Source of the DNA: Candidatus Heimdallarchaeum aukensis
GTDB taxonomy: Archaea > Asgardarchaeota > Heimdallarchaeia > Heimdallarchaeales > Heimdallarchaeaceae
Length of the DNA: 64,000 nt
Assembly (NCBI GenBank): GCA_021513695.1
Contig: CP084166.1
Location: forward strand, 160,001 to 224,000
Direction: 5' to 3'
Every line of letters begins with the position of its first letter. Within the stretch, counting starts at the first letter, position 1. The position numbers were made by a program, and so were the translations under genes. Under the pieces are notes generated by a model, which saw only the letters and a program-made list of their open reading frames with translations, had not been told where the DNA came from and searched no databases. This document shows positions 1-64,000 of the stretch, in pieces.

Positions 1-193
1 TATACCAAGAATAAATTCTTCAGGAATTTTTTCTAGGAGTTGAAGGAGAAGTGATTTGATAGATATTTGATTTTGTAAATAAAATGACAATTTGTTATGG
101 AATTCATTATTTTGAACTATTTGTCTTAGCAACTGTGTGGCAATTGTATCTTCTTTCACGTTTATTAAGTTCATTTAACCTTAATTAACTTTT

Positions 194-1183
194 TTAATAA
201 CCCATGTCCAAATTTACTTTATTAAGTGGTTCTTCTCCTCTCACGAACCTATTGATATTTTCAACTAGTTTAATTACACGATCGTGCCATTTTTTATCAG
301 TTTGCCAAGCGCGATGAGCAGACATAATTATGTTATCTAATTCCTGAAATGGATACTTAGAAGGGTAACAAGGAACAGGTTCTTGTTTCTCTCCTCTCCT
401 TTTTGGATAATTATACCAGACATCTATTGCTGCGCCTTTGATTTTTTTATTTTTAAGGCTGAGATATAGTTCTTCTTCATCTATTGTTTTTCCTCTTCCT
501 ACATTTACAATAATAGCTTCTTTTTTCATAGCGTTAAACTCTTCTTTTCCTAAGAAGTTTCTTGTTTCTTCAGTAAGTGGAAGTGAATTAATGATAAAAT
601 CAGCTTGTTTGATCGCTTCAATTCTCTTTTCTGGAGTATAAACTGTTACATTTTGCATTTCTGCGTTCTTTCTTCTTTTTATCGCGATAAATTTCATGTC
701 AAACGGTTTACAATACTCCATTACTTTTTTGCCTATATGTCCAAAGCCTAAAAATAATATTGTTTTATTTGTTAAACTTACAGAAGGATATTGGGTGTAA
801 TCCCATAGTCCTTTTTCTCTTAATAATTTGTCATTTGCTAACAACTCTTTAGAAGCTGCTAAAAGTAAAGAAAAAGCATATTCTGCAATTGTGTCTGAAT
901 GTTCATGACTATTACAGAGAATAATATTTTTTTCTTTGTAAATTTTTAAGTTGTGTCTATCTACACCAGTTCCAAATGTTTGATGAAACTTCAATTTATT
1001 TGTACTTTCTAGCTCTTCTTTTGATAATCTTCCACCTAAAACAATATCTACTTCTTGTAAGATTTTTTTTCTTTCATCTTCTGTAAGTTCATCTCTAAAA
1101 AATACTTCTACTCTCTCGTCTATTCTTTCTCTAATTTCTTCTTTTTCTTGTTCATTAGCGTTAATTAAAAAGAGTGCTTTCAT
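194..1183 (-). CDS. D-isomer-specific 2-hydroxyacid dehydrogenase family (NAD-binding)
   Basis: Rossmann GxGxxG 'LFLGFGHIGKKV'; catalytic-domain pattern 'GAAIDVWYNYP'; 329 aa is typical of the family. Confidence 0.7.
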   Translation of the reverse strand: MKALFLINANEQEKEEIRERIDERVEVFFRDELTEDERKKILQEVDIVLGGRLSKEELESTNKLKFHQTFGTGVDRHNLKIYKEKNIILCNSHEHSDTIAEYAFSLLLAASKELLANDKLLREKGLWDYTQYPSVSLTNKTILFLGFGHIGKKVMEYCKPFDMKFIAIKRRKNAEMQNVTVYTPEKRIEAIKQADFIINSLPLTEETRNFLGKEEFNAMKKEAIIVNVGRGKTIDEEELYLSLKNKKIKGAAIDVWYNYPKRRGEKQEPVPCYPSKYPFQELDNIIMSAHRAWQTDKKWHDRVIKLVENINRFVRGEEPLNKVNLDMGY

Positions 1184-1292
1184 AAGTTAAAGTAGATTTT
1201 CTCGTTAAAAATATTTTCAAAATACAAATATCAATTTCTAAATTTTTCAATTAAGGTTAACTATAAATAGTTTTATTACACTTTAAAATTAG

Positions 1293-2951
1293 ATGACTGA
1301 AAATTCGTCCAAAGATGAGAAAACTGCACTGATAAAACAACTTCGCTTAAGTTCTCTCCCCGTACAAAGGGAAAAGGCTGCAATATTACTAGCTAACTTT
1401 CCTGATTCTGAAGTGCTAGATGCTCTTCTAAATGCACAAATTCGTGATCCCAACCCAAAAGTTCGTGATGCAGCAGCTGCTTCTTTAGCGAGACTAATTT
1501 CATATTCAGAGGACGATGATTCAGAAATTTTGCCTGAAGATAAAAAAAAGCGATATAATCAAATTTTCAATCTAACAAAAGAAATAGAAATAATAAGACA
1601 AGGTACAACACGATTCAGATTTAACAAAAAAGATACACTTGAGATCACGCAACTTTTTAATCAGATAAAATCTGATAGATACCTCCCCAAACAGACTAAC
1701 GTTAGAAGTTTGATTAATTCTATTTTATTACTTCCAATAGATAATATTGATTTGGGAAGAGATGTAGCAATAACATTAACTGAAATACTAAAACGTAGTT
1801 TCGACGAAGAAGAAAGGTTGATAGCAATAGGTAGTTTAAGTAATATTGTAACAACAATTGAATCGTATAATCCCCTATTTGGAATTGCAGAAGCGTTTTT
1901 AATGATTTATAAGACATCAGACGATTCAGAGATGAGAATGATATCTTTTAGATGTCTCGAATTATTAATCTCAAAAACAAAATCAATGAATAAACTCAAT
2001 TACCATGTAGATAATCTTGCAAAACTTCTAACCTTCTCTTATGATAAGCGAATTCGAGAAATAGCTATATCTGCATATCCAGAGTTAGTATTTCTTTACA
2101 ACGAAAAATCTACTTTTTTAGTTGATCACATAATCAAGATTGTAAGAGCAACTTATGAAGATAGACTAAGAGAATTAGGTCTTAAAGCTCTAGAAGCACT
2201 GATTTTAAGAAAAAGGGTAACAGAAGAGAATTTTGAAAGCATTATTAAGATGCTAAAATCTCATCATTCTAAAAATATTCGAATTAGAGCAATTGAGTTA
2301 TTTCTGTCTATAATTTTACAAGCTCACGAAGATATGATAGATGATGCTTTAGCAAGTTTGTTTATTATTATGCAGAAAACAAAAGATGAAGATATATGTT
2401 ATACTGCAATACAGAATATTGAGCATTATTCATTGATAGATGTTCCTAAAGAAAATGTTCAAAATGTTTTTAGATTAATTGAAATAATTGCCACAACCTC
2501 TCCTCATCCACTAATCGCTCTAAGAGCATACAATCTTGTTTCGAAGATCATTTCAAATAAACCTAATCTCATAACAACAGACTTCATAGTCGAAATAGCT
2601 CATAATATGTTGTCTAGTAAAGATCTAGGTGTAACTGAACAGATTCTAGTATCTTTCTGTGAGTTAATCTACAATAGAGAGCTAAATCCTCTAGATATTA
2701 CACAAAATATTAGTAACATATTATTTTTATCTGATGATTCAGATATTTTAGAGGGATTAGTAACCATATTTCAGGAATTACTTGTTTCTGATAAAAGTAT
2801 TAATCCTAAAGATGTACTTGATAAATTGATAGTTATTATTTCAGAATCTAATGGAAAGCATGATGTGTTTAGAAGATTAGCTAATTTAGATGTAGATATT
2901 TTCAAAAAAAGTTCTAATAAAGAAAAATCAGAGAAGAAAAAGACCGAATAG
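1293..2951 (+). CDS. HEAT / PBS-lyase-like repeat protein
   Basis: N-terminal 'PNPKVRDAAAASLARL' HEAT-type repeat signature; all-helical repeat composition. Confidence 0.45.
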   Translation: MTENSSKDEKTALIKQLRLSSLPVQREKAAILLANFPDSEVLDALLNAQIRDPNPKVRDAAAASLARLISYSEDDDSEILPEDKKKRYNQIFNLTKEIEIIRQGTTRFRFNKKDTLEITQLFNQIKSDRYLPKQTNVRSLINSILLLPIDNIDLGRDVAITLTEILKRSFDEEERLIAIGSLSNIVTTIESYNPLFGIAEAFLMIYKTSDDSEMRMISFRCLELLISKTKSMNKLNYHVDNLAKLLTFSYDKRIREIAISAYPELVFLYNEKSTFLVDHIIKIVRATYEDRLRELGLKALEALILRKRVTEENFESIIKMLKSHHSKNIRIRAIELFLSIILQAHEDMIDDALASLFIIMQKTKDEDICYTAIQNIEHYSLIDVPKENVQNVFRLIEIIATTSPHPLIALRAYNLVSKIISNKPNLITTDFIVEIAHNMLSSKDLGVTEQILVSFCELIYNRELNPLDITQNISNILFLSDDSDILEGLVTIFQELLVSDKSINPKDVLDKLIVIISESNGKHDVFRRLANLDVDIFKKSSNKEKSEKKKTE

Positions 2952-3719
2952 TAATTGAGAAAAAATAAACATTGATATTATTATAGCAAGTGTATAATTC
3001 TCAAATTTGAATTCTTTAATTACCTCTTTAAACATCAAGGGAGAAAAAATAGAAAAAAGCAAAAAGAATGTCCCAGGATAATATAGATAGATTAAGAAAT
3101 CATTGTAAGATAAGGGAATGAAGAAAGCTACAAAAATAAAAAATGTAGCAAATAATAAATCTATAACTATATATGCTATAAGGGGTTTTCTGAAATTCTT
3201 ACATTTGTCTTGTTGGAAAGAAATAATTGTTAAAGGAAGAATAAAGAAGAATATATCTGTCATAAAGTCTGTTGTTTGAAGTATTTTTAGGGATAGATCT
3301 GAAAGCTGAAGTTCTGTAACTAAAGGCCAACCAACAAAAGTTAAGCTAAAAGGCCAAAAAACAGCCACTTTTACTAAATAAAACATGTCTAAAATGACAT
3401 GTGTAATCATCCCCACTCCAATTCCAATACTTATACTCCTAAAATCTATTTTACTTATTTTTTTATCAGGAATATACTTTTTTGTAATAAATCCTAGAAG
3501 GTAAATGAGTAAAGAAAGTACAGTAATAAAAAACAAGCTATGAGTAAATGTTCTATGTAAAATTGTAGCTTTTTCTCCAATGAAAAGATAAGCTAAAGCT
3601 GCAATAAATATATCAATATCAGGGAATATAGCTCCAAAAGCAGCTGATACTTTGAAACCTTCTTTTTTTCCAAAACTTGCTAAAACTAAACCTGAAAGAA
3701 GATGAACTCCTCCTTGCAT
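2928..3719 (-). CDS. polytopic membrane protein, membrane-bound metal-dependent hydrolase-like (YdjM/DUF457-like)
   Basis: Multiple hydrophobic segments; N-terminal 'HLLSGLV...FGAIFPDIDIFI' resembles the DUF457 His/Asp pattern. Confidence 0.35.
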   Translation of the reverse strand: MQGGVHLLSGLVLASFGKKEGFKVSAAFGAIFPDIDIFIAALAYLFIGEKATILHRTFTHSLFFITVLSLLIYLLGFITKKYIPDKKISKIDFRSISIGIGVGMITHVILDMFYLVKVAVFWPFSLTFVGWPLVTELQLSDLSLKILQTTDFMTDIFFFILPLTIISFQQDKCKNFRKPLIAYIVIDLLFATFFIFVAFFIPLSYNDFLIYLYYPGTFFLLFSIFSPLMFKEVIKEFKFENYTLAIIISMFIFSQLLFGLFLL

Positions 3720-3764
3720 AAGAGTTGGAATAAATGTTCTATTATAAATTTTCTTAATTTCAAA

Positions 3765-4046
3765 TTAAAGAACTTTATTTATTAGAGAAGATATTTTTTC
3801 AACTACTTCTTGTGCTTCCTCTTCTTCTACTCTATAAATTAGGATCTTTCCAGATGGAAATAAAGAAACTTTTTTTCCTTTTTTTGTTTCTAAAATGTAA
3901 ACAACTTTTGTCTCTCTTAGTATCTTGAAATACTCATCTTCAACAAGAATAGATTTTATTTTTTCTAAATTTATTGTTGTTTGCTCATCTGGTAAAGCTT
4001 CAAATCCTGTTTGTTTTTTGCACTTTTGAATGACAGAGTACTTCAT
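3765..4046 (-). CDS. hypothetical small protein (93 aa)
   Basis: Intact ORF with a coding-like composition; no family recognised. Confidence 0.3.
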   Translation of the reverse strand: MKYSVIQKCKKQTGFEALPDEQTTINLEKIKSILVEDEYFKILRETKVVYILETKKGKKVSLFPSGKILIYRVEEEEAQEVVEKISSLINKVL

Positions 4047-4156
4047 TTAGATGTCGTTTTTTACTATATTTTTATGCTTTTCTTTTTTATTTCTTATCTA
4101 CACTTTTGTTTTTGAAGTTTGGTAAAAGTTATTAATTTATAAAAATAAAGATTGTT

Positions 4157-5968
4157 ATGAAACAAGTTTTACTTCGAATTAATCTTTCTGATGGAACACA
4201 CAAAATTGAAACTATTCCCCAAGAGGTAAGTAGGCAGTTTCTCGGAGGAACAGGTTTTATTACTTACTTCCTTTATAAAGAAATCAAACCAAAGATAGAT
4301 CCTTTATCTGAAGAAAATAAGATAGTCATAGCTTCAGGACCTCTACAAGGAACAATTGTTCCTATTACTGGTAGATATAGCATTGGAACTAAATCTCCAC
4401 TAACAGGACTGTTTTTAGATACAAATGTGGGCGGTTTTGTAGGCCCTGAACTAAGGTTTGCAGGATATGATGTCATAATAATAGAAGGAATGGCAGAGAA
4501 ACCCATTTATATTTCAATAATTGATGATGTAATTTCAATTAAAGATGCATCATCATTGTGGGGTAAAACTACTCATCAAACAGAAGATAAACTTCGAGAA
4601 CTTGAAAATGAAGAAAGTATGCGAGTAATATCCATTGGCCCAGCAGGAGAAAATAAAGTTAAGATTGCTTGTGTTACTTCTGATAGGTTTAGAAACGCTG
4701 GAAGAGGAGGTTTAGGCGCAGTTTTTGGAAGTAAAAATTTGAAAGCCATAGGTATCAAAGGGAGTTCTAGACCCACAAATGGCAATAAAGAAGAATTAGA
4801 TAAAATAAGAAGAGGAATAATCAAAAGAGCTAAAACAGCAAAAGAGCATAAGCACCTACTTTATCAACATGGAACCAGCTGGTTAGTTGATATCGCCAAC
4901 CAATATTCTCAGTTTCCTACAAAGAATTTCCAGAGCGGGGTATTTGATAAACATGAGAAAATAAACCATAAAGCACTTGAAAAATATAAAAGAAAAAGAA
5001 GACCATGCTATAAATGTGTGATTTCTTGCTCTGAGGTTCTTGATGCTTCTTCTTTTGATTGGACAGATGAAGAATTTATTGCCAAACCCGAATATGAAAC
5101 TTTAGGATTAATTGGAGGAAATTGTGCAATTGATGATCCAGAAACAATAATCAAAGCAAATTATAGATGTAATGAATATGGTTTAGATACAATTTCAACA
5201 GGAAGCATAATTGCAATGATTATGGAGGGAGTAGAAAAAGGGAGAATTAAGGAAGAAGAATATCAAGATATTAGATTTGGAAATAAAGAAAAACTAATGG
5301 AACTAATTGACAACATTGCTTATCGCCAAGGTATTGGAGATTTTCTCGCTGAGGGACTGGTAGATGCTGCTAAAAAGTTTAATACTGAAGATTTAGCAGT
5401 ACATACAAAGAAGTTACCATATGCAGCTTGGGATCCAAGAGGAAAATTGGGTCTAGGTCTAAGTTATGCCACTGCAGCTGTCGGTGCAAGTCATTTAAGA
5501 GGTTGGCCATCAACAAGCGACATTCCTGACAAAAGTGCAGTATCAGTCATTGATTCGTTAATAGAGCAACAAGATTTGAAGACTTTAAAAGATAGCTTGA
5601 TCATATGCCATTTCACACATAGTATCAGCCCAGCATTAAATATTGATGATTGCCACAAAATGGTTGAAGCAGCGTTTGATGAAAAATTTGAGAGAGAAGA
5701 GATAATTAACATCGCAAAGAGAGTTTGGATACTTAAAAGAATGTTCAACATTAGAGAATTTAAACCAAACAAAGCTAAAGAATTTGATAAATTACCTCCA
5801 AGATTTTGGGAACCAATGCCTGAGGGAAGAGCAAAGGGAATGAAAGCTTTTATCTCTGAAGAAGATTTCAATAAATCTCTATTGGCACTATATGAAAAAC
5901 GAGGTTTAGATGAGTTGGGAGAACCTTTACCATCTACTATTTCCAAATTGGATCTTGATAAGATATAA
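4157..5968 (+). CDS. aor: tungsten-containing aldehyde:ferredoxin oxidoreductase (AOR family)
   Basis: The N-terminus ('LRINLSDGTHKIETIP...FLGGTGF...DPLSEENKIVIASGPLQGT...SPLTG...ELRFAGYD...AGRGGLGAVFGSKNLKAIGI') matches archaeal AOR over its length; 603 aa is equal to the known AOR size. Confidence 0.9.
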   Translation: MKQVLLRINLSDGTHKIETIPQEVSRQFLGGTGFITYFLYKEIKPKIDPLSEENKIVIASGPLQGTIVPITGRYSIGTKSPLTGLFLDTNVGGFVGPELRFAGYDVIIIEGMAEKPIYISIIDDVISIKDASSLWGKTTHQTEDKLRELENEESMRVISIGPAGENKVKIACVTSDRFRNAGRGGLGAVFGSKNLKAIGIKGSSRPTNGNKEELDKIRRGIIKRAKTAKEHKHLLYQHGTSWLVDIANQYSQFPTKNFQSGVFDKHEKINHKALEKYKRKRRPCYKCVISCSEVLDASSFDWTDEEFIAKPEYETLGLIGGNCAIDDPETIIKANYRCNEYGLDTISTGSIIAMIMEGVEKGRIKEEEYQDIRFGNKEKLMELIDNIAYRQGIGDFLAEGLVDAAKKFNTEDLAVHTKKLPYAAWDPRGKLGLGLSYATAAVGASHLRGWPSTSDIPDKSAVSVIDSLIEQQDLKTLKDSLIICHFTHSISPALNIDDCHKMVEAAFDEKFEREEIINIAKRVWILKRMFNIREFKPNKAKEFDKLPPRFWEPMPEGRAKGMKAFISEEDFNKSLLALYEKRGLDELGEPLPSTISKLDLDKI

Positions 5969-5974
5969 TTTGAA

Positions 5975-7738
5975 GTGACAAATATGGAAAGGAAAATAAA
6001 AGAAGAAGTTGAAGAATTTCTGAATTTAGAACCGAAAGAACAAATAAGTATCGTTCAAAATCAATGCGAAGAAGTAATTTCACAAATAAAAGAAAAAAAT
6101 GTTGACTTGGAACATTTCATATACCAAGTAACAAAATTCAAAACTTTTTTTTCTCTTTTAAGTAAAGTAAGAAGGATTTATAGAAAAGAATACTTTGATC
6201 TTGTAGTTAATACATTAGCTAAACTTTGGTATGCTGTCGAAAAGTGCCAATCTCAAAAGTTGCTTTACCCTACTTTATCCGCTTTTACAGAAGTATTTTC
6301 CAAACTCAAAGGGTTAAATCCGTACTTTACTTTAGAAGCTTGTATAAATAAAACAATCTCATACAGTTTACTCCCCTCAATTGTAGAGTTAGAGATTCTT
6401 CTATCAAAAGAAAAGCAACATCTTCAATTTCTTCTTGACTATTTTCAGTTAGAATCAGTTTTAAAGCTAGTAGAAAAAGAAGAAGAAAAAATAACAATAA
6501 TACAATCAGCAACAAATTACATTCAAACACTAATTTTAACCTTATACAATTTCCTTTTTACTATTCCTAATCTGAAAAAAAAGGACTTTATTTCATGGTA
6601 TAAATTATTTGAAGAAGCGTTAAGCAAAGCTATCTCAACACATAAACTACTACTAAAACAAGAACTTTCAGAGATAAATAAATTTAGGACACTTCTATCT
6701 AAATCCTCACTCCATTCTATAAAAGCACAACTATTACTACTTTGGATAAAGTTTCTAAACGAAAAAAATGAAGAGAAGTTAAATCTAGCCTTAATGGAAA
6801 ACACACAGGCCATGCAAACAATCGAACACCTGCTCGATAATTCAATATATAAAGAAAATGTTAAACCCTATTATTTCCAGTATAAAACATTATTTTTGGA
6901 AACACGATTTTATCAGTTACTACATAATTTTGTAAAAAGCCAGTTTAGAAATGATTTACGTGTAGGAGATATAAAAGATGACAAAAAATCTTTATCTCTT
7001 AAAAATCTTAAATTCCAAGTAGATGAAATATTGAATGAAATATGGGAATACATAAGTGAAATACAAACAAAGGGAGACGACAGTATTATTGGAGTTTCCT
7101 CAAATATGATAAACACTTATGCAAAAGTATCTTATGGAGCTTACATTTACGAAATAAGAGAGAATATAGAGCAGATGGAACAAATAATAAAAACAAGAAG
7201 ATTGGATATTAGCGACCCTGAGCTATCTCTCATGTTAGGAAATTATTGGTTGATGAAATGGGGAGAAAATAACGAAAATAATCGAAAATATCTAGAATTA
7301 GCTGAATCTTATTTCACACGAGCAGCAGAAATTTATCAAATATTATTTAACAACAAAAAACTTCCAATATATGCATTTAGCATTTCAGGACTAATTTCGT
7401 TAAGACAAAATAATCCTCCGAAAGCAGAAGTCTTTTTCATGAAAGCAGATGATGTATTTAATGATGCTAAATATGCAGAAATATTAAATGAATCAGAGAT
7501 ACTATACTATACAAAATTTAGAGAGCAAATTGATAGAATATTGAACAATGAAAAAATAAAAAAACCATTAAGATTTAATAAACCTTTTAACCCACTAGAT
7601 TTCAACACATGGACAATAGAAAAAAAAGACTGGAGAAAAAAGTTTTCTTATATTGCAGAACCATTTCCATTTCATTTAACACAATTAAAAATACATGAGT
7701 TTGAATTTATGAGCCCAAGAAAGGAGAACGAAGAATGA
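5975..7738 (+). CDS. hypothetical alpha-helical protein (587 aa)
   Basis: Long uninterrupted ORF, K/E/L-rich; no recognisable motif. Confidence 0.4.
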   Translation: MTNMERKIKEEVEEFLNLEPKEQISIVQNQCEEVISQIKEKNVDLEHFIYQVTKFKTFFSLLSKVRRIYRKEYFDLVVNTLAKLWYAVEKCQSQKLLYPTLSAFTEVFSKLKGLNPYFTLEACINKTISYSLLPSIVELEILLSKEKQHLQFLLDYFQLESVLKLVEKEEEKITIIQSATNYIQTLILTLYNFLFTIPNLKKKDFISWYKLFEEALSKAISTHKLLLKQELSEINKFRTLLSKSSLHSIKAQLLLLWIKFLNEKNEEKLNLALMENTQAMQTIEHLLDNSIYKENVKPYYFQYKTLFLETRFYQLLHNFVKSQFRNDLRVGDIKDDKKSLSLKNLKFQVDEILNEIWEYISEIQTKGDDSIIGVSSNMINTYAKVSYGAYIYEIRENIEQMEQIIKTRRLDISDPELSLMLGNYWLMKWGENNENNRKYLELAESYFTRAAEIYQILFNNKKLPIYAFSISGLISLRQNNPPKAEVFFMKADDVFNDAKYAEILNESEILYYTKFREQIDRILNNEKIKKPLRFNKPFNPLDFNTWTIEKKDWRKKFSYIAEPFPFHLTQLKIHEFEFMSPRKENEE

Positions 7739-7920
7739 ATAAGCAACAAAAGCAAAAAAAATCTATATGGCTAAAAGAAAATTTTTTGCTTTTACTTGTT
7801 TCTCTAATTACTATTTTTTTAGGAATATTTTTATGGTTTAAGTATGATGAAGTTTATTATCTTATCTTTACCTTTGTTACAGTTTCTCTATTTATCTATT
7901 TCTTATACAAAAACCAATAA
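7735..7920 (+). CDS. small 2-TM membrane protein, translationally coupled (ATGA overlap) to the upstream gene
   Basis: Start codon overlaps the stop of the 587-aa gene; two hydrophobic helices. Confidence 0.3.
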   Translation: MNKQQKQKKSIWLKENFLLLLVSLITIFLGIFLWFKYDEVYYLIFTFVTVSLFIYFLYKNQ

Positions 7921-8216
7921 ATTTGACAACAATCATTTTGAGACTATTGAGTAATATATAAAATAAAAGAAGAAAATTGTTTATTCTTGTTTCATTCTTT
8001 TAATTCTTCCAAAGATAAGGAGTTCTAGTCTTGGAAAAAACAGCTTAACACTACCAACTTCAAATTATTCAACCATGAACATTTTTTGTTTTGCAAGAAT
8101 TAGCTCAATAGATCAGAATCTACTTGATTTTTTAGTTAACTCAATTTTTGTTCTAATGGTGGTACTTAAATTCAATTTTGTTCTCAAGAATATAGTGAAA
8201 AATAATAAGTAAATCT

Positions 8217-8732
8217 TTATTCTTTTGACTTTCTTACATTAAATGTCCATATTTCATTGAAAACATAATTGTTAATTACGGAAAGAATAAATGCGATACT
8301 TGTTGCGATAAAATCATTAATGCTTAAGACTGTTGCTAATAGATAGACAATACCTAAATTTACTACTGTTCCTGATGCTCCTACTATGCTAAATTTGATA
8401 AATTGTTTAAGTACATTTACTTCAATTCCTTCTTCTTTTTCTTTGAATGTCCATATTTTGTTTAGAATGAAATTATATATTGTAACAATTATTATTGCAA
8501 TAAATGTTGAAATAATTATTTTTTCTATTCTTATTTTTCCTATTGTGAATAATAGATCTTTTTCTATAATTTGATTAAGTATTTTGAGCATGACGAAAAT
8601 AATAAGTTCATTAATAGCTAAACCACCTATGCTGACTATAGCGAATCTTGTGAATCTTCTTTTAATTTGAGGGCTTAAGCTTTTTTTCTCCTTTTCAGGA
8701 TCGTTTTCCATTTCATTCATTTTGTTAATCAT
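8217..8732 (-). CDS. GtrA-like membrane protein (duplicated GtrA-type module)
   Basis: Two repeats of the GtrA-like signature ('FTRFAIVSIGGLAINELIIFV', 'IKFSIVGASGTVVNLGIVYLL'), each followed by a TM helix. Confidence 0.4.
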   Translation of the reverse strand: MINKMNEMENDPEKEKKSLSPQIKRRFTRFAIVSIGGLAINELIIFVMLKILNQIIEKDLLFTIGKIRIEKIIISTFIAIIIVTIYNFILNKIWTFKEKEEGIEVNVLKQFIKFSIVGASGTVVNLGIVYLLATVLSINDFIATSIAFILSVINNYVFNEIWTFNVRKSKE

Positions 8733-8743
8733 GTTCTAAACAA

Positions 8744-9199
8744 ATGCTTTTTAAATGCTTTTACGGAATTTTTTCTAAACAGTTATTGTTGAGAGGTTTA
8801 CATATGACTATTCACGTACAATATCTATCTCAAGTTATAGTTAGAATGAAGTTTGAAGGCGATTTTGATGACAAATTGATCGATGAATTAGATCGTTGTC
8901 TGGATGAACAGATAGGGAATACCCAAAAACAGTTATTCTACTTAATTGATCTATCAAGTTATGATAAAATTACTGCTAATAATGCTTCAACTGTTATTGC
9001 TGATAAACTAGCAGAGAGGGGAGATATTATAGCTAATGTTGCTTTTCTTGGTCAGAAAAAGATTAAGATCAAGAATAAAGACATTAAAGCTAAGTCTGAA
9101 GTTTTCACTAGTGATTTTAGTGCACAAAACTGGATCAGTGACAAGTCTCGTCATGGTTTCTTGGACCATATTTCTGTGAAATCACTTTTGGATAGGTAA
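8744..9199 (+). CDS. hypothetical protein (151 aa)
   Basis: ORF only. Confidence 0.3.
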   Translation: MLFKCFYGIFSKQLLLRGLHMTIHVQYLSQVIVRMKFEGDFDDKLIDELDRCLDEQIGNTQKQLFYLIDLSSYDKITANNASTVIADKLAERGDIIANVAFLGQKKIKIKNKDIKAKSEVFTSDFSAQNWISDKSRHGFLDHISVKSLLDR

Positions 9200-9208
9200 A
9201 GTAATTAC

Positions 9209-10174
9209 CTATTCTCCCAAATTTTTTCTCCAGTTGTAATCTTCTTTTGCTATCAGTGTAACAGCAGAATCTTCTTTTGAATCGATGATTTTTAATTCTG
9301 TATTTTCTATAATCTTCTTTGAAAATTCTAGTATTTTTGGGTACCTTGGCATTATTTCATAAGGTAACCTTTTTCTTGCGTCTCCAACACTCATAAAACC
9401 TTTTACTTCTAGAAAATGAGCTTCTGATCTTAAAAATAATTCAGCAAAAGCTTCTGGTTCGACTAAATTGTAGTTTTCATCTACTAAAGTTAATCTTATA
9501 ACTTTTCTAGTGTTAAGCGAAGGAAGTAATTCAATTGTTTCCATCACTTTGTTCCATAGATTTGAAAAAGAAGGACGAGCAGTTTTTTTGAAACTTTCTT
9601 CAGTAGGGGCAATTAGAGTAACATAGAGTTGAGTAGGAAGAGGGTCAAGTTTCTTCAACATTTCAGGATTAGTGCCATTAGTTACTAGAAAAGTAGTCAT
9701 ATCACGATTGTGGAACTCTTGAATTAATTCTGGTAACAAAGGATAGAAAGTTGGTTCTCCACTTAAAGAAATTGCAGCATGTTTTGGATTGTAAGCTTCT
9801 TCATATAATCTTGGTTCTACTTTTGGATGATTTTTGAATCCTGCAATTAGTCTTCTTTGATGTTCTATCATTTGATCAATAATATATTCCGGTTTGTCAA
9901 CTTTTCCTCTCATTAATTCTTTGTTGTACCATGATGCACTTCTCCAGCAAAAAACACATTTTAGATTACACCATATTGTTGCAGGAGTACATTGAAGACA
10001 ACGGTGAGAAGCTATTCCGTAAAATTGTTGTTTATAGCAAAAACCTTCTCCTTTTAACGCGTGCTTTAACCAGGTGCAAATTTTTACTGCAGAGTGATTA
10101 CCAGCTATTCTGTACTGTTGTTTTTCTAGTTTGTCTTTCAATTTTGGAGGAATAATGTTTGTATTTAAACTCAT
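9209..10174 (-). CDS. taw1: archaeal tRNA 4-demethylwyosine synthase Taw1 (radical SAM, TYW1 homologue), full-length copy
   Basis: Radical-SAM CxxxCxxC 'CNLKCVFCWR'; upstream auxiliary Cys cluster 'ICTWLK...GFCYKQQFYGIASHRCLQCTP', characteristic of TYW1/Taw1; ~320 aa as in archaeal Taw1. Confidence 0.7.
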   Translation of the reverse strand: MSLNTNIIPPKLKDKLEKQQYRIAGNHSAVKICTWLKHALKGEGFCYKQQFYGIASHRCLQCTPATIWCNLKCVFCWRSASWYNKELMRGKVDKPEYIIDQMIEHQRRLIAGFKNHPKVEPRLYEEAYNPKHAAISLSGEPTFYPLLPELIQEFHNRDMTTFLVTNGTNPEMLKKLDPLPTQLYVTLIAPTEESFKKTARPSFSNLWNKVMETIELLPSLNTRKVIRLTLVDENYNLVEPEAFAELFLRSEAHFLEVKGFMSVGDARKRLPYEIMPRYPKILEFSKKIIENTELKIIDSKEDSAVTLIAKEDYNWRKNLGE

Positions 10175-10301
10175 TAGATTTACTTATTTTTCTTTATTTT
10201 TAGACTTTATCTTTATTGAAATTTTTTTTGATTAAATTTACTATAAAATTAACAAAGGAAAACAATAGATTAAAATATTTAAAAAATTAAAATATACTGA
10301 T

Positions 10302-11417
10302 ATGGTTAGTATTAAAAAAGTTCTCAAGCAACTAGAAGATTCTGATCCTATAGTTCGAAGAGATGCAATACTTACTCTTGGAGAACTAAAAGACGAAAAA
10401 GGGGTTGATCCTTTAATTAAGTGTGTTCAACAAGAAATAAAAGAAAATAGAATCACCGCTATTGTTGCACTTTCAGATATTGGAGATCATAGGGCTATTG
10501 AAATATTAATCTACTGTTTAATGGATGATGATGAAGAAATAAGACTTGCTGCTGCTCGAGCTTTAGGACGATTTACTTCTCCTCAAGCTATCACTACTTT
10601 ACTTGTTTCATTAAAAAAAGACCCAAGTGTGAGAGTTAAGAGTCGTGCAGCTCTATCTTTAGGGAGTATTGGTTCAGAACTGCCTGTTGAAGAATTACTT
10701 AAAGAATCTAAATTAGAACACCCAACCACTCTTCTTTATTCTATAAATTCTGCTTTGACAATGATAGCAAAGAAAAATGGTTATAGTTCAGTAGATGAAC
10801 TTGTTCAAAAAATAAGGGCTAAAAAGGCAGAAGTAGATGAGAAAACACCAGAGCATAAACAAATTCAGGAGAAAGAAGAGCTCGAATCTTTTCCTCGTTT
10901 ATATGACTACATTAGAAAATATGTAGCTCGAGAACTAGAAGGGGTACAAACAGTATTAAGTATTAACTCAGATGAAAAGACTGCATCAAAGAAAATAGCT
11001 GATATTTTAGCAGAAAAATTCTGGAAATTTGCTGAATGGATCGGAAAAAGAATGGGACATAAATTAACTGAATATCAATCTGATTTGCTCTGGCAGATGA
11101 TATGGGATACATCAAGGCCAATTAGAAATGAAATTTACCAAATGATAAGAGATCATCGCTCAGAATTAGAGGAATTAAATCGATTCCAGAAATGGCTCAA
11201 CAAAATAGAAGAACAAAAAGAAGAAGAAATCGTTAAAGATATTGAAAGAAGCAGACCTAAACCCATTATTCAAACTTCAAATAATGTGAAAAAAGACGAA
11301 GCAGAGACAATTAGAGCTGCAGATTTGGCAAGAAGTATTTCTTCAAATCTTGAAGAAATAATGGGCAAATATTCTAGTTGGAAAACAAGAGAGTTAAAAG
11401 ATGAAGAAGATTATTAA
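10302..11417 (+). CDS. HEAT (PBS-lyase type) repeat protein, copy 1
   Basis: Repeated 'D..VRR.A...LG' HEAT units in the N-terminal third ('DSDPIVRRDAILTLGEL', 'DEEIRLAAARALGRF', 'DPSVRVKSRAALSLGSIG'). Confidence 0.55.
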   Translation: MVSIKKVLKQLEDSDPIVRRDAILTLGELKDEKGVDPLIKCVQQEIKENRITAIVALSDIGDHRAIEILIYCLMDDDEEIRLAAARALGRFTSPQAITTLLVSLKKDPSVRVKSRAALSLGSIGSELPVEELLKESKLEHPTTLLYSINSALTMIAKKNGYSSVDELVQKIRAKKAEVDEKTPEHKQIQEKEELESFPRLYDYIRKYVARELEGVQTVLSINSDEKTASKKIADILAEKFWKFAEWIGKRMGHKLTEYQSDLLWQMIWDTSRPIRNEIYQMIRDHRSELEELNRFQKWLNKIEEQKEEEIVKDIERSRPKPIIQTSNNVKKDEAETIRAADLARSISSNLEEIMGKYSSWKTRELKDEEDY

Positions 11418-11569
11418 GCTTCTTTAAAATTCTGAAAATTGCCAAAAAAATTTTTCTAAAACAATTTTTTATTATTTATTAATTTTCGTAATACCTTGCT
11501 AATACTAAATCCTTCACGACAAAAACATATTTATTTCTGTTTACAATTGTGATATAGTAGATATCTAAG

Positions 11570-11779
11570 ATGGAATATGGGGTTAATATGAAAAAAAAGC
11601 TGATTACATTTAAAGTAACAGAAGCTATGATGAAATGGATAGCAGAAATGATGGAAAAGGGGAATTATAAAAATAGAACAGAATTAATTGTAGATGCTCT
11701 TAGAGAGTTTCTCATCCAAGAAAGAATGGTTGAAGATCAGGAAGAACTAGAAGCAATTTTTGAAAGAATTGATGAATAG
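11570..11779 (+). CDS. ribbon-helix-helix (CopG/Arc/MetJ-like) small DNA-binding protein, copy 1
   Basis: 69 aa; beta-strand 'KLITFKVTEAM' followed by two helices ending 'NRTELIVDALREFL', the typical RHH pattern. Confidence 0.5.
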   Translation: MEYGVNMKKKLITFKVTEAMMKWIAEMMEKGNYKNRTELIVDALREFLIQERMVEDQEELEAIFERIDE

Positions 11780-11821
11780 TTCTCTTATAACTCCTTCTGT
11801 ATTTCTGTTATTTTAGCCCTA

Positions 11822-12628
11822 TTATTCAAACCAATACATAGATGTTTTTTCGAAACATTCTTTTGTTAAATTTTGTGAAAGCTTAAAATAATTAGTAACT
11901 TTTTTATCTATCCTTTTTCTGAAAATCACTGCTTGATTAAAATCTCTATCTGATTTTATCCAGTTTTTTGTAATTTCTTTCATTGTTACCCAGATATCAG
12001 AGGAAGGAAAAGGGATTGGTATCTCTCTAAAAAGGTTTGAAGTTATGTCTCTTACAATAAAACTTTCTACTATAAATTGAACAAATGAGGAGGAAAGATA
12101 ACCAAACAACCCATAAAGGTCTATTTGTTCATCAGGAATTATGATGTCAAAAATGTCGTTTACGTAATAGCCTTCTAGGTCCAAACCAATAAAATACTTC
12201 TTTCCTCTATTTCTACGGACTATTTTTGGTTTTTCAAATATTTGATGATCTCCTGGTGCTCCTAATACTTTTCTGTCATAAATTATTTTTTCTTTTCCTG
12301 GAAAAACTTCAAAGTTTATGACACCTTCTTTGTAATTATTTGAAAAGATATTGTGTCTTACTATTTCTACAGATTTAATTTCATTTGAATATTTCTTTTT
12401 TTTAATATACTTCTCTTTGTATCTCTTTGTTATCGTTAATCCTCGTCTAATAAAAGAATGTTCTTTTAATTTAGGGTAATTATTCAGGATAGTGCTGATT
12501 TCCTTTTGACTTTCAGAACTAAAATTTGAAAAAAGAAAAAGAGGAGGGAAAATGAAGCTATAGTCTATTTTGTGTTCATGATTATCTTTTCTTTTATGAA
12601 ATTTAATGTAATTACTTTCGTTTTTTAA
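11822..12628 (-). pseudogene. 3' fragment (C-terminal ~269 codons) of the N6-adenine DNA methyltransferase gene, created by the tandem duplication
   Basis: Identical by eye to 15170-15976, the C-terminal part of the 663-aa MTase. It lacks the N-terminal catalytic motifs and any upstream start. The ORF track reports only the last 120 codons, from an internal TTG. Confidence 0.7.
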
Positions 12629-13524
12629 AAATCGATGATTTTTAATTCTGTATTTTCTATAATCTTCTTTGAAAATTCTAGTATTTTTGGGTACCTTGGC
12701 ATTATTTCATAAGGTAACCTTTTTCTTGCGTCTCCAACACTCATAAAACCTTTTACTTCTAGAAAATGAGCTTCTGATCTTAAAAATAATTCAGCAAAAG
12801 CTTCTGGTTCGACTAAATTGTAGTTTTCATCTACTAAAGTTAATCTTATAACTTTTCTAGTGTTAAGCGAAGGAAGTAATTCAATTGTTTCCATCACTTT
12901 GTTCCATAGATTTGAAAAAGAAGGACGAGCAGTTTTTTTGAAACTTTCTTCAGTAGGGGCAATTAGAGTAACATAGAGTTGAGTAGGAAGAGGGTCAAGT
13001 TTCTTCAACATTTCAGGATTAGTGCCATTAGTTACTAGAAAAGTAGTCATATCACGATTGTGGAACTCTTGAATTAATTCTGGTAACAAAGGATAGAAAG
13101 TTGGTTCTCCACTTAAAGAAATTGCAGCATGTTTTGGATTGTAAGCTTCTTCATATAATCTTGGTTCTACTTTTGGATGATTTTTGAATCCTGCAATTAG
13201 TCTTCTTTGATGTTCTATCATTTGATCAATAATATATTCCGGTTTGTCAACTTTTCCTCTCATTAATTCTTTGTTGTACCATGATGCACTTCTCCAGCAA
13301 AAAACACATTTTAGATTACACCATATTGTTGCAGGAGTACATTGAAGACAACGGTGAGAAGCTATTCCGTAAAATTGTTGTTTATAGCAAAAACCTTCTC
13401 CTTTTAACGCGTGCTTTAACCAGGTGCAAATTTTTACTGCAGAGTGATTACCAGCTATTCTGTACTGTTGTTTTTCTAGTTTGTCTTTCAATTTTGGAGG
13501 AATAATGTTTGTATTTAAACTCAT
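12625..13524 (-). CDS. taw1: Taw1 copy 2, 3'-truncated by the duplication junction (C-terminal ~24 aa replaced by 'F' then stop)
   Basis: Identical to 9283-10174 over its length. The protein ends '...LKIIDF' instead of '...LKIIDSKEDSAVTLIAKEDYNWRKNLGE'. Confidence 0.6.
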   Translation of the reverse strand: MSLNTNIIPPKLKDKLEKQQYRIAGNHSAVKICTWLKHALKGEGFCYKQQFYGIASHRCLQCTPATIWCNLKCVFCWRSASWYNKELMRGKVDKPEYIIDQMIEHQRRLIAGFKNHPKVEPRLYEEAYNPKHAAISLSGEPTFYPLLPELIQEFHNRDMTTFLVTNGTNPEMLKKLDPLPTQLYVTLIAPTEESFKKTARPSFSNLWNKVMETIELLPSLNTRKVIRLTLVDENYNLVEPEAFAELFLRSEAHFLEVKGFMSVGDARKRLPYEIMPRYPKILEFSKKIIENTELKIIDF

Positions 13525-13649
13525 TAGATTTACTTATTTTCTTTATTTTTAGACTTTATCTTTATTGAAATTTTTTTGATTAAATTTACTATAAAATTAA
13601 CAAAGGAAAACAATAGATTAAAATATTTAAAAAATTAAAATATACTGAT

Positions 13650-14765
13650 ATGGTTAGTATTAAAAAAGTTCTCAAGCAACTAGAAGATTCTGATCCTATA
13701 GTTCGAAGAGATGCAATACTTACTCTTGGAGAACTAAAAGACGAAAAAGGGGTTGATCCTTTAATTAAGTGTGTTCAACAAGAAATAAAAGAAAATAGAA
13801 TCACCGCTATTGTTGCACTTTCAGATATTGGAGATCATAGGGCTATTGAAATATTAATCTACTGTTTAATGGATGATGATGAAGAAATAAGACTTGCTGC
13901 TGCTCGAGCTTTAGGACGATTTACTTCTCCTCAAGCTATCACTACTTTACTTGTTTCATTAAAAAAAGACCCAAGTGTGAGAGTTAAGAGTCGTGCAGCT
14001 CTATCTTTAGGGAGTATTGGTTCAGAACTGCCTGTTGAAGAATTACTTAAAGAATCTAAATTAGAACACCCAACCACTCTTCTTTATTCTATAAATTCTG
14101 CTTTGACAATGATAGCAAAGAAAAATGGTTATAGTTCAGTAGATGAACTTGTTCAAAAAATAAGGGCTAAAAAGGCAGAAGTAGATGAGAAAACACCAGA
14201 GCATAAACAAATTCAGGAGAAAGAAGAGCTCGAATCTTTTCCTCGTTTATATGACTACATTAGAAAATATGTAGCTCGAGAACTAGAAGGGGTACAAACA
14301 GTATTAAGTATTAACTCAGATGAAAAGACTGCATCAAAGAAAATAGCTGATATTTTAGCAGAAAAATTCTGGAAATTTGCTGAATGGATCGGAAAAAGAA
14401 TGGGACATAAATTAACTGAATATCAATCTGATTTGCTCTGGCAGATGATATGGGATACATCAAGGCCAATTAGAAATGAAATTTACCAAATGATAAGAGA
14501 TCATCGCTCAGAATTAGAGGAATTAAATCGATTCCAGAAATGGCTCAACAAAATAGAAGAACAAAAAGAAGAAGAAATCGTTAAAGATATTGAAAGAAGC
14601 AGACCTAAACCCATTATTCAAACTTCAAATAATGTGAAAAAAGACGAAGCAGAGACAATTAGAGCTGCAGATTTGGCAAGAAGTATTTCTTCAAATCTTG
14701 AAGAAATAATGGGCAAATATTCTAGTTGGAAAACAAGAGAGTTAAAAGATGAAGAAGATTATTAA
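13650..14765 (+). CDS. HEAT repeat protein, copy 2 (identical to 10302-11417)
   Basis: The 371-aa translation is identical to copy 1. Confidence 0.55.
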   Translation: MVSIKKVLKQLEDSDPIVRRDAILTLGELKDEKGVDPLIKCVQQEIKENRITAIVALSDIGDHRAIEILIYCLMDDDEEIRLAAARALGRFTSPQAITTLLVSLKKDPSVRVKSRAALSLGSIGSELPVEELLKESKLEHPTTLLYSINSALTMIAKKNGYSSVDELVQKIRAKKAEVDEKTPEHKQIQEKEELESFPRLYDYIRKYVARELEGVQTVLSINSDEKTASKKIADILAEKFWKFAEWIGKRMGHKLTEYQSDLLWQMIWDTSRPIRNEIYQMIRDHRSELEELNRFQKWLNKIEEQKEEEIVKDIERSRPKPIIQTSNNVKKDEAETIRAADLARSISSNLEEIMGKYSSWKTRELKDEEDY

Positions 14766-14917
14766 GCTTCTTTAAAATTCTGAAAATTGCCAAAAAAATT
14801 TTTCTAAAACAATTTTTTATTATTTATTAATTTTCGTAATACCTTGCTAATACTAAATCCTTCACGACAAAAACATATTTATTTCTGTTTACAATTGTGA
14901 TATAGTAGATATCTAAG

Positions 14918-15127
14918 ATGGAATATGGGGTTAATATGAAAAAAAAGCTGATTACATTTAAAGTAACAGAAGCTATGATGAAATGGATAGCAGAAATGAT
15001 GGAAAAGGGGAATTATAAAAATAGAACAGAATTAATTGTAGATGCTCTTAGAGAGTTTCTCATCCAAGAAAGAATGGTTGAAGATCAGGAAGAACTAGAA
15101 GCAATTTTTGAAAGAATTGATGAATAG
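14918..15127 (+). CDS. RHH small DNA-binding protein, copy 2
   Basis: Identical to 11570-11779; convergent with, and 42 bp from, the 3' end of the MTase gene. Confidence 0.5.
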   Translation: MEYGVNMKKKLITFKVTEAMMKWIAEMMEKGNYKNRTELIVDALREFLIQERMVEDQEELEAIFERIDE

Positions 15128-15169
15128 TTCTCTTATAACTCCTTCTGTATTTCTGTTATTTTAGCCCTA

Positions 15170-17161
15170 TTATTCAAACCAATACATAGATGTTTTTTCG
15201 AAACATTCTTTTGTTAAATTTTGTGAAAGCTTAAAATAATTAGTAACTTTTTTATCTATCCTTTTTCTGAAAATCACTGCTTGATTAAAATCTCTATCTG
15301 ATTTTATCCAGTTTTTTGTAATTTCTTTCATTGTTACCCAGATATCAGAGGAAGGAAAAGGGATTGGTATCTCTCTAAAAAGGTTTGAAGTTATGTCTCT
15401 TACAATAAAACTTTCTACTATAAATTGAACAAATGAGGAGGAAAGATAACCAAACAACCCATAAAGGTCTATTTGTTCATCAGGAATTATGATGTCAAAA
15501 ATGTCGTTTACGTAATAGCCTTCTAGGTCCAAACCAATAAAATACTTCTTTCCTCTATTTCTACGGACTATTTTTGGTTTTTCAAATATTTGATGATCTC
15601 CTGGTGCTCCTAATACTTTTCTGTCATAAATTATTTTTTCTTTTCCTGGAAAAACTTCAAAGTTTATGACACCTTCTTTGTAATTATTTGAAAAGATATT
15701 GTGTCTTACTATTTCTACAGATTTAATTTCATTTGAATATTTCTTTTTTTTAATATACTTCTCTTTGTATCTCTTTGTTATCGTTAATCCTCGTCTAATA
15801 AAAGAATGTTCTTTTAATTTAGGGTAATTATTCAGGATAGTGCTGATTTCCTTTTGACTTTCAGAACTAAAATTTGAAAAAAGAAAAAGAGGAGGGAAAA
15901 TGAAGCTATAGTCTATTTTGTGTTCATGATTATCTTTTCTTTTATGAAATTTAATGTAATTACTTTCGTTTTTTAAATCCATTGATAACAAAAAGAATTC
16001 ATTGGAAACGTCTTTAAAGGAATAATCTAAATCTGTGTAAATTTCTACATCATATCTATTATCTTTGAGGTGTTTTCTCCATTTCTTGCCATAAGTATCA
16101 GTTATGATACCTGAAGGTAATATTAATCCTACTTTCTCTTTGGATAAACTTTCTGCAATGATCAAAAAAGGTAGAGCAAAATTATATTTTCCAAAGATTC
16201 TATTTTTATAAGGTTCTCTCTTTAAGAATTCTTTATATCTATTATTTATTTTTTTATATTCTATCCACGGTGGATTTCCAATAACAAAATCAAAAAATTT
16301 TTTCTGAAGACTTAAACTTTCATCAAAAAATATTTCAGGCAAATCAACAAAAAAGCTAAATTTGGATAGAGAAGGATATTTCTTCGATATTTCATCTCTT
16401 TTTGTTAAACATTCTTTTATATCTTGAAAAGAAATTTCTTTTTTACCAAATATCACTTCTCTTCTTTTTTCACGAAGTATCGCTAAAAGTTTCAAAAAAG
16501 TTGTATTTTTTCTTTCTGACATTTGCTTTATTATTCTTTCATCATAACCAAGAATGCTATCTCCGTATTTTGAGATTAAAGGAAGTAATTTTCTTTTTCT
16601 ATTATCTTGTAACATGAAAAAGAGTTTGAAAACTTGAAATTCATAAATAAATGGATCAACTTCAACTGAATATGGCATAATCTCTTGTTTTTCAAAAGCT
16701 GGGTAGAGAAAATCTCCTATTCCTGAAGAAATATCGATAACTGTTTTAGTTTTTTTAGAATTGTTACTCAAAATATCTAATAAATCATATACCTTTTTAA
16801 CAAGAATCCTATTAGTAAAATATTGACCTGTTAATCTCGTTTTATCTTGAATAAGTGATAAAATATTAACTTCATTTATTGTCTTGATTATATTTTTGAT
16901 TTGTTCAAAAACCCAAACTGGTAACTTTTTTTCTAGAACTCTGAGTTTTTCTAACGATAGAAGTATTTGCTTATCATCTTGATTTAGATTAACCAGATTT
17001 ATTAACGAAGTTTTTTGTTGATTTTGTTCAGATGAAAAGGATGAAGAATTGTAAATAAAGTAAAACTTTACTATCATCGATTTTAATTCATTAACTGAAA
17101 CTTTGTACCTACTAGCCTTTTTCTGAATTCTACTATGTAGATTTTCCTCTTTTATTTCCAT
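15170..17161 (-). CDS. gamma-class N6-adenine DNA methyltransferase with a large C-terminal target-recognition region (no nuclease domain seen)
   Basis: Motif X 'GQYFTNRILV'; motif I 'VIDISSGIGDFL'; motif IV 'FVIGNPPWIEY' (NPPW). The order X-I-IV indicates gamma class; ~360 aa follow motif IV. Confidence 0.75.
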   Translation of the reverse strand: MEIKEENLHSRIQKKASRYKVSVNELKSMIVKFYFIYNSSSFSSEQNQQKTSLINLVNLNQDDKQILLSLEKLRVLEKKLPVWVFEQIKNIIKTINEVNILSLIQDKTRLTGQYFTNRILVKKVYDLLDILSNNSKKTKTVIDISSGIGDFLYPAFEKQEIMPYSVEVDPFIYEFQVFKLFFMLQDNRKRKLLPLISKYGDSILGYDERIIKQMSERKNTTFLKLLAILREKRREVIFGKKEISFQDIKECLTKRDEISKKYPSLSKFSFFVDLPEIFFDESLSLQKKFFDFVIGNPPWIEYKKINNRYKEFLKREPYKNRIFGKYNFALPFLIIAESLSKEKVGLILPSGIITDTYGKKWRKHLKDNRYDVEIYTDLDYSFKDVSNEFFLLSMDLKNESNYIKFHKRKDNHEHKIDYSFIFPPLFLFSNFSSESQKEISTILNNYPKLKEHSFIRRGLTITKRYKEKYIKKKKYSNEIKSVEIVRHNIFSNNYKEGVINFEVFPGKEKIIYDRKVLGAPGDHQIFEKPKIVRRNRGKKYFIGLDLEGYYVNDIFDIIIPDEQIDLYGLFGYLSSSFVQFIVESFIVRDITSNLFREIPIPFPSSDIWVTMKEITKNWIKSDRDFNQAVIFRKRIDKKVTNYFKLSQNLTKECFEKTSMYWFE

Positions 17162-17243
17162 TATTTCCCATTTTAATTTATAAGATAAAAAAATTCTCTT
17201 AAATACTTAAAGCTACAGATATCTTTTTATTTTTTAGCTACGT

Positions 17244-19307
17244 ATGTCTCATATATTGAAGCAAAATGTAAAGATACCCAAAGAAATACTCCCATTCTAT
17301 AAATTATTTAATGATTATGAGAAAGAACAATTTCAAAAATTGTCATCTTTAAACCAAATGTCTAATTTAAATGAAATAGGTACATTATTGTTAGATATCT
17401 TTAATAAAGAAATTGAACACACTTCATATTTTATGCTTGCTCTTGGCAGAATATTATATCATACTTCAGATATGTTAAATCTTGAAAATATCTATAAAGA
17501 AACCGATTCTGCTGAAATAGGGTTATGGTACGCTTTCTTGAGAATTATTAGTTCAGACGATGTACGAAAGGAAGAAATTCTATTAGATCAACTGAAAGAA
17601 AAACTAAATTATTCCTTATTGCACCTTCTTTGGACTATTGTTGAGCTTAATTTTTATGTATATTCAGGAAATCAATTTAATTTTAGAGAAACTAAAGATA
17701 TTATAATTAATCGTTTTTTAGTTGAAGATATCGAAAATAGAGAAAAACATAAAGTGATTTTCAAGCTTTTTTATTCATATATTTTAATTATAGAAATAAA
17801 TTTGAATTTTCTACAGAATCACATTTCATATGCTAAAGACCTACTTATCCATGCTTCTGATATTATAGTTACTTTAGAAGATAGGATTTTAGAGTCGATG
17901 CAACTTAGATTATCTGCATTAATTGAGTTAAGAAAAAACAACTTTTCAACAGCTCAACATCTATTTTTACGTTCTCTTGCTCTCGCAGATATGTTAAAAG
18001 AAATAAGATTTGCAATACAAGTTAATTCAGAAATTGGAGACCTATATCTACAGATGGGCCATGTTAAAGATGCAAAATTGTTTTACGATAAATCACTAGA
18101 GCTTTTAAAAAAGCATGTACCTTATGATTCTTCATTGCAAGGCATTCTACTTTCTAAGATTGCTGATTACTATTTTGTGAATGAAAAGTTTCAAAAGTCT
18201 CTAGATTTGCTTGATGAAGCTCTTTCATTCTTTAAAGTAGATAATAATTTTTCATTTCAGATCAAACTCAAATACATTGAATATCTTTTAAATTTGAAAA
18301 AAGTTAATAAAGCAGAATCTTTGTTGGTTTCAAGTTTTCAAAAGAAAGACAATTATCTTTATTTGCAGAATCAGAGTTTTTGCCTGTATTTAAGAGGATT
18401 TATTGAATTTCTTAAGAAGAATTTTGGTAAAGCCCAGTCTTTCCTCTATGAGGCAATAGGGATTGCAGATAGAACAGGAGATGAATGGACCAGTTCAAAA
18501 TCTTTAGTTCTTCTTTTAATTTTGCTTCTTCTAAAGTATAACTTAGCTTCAAAAGTAGACGATATAGTAGAAGCAGACAAGTGTGTAGATGATATAATTA
18601 CATTTTTAGAAGAAAAAGCGAAGTTTAAAGAACTTGCTCAGATATATCTAATTCGAGCTAAGATAAGAAAAATACTTCTCGACTTTGAGACTTCACTTTT
18701 TTTACTGAAAACAGGAGAAAATATAGCTAGACAGTATTATCCTGAACTTATTACTAAATATGAAGAAAATATTGATGAGATTTCTAGACTCTTAAATTTT
18801 GAAAACATTGCAGAGACAGAAACACCCTCCATAGATTTCAAGGAAGATATTGACACAATTTTTCAAATTCTTATCAGACAGACTAAAAAACTTGGTTCTC
18901 CAATAGAAAGTATTACAATAGCCGTACTTATTTTTCATTCAAGCGGTATACCAGTTCGGACTTATCGTTCTGAAGAGCTCTATATTAGTGATGATATGAT
19001 CTTTGGTGGTTTTGTGTCAGCAATAAGACATCTGCTTGATGAATTGTTCTATTCCCAAGAATCAAAGTCTTTAAGTGTTGATCATGGACAGTACAAGCTT
19101 CTAATTGAGTTTTACAAGAATTTATTTTCTATTGTTATTCTTACTGTTCGAGATAGCTTCTTGTTACGCAGAAAGATGCATCAATTAGTTAGTTTTGTAG
19201 CTTCAAAGGATCTGTTCAAAGAGAAATATTTTGGTAAAATTGATGAACTTGCTTTGAGAGACATTGATTCATTTGTTGAGAAGTTGTTTAAAGTCAAAAA
19301 GAATTAG
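17244..19307 (+). CDS. TPR-like helical repeat protein with a C-terminal Roadblock/LC7-like domain (paralogue A)
   Basis: N-terminal amphipathic helical repeats. The C-terminal ~130 aa share motifs with the next gene: 'SGIPVRTY', 'MIFGGFVSAIRHLLDELF', 'FSIVILTVRDSFLLRRKMHQLV'. Confidence 0.45.
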   Translation: MSHILKQNVKIPKEILPFYKLFNDYEKEQFQKLSSLNQMSNLNEIGTLLLDIFNKEIEHTSYFMLALGRILYHTSDMLNLENIYKETDSAEIGLWYAFLRIISSDDVRKEEILLDQLKEKLNYSLLHLLWTIVELNFYVYSGNQFNFRETKDIIINRFLVEDIENREKHKVIFKLFYSYILIIEINLNFLQNHISYAKDLLIHASDIIVTLEDRILESMQLRLSALIELRKNNFSTAQHLFLRSLALADMLKEIRFAIQVNSEIGDLYLQMGHVKDAKLFYDKSLELLKKHVPYDSSLQGILLSKIADYYFVNEKFQKSLDLLDEALSFFKVDNNFSFQIKLKYIEYLLNLKKVNKAESLLVSSFQKKDNYLYLQNQSFCLYLRGFIEFLKKNFGKAQSFLYEAIGIADRTGDEWTSSKSLVLLLILLLLKYNLASKVDDIVEADKCVDDIITFLEEKAKFKELAQIYLIRAKIRKILLDFETSLFLLKTGENIARQYYPELITKYEENIDEISRLLNFENIAETETPSIDFKEDIDTIFQILIRQTKKLGSPIESITIAVLIFHSSGIPVRTYRSEELYISDDMIFGGFVSAIRHLLDELFYSQESKSLSVDHGQYKLLIEFYKNLFSIVILTVRDSFLLRRKMHQLVSFVASKDLFKEKYFGKIDELALRDIDSFVEKLFKVKKN

Positions 19308-19389
19308 TTATTTATGCTCATAAAAAGTTTTTTCTTTTAGACGTAACAAGATAATATTTTTAAGAATAGTAAATATAATGTAAATAAGA

Positions 19390-21474
19390 ATGTCAGTAGT
19401 ATACAGTTTCCCTAGGGAATATAGTCATTATATCCCTCTTTTCACTAGAGAAGAACAAGATTTGATTAACAACTTTTCATCAAAAGTTAATAAAGATACT
19501 TCAATGGGAATCTTGAAAGATATCCTTTTAGATATTTTAGATAATCTTTCTTCCCCTTCTCTCTATTTCTTATACTCACTAGGTAAAGTTTTATTCATTT
19601 CTAGTAATTATAATCTACTTGAAGAACTCAATAAGAAATATAAAAGTGAGAGTTTAGAGCTGTGGTGGGGAAATGCTCTAATAAGGCGAACTGAGAATGA
19701 TAAAGTAATTAATCTCGCTTTGAAAATACTCAACAAGAATCCTGAAGAAAAAATAATTAGATTACATTGTTATGCCCTTTTAGCTAATGCATATGCAAAT
19801 ATGGAAAGTGAAAATCAATATAGACATTATATGCAAGAACTCTATCATGAGTCAATTATCTTTCATAGAGATTTAGATAAAGAAAAAATTGTAATAAATG
19901 ATATCCTTCTTTTTGCACATGCTATTGACATTTGGAAAGAGAGAATATCTGCACCTCTTTTAAAACTTGAAAACAAAATTGATGTAGCTTTTCAAATTGC
20001 AAAAGAACTAGGAGATCGTTATCACCTTGGAAGGTTGTACAACATAAGAGGAGTAATTTACAGATATGTAGGAAGAATCTCTGATTCATTTGAATTTATA
20101 AATAAGGCTATAAATTATTATAAAGCAGTTGGAGCTAGGAGAGGAGTAGCAGCAGCAAAAGCAAATCTTGCAACAATTTATACAATTAAAAATGAACTAG
20201 ATAAAGCCGAGAAATTACTAAAAGAGTCTCTCTCAATTTTTTTGGAAGTAGGTGATTACAAAAATCAATCCTTAATTCACTCTTCTTTAGGTGAAATTGC
20301 TATTGCTAAAGGAGATTATCACTCTGCTTTAGAATTGTATGAAGAATCTGTAAGTATATTGGAGCAAATAAACGCACACGAACTACAAGTTTATTGCTCT
20401 TTAGGCGAATTATATTATTTCTTAGGAAATAAAGAAAAAATGAAAATAATAATGAAATTCCTGCAAGAGACAGACAAAAAGAAAGAAGGATTCGTCTATG
20501 GATATTATAATTTGTTTAAAGCTCTTTTAGAAATTGATAACATGAATTATGGTAAAGCAAATGAATACTTGGAAAAAGCTTTGTCTATAAGTGATACAAG
20601 AGGAACAGGATTTTTCTCTGCAAAAATACTTCTTCAACTGTCATTGATCAACATAAAGCAATATGATTCTTTTCAAGAAAAGGAGTATTTAGAAAAAGCA
20701 AAACAGTACATAAATGATTTAGAACCATTTTATGAAGAGTTGAATAAAACAATTGAACATGTAATAATTCTATTGGTTCTTTCAAAAATATATGCAGTAA
20801 TGGAAGAATATACGAAGTCTTTTAACATTTTACAAAAAGCAAAAGATCGTCTTAATTTGTCAAAGAAAGAAAGAAAAAAGGATAAATATTACCACTTAAT
20901 AGAAAATAGAATTAAAGAACTTGAAGAAATCTTTTCAAAAGCCAAAACCGAAACATCATTCCAAAATGAAACTTTTCAATATGAAATTAAAGAAATGGAA
21001 AGTATAAGCATTAGACAAATATCAGAATATGAAAAAGAATTAAGAACTTCAATATTGGCACTTTTAATAGTACATCCTTCAGGAATACCTTTAATGAATT
21101 ATACGCTCAAGAGGTCTAGTCAATTTAGAGATGAACTAATGTTTGGAGGTTTTATTGTAGCTGTAAAAGACATGATAGAAGAGTTATTCTCTAATCCAAT
21201 GCAGAGTAAAGTAATGGTCATTAGCTATGGTAATAATAAGATAATAATGGAGCACAGTCCAAAGAGAAATTTTAGTGTAATTATTTTATCATCAAAGGAT
21301 AGTTTTATTCTACGAAGAAAAATTCATCGATTAACTCAAAATCTACAAGATATAGAGCTCCCGCAACAGTATATTGGAGAATTGACCCCTAAAACAGCTT
21401 CAAGAATAAATGAAGAAGTAAAAAATGTTTTTGGAGAAAACTTAATGCTATATGAAGGTGCTGTTCATATTTAG
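19390..21474 (+). CDS. TPR repeat protein with a C-terminal Roadblock/LC7-like domain (paralogue B)
   Basis: TPR-like units ('YHLGRLYNIRGVIY', 'AAAKANLATIYTIKNELDKAEKLLKESLSIF', 'SLIHSSLGEIAIAKGDYHSALELYEESV'). C-terminus: 'SGIPLMNY', 'LMFGGFIVAVKDMIEELF', 'FSVIILSSKDSFILRRKIHRLT'. Confidence 0.5.
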   Translation: MSVVYSFPREYSHYIPLFTREEQDLINNFSSKVNKDTSMGILKDILLDILDNLSSPSLYFLYSLGKVLFISSNYNLLEELNKKYKSESLELWWGNALIRRTENDKVINLALKILNKNPEEKIIRLHCYALLANAYANMESENQYRHYMQELYHESIIFHRDLDKEKIVINDILLFAHAIDIWKERISAPLLKLENKIDVAFQIAKELGDRYHLGRLYNIRGVIYRYVGRISDSFEFINKAINYYKAVGARRGVAAAKANLATIYTIKNELDKAEKLLKESLSIFLEVGDYKNQSLIHSSLGEIAIAKGDYHSALELYEESVSILEQINAHELQVYCSLGELYYFLGNKEKMKIIMKFLQETDKKKEGFVYGYYNLFKALLEIDNMNYGKANEYLEKALSISDTRGTGFFSAKILLQLSLINIKQYDSFQEKEYLEKAKQYINDLEPFYEELNKTIEHVIILLVLSKIYAVMEEYTKSFNILQKAKDRLNLSKKERKKDKYYHLIENRIKELEEIFSKAKTETSFQNETFQYEIKEMESISIRQISEYEKELRTSILALLIVHPSGIPLMNYTLKRSSQFRDELMFGGFIVAVKDMIEELFSNPMQSKVMVISYGNNKIIMEHSPKRNFSVIILSSKDSFILRRKIHRLTQNLQDIELPQQYIGELTPKTASRINEEVKNVFGENLMLYEGAVHI

Positions 21475-21613
21475 AAATCAAATTACAATGAATAAATCTT
21501 AATAGTGAAGTTTCTAACAGGGTAAAGAAAATACTTTTTTTGATAAAGTAAATTGAAGTGAAATTTATTTTTTCCTAGAAAAATTAAAAAACAAGCAAAA
21601 ATCAAAGCATTAT

Positions 21614-22720
21614 ATGAGTAAATTATTTACTCCCTTTAAAATAGGAAAAATTGAACTAAAAAATAGATTGATAAGATCAGCAACTACCTCATATTGGTCA
21701 ACGAATGATGGATTACTTACAGAACCTATCTTTGATTATTACGAGAAACTTGCTAAAGGGGGAGTAGGTCTTATTATAAAAGGTCATTCGTATATAAATG
21801 ATAAAGCAAGAGCACATCAAAGACAATCAGGATTATGCAACAAAGAACATGTAAAAAAAATGAAAGAATTAACGGAAATTGTTCATAAATATGAAACTCC
21901 TATTATTGCTCAATTAAACCATGGGGGATATTATTGTAGAGATGACAGAATTAGTGCTTCCAAGTACCGTTCTAAAAAATGGCAATCTAGACAAGCATCT
22001 ATTGAAGAAATAAAAAAAATAATTAATGATTTTGCTAATTCAGCTGAACTTGCTATAGAAGCAGGGTTTGATGGAGTACAGATTCATGCAGCACATGGTT
22101 ATCTTATAAGTCAATTTTTATCTGATATTGTTAATAAGAGAAAAGATGAATATGGAGGGTCTTTAGAAAATAGAGCTCGTCTGCTTTTAGATGTTTATTC
22201 TGCAATCAGAGACAGAATCGGAAAAAGAGAAGTAGTAGGAGTAAAAATCAACTGTGATGATTTCGCTAATGAAGGTGGATTTACAATAGAGCAATCTATA
22301 CAAGTAATGAAATGGTTATCAAAAAATTCCATTGACTTTATTGAAATATCTGGAGGAGGTCCTGAACAAAATAGAGAAATTAGAAAAAAGAGAGCTAGAT
22401 ACATAGATTCAAGTAATGGAAAGTCTCCTTTAGAACAACCAACATTTGGTGGATATGCAATTAAAATAAAAAAAGAGATTAAAAACACTCCTCTCTCTTT
22501 AGTTGATGGAATACGAACAAAAGAAACAATGGATGCTTTGCTCGATAATAATATTGTTGACTTGGTTTCGATGAGTAAGCCATTTATTATTGAACCTGAT
22601 TTTCCAGCAAAAATGAAAAACGGACAAAGTCGTTCAGCTTGTATTGACTGTTTAAGATGCTTACAGCCTAACAATTTTGGTAAAAAAATGTTAAGATGTT
22701 TCTATCTAAACGAGATCTAA
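21614..22720 (+). CDS. NADH:flavin oxidoreductase (Old Yellow Enzyme family)
   Basis: 'FTPFKIGKIELKNRLIRSATT' N-terminus; 'HAAHGYLISQFLS...RKDEYGGSLENRARLLLDV', the OYE active-site region. Confidence 0.8.
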   Translation: MSKLFTPFKIGKIELKNRLIRSATTSYWSTNDGLLTEPIFDYYEKLAKGGVGLIIKGHSYINDKARAHQRQSGLCNKEHVKKMKELTEIVHKYETPIIAQLNHGGYYCRDDRISASKYRSKKWQSRQASIEEIKKIINDFANSAELAIEAGFDGVQIHAAHGYLISQFLSDIVNKRKDEYGGSLENRARLLLDVYSAIRDRIGKREVVGVKINCDDFANEGGFTIEQSIQVMKWLSKNSIDFIEISGGGPEQNREIRKKRARYIDSSNGKSPLEQPTFGGYAIKIKKEIKNTPLSLVDGIRTKETMDALLDNNIVDLVSMSKPFIIEPDFPAKMKNGQSRSACIDCLRCLQPNNFGKKMLRCFYLNEI

Positions 22721-22797
22721 AAAGAAAATTTTCTTTTTTATCTCTAATCACTAAACTAAAAGATTTAATATTTATTTTTATGTTATTGTTCTGAACA

Positions 22798-23625
22798 ATG
22801 ACATCTAATTTTGAGTATTTTAAAATATTAAAGCCTGTCTTAGTCACTGGAGGAATGATATTAAACCTCATGAGAGGAAAAGTAACTAATCAACCAAAAG
22901 AAAGTGATCTCCCTCCAGAATTGGTTAAAGAAAGCTCTACTGCTCACACAGAAATTGACGACTTTGTACAAGATATAGCCCTCGAAATTCTCCATTCTTC
23001 TTTACCAGATATTGGAATAAATGCAGAAGAAGTTACAGATAGAGTAAAATGGTTTAAACAAGACAAAACAGGACTCTGTTTTCATCTAGATCCCTTAGAT
23101 GGGACGCTGGCATATACAAAAAATAGAGAAGATTTTGCTATTGGTGCAGCTTTATCTGACAAATTAAAATTTATAGCCAGTGGGATATACTTTCCTGCAG
23201 TTGATAGACTTTTTTACGCAGAAAAAGGAAAAGGTGTTCTAGTTATTAATAGTTTAGGAGAAAAGATTTCATTCACTAGACCTTCCTCACCAGAAAAAAA
23301 ATATGCGCAAAAAAGATGTGATGAGTATGTTCCCATTCTAGAAAAATTAGCTTTTACAAAGCTAGATTCAATGAGTGCTCATCATAGTATGATTTCTATC
23401 CTAGAAGGAAAAGCTGCAATTCAGATGTATCATATGGCAAGCCCTCATGATTTTGGAATTCCTCAACTAATTCTTGAAGAAGCAGGAGGAATATGTACTG
23501 ATCTTGAAGGGAAACCAATAAAATATGACCCAGACTTTAATAGAGTGCCCTACTTCCTCGCTTTCTTTGATACTAAAATCAAGGACTTATTTTTCAAAGA
23601 AATAGAGAGAAGTAAAACATTGTAG
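22798..23625 (+). CDS. inositol monophosphatase / fructose-1,6-bisphosphatase family protein
   Basis: 'HLDPLDGTLAY' metal-binding motif (DPxDGT); 275 aa. Confidence 0.65.
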   Translation: MTSNFEYFKILKPVLVTGGMILNLMRGKVTNQPKESDLPPELVKESSTAHTEIDDFVQDIALEILHSSLPDIGINAEEVTDRVKWFKQDKTGLCFHLDPLDGTLAYTKNREDFAIGAALSDKLKFIASGIYFPAVDRLFYAEKGKGVLVINSLGEKISFTRPSSPEKKYAQKRCDEYVPILEKLAFTKLDSMSAHHSMISILEGKAAIQMYHMASPHDFGIPQLILEEAGGICTDLEGKPIKYDPDFNRVPYFLAFFDTKIKDLFFKEIERSKTL

Positions 23626-23809
23626 ATGACTTATTTTTTTACGTAAGTTTGTAAAAATTGAGGGAGAATTGAATGTAAAAAAAGAAAAAGGAAAGGAGGA
23701 AGGGAGTGGAAAGGAAAATGATGGCTTTTTATAGGGAAAAAAAGTATAAGTAAGTAAGAAGAGAAGAAGAAAACCAAAGAAAGAGAAAATAGAAGGAGAA
23801 AAGAAAGAG

Positions 23810-25255
23810 ATGGAGGCCGTCGTCAAAACCTTGAAAGTGAGAATAAAGAATGAGGTATTGACGACAAGGAAGAAGGAAAGGTTAAGGAGAATAACAGGAA
23901 GAGATACGAGAATAATAGAAAAGTATGTGAGAATAATACACCAAAATAGAAAAAAAATATGTATAAGAACTAAAAAAGGGAAAATAAGAGTACATAGAGG
24001 AAAATTAGACGATTTAACATTAACTACTTCAAGAGTAAAAGAAGAAGAGAGGAGAAAGACTTTTCCTCACGACCTTAAGAAAATGTTCCCCTATTGTTCT
24101 CACAATGAGTTTCAAGAGTGTAGAGATATAGCTGTACAACTATATAAACAATGGTATAGACCTAACACCACTCGTCCTCCAATAAAGAGAGCGAGAAGAC
24201 AACTAATTAATGGAAAGAGGTTCATCCTCATCCATCTACCAAAAGAAAAGAATAACACTCTCACTCGTTGGTGGGTAGGAATAAGAGACTCGTTAGACAC
24301 TTGGAAAAGAAATACCCCCTATCATCAGAAGTTGTGGTTACCTTTAGAGATGAGCGATTTCCACCAGAAAGAGTTAAAAAAAGGACAGATAAAAGGTCTA
24401 GAACTGCGATACAAACGTTCTACAAGTGAGTGGTGGGTATATTTTCAACTAAAAGTTCTTCCTCCTTCTTCTTTTCTAAGCGATAATTCCTCTTCTTCTC
24501 TTCCTCCAGCTGTGCTGGGAATAGATCTGGGGATAAACATTCCTGCTGCAGGAGTGTTACTAACCCCTAAAAAGAAGTTAACTATTAAACAGATAAAATT
24601 CTAGTATACCAAACAGTGGAATATAATCAATCATAGATATAAACTCAAACTTTCCCGTCTTCAGAGGAAAGCGGCTTTAAACGACCAGTCGGGTAAAAAA
24701 CACCAAGTTTATCGTTTTCTTGGTCTTCTTCGTCGGAGATATAGAAACGTTAAACTGGCGTATATCCACCAATTTGTAAACGATGTTGTGCGGACAATAG
24801 AGACTTATGCACAAGTGTATGACCTTTTCGTCGTCGTAGGTTATCCTAAACATATCCGTGAAGAGAAAGGAAAAGGGAAAGTTTCTCGTCAATTTCGCAG
24901 AAAACTTCATCAGTGGAACTATGCTCTTGTTCTTGGTCTTCTCCGTCGGGCATTAATATTAAGAGGTTTCGAATCTCACCGTATTCTCACTTTAGACGAA
25001 AGAGGAACATCCTCTCACTGTTCTCGTTGTGGAACGAAAGTCTCTCGCCCTGTCAGAGGGTTAATCTCTTGTTCTTCTTGTAATTACACTTTCCACTCTG
25101 ACCTCACAGGAGCAATGAATATCGCTCGAAGGTTCCTTGGTCATCTTTTCCGTCCTCGTGCAACAACTATTACTGACCACCTTACTGGCTATAAATTCAG
25201 TCTCACCCATTTCACTGTTTGCCAAGGGCTCAGCCATTGGTTGCAGTCCCAGTAG
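23810..25255 (+). pseudogene. tnpB: tnpB-like (OrfB) RNA-guided-nuclease-family gene; single reading frame interrupted only by one in-frame TAG at 24602-24604
   Basis: N-terminal 'KTLKVRIKNEVLTTRKKERLRRITG' (TnpB helix-turn-helix-like start); RuvC-I 'LGIDLGINIPAAGV'; 'LDERGTSSHCSRCG...CSSCNYTFHSDLTGAMNIARR' (Zn finger plus RuvC-III). Starts 23810 and 24788 differ by 978 = 3x326. I translated 24605-24787 and found it open in the same frame. Confidence 0.75.
24602..24604 (+). other. in-frame amber (TAG) codon inside the tnpB-like frame
   Basis: '...ata aaa ttc TAG tat acc aaa cag tgg...'; it is the only stop in 1446 nt. Confidence 0.8.
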
Positions 25256-25527
25256 ACAAAAAAAGAAACTAATTACTCTTATCTTTGAGGATAGTTATCT
25301 TTTTTTGTCTCTCGTGGAGCGAAGAAAAAGTTCCTTTCTTCTTTATGATTCCCACGATTCGTGTATGATGTCTGTCTCAACCCCTTCTTTCATTGTATGC
25401 TCTGGTTGAGTTCGCAAGAGATCAAACTCTCTTCTAGTTTTTTCTCTTGAAAGACTGAGTGCGAAAAACTTACGTAAAAAAGTAAATCATGAAAAAGAGT
25501 TAAAATCTTCTTTGTTTTTTTTTTGAT

Positions 25528-26550
25528 ATGAAATGGATTTATAAATTTCTAATTAGATTTCTTATTTTTACTCTTCTTTTCGGAATATTTATTGCGATTT
25601 CTGTAAAATTTGCATATGTTGAGCCATCAGAATACATATATTCAGATAATGATTGGGATAATTTCTCTTATACTCCAGAATATAATCATTCTCAGTGGAA
25701 TGTTTTGCTTGATGCTCATTCTCACACTTATTATTCGGATGGTTATCTTTCTCCTAGACAGAATATCCTTTGGCATATCGCTATGGGCTTTAATGCTATG
25801 GTTCTTACTGATCATAATACGTTTGATGGTGTTGAAGAGATATTAAAATTAGCAAGAGAAGAGTTTAATGACTCCATTAAAGTTTTTAGAGGTATGGAAT
25901 GGACTACTGATAGAAGTCATCTAAATATTATTCTTCCTCCTGATGTTACTCCTGAAGATTATGAAAAACTGAAAACACATAAGAGTTATTCTTACACTCC
26001 TACAGATGAAGAATTTAAGAGTATAATTGAAGAAACACATTCTATTGGAGGGTTGGTGATTGTTAACCATATTCCTTGGTCAGAAGAGTTTTGTCACGAT
26101 CAGCCAACAAGAGAGCAATTTCTTGAGTGGGGTGTAGATTATATAGAAATAATTAATGAAGAAACTTATGACAAAGTTTCTGAAGATTTTTGCATAGAAA
26201 ATAATCTGGGAATAATTACAGGAACAGATATGCACAAACCAGAACCAGTTTATGCATGGACAACACTAAATGTTTCTGAATTTTCAGAGGAAACAATCTT
26301 TAATGAACTAAAAGCAAAAAGAACAGGATACATTTTTACTGGAGCAGCTTCTCCTTATCCTATTGAACACAGACATAACCCTGCTTATTCTATTTTTTAT
26401 CCTTTTATCAAAATGGGCGAAGTATTCAGAGATGTTTATTCAAGTCCATATTTTGCAGAATACTTGACTCCCATATTTCTCTATCCTTACTTAATCTTCT
26501 TTTCTGTAGAACTAACCAAATTTGTGATTTATAAAAAGAGAAAGAAATAA
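25528..26550 (+). CDS. PHP-domain (polymerase/histidinol-phosphatase-type) metal-dependent phosphoesterase with N- and C-terminal TM anchors
   Basis: 'DAHSHTYYSDGYLSP' and 'VLTDHNTFDG' His-rich PHP motifs; hydrophobic N- and C-termini. Confidence 0.6.
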   Translation: MKWIYKFLIRFLIFTLLFGIFIAISVKFAYVEPSEYIYSDNDWDNFSYTPEYNHSQWNVLLDAHSHTYYSDGYLSPRQNILWHIAMGFNAMVLTDHNTFDGVEEILKLAREEFNDSIKVFRGMEWTTDRSHLNIILPPDVTPEDYEKLKTHKSYSYTPTDEEFKSIIEETHSIGGLVIVNHIPWSEEFCHDQPTREQFLEWGVDYIEIINEETYDKVSEDFCIENNLGIITGTDMHKPEPVYAWTTLNVSEFSEETIFNELKAKRTGYIFTGAASPYPIEHRHNPAYSIFYPFIKMGEVFRDVYSSPYFAEYLTPIFLYPYLIFFSVELTKFVIYKKRKK

Positions 26551-26583
26551 TTCTCTTTTTTCTTTTTTACAACTTAATAGCTG

Positions 26584-27663
26584 TTAGATTGGTCTGTTAT
26601 ATTTCCATCTTTCGATTGTTTCTTTCCAGTTTTCATAGATTTCTTTTTCAACTTCTGGTTCAATTTTGTAATTATCTGGTTTATATTCACGGAGAGTATC
26701 TAAATATGATTGAATATCGGGTTTAACCTTATTAAAATCTCCTAATTGGAGCTGAGAGTAGATTTTTTCTAGATTTTCTATAGGATTTTGACAAAATTCT
26801 TCATATTTAATTTCAATAATGTTTTCTTTGGGAATGGATTCAAGGTCATTGTAGAATTTCTTATACATCTCTTTATACATCTCGAAAATAAACTCTTTAA
26901 TTTCAAAATTAGGTTTTTGCAAATAGAATAGCTTTGTGTTTGTATTGTATAATTTTACTGTTGAAAAGAATACTTTGTAAGGGTCTCTATAAATGTGAAT
27001 GAATTTTGCGTTAGGATACAAATCAAGAATAAGTTTTACTCTAAACGTATCCAAAGGATTTTTGAGCAATAGTTGTTTTCCCTTTCCTCTAATTGTGAGT
27101 TTGTTAATTAAGTATCTGAAAGATTCTTTCCACTTTCTTAATTCTTTTTCAGTTGCATCATCAAAGGAGCAATATTTCAAATATTTTTCTTTATTTCTAG
27201 GGAAGAAAAGAGCTGTAAGGGGAGAAAGTAAGCAATAATTAGTTAACGCAAACTCGTGCTCTTGAGGAGTTTTTGCATTCATTTTCATATTATCCATTGG
27301 ACGTTTCTTTGGAATAAGAGGTGACATTATTGTTTTTGTAAACCAATAACTTGTAAGAAATTGATGAGGGAAGGTTGCTTCAACCATGTTAAGATAATAA
27401 TATCTCTTATCATGTAACATTAGTTCTTGTAGGTAAGTTGTTCCTCCTCTCCAATGTCCAATAATAAATATAGGGTCTTTCTCTAACTTAAGTTTCTTTA
27501 TTCTTTTATTCCATATTAATTGTTCAAATATTACAAAAGGAGAAAAAAGAATTGTTACCAATGTTATTGCAAATACCTTTGGCCAATATTTGATGTGAAT
27601 CCTGAATTTGTTTTCCCATAGTAGTTTTATCCATTTAATAAAACTTGCACCCATAAGAAACAT
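26584..27663 (-). CDS. sulfotransferase-family protein (PAPS-dependent), N-terminal TM anchor
   Basis: 5'-PSB-like loop 'FIIGHWRGGTTYLQELM' ((K/R)xGTTxL); size and layout of membrane-associated sulfotransferases. Confidence 0.55.
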   Translation of the reverse strand: MFLMGASFIKWIKLLWENKFRIHIKYWPKVFAITLVTILFSPFVIFEQLIWNKRIKKLKLEKDPIFIIGHWRGGTTYLQELMLHDKRYYYLNMVEATFPHQFLTSYWFTKTIMSPLIPKKRPMDNMKMNAKTPQEHEFALTNYCLLSPLTALFFPRNKEKYLKYCSFDDATEKELRKWKESFRYLINKLTIRGKGKQLLLKNPLDTFRVKLILDLYPNAKFIHIYRDPYKVFFSTVKLYNTNTKLFYLQKPNFEIKEFIFEMYKEMYKKFYNDLESIPKENIIEIKYEEFCQNPIENLEKIYSQLQLGDFNKVKPDIQSYLDTLREYKPDNYKIEPEVEKEIYENWKETIERWKYNRPI

Positions 27664-27771
27664 TGGTACATCAACAGATTGAACAGAAAGAATAGTAGTT
27701 ATAAAAATTTGCTTGAAACGAGAGAAATATTACAGTACATTTAAAAAAAAACTTCTTTATCTTGAAATAAT

Positions 27772-28707
27772 TTGAAAAATATGCTACATTATCTGAAAGT
27801 TGGAACAATAGTCTTTGGTTGGGCTCTTGCTCCTGTTATTGGAGAGTTTATAATTGATCAAACTAAACAATTTTCTCCTTTTCAACTCTCTTTCCTAAGA
27901 TATTCTTTAGCTGCTATCACTTTAATGATAATTTTTCTCTTTCAAAATCGGGAAAAAAGGCCCTCAAAACAAGAGATGGTAAAAACATTGAAAGATAAAT
28001 GGTTTTTTCTTCTTGTTACTAGTATTTTTGTCTCACTTATGCCAATTTGTCTTTTTTTTGCTGTTAAAAAAACAACTGCTTCTTCTGCATCATTCTTGTT
28101 GAACATAAATGTAGCTTTTATCCCTCTAATTGCATTTTTTCTAGTTAAGGAGAAAATAAAAAAGTTTCAAGCAATAGGTGTTTCTGTTACAATAATAGGC
28201 AGTTTTCTAGTTATTTTTGACAAAAAGATAAAATCACTAGATTTTTCTCTTTCTTCTTTTACTTCTTCTACTGTTGTTGGAAATTTACTCGCACTAGCTT
28301 CAGGTTTAAGCTGGGCGATATATACAGTTTTGCTTAAAAAATTCTATACTGAAGAGGATCCACTATTTATTACTTTTCTAAACTTGTTATTAAGCAGTAT
28401 CTTCTTGTTTCCCATTGCATTCTTTATCTTTCCTTTTTCGATTTCTGTTACCTATTTAGGGATAGTTTTAGTAATATCTCTTGCAATAGTATCAACAGCT
28501 TTAGCTTACACTTTTTGGTTAGATATACTTGCTTATATGAGTACAACAGAAGTAGGAGTTATTCAAGTATTAATTCCTGTGATTTCTGCATTGTTAGCAG
28601 TGTTCTTCCTTGGAGAAACAATTACATTTGTTTTTGCTATTGGTGCTTTTTTAATAATAGTTGGTTTGTTTCTAGTTGAAAAAGAGACTGAGCTAGTTGA
28701 AGAATGA
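27772..28707 (+). CDS. EamA/DMT-superfamily transporter (10 TM)
   Basis: Two internally repeated five-helix halves; 311 aa. Confidence 0.55.
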   Translation: MKNMLHYLKVGTIVFGWALAPVIGEFIIDQTKQFSPFQLSFLRYSLAAITLMIIFLFQNREKRPSKQEMVKTLKDKWFFLLVTSIFVSLMPICLFFAVKKTTASSASFLLNINVAFIPLIAFFLVKEKIKKFQAIGVSVTIIGSFLVIFDKKIKSLDFSLSSFTSSTVVGNLLALASGLSWAIYTVLLKKFYTEEDPLFITFLNLLLSSIFLFPIAFFIFPFSISVTYLGIVLVISLAIVSTALAYTFWLDILAYMSTTEVGVIQVLIPVISALLAVFFLGETITFVFAIGAFLIIVGLFLVEKETELVEE

Positions 28708-28763
28708 ATAAATAAATTAGGAAATCAGAAAAATTTATCTGTTCAAAGAAAAACTATTATGTA

Positions 28764-29552
28764 GTGATAAAGTTGAAAATGATAAATGAAGATATTTGTA
28801 TAAGCAAAGATGAGTTTTTGATTGTTCAGGAAAAAGACATCGAATTTAAGAACCCCATAGTTTTCCTTACATATCCTACTTCAGGGGTTATAGGACCTAT
28901 TATTTCAAATCAGATGATCTCTTCTTTAAAATTAAAAGAAATAGGTTTTTTCAAATCTAAGTTCCTCTCTCCAGTTGTTATCTTTACTGACAACGTACTT
29001 AAACATCCTTACCTAATTTATTCAAATCATGATGGGTCAATTGTGTTAATTTCGATTAATTATCCAGTTCCTCAGAGTTCTTACCTTGCTGTTGCCGAAG
29101 GATTGATTAATTGGGTTGATAGAGAACTAAATGCTAAATATATTGTATGTTTAGATGCTATTCCTGTTCAAGTACGACCCGAGAAAAAAATAGTTATTAC
29201 GGCTGCAGAAAAAGAAATTGCAGATGAAATGAAGAAATATGCAGTCGAATTATATGAAGATGGGGTTGTTTTGGGCTTATCAGGAGCAGTGATGAGTGAA
29301 GCATTACTAAGACAAATTGTAGGAATAGCTTTGCTAACTCCAGCTACAGTTAACTTTCCTGACCCAGAAGCAGCTCTACATTTAGTTGAGGTGATAAATG
29401 ACTTTTTTAAGCTAGGTATAGACATCCAACCTTTAATACAAGAATCTGAAAATATTAAGAAACAACTATCCTTAATGTCTCAAAAACAACAACAAATTGA
29501 AAAAGAAAAAATTCTTCCTCCCAGATCTTCTTTGAGAGAAAGCTTCGTCTAA
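28764..29552 (+). CDS. PAC2-family protein (proteasome-assembly-chaperone-2-like, archaeal PbaA/PbaB type)
   Basis: 'PIVFLTYPTSGVIGPIISNQMISSLKL...IGFFKSKFLSPVVIF' matches the conserved PAC2 N-terminal pattern. Confidence 0.45.
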   Translation: MIKLKMINEDICISKDEFLIVQEKDIEFKNPIVFLTYPTSGVIGPIISNQMISSLKLKEIGFFKSKFLSPVVIFTDNVLKHPYLIYSNHDGSIVLISINYPVPQSSYLAVAEGLINWVDRELNAKYIVCLDAIPVQVRPEKKIVITAAEKEIADEMKKYAVELYEDGVVLGLSGAVMSEALLRQIVGIALLTPATVNFPDPEAALHLVEVINDFFKLGIDIQPLIQESENIKKQLSLMSQKQQQIEKEKILPPRSSLRESFV

Positions 29553-29592
29553 ACACTACTTTTTTATTATTTTTCATTTTTTCTAATCTGAA

Positions 29593-30561
29593 ATGAAAAT
29601 TTTTGTTACTCGTAAAATACCAAGAGAAGGAATAGAACTATTGATAAAAAATGGTTTTGAAGTTGAGGTTTTTGAAAAAAAAGAACCCATTTCGAGAGAA
29701 GAACTTCTAAATGGAGCAAAAGGAGCAGATGGATTAATCTGTTTGTTAACTGATAAAATTGATAAAGAGATCATGGAAAAAACTGGAATTAAAGCTATAG
29801 CAAACTATGCTGTAGGATATGATAATATAGATATTCAAGCAGCTACTGAACTAAAAATTCCTGTAACAAACACTCCTGGAGTTCTTACTGATGCAACAGC
29901 AGATTTGACATGGGCTTTAATTCTTGCAGTAAGCAGAAGAATTGTAGAAGCTGATAAGTTTGTAAGAGAACAAAGATTCAAAGGGTGGGAACCAATGCTT
30001 TTTCTTGGTGGAGATTTCAAAAATAAGACTATTGGTATCATAGGAATGGGAAGAATAGGAGAAGCTGTGGCAAGAAGAGCAGTAGGTTTTGGAATGAATA
30101 TCATTTACTTTAATAGAACAAGAAAAAAGAACTTAGAGGAAGAATTAAATGCTAAATTTGTTCCACTAGACACTTTGTTAAAAGAAAGTGACTACATAAG
30201 CATTCATTGCCCCTATACACCAGAGACGCACCATTTAATTGATTGGGAAGAGTTTGAGTTAATGAAACATTCATGTTACTTGATAAATACAGCTAGGGGA
30301 AAAGTAGTTAATGAAAAAGCATTGATAAAAGTTTTACAAGAAAAAAGAATAATGGGCGCAGGATTAGATGTGTTTTACAATGAACCAGAAGTTCCAAAAG
30401 AATTTTATTCACTTCCTAATGTGGTTCTTCTCCCACACATTGGTTCAGCAAGTATAGAAACAAGAAACAAGATGGCTGTAATGGCTGCAGAGAATATTAT
30501 CGAATGCCTAAAAGGAAATATACCTCCAAATATTATAAATAAAGAGATATATGAAAAATAA
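29593..30561 (+). CDS. glyoxylate/hydroxypyruvate reductase-type D-2-hydroxyacid dehydrogenase
   Basis: 'IGIIGMGRIGEAVARR' GxGxxG; 'GAGLDVFYNEPE'; 'LLPHIGSASIETR'. Confidence 0.8.
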   Translation: MKIFVTRKIPREGIELLIKNGFEVEVFEKKEPISREELLNGAKGADGLICLLTDKIDKEIMEKTGIKAIANYAVGYDNIDIQAATELKIPVTNTPGVLTDATADLTWALILAVSRRIVEADKFVREQRFKGWEPMLFLGGDFKNKTIGIIGMGRIGEAVARRAVGFGMNIIYFNRTRKKNLEEELNAKFVPLDTLLKESDYISIHCPYTPETHHLIDWEEFELMKHSCYLINTARGKVVNEKALIKVLQEKRIMGAGLDVFYNEPEVPKEFYSLPNVVLLPHIGSASIETRNKMAVMAAENIIECLKGNIPPNIINKEIYEK

Positions 30562-30566
30562 AAAAA

Positions 30567-31874
30567 TTAAGGATAAACTCGATTTCGAGTTCTAGGGAAG
30601 GGTAAAGTTTCTTGAATAGAGTCTAAACCACATAACCACCAAGTAATTCTTTCTGCACCAAGACCAAATCCCGAATGTGGAACAGAACCATATTTTCTCA
30701 AATCGATGTACCATTTATAATCCTCTGTACTCCACCCTTCTTCCTTGATTCGTCTGATAAGAGTTTTTAGATCATCTTCTCTTTGTCCACCAGTGATGAT
30801 CTCTCCAAAACCTTCAGGCGCTATTAAATCTGCAGAATAACACCATTTAGGGTCATCTTGATAAATCTTAACGTAAAATGGTTTGTGGTGGGCAGGATAC
30901 ATTGTAATAAAGAATGGTTCTCCAATGATCTTAGATAAAGTTCTTTCTTCTTCAGTTTTTATATCGTCATCCCATTTTAGGTTAAATCCGTTATCATTCA
31001 AAATATCTATTGCTTCTTTGTAAGTTATTCTTTTGAATGGAGTTTTGATTTTTTCTAGTTCTGTTGTATCTCTGTTAAGGGCTTTCAACTCTTTTTTATT
31101 GTTTTCAAGAATATAATGAACTATATATGTTACAAGTTCCTCTTGTATTTTCATATTTCCTTCGAAGTCTACAAAAGCTTCTTCTCCTTCTATATGCCAG
31201 AACTCGTTTACATGTCTTTTTGTTCGCATTTTTTCTGCTCTAAAGCTTGGGGTAACAGAATAAACTTTTTCTAAACCGTATATTAGCGCTTCTAAATATA
31301 ATTGAGCACTTTGACTTAGATAAGCGGTTTTATCAAAGTATTTAAGGCTGAAAAGTGTTGCTCCCCCTTCACAAGCAGAACCAGTTAGTATGGGAGGAGT
31401 CGTTTCATAAAAGCCATTGTTGTAAAACCATTCTCTTGCTGCTCTAAGAACAGAAGCTTTTACTTTCATCACATTAACTGATTTTTGGCTTCTTAAGAAT
31501 AAATGAGCATTATCACGGATGAATTCTTGACTTTGATCCTTCGAGATAGGAAAGACTTCACCTTTATGAATGAATTTAAAGTCAGTTATATGAACCTCAA
31601 CATTATTTATTGCCCGATTATCTTCTACAGGTTTACCTTCTATGATTATTGAATTCTCTATTGCTGCATTTTCTAAATTCTTCCATACTTCTTCTGGTAA
31701 TTCTTCTCTATTTGCAACACATTGAATAAGTCCAGAAGCATCTCTTAAAACAATGAAAATTTTCTTTTTCATTATTCTTATTCTATAAATCCAACCTCTT
31801 AACCTAACAATTGAATCTGTAGGTTCAACTTCATCTGCAAATTTGTAATTTTCGGGCATGATATGGTCTAACAA
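30567..31874 (-). CDS. asnS: asparaginyl-tRNA synthetase (class IIb)
   Basis: 'YFDKTAYLSQSAQLYLEALIYGLEKVYSVTPSFRAEKMRTKRHVNEFWHIEGE' (motif 2 region) and 'YGSVPHSGFGLGAERITWW...PFPRTRNRVYP' (motif 3) closely match archaeal AsnRS; 435 aa. Confidence 0.7.
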   Translation of the reverse strand: MLDHIMPENYKFADEVEPTDSIVRLRGWIYRIRIMKKKIFIVLRDASGLIQCVANREELPEEVWKNLENAAIENSIIIEGKPVEDNRAINNVEVHITDFKFIHKGEVFPISKDQSQEFIRDNAHLFLRSQKSVNVMKVKASVLRAAREWFYNNGFYETTPPILTGSACEGGATLFSLKYFDKTAYLSQSAQLYLEALIYGLEKVYSVTPSFRAEKMRTKRHVNEFWHIEGEEAFVDFEGNMKIQEELVTYIVHYILENNKKELKALNRDTTELEKIKTPFKRITYKEAIDILNDNGFNLKWDDDIKTEEERTLSKIIGEPFFITMYPAHHKPFYVKIYQDDPKWCYSADLIAPEGFGEIITGGQREDDLKTLIRRIKEEGWSTEDYKWYIDLRKYGSVPHSGFGLGAERITWWLCGLDSIQETLPFPRTRNRVYP

Positions 31875-31961
31875 TAGACCAATAAAAAATTTTGGGAAGA
31901 ATAGTATTTAAATAAAAAAACATTTTTGGTTTGTTTAGAAAAAGTGGAGAAAAAGTTTTTG

Positions 31962-32996
31962 CTACTCTTCTTCATTTAACTCAAAAAGATGAGATTTAGG
32001 ATATTTTTTATTGTCAATTATTAAATAATCTACTGGAAAGAAAAAGTGATTATCTTCAAATTTAACAGGGTTAATGGATATATGAGCCATTCCTTGTATT
32101 TTATCTGCAACAATAAGTGAGAGGGGATTTTTAGCATTTGGATTTGTTCCTATTCCAAATTGATCAACATATAGATTGGTTTTTTTCATAAGTTCTTTCA
32201 TCATTTTACCTTTTTTTCCTCCTCCTTCTACTTCTGTAATTAGATTATTTTTTATCCACAAAGTTATTTGCTCTGAAAGATCTTCAGTCCAACCAGGAAA
32301 AATGTTTAATCTCCCATTAACAAGTATATTGTCATTGTTAGGACCTATAATATCTATACCTACTTCTCCAGATGGAATATTCATTATTAACCCTTTTTCT
32401 TCGAAAATTCCTGTGTCACAGTACATACCAACTTGTTTATTTATATTAATTTCAAGAGAACTCCCGGATGGGTCAAATATCCTAAAATTGTTTGTCTTTT
32501 TAATTATATTATATAATTTGGTAGTTAGTTTCTTTAAATAAGGAACATTAACGTCTATTGGCCCGTTTGGCAGAAAATCTTCAATAGAAATTTGTGGAGA
32601 AGAACATTGATTTATTGCTTTTCTTTTGAGTAAATCATTGAAAACTGTCACTCTGGTAAGAGAAAAATGAGTGATTGTGAATACAAAATCTGATTCGCTA
32701 ACTTTCTTGTTTAGTATTGGGTCATCAGGATCAACATAATGCTGATATGTAGGTTTAATAAAATAGATTTTAGTAGGGTTAGGAAAATTTGACTCAATAA
32801 CTTTTTTTATGCTTCTAGCAAGTAAATTTCGTTCAATCATATCTGAAAGTAAAGAAATTTGTTTATCTACAAAATCAGTTGATGTGGGATAATCGCTTAC
32901 AATTAAAATTTTATCACTTTTATCTAATAACCAGTATTCTTCCACTAATTTTTTAACTGTAGGAGTAATTTTTCTCTCAAGTGTTTTTATTGACAT
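31962..32996 (-). CDS. hypothetical protein (344 aa)
   Basis: Long ORF, no family recognised. Confidence 0.35.
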   Translation of the reverse strand: MSIKTLERKITPTVKKLVEEYWLLDKSDKILIVSDYPTSTDFVDKQISLLSDMIERNLLARSIKKVIESNFPNPTKIYFIKPTYQHYVDPDDPILNKKVSESDFVFTITHFSLTRVTVFNDLLKRKAINQCSSPQISIEDFLPNGPIDVNVPYLKKLTTKLYNIIKKTNNFRIFDPSGSSLEININKQVGMYCDTGIFEEKGLIMNIPSGEVGIDIIGPNNDNILVNGRLNIFPGWTEDLSEQITLWIKNNLITEVEGGGKKGKMMKELMKKTNLYVDQFGIGTNPNAKNPLSLIVADKIQGMAHISINPVKFEDNHFFFPVDYLIIDNKKYPKSHLFELNEEE

Positions 32997-33111
32997 TCTT
33001 TATGAAATAATAAATTTAACACTTAAAAATTCATTGATAAGATGTGTTTTGAATAAACAGTAAAATTATAAAAAATAGAAGAAGGTAAGGAACAATTATT
33101 ATCGACTAAAA

Positions 33112-33690
33112 TTATTTACTTGGTAAAAATGATTCAAGAGAATGGTTCTTTATATGTTGAATTATAGAATTCTTTGTATCAAAAGTTTCTTTACAAATTT
33201 TACATACGAAAATCTTCTTTTCTTGAATATAATCCCCAAAATTTATAACTATAAATTCTGATTTGAAACTTGATTCTTTTTCTAGATTATTCACAACATT
33301 ACTACAGATTTCATTTTTTGTATTTAATAGGTCAGGTGGGAAATCTAAAGTATCTTCATTTTCTTTAAGATAATCTTCGACTTTTTTTGAGAAATCTCTG
33401 GGAAAATACCATTTATTACCCTTTCTCTCAACAAATTTTTTTAGAAAGTAGTTTATTCTGTTATATAAATTAACCCATGAAGGATGCTGTGAAGCCCCCA
33501 GAAATGATTCAAATTGGCCATATGCTATATATCGAGCAATCGTAGATGTGTCTATTGCTACTGGTTGCCAATCTGCTTTATTCTCAAAATGCTTGAATGA
33601 TTCCACTGCGTCAACTATAGATTTTAGCAAATTTACCTTATCGATATCAAAATTCGCTTCTGTATGTGATGACCCTTTTTCACTAATCAT
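33112..33690 (-). CDS. C2H2 zinc-finger protein
   Basis: C-terminal 'FVCKICKETFDTKNSIIQHIKNH', a canonical Cx2Cx12Hx3H. Confidence 0.5.
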   Translation of the reverse strand: MISEKGSSHTEANFDIDKVNLLKSIVDAVESFKHFENKADWQPVAIDTSTIARYIAYGQFESFLGASQHPSWVNLYNRINYFLKKFVERKGNKWYFPRDFSKKVEDYLKENEDTLDFPPDLLNTKNEICSNVVNNLEKESSFKSEFIVINFGDYIQEKKIFVCKICKETFDTKNSIIQHIKNHSLESFLPSK

Positions 33691-34374
33691 AATTATAGAA
33701 GCTATAAACCTACTACTTTTAAGTATTATTCTTTTTTCAGAAAGTTGTAAAAAATTGACAAATTTTTATAACTTTTTACTTTTTTAAAATAGTTTGCTAA
33801 ATAATTCCTTATTTAGTGATAAGAAGAGCAATTTCACCAAAATATCTTGGTATTTTAACTAAAAGGTATATTAAGAAAAAAGGTCAATGTTATTGTGAAA
33901 TTATTAGTGATTTTGAGAAATTAATACTTTTTCATATCTTTTTTTAAATAACTAGAAAAAATTATGCTAGAGCAAACACAATCTTTTTATTTTTTAATAC
34001 TATCTATAAATTAAAGAATTCTTGAGTGGTTAAAATGTCAGAAGAAGAAGAAAGAAAAATTGATCCAGACTTGAAGAAAGAATTACTCGAAAAAACTGGG
34101 GAATCAAGTTCCGATGTTGATGAAATAGCAAAAAAATTGGAAGGTAAAATACCAACAAAACCTAAAGAAGAATAATAACTTTTTTTAACATTTTTTTAAA
34201 AAATTATTCTTTCTATTTTGTTTCTATTTTTGTTTAAGTTTTTGATAGAATTTCTTTTCTGGGAGATTCAAGATTTTTAGATTTTAATTAAATTTTGTAA
34301 TTCTTTTTTTATTTAGAATTACTTCTTTATTATTAGAGTTACATAGTGAACTTTAAGAAATAAATATCTTTTTT

Positions 34375-35571
34375 TTGTTTAGCATGCTTAAGAAAGAGAC
34401 TTATAAAGATATGATTACTGCAAATCAAGCTGTTGCATTAGCTGTTGTTCGTGCAAAACCCAAAGTTATTGCTGCTTATCCTATATCTCCTCAAACTACA
34501 ATTGTTGAATATCTCGCTGATTATTGTGCTTCAGGTGATCTTGATGCAGAATATGTTAGAGTAGAGTCTGAGCATAGTGCAATGACTGTTGTAGCTGCTG
34601 CACAAGGAACAGGTGTTAGAACTTTTACAACCACTGCATCTCAAGGTTTAGCTTATATGCATGAAGTAGTGGCTGCTACTGGAGGAATGCGATTACCTGT
34701 TGTAATGTTTGTAGCTAATCGCACACTCATGAGTCCTGGGGGTATTTGGCCTGAATATTCAGATACCATGCCTGAAAGAGACACAGCTTGGCTTCAAGTT
34801 TATGTTGAAGATAATCAAGAAGTTTTTGATATGATTATTCAAGCTTATAAAATAGCTGAACATAAAGATGTGTTATTACCAATAATGGTCTGTGGAGATG
34901 GATATATTCTTACTCATACATCAGACACTGTTGAAATTTTAGGAGAGAAAGAAGTAGATGAATTTCTTCCACAATATAAATCAGAGCATGCATATTTGGA
35001 TATTGAAAGACCTTTGGCACAAGGAATAATTGTTCCACCTGCATACCATATGGAAGCAAAATATCAAATGCATATGGCTATGAGAAAAGCAAAAAAAGTA
35101 ATCCAAGAAGTTAATGAGGAATTTTCAAAGAAATTCGGTCGAGATTACGGGGGGTTAATAGATACTTATAAGCTAGAAGACGCAGAAATAGCATTAACAG
35201 TTGTAGGTTCAACTACAGGAACAGCAAGAACAGTAGTTGACGAATTAAGAAAAAAAGGGGTAAAAATAGGTCTTCTTAAAATTAGATTCTTTAGACCTTT
35301 TCCATTTGAAGAAATAAGAAAAGCTTTGGAAAATATGAAAGCTATAGGTGTTTTTGATAGAAGCTTATCTTATGGTTCTACAGGACAATTTTTTGGTGAA
35401 GTTAGAAACGCGTTATATGGGTTAAATATTCCTATAGTTAATTTTATTGCAGGATTAGGTGGGAGAGACATTAGAGAAGAAGATATTCGAACAATGATTA
35501 ACAAAATCGATGAACTAAAGGACAAAGAACAACCAGAAGATCCTATAATATTCGTTAATACTCGATTTTGA
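34375..35571 (+). CDS. 2-oxoacid (pyruvate/2-ketoisovalerate):ferredoxin oxidoreductase, alpha subunit
   Basis: 'ITANQAVALAVVRAKPKVIAAYPISPQTTIVEYLAD', the typical PorA/VorA N-terminus; ~395 aa. Confidence 0.8.
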   Translation: MFSMLKKETYKDMITANQAVALAVVRAKPKVIAAYPISPQTTIVEYLADYCASGDLDAEYVRVESEHSAMTVVAAAQGTGVRTFTTTASQGLAYMHEVVAATGGMRLPVVMFVANRTLMSPGGIWPEYSDTMPERDTAWLQVYVEDNQEVFDMIIQAYKIAEHKDVLLPIMVCGDGYILTHTSDTVEILGEKEVDEFLPQYKSEHAYLDIERPLAQGIIVPPAYHMEAKYQMHMAMRKAKKVIQEVNEEFSKKFGRDYGGLIDTYKLEDAEIALTVVGSTTGTARTVVDELRKKGVKIGLLKIRFFRPFPFEEIRKALENMKAIGVFDRSLSYGSTGQFFGEVRNALYGLNIPIVNFIAGLGGRDIREEDIRTMINKIDELKDKEQPEDPIIFVNTRF

Positions 35572-35770
35572 GTATACAATTTTTTTATTTCTCTTTTTTT
35601 TAAGAAAACTAGAAAAAGTGAAGCTAAAAACTTTAAGTTTAATTATTTTTTATCTAGAGACGCTATTACCTTCTATATCATTTACAAGCAGTTAGATTAG
35701 CATTTAGATTCACACTGTTTATAGGATTAACTTAGAGGTTTTTTTCCTTGATTTTAGACTAAAGTTTAAA

Positions 35771-35793
35771 TACTAGTTCTTTTATAACTAGTA
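35771..35793. promoter_or_regulatory. 8-bp perfect inverted repeat (TACTAGTT-cttttat-AACTAGTA) enclosing the TATA-like element of the histone-fold gene
   Basis: Seen directly; strong SD 'AGGAGG' at 35806-35811 and ATG at 35820. Confidence 0.4.
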
Positions 35794-35819
35794 CTTGAAC
35801 CTTTTAGGAGGTTAGAACT

Positions 35820-36026
35820 ATGGCGAAAAAGAAGAAAGCTGCACCAAAAGCTGATATCCTTATCGTCAAATCAAAAGTTCGAGAATATGTTAAGAGCCTT
35901 GGAGAATTCCAAATGAGTTCAGACTTTATTGAAGCTCTAAATACTGAAGTAGCTGGATTAATCAAATCAGCTGCTGAGAGAACAAAGGCTAACAACAGAA
36001 AGACACTCTCTGCAAGAGACGTATAA
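35820..36026 (+). CDS. histone-fold DNA-binding protein (archaeal histone-like, 68 aa)
   Basis: '...EALNTEVAGLIKSAAERTKANNRKTLSARDV' resembles the histone-fold alpha2-L2-alpha3 region (RKT..A.D); strong RBS. Confidence 0.5.
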   Translation: MAKKKKAAPKADILIVKSKVREYVKSLGEFQMSSDFIEALNTEVAGLIKSAAERTKANNRKTLSARDV

Positions 36027-36199
36027 AATTCTCGACGTGATTTGATAGGGAAAAAGAAGACTCAACTAGGTTGAATCTTCCTTAAGTATAAAAATAATTA
36101 TATCTTTTTATTTCTTTCTATTTTTTTGTCGGATGAATATTTAACTTTTAGGCTTTTTTACCAAAAAGTTAATAGTTTTTAGATAATTCTTCCTTAATA

Positions 36200-36910
36200 A
36201 TGCAGATAGAAGGAGAATATACATATGCCAAATTTATAGAAAGGCCAAACAGGTTTTTAGCAAAAGTAAAACTTTATTCTACAGAAAAAGTAGAGTATTG
36301 TCATGTTCCAGATCCAGGAAGATTAAAGGAATTACTTTTACCTAACGTTGAAGTTTTTTTAAGAAAAGAAAAGAGTCAAATTAGAAAAACAAAATATTCT
36401 CTAATAGGTGTTAAAGCGGAAAATGGTACTTGGGTCAACATTGACTCACAGATTAGTAATAAGCTCTTTTATTTAGAGATGAAAAAAATTGAAAATTTTA
36501 GTAACTATAAGATCCTAAAGAAAGAATTTAGTTTAGGAAAAAGTAGAATAGACTTCTTGTTAAGAAATGTTGAAAACAGTAAGCAAGCTTTGGTTGAAGT
36601 GAAAAGTGTTACTTTGGTTGAAGAAAACACAGCTTTATTTCCTGATGCTCCGACGAAGAGAGGAGTAAAGCATCTGAAAGAACTTGAAGAAGCGGTTAAA
36701 GAAAACAAATATAATGCTTTTATTGTTTTTATTGTAAAGAGATCTGATGCTAAAAGTTTTAGTCCTAATTGGGAAAGAGATAAAAATTTTGCTAGCGCAC
36801 TAGTTGAAAGTTCTAAAAAAGGAGTTAAAATAATAGCTGTTGTATGCTCTTTTTCTCCTGAAAGAAAGGAATTGAGTATAATAAATAAAATCCCTATATT
36901 TCTGAATTAA
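36200..36910 (+). CDS. sfsA: SfsA-family protein (sugar-fermentation-stimulation / nuclease-like)
   Basis: 'RPNRFLAKV...EYCHVPDPGRL' matches the SfsA N-terminal OB-like domain; 236 aa. Confidence 0.65.
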   Translation: MQIEGEYTYAKFIERPNRFLAKVKLYSTEKVEYCHVPDPGRLKELLLPNVEVFLRKEKSQIRKTKYSLIGVKAENGTWVNIDSQISNKLFYLEMKKIENFSNYKILKKEFSLGKSRIDFLLRNVENSKQALVEVKSVTLVEENTALFPDAPTKRGVKHLKELEEAVKENKYNAFIVFIVKRSDAKSFSPNWERDKNFASALVESSKKGVKIIAVVCSFSPERKELSIINKIPIFLN

Positions 36911-36928
36911 TATCGCGTCATTTGTTCT

Positions 36929-38404
36929 TTAACTTAACGATTTTTTTCTCATTTTCTCTATATATTCTTGACTATAACCAAACAAAATAAACTTTCTAGA
37001 ATTTTCAAAAGTGATTTTCACTGAAATTTCTTGTTCATTATCTAAAAATATTTCAGGTAGTAGCATGTTTGATTTTATATTTTCAATTTTTATTATAGGT
37101 ATAGATTTTAGAACTCTGTCTTTTGTTGTTAATACAAATAAATGTTCATCAACAATTGTCCATTTTGCTACATATTCTTTTTTTACGACCTCATTTATTG
37201 AATTTATATAGATATCATCGAAGAAAACTTGTTCTGTTTTTATTATTGCTTCTATTATGAAACTGGTCAGTAGGTAGAGAACTATAAACCAATAAACATA
37301 ATTTTCATCCCAAAAATGAATAACAAATAAAACCATTGAAACAATTAAGAACGCAAAATTACCCAGAAATTGAAGAAAATATTTGTGTGCCTTTTTTAAT
37401 CCCTCTTTTACCTTCGTTTTCTGTTTATAAGCAGTAAAATGCTTAAAATTTAGATATTTTTCATAATCGTTTTCATAATCTTTAAAGAAAAAAGGTTGAA
37501 AGATTTTTTTCCATTTAACTACTCTTGCAGGAATTTTGTAAAACATTTCTTCTTCATTACCAAATGATATTTTAGATGAAATCCAATTTTTAGGTAGATC
37601 TTCTTTTTCTTTTACTCTTAAGAAAACATTTTTTATTTCTCTTTTCATTTTTACTTTTTCTCTTAATTTTACTATTTTAAAATATGAAAAAATTAGTATA
37701 ATTGAGAAAAAAGTACTAAGTACAGTAAGTGTGAAAGTTGTATAATATGCAGTTTTCAGACTTATATTATTGTTAAAAGCAATATAGAGCGAGGGTAATG
37801 TTAGGGCCAACATAAACAAAATCCCTATTGCTTGAATATTGTTTTCTAATCTAAAATTCTGATTTCTAGTTCTCCTAATAGATTTCTTTAACAAATAAGA
37901 TAGTAATTTAAAGGCTTTGTAGTATGCTAAAAAGAAGAAAGTAGGAAAAAGTACAAACATACATATATACAACCATATTGAAAATATAGAAGGTTGTGTG
38001 TAATCTTCTGTTCTAAGAAATGAGCTGAAAATAAGAAAGCTAAGTAAAGTTGAGAAACCTAAAACAAATATGTTAGGAAAAATAAAAGTCCAAATCGCAA
38101 ATGATTCCATTATTAACTTCCTTGAATCAACGATTTGATTCAAAGGATATAAATCAGAAAGAGGATCTTGAATGCTTTTATCATCTGTTTCATTCTTGAA
38201 ATAGTAGCCCTCAAATATTATTTCTTTCTGATTCTTTGATTTCCAATTAACAAAATCTATTATTAGTTCTCTTTGGTTATTGGAAATATCTTTGGTATGG
38301 ATGTTGTAATCTTCAATTTCTCCTTTTTTTCTAAAATAATCAGTTTTAATCCTGACAGATTTTTTATTTCTTGAAATATATTTTTCTTTATTTGTTACCT
38401 TCAT
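36929..38404 (-). CDS. polytopic membrane protein with a C-terminal PH-like (bPH/YdbT-type) domain
   Basis: ~95-aa soluble N-terminus, then at least six hydrophobic helices, then a C-terminal beta-rich ~80 aa ('LFVLTTKDRVLKSIPIIKIENI...ISVKITFENSRKFILFGYSQEYIEKM'). Starts 4 bp after the helicase stop. Confidence 0.45.
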   Translation of the reverse strand: MKVTNKEKYISRNKKSVRIKTDYFRKKGEIEDYNIHTKDISNNQRELIIDFVNWKSKNQKEIIFEGYYFKNETDDKSIQDPLSDLYPLNQIVDSRKLIMESFAIWTFIFPNIFVLGFSTLLSFLIFSSFLRTEDYTQPSIFSIWLYICMFVLFPTFFFLAYYKAFKLLSYLLKKSIRRTRNQNFRLENNIQAIGILFMLALTLPSLYIAFNNNISLKTAYYTTFTLTVLSTFFSIILIFSYFKIVKLREKVKMKREIKNVFLRVKEKEDLPKNWISSKISFGNEEEMFYKIPARVVKWKKIFQPFFFKDYENDYEKYLNFKHFTAYKQKTKVKEGLKKAHKYFLQFLGNFAFLIVSMVLFVIHFWDENYVYWFIVLYLLTSFIIEAIIKTEQVFFDDIYINSINEVVKKEYVAKWTIVDEHLFVLTTKDRVLKSIPIIKIENIKSNMLLPEIFLDNEQEISVKITFENSRKFILFGYSQEYIEKMRKKSLS

Positions 38405-38408
38405 CTTT

Positions 38409-41393
38409 CTACTTCCATATTATTTTTTTATTGACTTTGAAGATTTTATTCTGTTTTTCTCTTTCCTGAGTTATATTTTCTTTTACAATTTCTCCAAGAG
38501 CAACTATCCTGTTCCAAATAACAACTAATTGACTAATTTCATCTGTTTTTAAAAATGAAAGACCTATAACTATTAATTGTTTTAATGCTTTTTCGTTTAT
38601 TTTTTGATTGTTTTTAATTATTGTTTCATCTTCTTTTAATTCTTTAATCGAGATTCCAATATTAGCATTTTGAAGCATGAGCATGGAATCTAATACCGTT
38701 TCTACTTTTGGATTGATTCTTGGTAACAATAGTCGAAAATAATTACCTATTCTTTGGCTAAATGTAACATATTTTATTTCTTCACTGATTAAGTTCAATG
38801 CGTCATTTTTCTTCTTCAGGGCTATTTTATACTCATTTAATAAAATTAAACTTTGAAATACATCAGATAGTAATTCTGTGAAAAGTTTCTTTTCAAAATC
38901 AATGTATCCCTTACGGAAAAACCTTTTTTCATTATTCTTATATTTTATAACTCCATAACTATCGTTCACTACAGGAATGATAAAAGTTCTATCTTCAAAT
39001 TTTAAGTCATAAGATAATAATTCAACGTTGTCATATTTTTCTCCAATTTTCCACTGCTCATAAGTTTTTTCTCTTTGCAACGCCTTATTTATCATGATTT
39101 GGTTAAATTTACTGATATCTTTTGCTATCTCACTTATATCTTCAGAGATTGAAGGAAAAATATGTCCTATTCCTTTTTCTATTATTCCATCTTCTGACAA
39201 TCCATAAAAGTGTTCATGTTTTCGTTGTATATTAAAAAAGGTGCTAAGACCGAAAGGTAAACTAGGCTCAATTACAGCTATATCCCATATGTTGCTTATT
39301 TTTTTGTCATCTGTTTCATCTACTCTATATGCTCTTCCTTTAGTTTGAATAACAGTTTGATAAGCAGATACTGAAGTTAAATCAATAAGTGTATTTAGTT
39401 TAACAGAGTCCCACCCTTCTCCTAATATGTTTCTTGGCCCAATCAGACATTTAGTTATCCCCTTCTCAAGTAAATAAGTAAAAAGAAGAGTGTATATTCC
39501 TGTTCTCCAATCAAATCCCTCTCCTATAATTTGGACAATTTTCTCGTTTTCTGTTCTTTTTATTGACAATTTAAAATCAAATTTGAAATTCTCTTTCCAT
39601 TTTTCACTTTCTTTTAGTATTTGATTAGCTATGTCTCTATCTGTAAGTATTGATGAAGAAGAAATGGAAACTGGATCTAACTGGTTGGTTTTAGTATTTG
39701 AAATAAGCTTTTCTAAGATACTTAACGACAGATTTTCTGTAGTAAAATCATAAATTATTGCTGAACGTAATTTATCCTTTAAATATGAGAATTCATACTC
39801 TAGAATCTCAACAATAGCATTTATTTTTGATTTACTTGAATTAAGAAAACTAAAAGTTACTTCTCTCTCTTTCATTAAATTATCTACATTCTCTAGTTTC
39901 TCAAAAAATCGACCTAATTCGTTATAATAATTTAAAGCTTTTTTAGAATTGAATTTCTGTTTTCTAAGATAATTCCAATAATAGGCGTGAAGAATAATAA
40001 ATAATTCATTTAATGTAAATTTTTCTTGATCAATTGCTTCTTGATTTTCAAAAATCAGATAAATTTTGTTTACTAAATCATCATTCTTGTATCGTTTTAT
40101 TATGTTTAGATGATTATTTTCATATTCTTCTTTAAGAAATTCAATAGGGTCTTTTAGATTTTTAGATTTTAATGAAGAAAAGAGCTTTCTCAAAGGTTTG
40201 AATTTTTTTTCTATTTCCTTTCTTTCTTCCTCTTGAGGATAGACAAAGTATAACAAATCTTGATAAGGGGCTATGTTTTTTTGTTTTACCGCTGCTGGAG
40301 TAGGTATTTCGATATCAACAGAACCAAAAAGTAATTCGTATATTCCTACTTCTTCATCCTCGACATTCACATCAGTTGGAGGAGTTGCAGTTAAACCCAA
40401 AATGAATGGGATGTTAAATTCTTCAATAAGATAGTTTACAATATATGCCCAAATTGATGTAAGATGATGACACTCATCTAAGATTATTAGACCTATTCCT
40501 TTGTTTTTTAGGGTGTCAATTATCTCTAATGTGTTTTTGTGTAGAATGTCTTTAATCTTTATATCTGAAAAATTAAACTCTCCTTTTATTATCTTATGCC
40601 TTATTTTGTTGATATATTCATTTATTTTTGCTTTATACTCTTCATAATTACTTTTTTTTAAAGATTCAATAAATTCTTTATTTTCATTTTTTTCTTTTAA
40701 CCACATTTTTTCAGCAAAATGCTGTAACATCTCTTCTTCTTGAGAATAAACAGAAAAACGTTGGTAGGTCATTACTGTAATTGGAGCTCTTGATTTAGGG
40801 TCTGTATTTCCAATCATCGTGTTAATGATATTGTTTTCTTTGTCAAGAAACAATTTAATTTTATCTATCCATTGGTCCTGAGTAGAAAAATTTGGTGTTA
40901 GCACTAGAGTATTTTTTGCTATTTGTTTTGCTATTTCAAGACCTACAATAGTTTTTCCTGAACCAGGAGGAGAAACAACATAAAACTTCCTTTCTACTGT
41001 GCTAATTTTTTGTTCAAATTTTTCTAAAATAAGTTTTTGAGATTGCCAAAATTCTCCTCGAAAATACATGTTTGTTAATAAAGAAGGATCAATTTGTCCA
41101 TCTCTGTCTAAATCAAATCTGTATTCACGGAAAGAATTTATTGAAATTTTGATAAAATTATTTATTTTCTCTACTTTTTTACAGTGGGGACAATATTCAT
41201 TTATTTTATACCATTGCTCTAAATGTTCAGAATGAAAAAGACTTCTACAATAAGGGCATAGATAGACTATATCTTCTTTATCAAAAGGTGTAAAGCATAT
41301 CTCACATTTAACAATTTCAGCTCTGCAATTTTCACAGAAATTCCAATCTAACTCAATTTTTGAGTTACAGTTTGTACAACTGTAATGATTCAT
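38409..41393 (-). CDS. SF2 (DEAH/ResIII-like) helicase with an N-terminal double Zn ribbon and a ~300-aa uncharacterised C-terminal extension
   Basis: Four Cys pairs within the first 75 aa ('CTNC..CENC..CEIC..CPYC..CPHC'); motif I 'SPPGSGKT'; motif II 'ILDECHH'; motif III 'LGLTATPP'; motif VI 'QTKGRAYR'. Confidence 0.75.
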   Translation of the reverse strand: MNHYSCTNCNSKIELDWNFCENCRAEIVKCEICFTPFDKEDIVYLCPYCRSLFHSEHLEQWYKINEYCPHCKKVEKINNFIKISINSFREYRFDLDRDGQIDPSLLTNMYFRGEFWQSQKLILEKFEQKISTVERKFYVVSPPGSGKTIVGLEIAKQIAKNTLVLTPNFSTQDQWIDKIKLFLDKENNIINTMIGNTDPKSRAPITVMTYQRFSVYSQEEEMLQHFAEKMWLKEKNENKEFIESLKKSNYEEYKAKINEYINKIRHKIIKGEFNFSDIKIKDILHKNTLEIIDTLKNKGIGLIILDECHHLTSIWAYIVNYLIEEFNIPFILGLTATPPTDVNVEDEEVGIYELLFGSVDIEIPTPAAVKQKNIAPYQDLLYFVYPQEEERKEIEKKFKPLRKLFSSLKSKNLKDPIEFLKEEYENNHLNIIKRYKNDDLVNKIYLIFENQEAIDQEKFTLNELFIILHAYYWNYLRKQKFNSKKALNYYNELGRFFEKLENVDNLMKEREVTFSFLNSSKSKINAIVEILEYEFSYLKDKLRSAIIYDFTTENLSLSILEKLISNTKTNQLDPVSISSSSILTDRDIANQILKESEKWKENFKFDFKLSIKRTENEKIVQIIGEGFDWRTGIYTLLFTYLLEKGITKCLIGPRNILGEGWDSVKLNTLIDLTSVSAYQTVIQTKGRAYRVDETDDKKISNIWDIAVIEPSLPFGLSTFFNIQRKHEHFYGLSEDGIIEKGIGHIFPSISEDISEIAKDISKFNQIMINKALQREKTYEQWKIGEKYDNVELLSYDLKFEDRTFIIPVVNDSYGVIKYKNNEKRFFRKGYIDFEKKLFTELLSDVFQSLILLNEYKIALKKKNDALNLISEEIKYVTFSQRIGNYFRLLLPRINPKVETVLDSMLMLQNANIGISIKELKEDETIIKNNQKINEKALKQLIVIGLSFLKTDEISQLVVIWNRIVALGEIVKENITQEREKQNKIFKVNKKIIWK

Positions 41394-41609
41394 CAGATTC
41401 TATTTCCTAAACATCTATATAATATCTTTCTTTCAAAAAGTGTAAAAATAGAAAGAGTTGAGAATCATAATATGCAATTATCATCATAATTCAGACAGGG
41501 GTAACTTAATCATTTTCTCAACAAAAAAAAGATTTCTTCTTGTTTTTTTAATTTTCCCTTTTGTAAAACTTCTTGAACAGTAAATTTTTGATAAAATATT
41601 GAAAATTTA

Positions 41610-41972
41610 TTATCCGTGCCCTAGCAAGTCATTGGCTACCATGTTAATTACTTCTTGTGCTTCTTTTGATAGTAGGTGTCTTTTAGGAGTAATAGCTGCT
41701 TTATAGATATCATTTAGAATTTTAGCTCTATTCTTATTCACTACATCGAGCAAAGTCATATCATCAATATTATCTGCTTGCTCTTTATATAAAGCAATAA
41801 TGTCGTCTTCAAGTTCTTTTGTTGCTTCTTTTATTGCTTTAATAATTCTTTTTTCTGAAGCTGTAATCTTGCCTGATTTTGAACAGAAGTCAATTACTGA
41901 TTGAACCATATTCTTCAAAATCAATTTAACTTCTTCAATTTCTTTTTCAGTGTCTACTGATTCTGCCAACAA
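41610..41972 (-). CDS. hypothetical helical protein (120 aa) upstream of the helicase
   Basis: ORF only. Confidence 0.3.
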   Translation of the reverse strand: MLAESVDTEKEIEEVKLILKNMVQSVIDFCSKSGKITASEKRIIKAIKEATKELEDDIIALYKEQADNIDDMTLLDVVNKNRAKILNDIYKAAITPKRHLLSKEAQEVINMVANDLLGHG

Positions 41973-42045
41973 TAAGCACCTATATTTTTGTATATAGTCT
42001 CATATTTATTCTTTTCCGATATCATAAAAATTAATAGAAAAAAAC

Positions 42046-42969
42046 CTAATCATTTTTTATGCTTTCGTCTAGGTTGGTAGCTTTTTCTAATCCTCTATAT
42101 ATCTTCCATCTTCTATCGATATATTCTTTAAGTTTTTCAACTTGTTCAGGGGTTATATTTTTGAATCGTCCTTGTTTTGACAAAAATTCTTCTAATCCTG
42201 TAAATTTAGGTTTTCTGTTAATTTTCACTCTTCCATTTTCATATTCAATTAGTAGCCAATAACCTGATTCAACAGCTTCTTTTGCTAATTGGGGACCTAA
42301 ATGAGTTGGTACTTTCCATCCTGGAGTGCAGATAGACAAAACTTCTATATATCTAAATCCCTTCATCTTCTTTGCTTTTTCTATTTTATTGATAAAATCT
42401 TGAATGTAAGCTGTTGAAGCAGTAGCTACATAGGTAGCTTCATGTGCAATAAGTATCCTTGGAATATCTTTTGGAAACCATTCATTTCCTTTCGATTTTC
42501 CTTTAACAGGAGTTGTTGTAGACCACGAACCATAAGGAGTCAATCCTGAAGCTTGAATTCCTGTATTCTCATATGCTTGATTGTTGTAACAAATATACAA
42601 TATATTTTCATCTCTTTGAGCTGCTCCAGATAGAGCTTGTAGACCTATATCTGCCGTACCTCCATCTCCAGCCATCCCCAAGACTACTATATCTTCCTTG
42701 TTTTGAGCTTTTAAAGCTCTTGAGATCCCAGTAACAGTTGAAGCGGTATTCGCAAACTGTAGATGGAAATAAGGAACATCCCAGTTAAGATTAGGAAAAG
42801 TTCCTCCAAAAACACTTAGACAACAAGGGGGAACACTCACAATTGTTTTTTTCCCTAAAATACGCATTACGTTAATAGCGATATTTGACGCCATACAACC
42901 TGCACAAGCACTGTCTCCGCTTACAAACTCTGCTCTATCTGGAAGATCTTTTAATCTCATAGCTTTCAC
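42046..42969 (-). CDS. 2-oxoacid:ferredoxin oxidoreductase, beta (TPP-binding) subunit
   Basis: 'GMAGDGGTADIG' TPP-binding GDGx motif; Cys residues for the proximal [4Fe-4S] ('CAGC','PPCC'); 307 aa. Confidence 0.75.
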   Translation of the reverse strand: MKAMRLKDLPDRAEFVSGDSACAGCMASNIAINVMRILGKKTIVSVPPCCLSVFGGTFPNLNWDVPYFHLQFANTASTVTGISRALKAQNKEDIVVLGMAGDGGTADIGLQALSGAAQRDENILYICYNNQAYENTGIQASGLTPYGSWSTTTPVKGKSKGNEWFPKDIPRILIAHEATYVATASTAYIQDFINKIEKAKKMKGFRYIEVLSICTPGWKVPTHLGPQLAKEAVESGYWLLIEYENGRVKINRKPKFTGLEEFLSKQGRFKNITPEQVEKLKEYIDRRWKIYRGLEKATNLDESIKND

Positions 42970-43201
42970 TCTAATGGTTATTTTCTCAAATTATTGTTTG
43001 ACTTTTAAATGATTAGGTATATTCGCTTTATCGCTGTCTTGTCCTTCTGCTTTCTGAATTAGTTTTCTAGATTTTTAAATGTTGCATTTTAGACTTTAAT
43101 TTTCAAATATTTTATACTGTTTTATCAAATTATTTATAAGTAAGTATTTTTTTGCTCTTCTGAATAGTTACGTTGTTTACGTAGATTATAGGTGATAGTA
43201 A

Positions 43202-44944
43202 ATGAGTGACAATAGAAGTATAGAGAAAAATCTTGAAAAGCTTGTCCCCCCACATGGAGGAAAACTTGTAGACAAACACATAATAAGTGAAGAAGAAAGG
43301 TACAATTATGTTGAAAAAGCAAAAACTTTGCCTGTTTTAGAATTAAATGAAAGAACATTAGCTGATCTTGAATGTATAGCTACTGGAGTTTACTCTCCTC
43401 TAACAGGATTTATGACAGAAGAAGATTACAATAGTGTTGTCGAAACAATGCGATTGAAAAATGGTATAATTTGGCCTATTCCAGTAACTCTTCCAGTTGA
43501 TGATAACTTTGCTGAAAGTTTAAGTAAAGGAGATGAAATTGCATTAAAGTGGAATGGCATATATATGGGTTTAATGACTGTTTCTGATATTTACAAACCT
43601 GATAAAAAGAAAGAAGCTCTTAATGTTTATAAAACAGAAGATAGCGCTCATCCTGGAGTAGCTGCTCTATACCAAACTGGAAGCTATTATTTGGGAGGAG
43701 AAGTTTTATTAATTGATGATCTTCCTCACAAAGATTTTGTAGAATATAGATTTACTCCAAAACAAACAAGAACTGAATTTGCAAAAAGAGGGTGGAAAAC
43801 AGTCGTAGCTTTCCAAACAAGGAACCCAATACACAGAGCACATGAATATTTACAGAAAGTTGCTTTAGAATCTGTTGATGGATTATTCATAAATCCTCTT
43901 GTGGGTTCAACAAAAAGTGATGATGTTCCAGTTCAAACTAGAATGGAAACTTACAAAGTAATATTAAATGCTTACTATCCAAAAGATAGATTCTTCCTAG
44001 GAGTATTCCCTGCAAACATGAGGTATGCTGGCCCTAGAGAAGCAATTATGCATGCAATTGCTAGACAAAATTATGGTTGTTCTCACATTATTATTGGAAG
44101 AGACCATGCTGGAGTTGGAAACTACTATGGAACTTATGAAGCTCAAGAGATTTTTGAACAATTTAGTGATAATGAGTTAAAGATTAAACCTTTCAAATTT
44201 GAGCACGCTTTTTATTGTAAAATTTGTGAGCAAATGGCTACTCAAAAGACTTGTCCTCATGGTAAAGAGAGTCATGTTTATCTCTCTGGAACAAAAGTTA
44301 GGCAGATGTTAAGAGAAGGACAAATGCTTCCTAGAGAGTTTACTCGACCAGAAGTAGCTATGATTTTAACTGATGCTTATAATGGAAAGGCAAAAATAGA
44401 ACAAAAGGGTGTAACTTTACTATTTACTGGTCTTAGCGGATCAGGAAAAACAACAATAACTAAAGCTCTTGCTCAGGAATTAAAGAAAAGAGGATATCAA
44501 GTAGAACGTCTTGATGGAGATGTTGTAAGACAGTATCTAACCAAAGATTTGGGCTTCAGTAAACATGACAGAGATGAAAACATTAGAAGAGTAGGCTTCG
44601 TTGCTCATATGTTAACTCGTAACAATGTTATAGTTTTAATGGCTAATATTGCTCCTTATCAAGCAGTAAGAGACGAAATCAGACAACTAATTGGAGACTT
44701 TATGGAAGTATATGTAAAAGCTCCTCTAGAGGTTTGTGAATCTAGAGATGTAAAAGGATTATATAAGAAAGCAAAAGCAGGTGAAATATTAAATTTCACA
44801 GGAGTCAATGATCCATATGAACCTCCAACTAACCCTGAAATTGTTTGTGAAACTGATAAAGAAACTGTAGAAGAATCAGTCCATAAAGTATTAGCAAAGT
44901 TAGTCGAATATGGATATGTTGATTCTAGTGTTTTAGAGAAATAA
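43202..44944 (+). CDS. bifunctional sulfate adenylyltransferase (ATP sulfurylase) / adenylylsulfate kinase
   Basis: '[13 protein letters not shown]' (QTRN plus HxxH of ATP sulfurylase) and C-terminal '[14 protein letters not shown]...ERLDGDVVR' (APS kinase P-loop and DGD). Confidence 0.85.
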
Positions 44945-45019
44945 CTAACTTCTATTTTCTTCTTTTTTTTAAAAATTCTCCCAAAAACATTATTAAATAT
45001 TGAGAAAATAAAATAAAAT

Positions 45020-45658
45020 ATGGAAAAAAATATTGAATCTGTTCCTTTATGGAAGAAAATCGGAGAGAAACTAACACCATATTTAACGAGAGATGATTTC
45101 ATTTCTATGGATAAAGAACGATATATCAGCCTTATTAAAAGATTGAAAGCAATAAATGAATTATCTGAAAAACAATATACTTACGCAAACATTAATCGAG
45201 ATTTAATTTTAATCCGAATGGGGCTTATTCACAATCTTCCAGAAATAACAGATGATTCATTAGAAACAATATTGAAGCAACTAGCTGTTCACTTAGCAAT
45301 ATTATATTACAATGATAATGATGTTAGTAGTTGGACTGAAGCAGAAAATAAGGTTTTAGAAGTTATTTCTTCTGGATTTGAATCAAGAGTAACTATGGGT
45401 TTAAGTCCTACAGAGCATTTAGAAACTTTAAGCTCGAAAATAAAAGAAATAGGACAGATAAATAAAGAAACAATTGCACAAATTATAAATGAAATTGAAG
45501 AAACAAAAGATAAACTCATGCAGTCAGGTATCTCTGGTGTCACTTTGCATAAATTCACTCAATACGCACAAAAACTTAAAAGAGCTGATGATGAATTACC
45601 AACAAAATATGATATATTAGAAGAAATTGCGAGTTGGCAAGAACTTATCTCAAAATAA
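45020..45658 (+). CDS. hypothetical protein (212 aa)
   Basis: ORF only. Confidence 0.3.
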   Translation: MEKNIESVPLWKKIGEKLTPYLTRDDFISMDKERYISLIKRLKAINELSEKQYTYANINRDLILIRMGLIHNLPEITDDSLETILKQLAVHLAILYYNDNDVSSWTEAENKVLEVISSGFESRVTMGLSPTEHLETLSSKIKEIGQINKETIAQIINEIEETKDKLMQSGISGVTLHKFTQYAQKLKRADDELPTKYDILEEIASWQELISK

Positions 45659-46520
45659 AAAGACTAGGGGAGTAAAATTGAGTAAGAACAAGAAAGAAGA
45701 CAAAAAGAAAAGTGAAGACATAGTCAACAATGTTAAAGAAACAATTCCAGATCTACCAGAAATTTTCAGACACGAAAAGAAAGAAGAAACAGAAGAAATA
45801 GCTAGTATTCCAAAAGTAAAAATTGAGAAAAAAGAAAAAGAGCAAGTTGAAGAAACAAAGTCTAGTAATCTTTTTGGTCAGAAAATTCAAGGTCTAAAAG
45901 AAAAAGTTGAACAAATTGTAAATGTTAACAAATTACGTCCCCGAATTGAAAAAGATATTGAAAATCTACTTAAAGATGGAAACACATTACTTATCGGTAA
46001 AAATGTAGGTGTCTTTGCAGAGAGATTAACAGAAAAAGGAATGAATATAATAGCTCGAGACACATCAATTACCTTTATCAGTCCCAAAACTGAAGTGAAT
46101 AATGTAAAAATATTAGAAAAAATGGAATTAAAACCCTTTTCTCTGGAAAAGATGAATAATCTTAAAGGTCCTTTCATAAATATTATTTTATTTTTTGCTT
46201 TAAAAGGAAGAAAAAAGGAAGAAATTTACTCAATAGTAAATAAGTGTAAACAACTATTGTACTCCTCTGGTCTTCTCTTTATTGTAGAAGAATCTACTTC
46301 AGGGTTAAATATTTTTTTAAATTTCTTTAAGTATTTAACCTATGTAAATAAATTCATTAAAAGTAAGATTAAGAAAGAAGAATATACTTGGCCAGTAGTT
46401 AAAATAAAAAAAGTAATTAAACAACTCGAACTAAGAAAATTCAAGACATTCGTTTATGGGGGAAGAAATGTTCAAACTTATGTTCTAGCAAAAAGACTAA
46501 GTGCCTTTCTTTCTAGATAG
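45627..46520 (+). CDS. hypothetical K-rich protein (297 aa); overlaps the upstream gene by 32 nt
   Basis: ORF; weak Rossmann-like 'LLIGKNVGVFAERLTEKGMNIIARD'. Confidence 0.3.
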   Translation: MRVGKNLSQNKKTRGVKLSKNKKEDKKKSEDIVNNVKETIPDLPEIFRHEKKEETEEIASIPKVKIEKKEKEQVEETKSSNLFGQKIQGLKEKVEQIVNVNKLRPRIEKDIENLLKDGNTLLIGKNVGVFAERLTEKGMNIIARDTSITFISPKTEVNNVKILEKMELKPFSLEKMNNLKGPFINIILFFALKGRKKEEIYSIVNKCKQLLYSSGLLFIVEESTSGLNIFLNFFKYLTYVNKFIKSKIKKEEYTWPVVKIKKVIKQLELRKFKTFVYGGRNVQTYVLAKRLSAFLSR

Positions 46521-46867
46521 CCTTTTTTTTCAAAGAACAATCTGAAAGAAATGAAGAATTAAAGAAGATGTAAGAGTTGCTACAGTTGTTATAAGCGACA
46601 AACTATAGTACAATAGAATATATAAATTAATAATTCTAGTTATGTAAGTTTTAAAAGTAATTTTTGTTCCAGTTTATTTTTAATTTTTAATATAAATTAT
46701 GTAATACTCAAAACTATGTTTTTGTCTTATCTAAATAATATATCAAACACTTTCTAACTACAGATAAAGAATTTGGCCGACATAATTTGTTTAACAGTAA
46801 TATTCACTTTCAATGCACCCTCTCTGTCGCTTTAAATAGTACCATTCGAGAAGTTACATGAAAAGAT

Positions 46868-47833
46868 ATGATAAGAACAGAGCAAGAGAATAAAGCTAGA
46901 ATTGTGTGTTCAGAGTGTGGAGAAAGTAATTTTGTTGAAACTGTTTCAGATGTTGTTTGTAGAAATTGTGGTCTTGTAATTGATCAAAGATACAGTTCAG
47001 ATCATTTTGTTGAAAATGATTCCACAGATTGGAGAAAAAAACGTTTTGGTAGTCCTGAAAGTAGAAGAAGTAAAAATACATATTTTTCATCTTTTGAAGT
47101 TTCTCCAGGAGAAAGCAGAGCACAATTTCAGAGAATGTGGTTTGCTGAAAAAAAGTTGGAATATGATGCAATAGAAGAGAACAAGTCAAGATTATTAAAT
47201 ATTCTAACAAAATTAGGCTTTTCTTCTAATCAAAAAAACCAAATAATGTATGAATTAAGAAAGCGATATGAAGCTGAAAAAAGAGCAGGTAACAAAGTAT
47301 CAAACATTTTCCTATTAGCTTCAGCGTTAGCAATTATTTTTTCAAAAAACCTTAATATTCCAGTGAGTATTCGTACTGTAGTTGATGTTTTTAAAAGCTA
47401 TGGCTGTAAAATTAGCTCAAAAGCAGTTAGAGATTATATCATTTCAAACAATTTGGCTTATACCAATTCATCTACAAGTGTTTGGGTAACAAAACATATG
47501 GCAACCTTGAGGTCTGATTTGTCGATTAGAGAGCAAATAAGGCAAGAATTACAAAATGTTGGAGACTCGTTAGAAATAACTGAACTAGATATAGACAAAA
47601 TCTTGACTTCAATTGAACTATTTGCAGTTAAACTTTCCAAAATTGAAGCCAAAAGCAGACGTCCTAGTGTTCTAAGTGTAGCATGTATATTCCTTGCTTC
47701 AGAGATGATAGCTGAAAAGATTAATATTACATTATTTAACCAAGCTTTTTTGGCAAGAACTTGCAAAGTTAGTCCTGCGACATTACGAAGTCACTTAATC
47801 TATCTGAGAAGTAACATAAAAACAAAGATTTAG
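46868..47833 (+). CDS. tfb: transcription initiation factor TFB (TFIIB homologue)
   Basis: N-terminal Zn ribbon 'CSECGESNF...CRNCGLV'; two cyclin-like repeats; 321 aa. Confidence 0.8.
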   Translation: MIRTEQENKARIVCSECGESNFVETVSDVVCRNCGLVIDQRYSSDHFVENDSTDWRKKRFGSPESRRSKNTYFSSFEVSPGESRAQFQRMWFAEKKLEYDAIEENKSRLLNILTKLGFSSNQKNQIMYELRKRYEAEKRAGNKVSNIFLLASALAIIFSKNLNIPVSIRTVVDVFKSYGCKISSKAVRDYIISNNLAYTNSSTSVWVTKHMATLRSDLSIREQIRQELQNVGDSLEITELDIDKILTSIELFAVKLSKIEAKSRRPSVLSVACIFLASEMIAEKINITLFNQAFLARTCKVSPATLRSHLIYLRSNIKTKI

Positions 47834-47863
47834 TTTTTTTCCATTCTAAAAAGTTTTATAAAT

Positions 47864-48793
47864 ATGTTCACAACTTCAAGAGTTATGGTATTATCTCCCA
47901 CAACATTATTTTTGATTTCTATAATTGCTCTAGTCGTTGGTATTTTAAGTGTGATTGCAGGATTAGGTGGTGGGGTATTTATAGTTCCTATCTTAACTGT
48001 TTTATTTAAATATGAGATGCCTATTGTTGTTGGAACAACTTTAGCTTCAACTACATTTATTTCTCTAGTTGGGGTAATAGGTGCAAGAAAAAGAAAAGAA
48101 ATTGATTTTAAATTTGCTTTCGCATTTTTGATTCCTGCCACGATATCAACTTTTTTTGGAGCTCTAATTACAGATATGATTCCTGAAATTATTTTACTCT
48201 CAATATTGTTTTCTTTAGCTCTGTTATTAAGTATTAGGATGCTACTTGAGTCAAGAAAAAAGAAAAAACTTGGAATAAAGACTTATAGACGAGATAAAAT
48301 ACAAGAATTAAAAAAAGAAAAGAAAGAACAAGAAGAACATAGTCATAAAATAGCTTTTTTCGCAAGGTTTCATTATCCTTGGTTAAGACCTTTTATAACT
48401 ATCAAAAGAGATGAATACGAGTTCAAAATAAGTATACCAGTAATAATTGTATTTGGTTTATTAATTGGTTTTATCACTGGGCTTTTAGGATCATCTGGAG
48501 GATGGCTTATATCTCCGTTAATGATCTTAGGATTTGGTTATACTCCTATTGTAGCTTCTGGTACTTCTCTTTTTATCATTCTAATTAAAGCAATTGTAGG
48601 AGGTACAACTCATGTTATACAAGGTCATTTTGATATGATTCTGTTTTTTGTATTATCTGTATTTTTACCGATTGGGGGTTTTATTGGAGATTTAATAAAA
48701 AGACGTATGAAAAATAGAATAGTTGGTTTAATATTAGGATTTTGTCTGTTGGGTGTTTCTGCTGTAATACTTGTGTTCTATTTCATTCTTTAA
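47864..48793 (+). CDS. TSUP/TauE-SafE family (sulfite/organosulfonate exporter-type) membrane protein
   Basis: Two four-helix repeats separated by a K/E-rich loop; Gly-rich helices ('AGLGGGVFIVP', 'LGSSGGWLISP'). Confidence 0.55.
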   Translation: MFTTSRVMVLSPTTLFLISIIALVVGILSVIAGLGGGVFIVPILTVLFKYEMPIVVGTTLASTTFISLVGVIGARKRKEIDFKFAFAFLIPATISTFFGALITDMIPEIILLSILFSLALLLSIRMLLESRKKKKLGIKTYRRDKIQELKKEKKEQEEHSHKIAFFARFHYPWLRPFITIKRDEYEFKISIPVIIVFGLLIGFITGLLGSSGGWLISPLMILGFGYTPIVASGTSLFIILIKAIVGGTTHVIQGHFDMILFFVLSVFLPIGGFIGDLIKRRMKNRIVGLILGFCLLGVSAVILVFYFIL

Positions 48794-48899
48794 CAAATTT
48801 TTTTAAGTTTAGAAACTTTTATGGTGAAAGCTTTTTTTGAATAATTGAATTTTTTTTTATTAAGATACCTTTATATTTTTCCATATAACTCGGTGCATA

Positions 48900-49634
48900 A
48901 TGAGTGAGAATAGTGCAGAAGATATAATATTAACTAAAGATCTAGTTAAGAACTTTAAACTTGATAGAGATACTATAGTAAAAGTTCTTACTGGAGTAAA
49001 CATGAGAATAAAAAAAGGCGAATTTGTTGCTATAATGGGGCCCAGTGGTTCAGGAAAGAGTACGCTAGTAAATATATTATCAACTTTAGAGACAATTACA
49101 GATGGTGACGTATATATTGTTGGAACTAATTTAAAAGAGTTAACAAACAAAGAATATTTAGAAATTAGGAGAAAAACTTCCTCAATCGTTTTTCAAAATT
49201 TCAGTTTGATCTCTTATCTCACAGCTTTAGAAAATGTAAAACTTCCTATGATTTTAAGAGGAGAAGATGATGAAACAGCTACAAGAAAAGCTATAGCATA
49301 TCTAGAAAATGTAGGTCTTTACGGAAGAATGCATCATTTACCAGAACAACTCTCAGGGGGAGAACAGCAAAGAGTTGCAATAGCACGTGCATTAGCTCAT
49401 GAACCAGATATTATATACTGTGATGAACCTAGTGGCAATTTAGATACTGTTACAGGAAGAGAAATAATAAGTTTGTTTAAACAGTTGAGCAAAGAGAAGA
49501 ATATTACTGTAGTTATGGTTACTCATGATCATGAAGCAGCAAAACAGACAGATCGATTATACATTTTGCGTAATGGAAAACTTGCAGAAGAGCAGATTTC
49601 AATTTTAAACAAGCGTAGAGGTGAAAGAAAATGA
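48900..49634 (+). CDS. ABC transporter ATP-binding protein (MacB/LolD type)
   Basis: Walker A 'GPSGSGKST'; signature 'LSGGEQQRVAIARAL'; Walker B 'IIYCDEPSG'. Confidence 0.85.
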   Translation: MSENSAEDIILTKDLVKNFKLDRDTIVKVLTGVNMRIKKGEFVAIMGPSGSGKSTLVNILSTLETITDGDVYIVGTNLKELTNKEYLEIRRKTSSIVFQNFSLISYLTALENVKLPMILRGEDDETATRKAIAYLENVGLYGRMHHLPEQLSGGEQQRVAIARALAHEPDIIYCDEPSGNLDTVTGREIISLFKQLSKEKNITVVMVTHDHEAAKQTDRLYILRNGKLAEEQISILNKRRGERK

Positions 49635-52444
49635 GTATTTCAGGTAAAATTATTGCAATGATTAATTATATTCAACTTGCATTTAAGTCTATTATCTCAT
49701 ATAAGAGAAGATCTCTATCGATTGTTGCTGGGTTAATTCTAGGAGCAGCAATCTTCTCGAGTATTTTCTTTTATGGTTCTATTGTAAAAACAATAGCTGT
49801 AATGGATATAGTAAATAACATTGAAGCTGAAGTTATCTTTTATCCAAATGATTTAGGATTTAATAACCCATGGGAGCTTTCTAATGAGATAGCAAATGAA
49901 CCAGAAGCGAAAGAGGCAACGATTATTTACACAAAAAGTTATGGTTATATAAGTGGAGAAGATTTTTTTGAGTTTAGTTTTGAACTTACAGAAAATGTAA
50001 GTGATACGAAATATCAACCTGAATATCTGAATCCAATTGTTATCGATGAAGAGGATGTAAATAATGAGTTCGTTAATTCAATAGATTTAGTTGATGGAAA
50101 TCTATCTCTTAACGAGGGCGAATGTATAGTATCTGAAACTTTGTCTCTAATATATGGTTTGGAGATTGGTGATAATTTACCTGTAAATATAACAGCATCC
50201 ACTCTTGTATTTGATGATCTTACTCGAAACTTTACTGTTACTGAATCAGTAAATCTTGTAACTAATCTTACAATTTCAGGATTCTTTAACATTGAACGAG
50301 TAAGAACAGGAATAAGTTTCTTCAGTTCTGAAGATGTTATTTTTTCTTCTTCTAATCTAATAGATGAAATGATTGATTCACTTGTAAAACATGGGTATTA
50401 CATAATTGGAGTGAAATTAGATTATAGTAACTTATCAGTCGACGATATAAATAAAATGAGTGAAGAAATTGACATTTTCATTGATAGAATAATTAGAAGG
50501 CATCCAAATCAACTAGAAGGAATTAACCTTGTTGGTTTAGTGTTGCAAGCAAACTCAATATTAACTTTGATAATGCAAATAATAGATTTTGTTCTTTATA
50601 TTCCTGCGTTAATACTTTCTATAATTTTAATTAACTTTGGTGCTGATCTTGCATTACAAGAAAGGAAATACGAGGTAGGAGTACTAAAAGCTCAAGGAGC
50701 AAGTCCAAAGCAAATAAAAAGGATGATTTTTACAGAAATCATTATTATTGGAATTATAGGTGAAACTATAGGCATCAGTCTTGGAACAATTGGAGCAGCA
50801 GTCGTGGTATCTTCTTATAGCTTTATGAATGTGAATATATCACAGTTCAGTGAAGCTTTTACTTTTTTAAGTATTAAAGCTGGAGGAATTATCACTACAA
50901 TAATTGTTACACTAGGCATTTTACTAATTACAACTAACAAGAAAACAAAAACATTCTTAAAACAAGAAATAGCAGTAGTGAAAACAATAGATAAACCAAA
51001 GATTGGTTTCTTTAAACGTATTTATGCAGATGTCTTCGCTTTTTCATTTGGAATGATAGGCGTATTTCTATCATTTTTAAGAGAAATAAATGAAAATGTT
51101 AAATTCCAAGGTTGGGCAATCTTTCTCCAGATTACTTCACCTATTTTACTATGGTACGCTTCAGGATTGGTTGCTTCTAGAATCGCTCCTAAGATCCCAC
51201 AAGTTTTGGATAAGTATATAGTTAGAGTATTTAAAAGGATTGGACTCTTAATAAAAGGAAGTTTAAGTAGAAGACACCAATATTTCCCAAGAATAACTTT
51301 GCTTCTCTGCTTATCAGTTTCTCTTTCAGTTTTTACTGCCATTCAAGGAGCGACAGGGAACGAATTTCTTATCCAACAAGTAGAGACCAATGTAGGCGGA
51401 GATATGAGAATAGAATTAGTTGGTAATATCAACTCTCTTAGTATATCAAACTTCACAGGATTTGAAGACAAAATAGAGAGTGTAGTCCCTATATATTATA
51501 AATCTGCAGAACTGTTTTGGGGAGGTAAGATATTTATCTTTGGAGTAGACATTGAATTATACTCCGAAGAATGCTTCTGGCATAAAAATGCGATAGAAGA
51601 TTATAAAAATCCAAAAGATGGGTTAGATGTTCTACTTGCAGATCCTCTTAATAACATGGCTGTAGACAAGATGACTGCCAACTATCTTGAAATTGATACA
51701 AATTCCACTATCTCATTAACTGAAGTCAACAAAACAATTACTGCAGAAGCTAAAATTGTTTATGATCATGCTCCAGCATTGTTGGATGTAGAAAATGAAT
51801 GGGGTTTCCATGCTTTGGTCGATAAAAGATTCCTAATTGCTCATTTTCCAGATACGACAAAGATTGTAAGAGCAGTCATAAACTTTAAACTAGGAGTAAA
51901 TGTGGAAAAAGAAAGGTTAGCTTTTGAATTCAAGAAGAATTTTGAGTGGATAAGCGATATTTATACTTATGATGAGGTGCTAGAAGATTTACAAAAAGCT
52001 GAAGGACGAAGCTTTGGAATACCAGGACTTCTTTCGATTAACTATATCGTTGCTATTACTATTTCAATCATCGGAGTATTTATCTTTATGATGTTAATAA
52101 TTAATAAACGAAGAAAAGAATTTGCGATTTTAATTGCTGAAGGTGCTTCGAAAAAGCAACTAATTCTACTAGTAATAAGTGAAATACTTTCTATTGCTAT
52201 ATTTGCGACATTATTTGGTTCAATCATAGGTTATTTATTTGCTTATCAATTCAATATCTTCATCTCGTTCTTTGATTCGGTATTAGGCTTTTCTCAAGTA
52301 ACCTTTAAACGGAATTTATACATACCAATAGTGTCATTATCAATTACAATAGTAATATCTTTTGTGTCGATAATAATAGCTACGTTAATACCTGCAATTA
52401 GCGCATCAGAAGTAAACGTAGTCGAAGAAATGAGAGTAGTTTAG
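49631..52444 (+). CDS. ABC transporter permease with two FtsX-type domains (MacB-like, 937 aa)
   Basis: N-terminal TM, then a large extracytoplasmic domain, then three to four TM. This layout is repeated; the C-terminal helices follow the FtsX pattern. The start overlaps the ATPase stop (ATGA). Confidence 0.7.
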   Translation: MSISGKIIAMINYIQLAFKSIISYKRRSLSIVAGLILGAAIFSSIFFYGSIVKTIAVMDIVNNIEAEVIFYPNDLGFNNPWELSNEIANEPEAKEATIIYTKSYGYISGEDFFEFSFELTENVSDTKYQPEYLNPIVIDEEDVNNEFVNSIDLVDGNLSLNEGECIVSETLSLIYGLEIGDNLPVNITASTLVFDDLTRNFTVTESVNLVTNLTISGFFNIERVRTGISFFSSEDVIFSSSNLIDEMIDSLVKHGYYIIGVKLDYSNLSVDDINKMSEEIDIFIDRIIRRHPNQLEGINLVGLVLQANSILTLIMQIIDFVLYIPALILSIILINFGADLALQERKYEVGVLKAQGASPKQIKRMIFTEIIIIGIIGETIGISLGTIGAAVVVSSYSFMNVNISQFSEAFTFLSIKAGGIITTIIVTLGILLITTNKKTKTFLKQEIAVVKTIDKPKIGFFKRIYADVFAFSFGMIGVFLSFLREINENVKFQGWAIFLQITSPILLWYASGLVASRIAPKIPQVLDKYIVRVFKRIGLLIKGSLSRRHQYFPRITLLLCLSVSLSVFTAIQGATGNEFLIQQVETNVGGDMRIELVGNINSLSISNFTGFEDKIESVVPIYYKSAELFWGGKIFIFGVDIELYSEECFWHKNAIEDYKNPKDGLDVLLADPLNNMAVDKMTANYLEIDTNSTISLTEVNKTITAEAKIVYDHAPALLDVENEWGFHALVDKRFLIAHFPDTTKIVRAVINFKLGVNVEKERLAFEFKKNFEWISDIYTYDEVLEDLQKAEGRSFGIPGLLSINYIVAITISIIGVFIFMMLIINKRRKEFAILIAEGASKKQLILLVISEILSIAIFATLFGSIIGYLFAYQFNIFISFFDSVLGFSQVTFKRNLYIPIVSLSITIVISFVSIIIATLIPAISASEVNVVEEMRVV

Positions 52445-52455
52445 GTGATAAAAAA

Positions 52456-53457
52456 ATGTATACAGGAATAATGAAAAAAGCAGAACTCCCGGAAGATTTA
52501 GCTTTGCAGTGTTTAGACCTTTATCATGTATATGGGACTGAACTAGAAAATAAAGTAGTAGCTCTTAGAGGGGTAAGTTTTGATATTAAAAAAGGAGAAA
52601 TACTTTCAATAATTGGCCCATCTGGAGCAGGAAAATCAACATTGCTTTTGAGTTTAGGTGGAATGTTAAAACCTTCAGCAGGTCAGATAATATTCAGTGA
52701 TGGAACAGATATTACTAAATTACCGGAGAAGTTCCTTTTTGAGTTTAGAAGAAAGAAGGTAGGGTATGTTTTCCAAGAACAGAACCTATTACCTCATTTA
52801 AGTGCAGAAAAGAACATAGAAATGCCCATGAAACTTTTAAATACTCCTTACTTAGAAATGAAAAGAAAATCAAAAGAACTTATGCAAAGATTAGGAATTT
52901 TCCATAGAAGACATCATATTCCCACTAAACTATCAGGTGGAGAAAGGCAAAGAGTAGCTATAGCAAGAGCTTTAGCAAATAATCCTGAAATAATACTCGC
53001 AGATGAACCTACAGGAGCTGTAGATGCTGAAACATCAGTACAAATTTTGGAGTTATTTACAGAACTTTCTGATGAATTTGGAACAAGTTATCTTATATGC
53101 TCTCATGACCCTATTGTTGCAGATTTCTCCAATCGTTCTTTGGAAATTCGAGATGGAATAATCATAGGAGAACATGGAATGGGTTTTGACCTCGAGAATC
53201 TTGATCAAACTCGATTGCTTGTTCCAGATAATCAAGGTAGATTGAGTATTCCAGAAGAAGCTATGCGACAATTAGGAGGAGCTTTTCTTTTCTCTTGGGA
53301 GGTTACAGAACAAGGTCTTTTGTTGAAACCTATCAAATCTCCAGAAAAAAGAGAAGGGCCAAAAATAAAGTTTTGCCCAAGTTGTGGGCTGGAAATACCA
53401 CCTAATACCTATTCTTGTCCTCGCTGTGGAACTAAACTAACAAGAGTAATTCATTAA
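52456..53457 (+). CDS. second ABC ATP-binding protein with a C-terminal AbrB-like (swapped-hairpin) segment and a Zn ribbon
   Basis: Walker A 'GPSGAGKST'; 'LSGGERQRVAIARAL'; C-terminal 'GRLSIPEEAMRQLGG...' then 'CPSCGLEIPPNTYSCPRCG'. Confidence 0.7.
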   Translation: MYTGIMKKAELPEDLALQCLDLYHVYGTELENKVVALRGVSFDIKKGEILSIIGPSGAGKSTLLLSLGGMLKPSAGQIIFSDGTDITKLPEKFLFEFRRKKVGYVFQEQNLLPHLSAEKNIEMPMKLLNTPYLEMKRKSKELMQRLGIFHRRHHIPTKLSGGERQRVAIARALANNPEIILADEPTGAVDAETSVQILELFTELSDEFGTSYLICSHDPIVADFSNRSLEIRDGIIIGEHGMGFDLENLDQTRLLVPDNQGRLSIPEEAMRQLGGAFLFSWEVTEQGLLLKPIKSPEKREGPKIKFCPSCGLEIPPNTYSCPRCGTKLTRVIH

Positions 53458-53531
53458 TTTCTTTTATCTTTTTTAAACTAGTTTTTTAATTAGTAATATT
53501 TTTAACTAATGAATGTTCTATAAGGCTGAAA

Positions 53532-55337
53532 ATGGTTAAACAAGAAATCATTCCTCCAGAAGATAAAATTGACTCATGGGTTTATCGCCGAAAAATAGGT
53601 GAATATTCCAGTTTAAAAGAATTAGCAAGAAGAATTACTCAAGAAGAAAATATTCCTTTATTAGACTTAACACTTTTTCCAGATGTTTCTTATAATGAGA
53701 TAGAAGGAAAGCCAATAAGCGAAAAAAGCATACCTTATTTGTTAAACAAAGTTATGATTCAGAAGCCTACTGATAATCCAAATGATCATTTATTTGTTCT
53801 AGCTATGGATTATGGATATTTAGGAAAGAATATTACAAAAAAAATAGTTTCCATAAATAAAAAATATCCTTCACAAAGTAAACCTAAAGGAAAAGTAATT
53901 TTTTCTCTTTACAACGAAAATAAAATAAAAATTGCAGAAGTACCTTTTTTGCACTCTTCAAGTTTTCAAGGTCATCCTGTCTCTTCAGCTCCTCAAATAT
54001 TCTTGTGTTTCCTACCAAATTTAGAGGAGAATCAGAAATTTTATTATCAGATAATAGGTTATTCTAATGGAAATACAATAATTTGTGGATCTAAATTATT
54101 ATCGTTTAAGAATTATAGAAATAGCTCTTCTGAACCTTTTTTCTTTGTTGCAGCTTCAGATTTACATGCAGGCGCAGGAGCAAGATTCAAAAGAGGAAGA
54201 GTATGGGGGCTCTTTCCTCGAAATAATAAACATTTAATGAAGTTAATGAATAACATCGCAGAAAATGAAAGTACATACAGTTTTGATCATGGATATAATG
54301 CTTTTATGACTTCAGGAGATAATATAGATAATGGTTCTTATCACGAATATTGGGAAGATTTTTTAGACTGTAGTTCAATAGTATTATCTAAAATTCCTAT
54401 TTATCCTACAATAGGGAATCATGATTATTTGTTTGGAGGAATTTTTAGAGGAACATATCTCTCTTCTTGGAAAAAAACCCAAAAAAGTTTTCACGCTCTT
54501 TTCCATGTTCCACGAACTAGTCCTAAAGGTGCATTCTACGCTCATTCAAATGGAAACGTGAAATTCATCCACCTAGACTCAATGGGGTTGAATTGGGGAA
54601 ATGAGTCAATATATTGTGGAAGTAGACAATATGAATGGGTAAAATATCAGCTTAAAGAATGGAGGAGAAATCAGAAAAAGAATGAAGAAGAACCCGATTT
54701 CTGTGTAGTTTTTCTACATTCTGCTATTCTCACAATAGGTTTCTTTGGAAGAACGCAAGGAAAATCATCTGATGCTCTAGCAAATAAAAGCTTAATACCC
54801 TTGTTCAACACCTACGACGTTAATCTAGCAGTTTTTGGACATGATCATATGTACCAAAGATCAGAAGTAGACAAAACTTCATATTGCTGTATAGGATTGT
54901 CAGGGAAGACTCCCATAAATTATTTTGATTTCTTAAGGAATGTAGTAGGATATAAAATTCACAGAGATGAAGAAGGAGAAATAGCAAGGGGTTATGCAGT
55001 AATTTATGTGCCACCAAAAGTAAAAAATCAAACTGAAGAACAAAAAAGAGAGTTTGACAATTTTCTAGAGAGTGTTAGAAAAAAAGCAATGGAAAATATA
55101 GAACTTTATTATTACTTTAGTAAAAAAGAAAAAAGAAAAAACAAAGAACTATTTACTGATAAAGATAAATTAAGTGAGTTTGTTAAGAATAAAATAATAG
55201 CTAAACTAAAAGATCATCTGTGGTGGAGATTCTATAACTTAAAAGGAGAACTAGTGGATAGCTGCTTTATTCAAAAAACAACTGGAAATTATGATGACAT
55301 TGAAAAAATACAATGTCCGGGAGAGCACATAAGATAG
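53532..55337 (+). CDS. calcineurin-like metallophosphoesterase (purple-acid-phosphatase-like)
   Basis: 'GDNIDNG', 'GNHDY', 'GHDHMYQRS' metallophosphatase motifs. Confidence 0.7.
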   Translation: MVKQEIIPPEDKIDSWVYRRKIGEYSSLKELARRITQEENIPLLDLTLFPDVSYNEIEGKPISEKSIPYLLNKVMIQKPTDNPNDHLFVLAMDYGYLGKNITKKIVSINKKYPSQSKPKGKVIFSLYNENKIKIAEVPFLHSSSFQGHPVSSAPQIFLCFLPNLEENQKFYYQIIGYSNGNTIICGSKLLSFKNYRNSSSEPFFFVAASDLHAGAGARFKRGRVWGLFPRNNKHLMKLMNNIAENESTYSFDHGYNAFMTSGDNIDNGSYHEYWEDFLDCSSIVLSKIPIYPTIGNHDYLFGGIFRGTYLSSWKKTQKSFHALFHVPRTSPKGAFYAHSNGNVKFIHLDSMGLNWGNESIYCGSRQYEWVKYQLKEWRRNQKKNEEEPDFCVVFLHSAILTIGFFGRTQGKSSDALANKSLIPLFNTYDVNLAVFGHDHMYQRSEVDKTSYCCIGLSGKTPINYFDFLRNVVGYKIHRDEEGEIARGYAVIYVPPKVKNQTEEQKREFDNFLESVRKKAMENIELYYYFSKKEKRKNKELFTDKDKLSEFVKNKIIAKLKDHLWWRFYNLKGELVDSCFIQKTTGNYDDIEKIQCPGEHIR

Positions 55338-55393
55338 CATTAAGTCTTCTATAAAAAAAGAAAAAAGGAAAAAAGAAAAAGGTTGCTTAGAAA

Positions 55394-56818
55394 TTATTTA
55401 GCAGGTTTTAGTGAAGCACCACATTTTATGCAAAATGAACTGTCTCCTGGGTTCTTAGCCTCACAGAAAGGACAGATAATTTCTTTATCTTTTGCTGGAG
55501 AACTTACAGAAAGAATCTCGTCAAACTCTGATGAACTTTTATTAACCGATAGAGGTTGATGGGTTGGAAAAGTCGCTTTTCTCGTAGAATATTCATGTTT
55601 AACCTTTTTAGCTTGTTCTGATTTTTGTATTCCAGGAATGAAAACAATGTCATTTTTCACATCATAAGCTATATTTGCAAGTCCTAAATTAATTATCTTC
55701 CAGATGTCTTGATGCACAACTTTGTATGGGGAGTTAAGTATTTTTGTTAGATCTCGAATATATATTGCTCCGTAACCTTGAACTATCTGGATAAGTTTTT
55801 CTCTCCTGTTCCTTGAATTATACATTACAATTGCAGTAATGATAGCTAGTATAATTGGCATTGCAAAAATGTTCCAAAAAGTAGCTGTAAAGCAACCAAT
55901 CAAGAAGAAGAATACTGACAGTAATATAAGAACTCTTTCGGTAATATCTGTTTGGTCATATTGATAATGTAATTTATTTATGAATTTGTTTTTGCTAACG
56001 TAAGTTTTTGGTGATTTAGCAACAATAAAGTTCTCAGAGATATTTGCTAATGCAGGTATGTACCTTGTTTTTCTATCAACTGCTTCAGTTATAGTAGATG
56101 GAGTTACTCTTGCTGAAGGCTTTGTTTTGTCGTTTGAACTAGATATATCTTTTTCTGCTCTAGAAACTGGTGCGCTAGAGGGTTTACTAGTCTCTTTTTC
56201 ACTGTGTTTACTGGGCCTTGAATAATAGTAACTTTCTCGTCTAGCACTTCTATCATAGCCCTTTCGTTCATCATATTTCGAAGCTCCTCCTGTAATTGGT
56301 ACTATAAATATATTCTTGATTAGGTATCCAATTGTGTGTAGAAACAACAATAACAAGAAGAAACCATCTATTACCCCGAAAATGAATGCTGAAATAACAA
56401 AAGCTCTTGGTATACTTACCATAATATAATATATAGAAATTGTAAAGTCATTTTCATTGACTAAGTATATTGCAGCATCATTATTATCATTTCCGAATAT
56501 TATTTCGCTATGTTTCTTATTTTTTACAGCATCATATTGATCAATATTTGAATATATGTCTTCAATATAATTCTCTATATGATATGTTGTTACTTTTACA
56601 TCTTCACCTGCATTTACATAATATTGAATGAAGTGGTAATATGAACTGTCTAATTCTAGAATTGTGTAATTGCCAGGATCAAGTGTAATTGTAGTCTCAT
56701 TATAATTTGTGTTTAATCCTCCAATCGTTACTACAATTCCAAGAGGTATTGTAGCGATTGCAATGAATACGATGGATGTTACTGCTAATCCGTTCAAATA
56801 TTTTGCGTGATTACCCAT
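55394..56818 (-). CDS. membrane protein with a C-terminal Zn ribbon
   Basis: N-terminal TM, central TM pair, Ser/Lys-rich linker, C-terminal 'CPFCEAKNPGDSSFCIKCG'. Confidence 0.4.
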   Translation of the reverse strand: MGNHAKYLNGLAVTSIVFIAIATIPLGIVVTIGGLNTNYNETTITLDPGNYTILELDSSYYHFIQYYVNAGEDVKVTTYHIENYIEDIYSNIDQYDAVKNKKHSEIIFGNDNNDAAIYLVNENDFTISIYYIMVSIPRAFVISAFIFGVIDGFFLLLLFLHTIGYLIKNIFIVPITGGASKYDERKGYDRSARRESYYYSRPSKHSEKETSKPSSAPVSRAEKDISSSNDKTKPSARVTPSTITEAVDRKTRYIPALANISENFIVAKSPKTYVSKNKFINKLHYQYDQTDITERVLILLSVFFFLIGCFTATFWNIFAMPIILAIITAIVMYNSRNRREKLIQIVQGYGAIYIRDLTKILNSPYKVVHQDIWKIINLGLANIAYDVKNDIVFIPGIQKSEQAKKVKHEYSTRKATFPTHQPLSVNKSSSEFDEILSVSSPAKDKEIICPFCEAKNPGDSSFCIKCGASLKPAK

Positions 56819-56839
56819 TTTTCATCACTTTCTACTTTT

Positions 56840-56914
56840 TACTACTGTGGTAGTAGTTTCTACCTATTTATAAATGTATCTATTTATTTCTAAATTTTTA
56901 CTACTCAAGTAGTA
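56840..56914. promoter_or_regulatory. two copies of the palindrome TACTAC-N4-GTAGTA (56840-56855 and 56899-56914) in the divergent trmB / membrane-protein intergenic region
   Basis: Seen directly: 'TACTACtgtgGTAGTA' and 'TACTACtcaaGTAGTA', 59 bp apart. Confidence 0.4.
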
Positions 56915-56950
56915 ATATTTATATACAATCAAGTGTGAAAAAACATGTAA

Positions 56951-57895
56951 GTGAGAAAATTGTCAAAGAGAGAGCAGTTGGAAAAGAATATAAGAAGATT
57001 ACAACAACTGGGATTTTCACAATACAGTGCTAAAGCTTACTTAGCTTTGGTTAGATTAGGAAAAGGAACTGCCTCTGAAATTGCTAAGAAGGCAGAGATT
57101 CCTCAAGCAAAAATATATGGTGTACTAGATGATTTATATGAGCGAGGATTTATAAGCAAAATAGAAGATGTTACCCCTGCATCGTTCATAGTAGAAAAAC
57201 CAAAAGAGCAATTCTTAAAGTTCTTAGAGAATTTTACAGAGCTAGCAGACTACCTGAATGAGATATACAACAGCGCTGGAGCAGAAAGTAAGTATGGTTT
57301 TGTGACTAAAGGTAACTTTACAGGAAAGCTACAAGCAACAGACTTTTTTTATATTTTTGATATGAGCGATAATTTATTCAAAAAATTCTTTGAGAGAAAA
57401 ATTCACAATTATTTCAAAGTTGGAGGGCCTTCAAACTCATTGATTGCAATTGGAGAAAAATACACAATTCTGCTAATTGAAAAAGATCATGGAATACAAT
57501 ATATTAAAATTGAAGATCAGATTTTTTCAAGGATGATAGATACATTATTAGCTTTATCGCCGTCTAATAGGCATATTACAGAAGAGATGTACGAAATAAG
57601 TATGGGAGAACCTATCTTATACATTGATTCAGTTTTAACTTCTTCAGGATATGTTTTTGGTCAATATGGCACAATATGGCTCTCTCCTGAAAGATTTTTT
57701 ATAAAAATTCCTGGAAAGGATGTTTACGCTCGTCCTCTCTCTTCTCTAGCAAGCTATGTTCTTACTGAAGATGACTCAATAGAACTTAATGTAGCAAGAT
57801 TAGATGGTGAGAGGGAGTTAAGTGAGATATTTACATTATCAGATCCTACAATTATTTTGAATTTGATAGATTTCATAAAAAATAAAAGAAAATAG
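56951..57895 (+). CDS. TrmB-family transcriptional regulator
   Basis: N-terminal wHTH 'GFSQYSAKAYLALVRLGKGTASEIAKKAEIPQAKIYGVLDDLYERGFI', the TrmB family signature; 314 aa with a C-terminal effector domain. Confidence 0.75.
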   Translation: MRKLSKREQLEKNIRRLQQLGFSQYSAKAYLALVRLGKGTASEIAKKAEIPQAKIYGVLDDLYERGFISKIEDVTPASFIVEKPKEQFLKFLENFTELADYLNEIYNSAGAESKYGFVTKGNFTGKLQATDFFYIFDMSDNLFKKFFERKIHNYFKVGGPSNSLIAIGEKYTILLIEKDHGIQYIKIEDQIFSRMIDTLLALSPSNRHITEEMYEISMGEPILYIDSVLTSSGYVFGQYGTIWLSPERFFIKIPGKDVYARPLSSLASYVLTEDDSIELNVARLDGERELSEIFTLSDPTIILNLIDFIKNKRK

Positions 57896-57930
57896 TTAAA
57901 TTTCGTATTCGAAGCTACTTTATAAAAAAA

Positions 57931-58926
57931 TCACTTTTTTCTTTTTTCTTTATTATTATTAATGTAGTCCCGTTCTGAATCTTTAATCATATCTTCTAAT
58001 GACATCATTGGCTTATATCCAATTTTCATTATCTTTTCATTTGAAAGTGTCCAACATTTACCTATCATCTGTGCATATTCACGATTAAATAGTGGTTCTC
58101 TATGTGGTTTGATTATTCGAGACATAAACTCAAAAATCATTGCACCAAACAACAATAAAGGATATGGTAACATGAATTTAAATCGCTGTTTATTAAAAGC
58201 AATTAATTCTATCTTTTTTATAAGTTCTTCAAATTCAGCGTCATAGCTTGAAACATTATATACTTCTATTTTGTTATTACTATGTTCTGTAATTGTAAGG
58301 ATAGCTCTAGCGACATCATAGGCATGAATAGTACCGATTTTGTGATTTCTTTTCCCCATAATAGGAAAAAGATTTCTTTTTATTAGCTTTCTTGCAAAAA
58401 CATAAAAATGTCTGCTTCCTTTGCCAAGAACCAAAGGTATTCTGATAATAGCTCCTTTAATACCTGCTTCCTCACATAATTGTTGAACATATTTTTCTGC
58501 CTTTACTTTCGATTTAGCATAATAACCAATAGGATTAAGGGGACTGTCTTCTGTAATTGGACATTCTTTAAAAATCCCATAAACTGCCGCACTACTGGAA
58601 AAGAAAAACCTCTTTACTTGATTCCTTTTGGCAGCTTCAATCAGATTAATAGTCCCTTGAACATTTACTTTTTCATAAAGATCTTTGTGTTCATTGTTTA
58701 CAGCGGCAGCAAAATGGTAAATGTCTGTGATTCCCGTCTTTTTAATTAAGACATCTAAACTTTCATAATCTGTTAAATCACATATTAGATATGTAACTCC
58801 TTTGATCAAGTTTTCTATTGGTCTTCTGACTAACCCAAATAACTCGTAGTCTGTATTTTTACTAAGATATTCTAACACTCCTTGGCCTATACATCCGGAA
58901 GCTCCAGTAACTAATACCTTTATCAT
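57931..58926 (-). CDS. NAD-dependent epimerase/dehydratase family protein
   Basis: N-terminal 'KVLVTGASGCIGQGVLEYL' Rossmann; YxxxK region 'YAKSKVKAEKY'. Confidence 0.75.
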   Translation of the reverse strand: MIKVLVTGASGCIGQGVLEYLSKNTDYELFGLVRRPIENLIKGVTYLICDLTDYESLDVLIKKTGITDIYHFAAAVNNEHKDLYEKVNVQGTINLIEAAKRNQVKRFFFSSSAAVYGIFKECPITEDSPLNPIGYYAKSKVKAEKYVQQLCEEAGIKGAIIRIPLVLGKGSRHFYVFARKLIKRNLFPIMGKRNHKIGTIHAYDVARAILTITEHSNNKIEVYNVSSYDAEFEELIKKIELIAFNKQRFKFMLPYPLLLFGAMIFEFMSRIIKPHREPLFNREYAQMIGKCWTLSNEKIMKIGYKPMMSLEDMIKDSERDYINNNKEKRKK

Positions 58927-59158
58927 TCAGTCCTTTCTTTTTTCACCTATTTTTATAACTATTGCTAGTGGAAAATTAACTTTTTTTATATCGCTTTTAA
59001 TTATACTTAAGTAAGGATTCTAAATACTTCCAAAAAACTTCTTTTTCAATTACATTTAGTTAAAATTTTTCATACAAATTTTCATTTCAAATTTAATGGA
59101 ATTCAAAACTAGATGTGTAAAAAACTCGCACTACAAAAGGTAAGGCGAAAGTTTTTAT

Positions 59159-60229
59159 ATGTGTTGTGTCTCACACATTAAAATGAAGACCTATAAATTA
59201 ATGAAAGAAGATTTTCCACAATTTCTAAGTCTTCTGCAAGAAAAAGGGAATCTTTATGGTCCAGTAAAGTCAAAAAATCATTATTCTTTCGAAAAGATTG
59301 ATGATTTGTCTAAGTTGACTTTTGACTACACAAGGACGCTAATGGGATTAAAAAAATTTGTAACTCCTCCCAAGTATAAAGTAAAACATTTTGATAAATC
59401 AGGCTCAGAGGATGTAATTCCTGAAGATGAAACAAATATAGTAATTGGTGCTCATCCTTGTGATATCCATGCGATGAAAATTCTTGATAAGCTATTTCTA
59501 GGACAGATCAAAGACCCATATTATAAAAAAAGGAGAGAAAATTTGGTGATTGTTGGACACTCATGTTTGCCAGATGAGAACTGCCTTTGCACTTCGACAG
59601 GTACAGATATGGTGTCGGATGGATTTGATTTGTTCTTAACGGAACTACAAGATTTCTATTTAGTGTGGGTAGGTTCTAGTAAAGGTTTATTTATTATCAT
59701 GTCTTCAGAAGATTTGTTTAATGATAAAATAGAAATGTGTGACATTGCAGAATATACAAGTTGGCAAGAAAACAGACAAAATTCATTCAAGACGACTATT
59801 CCATTTCATTTAATGCCTGATATAGTCCATCTAATATATGAAGAAGATGAATTATGGGATCAATTTGGAGAAAAATGTTTAAGCTGTGGTACTTGCAGTC
59901 TTGTATGTCCAACATGTAATTGTTTCAATGTTGAAGATAAGATACTTATTCATGCCGATGAAGTAGTTAGAGAAAGAATGCTAGACAGTTGTACCCTACC
60001 CTACTACTCTGTAGTAGCAGGAGATCATGATTTTAGGCCTGACAGAACTAAGAGGTTGAAACTCTATTACACTCATAAATTAAAAGAATATATAGGAAAA
60101 TGGGGTCAACCAGCTTGTGTTGGTTGTGGACGATGTGTCACTTATTGTCCTGTTGGTATAAATGTTAAAACAGTTTCAAATGCTTTTTACGAAGCGATTC
60201 AATGTGTTCGGGAGGTAAAGAAAATATGA
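59159..60229 (+). CDS. hydB: sulfhydrogenase (NADP-reducing NiFe hydrogenase) beta subunit, Fe-S protein
   Basis: 'CLSCGTCSLVCPTCNCF' and 'CVGCGRCVTYCPVG' ferredoxin-type clusters; size and order match hydBGDA. Confidence 0.7.
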   Translation: MCCVSHIKMKTYKLMKEDFPQFLSLLQEKGNLYGPVKSKNHYSFEKIDDLSKLTFDYTRTLMGLKKFVTPPKYKVKHFDKSGSEDVIPEDETNIVIGAHPCDIHAMKILDKLFLGQIKDPYYKKRRENLVIVGHSCLPDENCLCTSTGTDMVSDGFDLFLTELQDFYLVWVGSSKGLFIIMSSEDLFNDKIEMCDIAEYTSWQENRQNSFKTTIPFHLMPDIVHLIYEEDELWDQFGEKCLSCGTCSLVCPTCNCFNVEDKILIHADEVVRERMLDSCTLPYYSVVAGDHDFRPDRTKRLKLYYTHKLKEYIGKWGQPACVGCGRCVTYCPVGINVKTVSNAFYEAIQCVREVKKI

Positions 60230-61086
60230 TATCAGATAGAACTAAATTAGAAAATCCATATGAAGACCATTTGGCTACAATCATTGATTATCGCGATTTA
60301 ACAAGCGATACAAGATATTATAAGTTGAAATTTGTAGAACCAGAAGTACAAGAACACACTGGTGATTACAAACCAGGTCAGTTTGCGATGTTCTCCATTC
60401 CTGGTGTTGGAGAAGCTCCATTCTCTATATCTTCAACTCCGACAAGACCAGCTTTTCTAGAGTTTGGAATTAGAAAAGTGGGTTCATTTACTGATGCTTT
60501 ATTCAAGAAAAAAGAAGGAGATACTGTTTATATCCGTGGTCCTTATGGAAATGGATTTGACATGAAAAGCATGGAGGGAAAAGATATAGTTATAGTAAGT
60601 GGAGGATTAGGTGCAGTTCCATTAAGATCTGTTTTACTTTATCTAGAAGATAAAAGAGAATTATATAATAATGTATTCTTCCTAAATGGAGCTAGAACAC
60701 CTGAAGATATGCTTTTTAAAGAAGACTTCTTAGCTATGCATGCAAGAGAAATAATTGAAACACATTTAACAGTAGATAAAGATCCTACTGGAGAATGGAA
60801 ACACAATGTAGGTGTTGTAACTACACTATTCGAAAAAATTAACGGTCGAGTGGATAAAGATAATGCATATGCCTTAATCTGTGGGCCCCCAGTAATGTAT
60901 AAATTCGTTATAAAAGAATTGCTAAAAATGGAATTTTCAAAGAAAAATATACTAATGACACTAGAAAGAAGAATGAAGTGTGGTCAAGGACACTGTGGAC
61001 ATTGTGCTATTCACGGTGTTTATACTTGCTTAGATGGACCAGTGTTTAACTACTGGGATTATGAACGTATGGTGGAGTTGATTTAA
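60202..61086 (+). CDS. hydG: sulfhydrogenase gamma subunit (FAD/NAD(P)-binding, 2Fe-2S)
   Basis: Ferredoxin-reductase-type fold; 'GGLGAVPLRS'; C-terminal 'CGQGHCGHC'. Confidence 0.7.
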   Translation: MCSGGKENMISDRTKLENPYEDHLATIIDYRDLTSDTRYYKLKFVEPEVQEHTGDYKPGQFAMFSIPGVGEAPFSISSTPTRPAFLEFGIRKVGSFTDALFKKKEGDTVYIRGPYGNGFDMKSMEGKDIVIVSGGLGAVPLRSVLLYLEDKRELYNNVFFLNGARTPEDMLFKEDFLAMHAREIIETHLTVDKDPTGEWKHNVGVVTTLFEKINGRVDKDNAYALICGPPVMYKFVIKELLKMEFSKKNILMTLERRMKCGQGHCGHCAIHGVYTCLDGPVFNYWDYERMVELI

Positions 61087-61087
61087 G

Positions 61088-61879
61088 ATGTGGACAAGTG
61101 AGCATAAACCTATTGTTGGTGTTTTTGGTTTCAGTGGTTGTGCTGGAGATCAGTTGCGATTAATTCATATGGAGGATGAACTTGTTAGTTTATTTACCAC
61201 AGCAGAGATTAAATTCTTTCATATGGCTCAATCTCATCAAGAAGTTGAGCATGTTGACATTGCTCTAGTTGAAGGTAGTATAAATACCAAAAAGCAACTT
61301 GAAGAACTGAAAGAGATACGTGAAAAATCTACTTTTCTAGTTGCATTAGGTACTTGTGCTTGTTTTGGCGGTATTCAATATTTGAACGAGAAAGATGAAG
61401 CTTTTGAAGAGCGATTTAGACATGTATACGGTTCAAATATCAAGAAAAAAGAATTTATAGTCGGAGAAGCTATCCCTCCTCAACCTTTATGCAACTTTGT
61501 AAAAGTCGATGCCATGGTTCCAGGATGTCCAATAGAAAAAGATAATCTTTTACCTATATACACTAAATTGATAAAAGGTATTAGACCTCAAAAATATCCT
61601 GCTCCCGTTTGCGTTGAATGTAAATTGGAAGGTAATGATTGTCTTCTTCTTCACGGTATTCCTTGTATAGGACCTGTGGTCTCTGCAGGTTGTGGAGCTA
61701 TATGCCCTAGTCATAATCTCCCATGTGTAGGTTGTTGGGGTCCTTATGAAGCAGCGAACTATAAATCAATGATTGACAAGCTCGAAGAGATAGGTGTAGA
61801 TAAAGAAACAGCGTTACGCAAGATCAAGTTATTTGGCGGAAGTAAGGCAGAAGAAGAATTGGAAAAGGTGATAAAATGA
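61088..61879 (+). CDS. hydD: sulfhydrogenase delta subunit (NiFe hydrogenase small-subunit homologue)
   Basis: 'GFSGCAGD' proximal-cluster motif; further Cys clusters 'CVECK', 'GCGAICP'. Confidence 0.7.
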   Translation: MWTSEHKPIVGVFGFSGCAGDQLRLIHMEDELVSLFTTAEIKFFHMAQSHQEVEHVDIALVEGSINTKKQLEELKEIREKSTFLVALGTCACFGGIQYLNEKDEAFEERFRHVYGSNIKKKEFIVGEAIPPQPLCNFVKVDAMVPGCPIEKDNLLPIYTKLIKGIRPQKYPAPVCVECKLEGNDCLLLHGIPCIGPVVSAGCGAICPSHNLPCVGCWGPYEAANYKSMIDKLEEIGVDKETALRKIKLFGGSKAEEELEKVIK

Positions 61880-63159
61880 GTAAGGATATTAATGTAAAAG
61901 TTCTCTCTCGTGTTGAGGGCGATGGAGGAATAAAAGTATATGTGAAGAACAATAAAGTGGAACAAGTGCTAGTTGATATTTTTGAAGGACCACGAATGAT
62001 CGAAGCTTTAGTAAGAGGAAAAACTTTTCAGGAAAACGTTTCTCTCGTATCAAGGATTTGTGCAATTTGTACAGTTTCACATCGTTATGCTTCAATCAAA
62101 GCAATAGAGAAAGCTCTGAAGGTTGAAGTTCCTGAGAAGATACAATTGTTAAGAAAACTTCTACATTTAGCTGAATATATAGAATCTCATATTTTACATG
62201 TTTACTTCTTAGCCCTTCCTGATTTCTTTAGGAAACCTAGTGCTATCGCTTTACTTCCTACACATAAAGAAACTGTTGTAGAAGCAATAACATTGAAGAA
62301 GTACGGAACAGAATTAATGAAATTGTTAATGGGGAGAAAGATTCATGGAGAAAATCCACAAGTAGGCGGTTTTGGAAGAATACCAACTAATAAAGAACTA
62401 GATGAATTTGCTGAAAAAGCAAAAGAATATATTCCTCAACTTGCTGCATTTATCGATGTGTTAGCTTCACTTGAAATACCAGATTATTGCGAGAGAGAAA
62501 CAACATTTATGTGTTGTAATCCTCCAAACAATGAATTTGGATTTGAAGGAGACACTATTCTTATTTCTACTGGAGAGGAATATCCTGTTGAAGAATACAA
62601 GAAACTAACAAATGAGCGAGTTGTTCCTCATTCATATGCTAAAAGATCAAGATACAAAGATAAACCATTCACCGTTGGAGCACTAGCAAGACTTATTTTA
62701 ATTGGTGATAGACTAACAGGATTAGCTAAAGAAAAATTTGAGAATTACTATAATGAAAAATGGAAAGTTAATCCATTATACAATAACTTAGCTCAAGCAA
62801 TAGAAGCTCTCTGGTCATTTGAACAGATTCCAGAACTAGTAGAAAAAATAAAGTCTCTTCCTGACTCAGAAATCGTTGAAGTGAAAAACCTTAACGGAAA
62901 AGCAACTGCAGCTGTTGAAGCTCCTAGAGGTATACTCTATCACACCTATGAAATTAAGGATGGAAAGATGGTCAGCGCTGACATTATTACACCAACTGCT
63001 CAATTCCTTGATGATGTTGAAGAGTACATTAGAGTTGCAGCAGAGAAGCTAATTGCCGAGAAAAACGAAGAAACCGAGTTACATTTAGAAATGATTGCTA
63101 GAGCTTATGATCCTTGTATCTCTTGCAGTTGCCACATGGTAAAACTAATTGAAGAATAA
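61876..63159 (+). CDS. hydA: sulfhydrogenase alpha subunit (NiFe hydrogenase large subunit)
   Basis: N-terminal 'RICAICTVSH' (RxCxxC) and C-terminal 'DPCISCSCH' (DPCxxCxxH) Ni-Fe ligands; 427 aa. Confidence 0.85.
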   Translation: MSKDINVKVLSRVEGDGGIKVYVKNNKVEQVLVDIFEGPRMIEALVRGKTFQENVSLVSRICAICTVSHRYASIKAIEKALKVEVPEKIQLLRKLLHLAEYIESHILHVYFLALPDFFRKPSAIALLPTHKETVVEAITLKKYGTELMKLLMGRKIHGENPQVGGFGRIPTNKELDEFAEKAKEYIPQLAAFIDVLASLEIPDYCERETTFMCCNPPNNEFGFEGDTILISTGEEYPVEEYKKLTNERVVPHSYAKRSRYKDKPFTVGALARLILIGDRLTGLAKEKFENYYNEKWKVNPLYNNLAQAIEALWSFEQIPELVEKIKSLPDSEIVEVKNLNGKATAAVEAPRGILYHTYEIKDGKMVSADIITPTAQFLDDVEEYIRVAAEKLIAEKNEETELHLEMIARAYDPCISCSCHMVKLIEE

Positions 63160-63170
63160 AAGTGTGGTAA

Positions 63171-63650
63171 TTGACAGAAGAAAATTCAAACCCTTTTTCT
63201 TTTTCTTGTTTTACAAAACCAGAACACACTGCTTTTCTTTGTTTTGGAAATTTAGATAGAAGTGATGACGCTATAGGTCTTCTTATAGCTCGAGATTTAA
63301 AAAACCTTTTTCCACACGTTTTTAGTGAAGAATTCGACGACCCCATTGGCGAACTACTAATGATTCTTGAAGATGAAAGTATAGAGTGCATAACTGTAAT
63401 TGATGCATGTGATCTAAAAGCTGAAAATGGAAGTGTAATTGTATCTTCTAATATTAAAGTTGCAGAAAGTCGTTTGAGTACACATACTATACCTATAAAG
63501 CAATTGATAGAACTGATCCACAACGAAGGAAAAGAATTTGTTTTTATTGGTGTTCAAGTTTATAATGTAGAATTTATGGGAGAAATGAGTGAAGAAGTAT
63601 TAAAAGCTAAAGAAAAAATCCTTTCTTGGTTTGTTAAAGAAAATCAATGA
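63171..63650 (+). CDS. hydrogenase maturation endopeptidase (HycI/HyaD family)
   Basis: 'CFGNLDRSDDAIGLLIARDL' with the metal-binding Asp; sits immediately after the large subunit. Confidence 0.65.
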   Translation: MTEENSNPFSFSCFTKPEHTAFLCFGNLDRSDDAIGLLIARDLKNLFPHVFSEEFDDPIGELLMILEDESIECITVIDACDLKAENGSVIVSSNIKVAESRLSTHTIPIKQLIELIHNEGKEFVFIGVQVYNVEFMGEMSEEVLKAKEKILSWFVKENQ

Positions 63651-63948
63651 GTTCTCTCATTTTTGAATAAGCATCTATTCCTTTTCTTGTAATTGAATAA
63701 TATTTTTTGTTTTTCCCTTTTATTTTTGAAGAAATCAGATTCTTTTCTTCAAGCTCATTGAGATGTTGGTATATTGATTGAAGCGATTTTCTTTTTCCTA
63801 GAGCTTTCCAGATAGCGTAACCGTGATTTGCTTTCTTTCTGGAAATCAGATCCAATATTTCAAACTTTGTTGTAGATTTTTCAGAAAGACCCCATACTGC
63901 TTTTTTAATTCCTCTTAATTTAGAAGCAAATATGTTTAACGCATTCAA
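63634..63948 (-). CDS. PadR-family transcriptional regulator
   Basis: wHTH 'ILDLISRKKANHGYAIWKAL...IYQHLNELEEKNLI', the PadR pattern; 104 aa. Confidence 0.6.
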   Translation of the reverse strand: MNALNIFASKLRGIKKAVWGLSEKSTTKFEILDLISRKKANHGYAIWKALGKRKSLQSIYQHLNELEEKNLISSKIKGKNKKYYSITRKGIDAYSKMRELIDFL

Positions 63949-64000
63949 GCCTGACCCAGAAAGAAGAGCAACTGTAGAATCGACGTTGATTCCTTCATTT

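Follow-up and report, generated by a model that had tools for sequence, protein, structure and literature searches.

A lone in-frame TAG in a Candidatus Heimdallarchaeum aukensis tnpB: a probable recent nonsense mutation in one copy of a multi-copy insertion element

Introduction

Several TnpB branches nearly exclusive to archaea have glycine in place of the RuvC-II glutamate together with a compensating glutamate in a RuvX-like arrangement (Altae-Tran et al. 2023, PMC10691335). All Fanzors and the group named 'TnpB2' possess an alternative glutamate ~45 residues downstream, cleavage by ApmFanzor is abolished by the E467A substitution, and the rearranged TvTnpB of Thermoplasma is an active, TAM-dependent nuclease (Jiang et al. 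2023, PMC10530073). The element that carries TvTnpB is of the IS605 type and has a Y1 TnpA (PMC10530073), and symmetrical ends made of terminal inverted repeats (TIRs) have been reported for DDE-associated TnpB elements, such as those of the DDE-6 branch, which is linked to IS630 (Altae-Tran et al. 2023, PMC10691335). TnpBs that have been inactivated and exapted also exist (PMC10691335). A separate body of work bears on the meaning of in-frame UAG codons in archaeal genes. Among Asgard archaea the pyrrolysine machinery has been reported solely in Sifarchaeia, which encode the Pyl system while still often using UAG as a stop (PMC9723677).

Here we describe a tnpB-like gene from a 64-kb stretch of the Candidatus Heimdallarchaeum aukensis genome, the whole of which was analysed and is referred to below as the window. 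A first-pass annotation had read this gene as one continuous frame broken by a lone in-frame TAG and had proposed a very recent nonsense mutation, a sequencing error or amber read-through as possible explanations; unable to place a canonical RuvC-II glutamate with confidence, it had also raised the possibility of a nuclease-dead, TnpB-derived regulator.

The family to which this gene belongs resembles the rearranged-RuvC-II TnpBs ('TnpB2', TvTnpB and the RIIr branches) and the Fanzors in having glycine at RuvC-II, a glutamate downstream of it and the aspartates of RuvC-I and RuvC-III retained. The rearranged TnpB and Fanzor proteins that were tested are active, whereas the Heimdallarchaeum family is known here from sequence and a structural model, and its copy in the window is broken by a stop. 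With the tnpB-only elements of the ISDra2 and IS200/IS605 (IS1341-type) groups it shares a lone tnpB, a conserved 3' region of ~235 nt that runs to the right end and may be structured as an omega-RNA would be, a multi-copy distribution with many decayed copies, and the lack of an adjacent transposase gene. Unlike those elements, which have asymmetric subterminal hairpins, and unlike the IS605-type element of TvTnpB, the Heimdallarchaeum elements have symmetrical ends, inverted repeats of 25-31 nt (CATG...CATG). The predicted relocation of the catalytic glutamate is a further difference from the ISDra2 and IS200/IS605 (IS1341-type) elements. Symmetrical TIRs and a tnpB whose 3' end lies within ~250 bp of the end of the element are features in common with the DDE-associated TnpB elements, from which the present ones differ in that no DDE transposase is found beside 14 tnpB loci (the window, L001, L003-L012, L018 and L019).

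Results

The tnpB-like gene occupies positions 23810-25255 of the window on the forward (+) strand, as do all features given below, and its translation is a single 482-codon frame with one internal stop, a TAG at 24602-24604 that forms codon 265 (...LTIKQIKF*YTKQWNIINHRYKL...). Translation agrees with the first-pass reading that the open reading frames 23810-24604 and 24788-25255 share a frame and that 24605-24787 is open between them, and homology to TnpB likewise spans the TAG. The G+C content of the window is 30.4% and ~8.2% of random codons are expected to be stops, so the run of 217 open codons past the TAG is improbable by chance (probability ~9e-9 at the base composition of the window). 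The match to the NCBIfam guided_TnpB profile covers residues 140-441 and passes over the TAG (E = 3.7e-23; 82 bits, under the curated cut-off of 100 bits), and the Pfam Cas12f1-like_TNB model matches residues 392-438 at 37.4 bits (cut-off 26.3). A search of the PDB with the single sequence returned weak zinc-finger matches only, and a profile search was required; the family profile matched Cas12f and TnpB chains with E values down to 8e-20. An AF2 model of P0001, an intact ortholog (pLDDT 82.7), was matched over its full length by Foldseek to AsCas12f (E = 9e-15), ISDra2 TnpB 8h1j (1.6e-11) and Fanzor2 9b0l (5e-11), all with probability 1.00, in keeping with a bilobed TnpB/Cas12f fold. Profile match and predicted fold together point to membership of the window gene in the TnpB/Cas12 superfamily.

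According to translation and profiles, codons 1-264 (23810-24601) encode a WED/REC-like N-terminal part and the first RuvC strands, including the RuvC-I aspartate D239 (GAT, 24524-24526). Codons 266-481 and the normal stop (24605-25255) are cut off from translation that begins at the upstream start, and with them G344 at the canonical RuvC-II position (GGT, 24839-24841), the alternative glutamate E397 (GAA, 24998-25000), a CxxC...CxxC zinc finger (25019-25081) and the RuvC-III aspartate D431 (GAC, 25100-25102). The earlier statement that the N-terminal part ends past RuvC-I, short of the zinc finger and RuvC-III, is borne out by the translation, and E397 also lies beyond the TAG. Three RuvC motifs in one intact open reading frame are found in P0001 and not in the window copy.

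The 264-residue N-terminal product is identical to a GenBank hypothetical protein, K9W45_00690 (P0014), encoded on the 3.08-Mb contig of Ca. H. aukensis; an exact-sequence look-up with the window version and P0014 returned zero contigs. Read through the TAG, the sequence matches P0001, an intact 481-residue protein from Heimdallarchaeaceae metagenome contigs, at 99% identity from end to end, and a set of highly multi-copy full-length proteins at 82-87%. At a 90% identity threshold, one cluster of these proteins has 31 members from Ca. H. endolithica and another has 18 from Ca. H. aukensis (the P0009 cluster), and remoter homologs with 30-50% identity occur in other Heimdallarchaeota and in Thorarchaeota. 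Two JGI contigs, L001 and L002, encode P0001, and on both of them tnpB has exactly the neighbours that it has in the window: TPR, Oxidored_FMN and Inositol_P proteins upstream, and PHP, sulfotransferase, EamA, PAC2 and other proteins downstream. With identical neighbours and a nucleotide identity to the window of 98.4-98.6% over 14-21 kb, these contigs come from a closely related population in which the insertion occupies the orthologous chromosomal site.

In a three-way alignment, position 24603 is A in the window and G in both L001 and L002, so that TAG faces TGG. The aligned codon is also TGG in 10 of 10 full-length paralogous DNA copies on the H. endolithica chromosome (L003-L012), which brings the other DNA copies with TGG at codon 265 to 12 of 12 (L001-L012); an in-frame UAG is conserved in none. 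At the protein level residue 265 is tryptophan in every close homolog, truncated database entries included. The 57 homologs compared have W, F or I there, apart from one with V and one with L; phenylalanine and isoleucine occur in the distant ones. The AF2 model of P0001 places this residue at the end of strand 262-265, after the RuvC-I strands and before the helix 268-290. With TGG in the ortholog and all paralogs alike, the TAG appears to derive, by a single G-to-A step, from the codon of a conserved tryptophan in the hydrophobic core. These comparisons support the first of the explanations originally proposed, a very recent nonsense mutation. We also looked further afield in metagenome and viral contigs. 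A 33-nt stretch around codon 265, with either TAG or TGG, had no match in the metagenome contigs scanned; as L001 and L002 contain the pattern, that collection evidently lacks their samples. The conserved 3' RNA motif described below was found there in four short contigs, which cover tnpB only in its C-terminal part and do not reach codon 265, and it had no match in the viral contigs scanned.

The window tnpB and its ortholog on L002 differ at 7 codons, and all 7 differences are non-synonymous. Five of them are departures of the window copy from the family consensus (E68D, V85F, E113K, E261Q and W265*), among them V85F at a position that is valine in all 58 aligned homologs; the remaining two, at positions 356 and 409, either seem to have arisen in the ortholog's lineage or resist polarisation. 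Across the ten flanking genes, 71 of the codon differences are synonymous and 40 are non-synonymous (Fisher p = 0.0012 for the contrast with tnpB). Given 7 non-synonymous and 0 synonymous changes against 40 and 71 in the flanking genes, the resident copy may well be drifting without purifying selection, as is normal for a single insertion-sequence copy, and the 7:0 ratio, being a small count, fits neutrality without proving it.

Decay is also common among the relatives of this gene. Among the H. endolithica loci, 5 of 11 are damaged by frameshifts, a TAA or truncation. There are frameshifts or deletions in L006 and L012, two frameshifts in L009, and a frameshift together with a TAA in L011, while only a 3' fragment is left of L013. 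Database fragments include P0019, from which the zinc finger has been deleted internally, P0012, with an N-terminal deletion, and P0018 and P0047, with frameshifted tails. None of the lesions of these paralogs and fragments is common to the window copy, which has one disabling lesion, the TAG, and one substitution at an invariant site, V85F. The first-pass view that the gene is not a decayed relic stands as far as frameshifts go, for there are zero, and is weakened by V85F at a family-invariant site and by an ortholog comparison in which every difference is non-synonymous. A TAG of another kind occurs in L008 and L009, three codons ahead of the normal end, where it is harmless.

Paralog similarity limits and a pair of inverted repeats delimit a whole tnpB-only insertion element of ~1.87 kb (23626-25491). 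It sits between an inositol-monophosphatase-like gene (stop 23623-25) and a PHP-domain gene (start 25528), beginning directly past the stop codon of the former. Similarity to 10-11 H. endolithica paralogs runs from ~23635-23780 to 25491-25498, with unrelated flanks; in most copies it starts ~130-185 bp upstream of the ATG, and it ends ~240 bp past the stop. The left TIR, ATGACTTATTTTTTTACGTAAGTTT (23626-23650), comprises 25 nt that are 92% complementary to the right TIR, AAACTTACGTAAAAAAGTAAATCAT (25466-25490), and the G at 25491 completes the CATG seen in paralogs. The inverted repeats are of the form CATG...TTTTTTACGTAA. The paralogs L005 and L010 have TIRs of 23-31 nt that begin and end with CATG, so that neither these copies nor the window copy, with its 25-nt TIRs, has the asymmetric, TIR-free ends by which IS200/IS605 elements are defined. 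Inspection by eye revealed no convincing IS200/IS605-type subterminal hairpin at either end. No target-site duplication was found beyond the CATG termini in 10 copies examined; CATG is palindromic, and a duplication inside it would be indistinguishable from the inverted repeat. Nor does any transposase gene lie beside tnpB in the window, in L001-L012 or in the distant homologs L018 and L019, and in the window and L003-L012 no second gene fits in the element because its boundaries lie close to tnpB.

Upstream of the gene, a TTTTTATA box at 23725-23732, ~80 nt ahead of the ATG, is a candidate archaeal TATA promoter element. It stands in a conserved block, CTTTTTATAGGGAAAAAA, that is kept among paralogs while the purine-rich leader around it varies. 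Downstream, a non-coding region (25256-25490) extends from the tnpB stop to the right end and is strongly conserved across 12 copies. RNAalifold applied to these copies proposed 79 pairs, 7 of them with compensatory changes; 98% of cells were paired, compared with 39-50% when the partners were slid, and compensatory cells numbered 25 as against 11.1 +/- 2.5 in shuffles, above all of 500 shuffles. The region had no match in Rfam; the search gave only a sub-threshold match, to a family of plant microRNAs, that falls in the upstream gene and is put down to chance. The region resembles an omega-RNA (reRNA) scaffold reaching the right end and is a candidate for that role. Such an RNA may start within the last tnpB codons. 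The non-coding ends of the element are identical in the window and in the ortholog.

We next turn to the RuvC-II site. A 58-member family profile aligned to AsCas12f (8j3r), the check that the first-pass annotation had called for, sets '...lfvavGYpknir' against 'tIQMEDLTNIR' and places G344 at the catalytic glutamate, so the glutamate reported missing is indeed missing. The window copy reads ..FVVVGYPKHI.. at the expected RuvC-II, with no glutamate, and 57 of 58 homologs share G344, which means that the canonical residue is absent family-wide. E397 (...LDERGTSSHC...) lies 53 residues past G344, directly after the model strand 392-396 and just before the CxxC zinc finger; like D239, D431 and each of the four zinc-finger cysteines, it is invariant in 58 of 58 homologs. 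Both hallmarks of a rearranged RuvC-II are found here, an inert residue (glycine) at the glutamate site and, farther along the chain, a conserved glutamate at the following strand of the RNase H fold. By this comparison G344 and E397 match the published rearranged RuvC-II class of TnpBs and Fanzors, and nuclease activity is predicted for the family. The missing RuvC-II glutamate would be explained in this way because the alternative, invariant E397 fits a known rearranged catalytic site.

TAG is an ordinary stop in the window. It ends 16 (29%) of 55 long stop-to-stop frames, the others ending in TAA (28) or TGA (11), and genes that end in TAG hold complete Pfam domains ahead of it, for example Wyosine_form at positions 2-63 of 63. 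Within the 64-kb window we found no gene other than tnpB that is split by an in-frame TAG, no tRNA gene and no Pyl machinery. One pair of open reading frames, 46868-47833 and 47864-48793, lies in the same frame across a TAG and was set aside as a TAG-split gene, the downstream frame having its own complete TauE domain (3-235 of 237).

Discussion

Altogether our results make it very probable that the in-frame TAG arose recently by nonsense mutation, that the insertion-sequence copy which contains it is in decay, and that the window gene is a young pseudogene. We envision a scenario in which Heimdallarchaeum hosts a multi-copy insertion element with tnpB as its only gene, the locus being one of the resident copies, and in which a G-to-A transition at 24603 converted the TGG of conserved Trp265 to the stop TAG. 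Translation would then end past RuvC-I, and the window copy would presumably no longer make an RNA-guided nuclease, because the 264-residue product lacks E397, the zinc finger and RuvC-III. The element itself may still be transcribed and could still be mobilised in trans, since it keeps an intact promoter-like box, inverted repeats and 3' RNA region and does not differ from the ortholog in its non-coding ends; its RNA is conceivably usable by paralogous TnpBs.

Two other readings concern the codon itself. If the TAG were a sequencing or assembly error, the true genome would have TGG and the gene would be intact, a reading that gains some appeal from the fact that the difference is one base, that the orthologous contigs have TGG and that the element belongs to a repeat family, repeats being places where consensus calling in metagenomes can suffer. 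The H. aukensis genome was assembled with SPAdes from Illumina PE150 reads, with Nanopore data used for scaffolding only (Wu et al. 2022, PMC8813620), and the site is outside any homopolymer. Reads should not cross-map, because the copy is only 81-85% identical in nucleotide sequence to the H. endolithica paralogs and 82% identical in protein sequence to the main H. aukensis paralog cluster (P0009). The same copy has six more real-looking differences from its ortholog, the flanks differ by 1-2%, and the 14.4 kb aligned between the two populations contain 318 differing columns, this site among them. With this background of divergence and an Illumina-based assembly, a genuine difference is much likelier than a consensus error; we consider the mutation far more likely to be real than a base-calling artefact, and an intact gene beneath a miscalled base to be very unlikely. 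Programmed read-through or recoding of the amber codon, by pyrrolysine or a suppressor tRNA, would instead yield full-length TnpB from the sequence as it stands. Such a mechanism would account for a frame that is otherwise clean, with zero frameshifts, and the Asgard class Sifarchaeia demonstrates that a Pyl system can be encoded where UAG is still a frequent stop. The only feature shared with pyrrolysine recoding in archaea, however, is an in-frame UAG in a gene intact otherwise. The gene encodes no methylamine methyltransferase, its homologs have tryptophan, phenylalanine or isoleucine at an ordinary hydrophobic or aromatic core position that is no pyrrolysine-type site, and UAG is a frequent functional stop whose positions are consistent with complete domains. 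No homolog has a stop at codon 265, no second gene in the window is split in this manner, and Asgard Pyl systems are known from Sifarchaeia alone. Recoding is unnecessary as an explanation because codon 265 has a tryptophan ancestry, and the read-through option of the first-pass annotation, finding no support in these data, strikes us as exceedingly improbable.

The remaining readings assign a function to a TnpB that has lost, or nearly lost, its activity. The truncated gene or the whole family could be a nuclease-dead TnpB recruited for RNA-guided regulation: nearly every homolog has glycine in place of the canonical RuvC-II glutamate, inactivated and exapted TnpBs are on record (PMC10691335), and the non-coding ends of the element are identical in the window and its orthologs. 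Against this stand the invariance of D239, E397, D431 and the zinc-finger cysteines throughout the family, and the fact that glycine combined with an alternative glutamate ~45-53 residues downstream is a published site, active in TvTnpB and ApmFanzor (PMC10530073, PMC10691335). Moreover, the family is present in many copies at unrelated sites with TIRs and is thus mobile rather than domesticated, the stop is unique to the window copy, and that copy bears no sign of purifying selection. The rearranged site and the multi-copy, mobile distribution together argue against a nuclease-dead regulator, which the data do not indicate and which we regard as highly improbable. We assign a similarly slight chance to a leaky UAG, in which near-cognate read-through by tryptophan or glutamine tRNA or an unrecognised suppressor gives a trickle of full-length TnpB, or to a 264-residue fragment that serves as an omega-RNA-binding, nuclease-free modulator of paralogs. 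A recent nonsense mutation in one drifting copy is the reading that we favor.

Heimdallarchaeia are the archaeal group closest to eukaryotes. The in-frame TAG studied here provides no evidence for stop-codon reassignment in this group or for a domesticated, nuclease-dead TnpB, and it matters mainly as a negative result. Two by-products of the analysis may be of wider, if modest, use. The tnpB family of Heimdallarchaeum has what appears to be a Fanzor-like relocated catalytic glutamate, a kind of site that has already been published, and the family resides in elements bounded by TIRs and not by IS605-type ends. Both observations are relevant to the diversification of TnpB elements around the boundary between archaea and eukaryotes.

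Duplication and allelic variation in the window

The window carries a tandem duplication of 3,350 bp (9280-12629 and 12630-15977; 99.94% identity), which has left truncated second copies of a radical-SAM/wyosine gene (12625-13524, minus strand) and of an Eco57I-like restriction/methylase gene (11822-12706, minus strand). The JGI contig behind L001, one of the two orthologous metagenome contigs, ends within this repeat, and the duplication could be real or else an artefact of long-read scaffolding.

When aligned with the orthologous contigs, a 192-aa ORF on the minus strand (33112-33690), for which no Pfam match was found, shows differences in 99 of 579 columns, or 171 per kb, compared with 2-30 per kb in its neighbouring genes. 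This ORF is a hypervariable or replaced allele.

The tnpB-only elements of Heimdallarchaeum

In two H. endolithica paralogs of tnpB, a CAG-to-TAG change lies three codons ahead of the normal stop (SHWL*PQ at 2938-2940 in L008 and SHWL*SQ at 2945-2947 in L009). The resulting proteins are three residues shorter, a loss that is probably harmless.

Both orthologous contigs are identical to the window across the non-coding parts of its element and the adjoining spacer (23626-23809 and 25256-25527; 456 bp in total). Seven differences fall in tnpB itself, all of them non-synonymous, and the rate in the flanking genes is 2-30 per kb. This pattern hints at constraint on the element ends and RNA region, although it is not significant when set against tnpB's own rate.

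IS200/IS605 elements have asymmetric ends, whereas the Heimdallarchaeum tnpB-only elements are bounded by terminal inverted repeats of 23-31 nt (CATG...CATG), found at 23626-23650 and 25466-25490 in the window, at 1352-1374 and 3185-3207 in paralog L005, and at 1348-1378 and 3158-3188 in paralog L010. No target-site duplication was resolvable for these elements, and none of the 14 loci examined with flanks has a transposase gene adjoining tnpB. By analogy with published TnpB elements bounded by terminal inverted repeats, the enzyme that mobilises the Heimdallarchaeum elements may be of the DDE type.

Follow-up and report, generated by a model that had tools for sequence, protein, structure and literature searches.

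A two-gene operon of the Heimdallarchaeaceae pairs a RING-bearing SF2 helicase with a six-TM membrane protein and may encode a membrane-tethered translocase

The locus and its genomic setting

The window, which is the whole stretch of DNA analysed here, consists of 64 kb of chromosomal DNA from Candidatus Heimdallarchaeum aukensis. It contains a gene for a large SF2 helicase, a gene for a membrane protein (the partner) and an upstream ORF of 120 aa, all three of which had been called from the DNA in the original prediction and prove to be real (Table 1). The TAG stop codon of the helicase gene and the ATG start codon of the partner gene are separated by 4 nt as had been claimed, and the flanking genes likewise agree with the earlier list and comprise POR-alpha, a histone-like gene, SfsA and POR-beta. 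The proposal that the pair constitutes an accessory insertion between the POR genes is not supported by the genomic context. The region is syntenic in Candidatus H. endolithica where it has the same arrangement, mobile-element genes are absent, and the GC content is only slightly reduced (0.25-0.28 versus ~0.30). The locus shared by both Heimdallarchaeum species lies among POR, Sat/CysC and tRNA-synthetase genes.

The 120-aa ORF was considered as a further member of the module, as the original prediction had hinted, and was discarded as such. Lineages L003 and L009, to which this check was confined because the upstream DNA of L011 and L018 is not visible, lack it upstream of the module, and 216 nt, in which a TATA-like box and a T8 run occur, separate it from the helicase gene. 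The ORF is unrelated to the small ORF found upstream of some clostridial homologues of the helicase, and a comparison with PADLOC-DB v2 yields a match to JetC at an E-value of 0.013.

Table 1. Coordinates of the genes and protein features of the locus, counted from the first nucleotide of the window
Feature	Position	Strand	Basis
120-aa ORF	41610..41972	-	ORF call
994-aa helicase/translocase (Zn ribbon, RING, XPB-like SF2)	38409..41393	-	ORF call; GenBank UJG41006.1, 'DEAD/DEAH box helicase family protein'
N-terminal Zn ribbon, residues 4-25 (C6, C9, C20, C23)	41319..41384	-	Pfam Zn_Ribbon_1 and DZR on isolated N-terminus
RING-H2-like finger, residues 28-74	41172..41312	-	zf-RING_2, PDB profile matches, ligand conservation
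RecA-like lobe 1, residues ~115-385, motifs I (GSGKT), II (DECH), III (TAT)	40239..41051	-	Invariant columns, AF2
Variable helical insertion between RecA lobes, residues ~388-541	39771..40232	-	AF2 helices, lower pLDDT
RecA-like lobe 2, residues ~542-712, motif VI QTKGRAYR (683-690)	39258..39770	-	Invariant Q683, G686, R687, R690
Family-specific C-terminal region, residues 713-994	38412..39257	-	Helical bundle, long beta-hairpin sheet (791-837), alpha/beta domain
Spacer AAAG (4 nt), helicase stop TAG to partner ATG	38405..38408	-	Sequence
491-aa six-TM membrane partner	36929..38404	-	ORF call; GenBank hypothetical protein K9W45_00760
N-terminal cytoplasmic domain of partner, residues 1-100	38105..38404	-	Motif F24-x-K26-x-G28...S41-x4-E46-x3-D50
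TM helices 1-4, residues ~101-247	37664..38104	-	Kyte-Doolittle 19-aa means 1.96-2.21; helices in low-confidence AF2 model
Basic cytoplasmic loop, residues 248-341	37382..37663	-	26 K+R versus 13 D+E; no Pfam match
TM hairpin 5-6, residues 342-391	37232..37381	-	Kyte-Doolittle means 2.29, 2.17; 2-residue connecting loop
C-terminal soluble domain of partner, residues 392-491	36932..37231	-	Beta-rich by sequence

The helicase carries a zinc ribbon and a RING-H2-like finger at its N-terminus

The N-terminus of the helicase had been described as a double zinc ribbon with four CxxC pairs. It in fact holds five CxxC pairs and one HxxH which, as judged from the sequence, make up one Zn ribbon followed by a RING-H2-like finger. 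The finger was missed by the original prediction and is the most informative feature. All four cysteines of the ribbon are invariant in the RING-helicases (four aligned, five in a wider alignment) and are also found in an otherwise unrelated protein, L017. The finger follows the pattern C30-x2-C33-x12-C46-x2-C49-x4-H54-x2-H57-x10-C68-x2-C71, which has the ligand spacing of a cross-brace, and its eight zinc ligands are invariant in the same four (five in the wider alignment) RING-helicases and again in L017. The RING-helicases also share four further residues without exception, namely I32, W61, the P69 of CPxC and K72, the last of which is replaced by Gln in L017. The Pfam zf-RING_2 model scores 33.1 bits on the isolated domain (cutoff 27.3), 27.2 bits on the full-length protein and 28.0 bits on the homologue P0003. 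A profile of the finger matches 51 solved PDB chains, the majority of them RING E3 ligases including RNF4 (4.8e-9) and Arkadia (5e-7), while the MLL2 finger and the RING-like chains of GATOR2 are among the weakest of these matches. The second ligand pair is C-x2-C, so that ligand 4 is a Cys with x2 spacing where the canonical RING has a His with x1. Because only three to four sequences cover this region, the AF2 model of residues 1-100 reaches a pLDDT of no more than 35-57, and the cross-brace fold is thus a prediction from the sequence.

A close point of comparison is the archaeal RING E3 srfp from C. subterraneum, in which mutagenesis identified I30, W58 and R69 as required for activity (PMC5654768); sequence comparison equates these residues with I32, W61 and K72 of the helicase. 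Both fingers are of the RING-H2 type and share the Ile after the first Cys, the Trp after ligand 6, the Lys/Arg linchpin after the last Cys and a near-identical spacing. srfp stands alone as a small protein, and its gene belongs to the ubiquitin operons of Caldiarchaeum and Asgard archaea together with those for ubiquitin, E1 and E2 (PMC5654768), whereas the RING finger described here is fused to a 900-aa motor, differs at ligand 4 (Cys-x2 instead of His-x1) and has no ubiquitin, E1 or E2 genes near it within the 64-kb window. Ubiquitin homologues have been reported from Heimdallarchaeota (PMC5654768). The finger of the helicase displays all the sequence features expected of an E2-binding RING E3, and E3 activity is predicted on these grounds. 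RING-like fingers may serve structure alone.

An XPB-like motor with a family-specific C-terminal region

The SF2 core proposed in the original prediction is complete, and its motifs GSGKT (144-148), DECH (306-309), TAT (335-337) and QxxGRxxR (683-690) are invariant across 42 homologues. The protein matches the Pfam families ResIII (1.3e-20) and DEAD. The AF2 model of the whole helicase has a pLDDT of 80 and a pTM of 0.76; lobe 1 is modelled mostly at a pLDDT of ~80-94 with some 10-residue blocks at 55-66, and lobe 2 mostly above 90. The best matches of lobe 1 both in sequence and in fold are XPB, XPBII and Rad25. The insertion between the lobes differs in length among homologues and is the site of a frameshift in L009.

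The C-terminal ~300 aa, left unassigned in the original prediction, turn out to be conserved across a large helicase family, with homology that extends to the last residues; R887, Y912, P946 and W960 are conserved family-wide, and the region ends in a conserved ...IIWK tail. Residues 785-994 have no Pfam match at E<=10 and return only noise in a PDB profile search, and a fold search with the helicase gives matches that are confined to the helicase core with none beyond it. The earlier statement that a nuclease motif is lacking holds, as Pfam, PDB profile and fold searches all find no nuclease domain.

XPB/Rad25 is the nearest neighbour of the helicase in sequence and fold and shares SF2 motifs I, II, III and VI. 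The helicase is not an orthologue of this TFIIH helicase, since the NCBIfam XPB equivalog models score far below their cutoffs (NF045503, 59.8 bits versus 610; TIGR00603, 31.5 versus 328.7) and only ~110 residues match. The helicase has twice the length of XPB and contains a helical insertion of 150 aa and, at its C-terminus, a family-specific region of 280 aa. It also differs from the archaeal XPB-Bax1 pair in that a Bax1 partner is missing and a Zn ribbon, a RING finger and a membrane partner are present instead. The helicase is an XPB/UvsW/Hef-like SF2 ATPase, most likely a translocase on double-stranded nucleic acid, and the label of a DNA translocase is taken only from its fold neighbours because the family has no characterised member.

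Rad5/HLTF, SHPRH, Rad16 and Uls1 of eukaryotes are Snf2-family ATPases in which a RING finger is inserted between the helicase lobes. The RING-helicase may be regarded as their analogue in that a RING and an SF2 motor are joined in one polypeptide, an arrangement by which ubiquitin-type ligation would be coupled to DNA transactions. It is set apart from the Snf2-RING translocases by its XPB-like motor, by the position of its RING at the N-terminus after a Zn ribbon and by its membrane partner, and the Pfam SNF2 model finds no match in the window helicase at E<=0.1 and weak matches in the homologues P0003 and P0018. The likeness to the Snf2-RING translocases is most likely the product of convergence.

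Distribution of the helicase family

Residues 105-994 of the helicase belong to a large, mostly bacterial family of XPB-like SF2 proteins. Within Heimdallarchaeum the homologues are 99% and 82% identical, and in three further lineages of the Heimdallarchaeaceae 42-52%, while hundreds of family members occur in Clostridia, Planctomycetota, Lentisphaerota, Cyanobacteria, candidate division WWE3 and Poseidoniales. Members such as P0018 (Acetivibrio straminisolvens), P0087 (Blastopirellula) and P0107 (Poseidoniales) are homologous over ~105-994 with 26-35% identity and have the same motifs and C-terminal domain, but they and their kin lack the Zn ribbon, the RING finger and the downstream membrane partner. 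In bacteria and Poseidoniales the family is encoded by a stand-alone chromosomal gene, which is found next to rho and rpmE in Acetivibrio, next to suf genes in Poseidoniales and on the chromosome of Blastopirellula as well. The family is near-absent from mobile DNA, with two weak partial matches in 72,556 plasmids and two in 50,697 phage records.

One clade of bacterial relatives has an internal TM hairpin in place of a separate partner. This hydrophobic hairpin of two helices with basic flanks is located in the C-terminal domain of ~30 of the 120 homologues listed, the nearest bacterial ones included, and in the latter it is inserted at the position of the beta-hairpin of the helicase. In a neighbour-joining tree the hairpin-bearing lineages branch nearest to the Heimdall clade. 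To our knowledge membrane-bound SF2 helicases have rarely been described, and a literature search for membrane-anchored helicases and for Asgard or Heimdall RING-helicases retrieved nothing relevant. A scan of nucleotide genomes with the single helicase found no relatives, a rescan based on an alignment found only H. endolithica and L011, and a scan of metagenomes gave one fragment from the same species together with L017, the unrelated protein with a Zn ribbon and a RING.

The membrane partner

Hydropathy predicts six TM helices in the partner (~101-131, 138-165, 190-211, 221-247, 342-366 and 369-391), which agrees with the earlier estimate of at least six. The charge bias fits the positive-inside rule, as the segments on one side contain 20, 7, 26 and 15 K+R (20 of them in residues 1-100) and those on the other side 0, 1 and 0. 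Hydropathy and charge bias together predict an N-in/C-in topology in which all ~290 soluble residues are cytoplasmic and the outside loops measure 2-9 residues. With such small loops outside and the entire soluble mass in the cytoplasm, the partner does not look like an obvious pore or like a sensor of the exterior, and it would therefore act as an anchor or scaffold in the membrane. Its best-conserved motif has six positions that are invariant across four aligned lineages, L003 included.

The original prediction had assigned a PH-like (YdbT/bPH) domain to the C-terminus. The layout agrees, given that, as in the YdbS/YdbT bPH proteins, a beta-rich cytoplasmic domain comes after a TM hairpin and measures ~100 aa; the domain assignment finds no echo in Pfam, where the full-length partner proteins have no bPH match at E<=0.1, the isolated C-terminal domains of three partner homologues have none at E<=10, and the isolated N-terminal, loop and C-terminal domains match no family, bPH included, at E<=10. 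Unlike YdbS/YdbT, the partner has four more TM helices as well as a basic loop of 94 aa and a conserved domain at its N-terminus. A PDB profile search with the partner gives only noise, and the AF2 model built from three sequences is not usable (pLDDT 37). The partner is the fastest-evolving gene of the neighbourhood with 62.5% identity between the two species compared to 91-97% for core genes, a divergence which fits either a simple anchor that is only weakly constrained or a component of an arms race.

The pair is co-conserved in the Heimdallarchaeaceae

The partner gene adjoins the helicase gene in all five lineages with visible downstream DNA, namely the window, L001, L003, L009/L011 and L018, even though the neighbouring genes differ. 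The partner homologues in three of these were recognised downstream of the helicase (L003, hhalign E 3.4e-5; L011; L018, hhalign 98.9%, E 1.6e-17). The spacer measures 4, 4, 5 and 5 nt in L001, L003, L009 and L011, respectively, so that a gap of 4-5 nt is found in four of the five lineages. In L018 a TnpB-like gene lies between the two genes and tight coupling is therefore not obligatory. Searches of two very large protein libraries (5.8 billion clusters and 1.84 billion representatives) retrieved the partner homologues P0122 (63%), P0124 (E 7e-9) and the fragment P0123 and none else, and a third large protein search with a profile of four partner sequences added nothing new. In the searches made the partner is confined to the Heimdallarchaeaceae.

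The neighbourhood thus bears out the original description of a two-gene module outside any named system, as the pair is co-conserved in these five lineages, no PADLOC system corresponds to it, and the prospect that the membrane protein might not travel with the helicase has not materialised among them. Helicase and partner form a real two-gene chromosomal operon that occurs only in the Heimdallarchaeaceae, a small family of Asgard archaea. The pair itself is solid, and its function is what we infer below.

Possible functions of the pair

The reading that we tentatively prefer, and to which we give slightly less than an even chance, is that the operon encodes a membrane-tethered, RING-E3-like DNA translocase pair. 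It is proposed that in an archaeal lineage a helicase from a mostly bacterial family gained the N-terminal Zn ribbon and the RING-H2-like finger. The partner, which is translated 4 nt downstream, would contact the helicase and dock it at the cytoplasmic membrane, and would thereby replace the internal transmembrane hairpin carried by the closest bacterial relatives. The motor would engage DNA, less likely RNA, at the membrane, and the RING would bring an E2~ubiquitin-like conjugate, or some other protein partner, to anything that the motor encounters, in a manner analogous to the RING-bearing translocases of eukaryotes. A stronger version of the proposal, in which the protein is an archaeal E3 ubiquitin ligase with a DNA-translocase motor as its base, tethered to the membrane by a dedicated six-TM partner and hence a prokaryotic counterpart of Rad5/HLTF/SHPRH/Rad16, is possible but doubtful; if true, ubiquitin-type signalling would be linked at the membrane to transactions of nucleic acid, and it would imply that the large bacterial parent family consists of membrane-anchored helicases.

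A more conservative explanation is that the protein is a housekeeping repair or recombination helicase whose Zn modules are only structural or DNA-binding, like the fingers of RadD and those of the ComFA type, and that the membrane gene is unrelated baggage. The solved proteins nearest to the helicase, XPB, Hef, UvsW and RadD, act in repair, the family is widespread, vertically inherited and found in housekeeping contexts, genes of the ubiquitin system are not nearby, and L018 tolerates a TnpB gene between the two genes. However, the adjacency of the partner in five of five lineages with reshuffled neighbours, combined with its occurrence nowhere else, is difficult to account for if the two genes are not linked in function. 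The TM hairpin of the bacterial relatives provides an independent link to the membrane, and the invariance of the E2-contact residues I32, W61, P69 and K72 among the RING-helicases goes beyond the needs of Zn binding. The conservative explanation is accordingly regarded as unlikely. A membrane-docked motor could also serve in transport or tethering, either by pulling DNA or RNA at the membrane or through it, or by anchoring the chromosome or extrachromosomal DNA; the RING would then be an assembly module only. Precedents would be DNA pumps and ComFA, the Zn-finger DEAD-box ATPase of Gram-positive competence. Such a role, which is considered quite unlikely, would suit the translocase type of the motor and the recurrence of membrane association as an internal TM hairpin or a separate six-TM partner, but the helicase is not homologous to ComFA or to systems of the FtsK type, the partner has very short outer loops and no channel-like features, and competence, pilus or secretion genes are not consistently nearby, with Pilin_N adjoining the module only in L003.

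The pair was originally put forward as a candidate system for defence or DNA surveillance, and the analysis does not favour this view. In a novel antiphage system of this kind, nucleic acid of foreign origin would be sensed by the helicase, and the membrane protein would act as an abortive-infection effector that disrupts the membrane. The combination of a helicase with a TM protein follows the logic of some defence systems, no gene nearby evolves faster than the partner, and the module occupies different neighbourhoods in different lineages. Yet in PADLOC-DB v2 the helicase only matches the generic typeIV_DinG model weakly (5.6e-6, 23 bits) and the partner matches nothing, and no effector domain (nuclease, pore, NADase etc.) is found in either protein by Pfam, PDB profile or fold search, the partner having virtually no extracellular mass. 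Defence islands, flanking defence genes and mobile elements are absent in every lineage, the module lies amid housekeeping genes throughout, and the locus is fully syntenic between the two species. In Acetivibrio, Poseidoniales and Blastopirellula the wider family is represented by a conserved chromosomal gene that stands alone, and plasmids and phages almost lack it. The defence helicases ZorD and Hna are outscored by XPB, UvsW, Hef and Snf2, so that their resemblance reflects the generic SF2 core. An antiphage function is thus improbable, and for genome scans the case shows that a helicase beside a TM protein is insufficient for calling defence where, as here, context and phyletic pattern argue otherwise.

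Implications

Whatever the role of the RING, the helicase family to which the motor belongs is large and has been neglected. The existence within it of a clade with an internal transmembrane hairpin turns the role of a DNA motor at the membrane into a testable question. The design in which a RING is combined with a motor is held to be typical of eukaryotic genome maintenance, and the RING-helicase occurs in the Heimdallarchaeia, the archaeal group nearest to eukaryotes. If its RING is an active E3, the protein would be, as far as the literature searched shows, the first archaeal protein to join ubiquitin-type ligation to a nucleic-acid motor.

Architecture of the RING-helicase

The helicase and the membrane protein encoded directly downstream of it form a genuine gene pair without an existing name, and the observation behind the original prediction is largely real: its three ORFs, all on the minus strand, are borne out, and only four nucleotides (AAAG) separate the helicase stop codon TAG from the ATG of the partner. 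The N-terminus of the helicase, read at the time as a double Zn ribbon, consists of one Zn ribbon (C6, C9, C20, C23) and, behind it, a RING-H2-like finger (C30-x2-C33-x12-C46-x2-C49-x4-H54-x2-H57-x10-C68-x2-C71), which is the key feature of the module and had been overlooked. Scanned alone, the finger scores 33.1 bits against Pfam zf-RING_2 (cutoff 27.3). A six-sequence profile matches 51 solved chains, of which most are RING E3 ligases, among them RNF4 (4.8e-9) and Arkadia (5e-7); RNF165, EL5, RLIM, AMFR, RNF38, listerin, Rbx2 and synoviolin are also matched, and the weakest matches include an MLL2 finger and GATOR2 RING-like chains. In the sequence alignment the Zn ligands are invariant in every member, including an otherwise unrelated protein from metagenome contig L017 (Ga0315279_10003637), and I32, W61, P69 and K72 are invariant across the RING-helicases, K72 being replaced by Gln in the unrelated protein. 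Residues I32, W61 and K72 correspond to I30, W58 and R69 of the Caldiarchaeum RING E3, which are required for ubiquitylation in a reconstituted E1/E2/RING-E3 cascade (PMC5654768). The AF2 model of the helicase is unreliable over residues 1-100, across the predicted RING cross-brace region. The L017 protein has the same cassette (C-x2-C-x4-H-x2-H...W...CPxC) with a second RING behind it, and the protein next to it has a RING at its end as well, so that the Zn-ribbon and RING cassette seems to be mobile as a domain module among related archaeal genomes.

The motor matches ResIII (1.3e-20) and DEAD in Pfam, and all SF2 core motifs named originally are present and invariant in a 42-sequence family alignment: I (GSGKT, 144-148), II (DECH, 306-309), III (TAT, 335-337) and VI (QTKGRAYR, 683-690). 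In the AF2 model built on this alignment (mean pLDDT 80, pTM 0.76), RecA-like lobes at ~115-385 and 542-712 flank a variable helical insertion and are followed by a helical bundle, a long beta-hairpin sheet (791-837) and an alpha/beta C-terminal domain. Residues 785-994 have no match in Pfam or PDB, and a fold search of the model gives no match reaching past the helicase core. As had been noted from the motifs, no nuclease is detectable by Pfam, PDB or fold searches. Orthology to XPB is ruled out by the NCBIfam equivalog, on which the helicase scores 59.8 bits where 610 are required.

Features of the window and of related loci
Feature	Coordinates	Strand	Remarks
Tandem direct duplication	9280..11417, 12630..14765		period 3348-3350 nt; identity 100%
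HEAT-repeat protein copies	10302..11417, 13650..14765		371 aa, identical
Type IIG-like ORF	15170..17161	-	663 aa; Eco57I methylase, TaqI_C specificity domains
Paralogous TPR proteins	17244..19307, 19390..21474		
C2H2 zinc-finger protein	33112..33690	-	192 aa
POR alpha-type gene	34375..35571	+	
Lys-rich protein	35820..36026	+	68 aa
Membrane partner	36929..38404	-	491 aa; K9W45_00760
Helicase	38409..41393	-	994 aa; UJG41006.1
Hairpin insertion point	38890..38995		helicase residues ~800-835
Small helical ORF	41610..41972	-	120 aa
POR beta-type (TPP) gene	42046..42969	-	
H. endolithica (L001) pair			gap 4 nt; region fully syntenic with window
L001, POR subunit genes	8437..9339, 15826..17013		
L001, DDE transposase	17512..18435		
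L003 pair			gap 4 nt; partner cut by contig end; hhalign E 3.4e-5, collinear
L009 pair	6937..9995 (helicase)		gap 5 nt; helicase frameshift-split in variable insert
L011 pair	32..3103 (helicase)		gap 5 nt; helicase intact
L018 pair			TnpB-like gene between helicase and partner; partner by hhalign 98.9%
L018, TnpB/Cas12f-like gene	2660..4051	-	IS200/605-type
L012, L013, L014, clostridial upstream proteins	4497..4973; 991..1467; 443..988		
L017, Zn-ribbon and RING protein	7389..8423		344 aa
L017, adjacent RING protein	6089..7237		382 aa

The membrane partner and conservation of the pair

The partner has six TM helices by hydropathy and is predicted to be N-in/C-in. Its K+R counts (20, 7, 26 and 15 on one side vs 0, 1 and 0 on the other) would place the N-terminal domain (1-100), a basic loop (248-341) and the C-terminal domain (392-491) in the cytoplasm, with outer loops of only 6, 9 and 2 residues. 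It has no match in Pfam, NCBIfam, PADLOC, PHROG or PDB, and the PH-like/bPH fold proposed originally stays putative, as the AF2 model of the partner has a pLDDT of 37. The partner belongs to a tiny family. Searching 5.8 billion clusters, scanning 1.84 billion representatives exhaustively with HMMER and running a second profile search turned up homologues only in H. endolithica (63%) and in one distant sequence, P0124 (E 7e-9). All partner relatives sit 3' of a RING-helicase gene, directly adjacent save in L018, a Heimdallarchaeaceae MAG where the TnpB-like gene is inserted exactly between the two. The neighbours vary by lineage (ABC transporters and peroxiredoxin; a Pilin_N protein and an MFS transporter; or POR genes), so that the pair is conserved as a unit, kept in five of five informative lineages, which bears out the proposed two-gene module. 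All taxon-named loci (two of the pair's loci) and named database homologues belong to Heimdallarchaeaceae. The frameshift in the A-rich insert of L009, a close relative of L011, splits the helicase into two ORFs and probably reflects a sequencing error or a pseudogene peculiar to that strain.

The small helical protein noted upstream of the module is not part of it: L003 and L009 lack it at the corresponding upstream position, and 216 nt lie between it and the helicase, including a T8 run and a TATA-like box ahead of the helicase ATG. It has no family match (Pfam, NCBIfam, PADLOC). With 97.5% identity between H. aukensis and H. endolithica it is better conserved than any other gene nearby, POR, Sat/CysC and tRNA synthetase included.

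Relatives outside Heimdallarchaeaceae

Over residues 105-994 the helicase shares homology, at 26-35% identity, with hundreds of proteins of 900-1050 aa from Clostridia (Acetivibrio), Planctomycetota (Blastopirellula, Gimesia), Lentisphaerota, Cyanobacteria, candidate division WWE3 and archaeal Poseidoniales, all annotated only as DEAD/DEAH helicases. The bacterial and Poseidoniales members are without Zn ribbon and RING, and their genes stand alone in housekeeping contexts (rho-rpmE in Acetivibrio, the suf operon in Poseidoniales, tad and redoxin in Blastopirellula), with no membrane partner in the contexts inspected. Some clostridial contigs encode a 158-181-aa protein without family match 28 nt upstream of the helicase, unrelated to the small ORF of the window. 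The family is nearly missing from 72,556 plasmids and 50,697 phage records.

Around 30 of the 120 homologues listed, the closest bacterial ones among them, carry a ~60-aa insertion at the C-terminal beta-hairpin, composed of two hydrophobic helices of 18-22 residues with a short turn and Lys/Arg flanks, which is predicted to be a transmembrane hairpin (~residues 740-830 of P0005-P0022, P0028, P0030, P0032, P0038, P0045, P0056 and others). These closest relatives are predicted membrane-anchored SF2 helicases, a class of which no description was found in the literature. A neighbour-joining tree, suggestive only, places the hairpin-bearing lineages nearest to the Heimdall clade; membrane attachment is therefore a recurring trait in this family.

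Genomic context and possible function

Database matches, exact or nearly so, assign the window to Candidatus Heimdallarchaeum aukensis. G+C is ~30% across the window and slightly lower in the module (0.25-0.28). The POR genes lie convergently on opposite strands, 6.5 kb apart, an arrangement common to both Heimdallarchaeum species; the DDE transposase adjoining POR-alpha in H. endolithica is missing from the window. Pfam places a single finger of the eukaryotic type in the C2H2 protein, with a match below cutoff (6e-05), and the "histone-fold" label of the Lys-rich protein is tentative (weak match, E 0.062). Portions of a radical-SAM/wyosine-formation gene also fall within the tandem duplication, which either arose very recently or is an assembly artefact.

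An antiphage defence role, as originally proposed, is not supported and seems unlikely. PADLOC returns only a weak generic DinG match for the module, the window otherwise carries housekeeping genes (aldehyde:ferredoxin oxidoreductase, AsxRS, PAC2, Sat/CysC, TauE, ABC/FtsX, POR), and its sole defence-type gene, which resembles a type IIG restriction-modification enzyme and is followed by the TPR proteins, lies 20 kb away. The single feature hinting at conflict is the fast divergence of the partner between the two Heimdallarchaeum species (62.5% identity, against 82% for the helicase and 91-97% for core neighbours), but this is equally expected of a low-constraint anchor. The evidence best fits a lineage-specific operon that encodes a membrane-tethered, XPB-like translocase bearing an E3-type RING. 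Membrane attachment, which bacterial relatives carry in cis, would here be provided in trans by the six-TM partner, and the RING may bring E2~Ub or some other protein partner to the substrate of the motor. The analysis establishes the architecture, the sequence features of the RING, the membership of the helicase family and the co-conservation of the pair, whereas the partner's topology is predicted. We infer that the two proteins interact physically; the motor's substrate, the E3 activity and the physiological role of the pair are likewise putative.

The closest functional analogy is to the eukaryotic Snf2-RING translocases (Rad5/HLTF, SHPRH, Rad16), which differ from the RING-helicase in ATPase family and RING position, so that the likeness would be convergence rather than ancestry. 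No description of a RING-helicase with a membrane partner was found in the searchable literature. RING E3 fingers and XPB-like SF2 motors are known parts; what is new is their combination with a membrane anchor.
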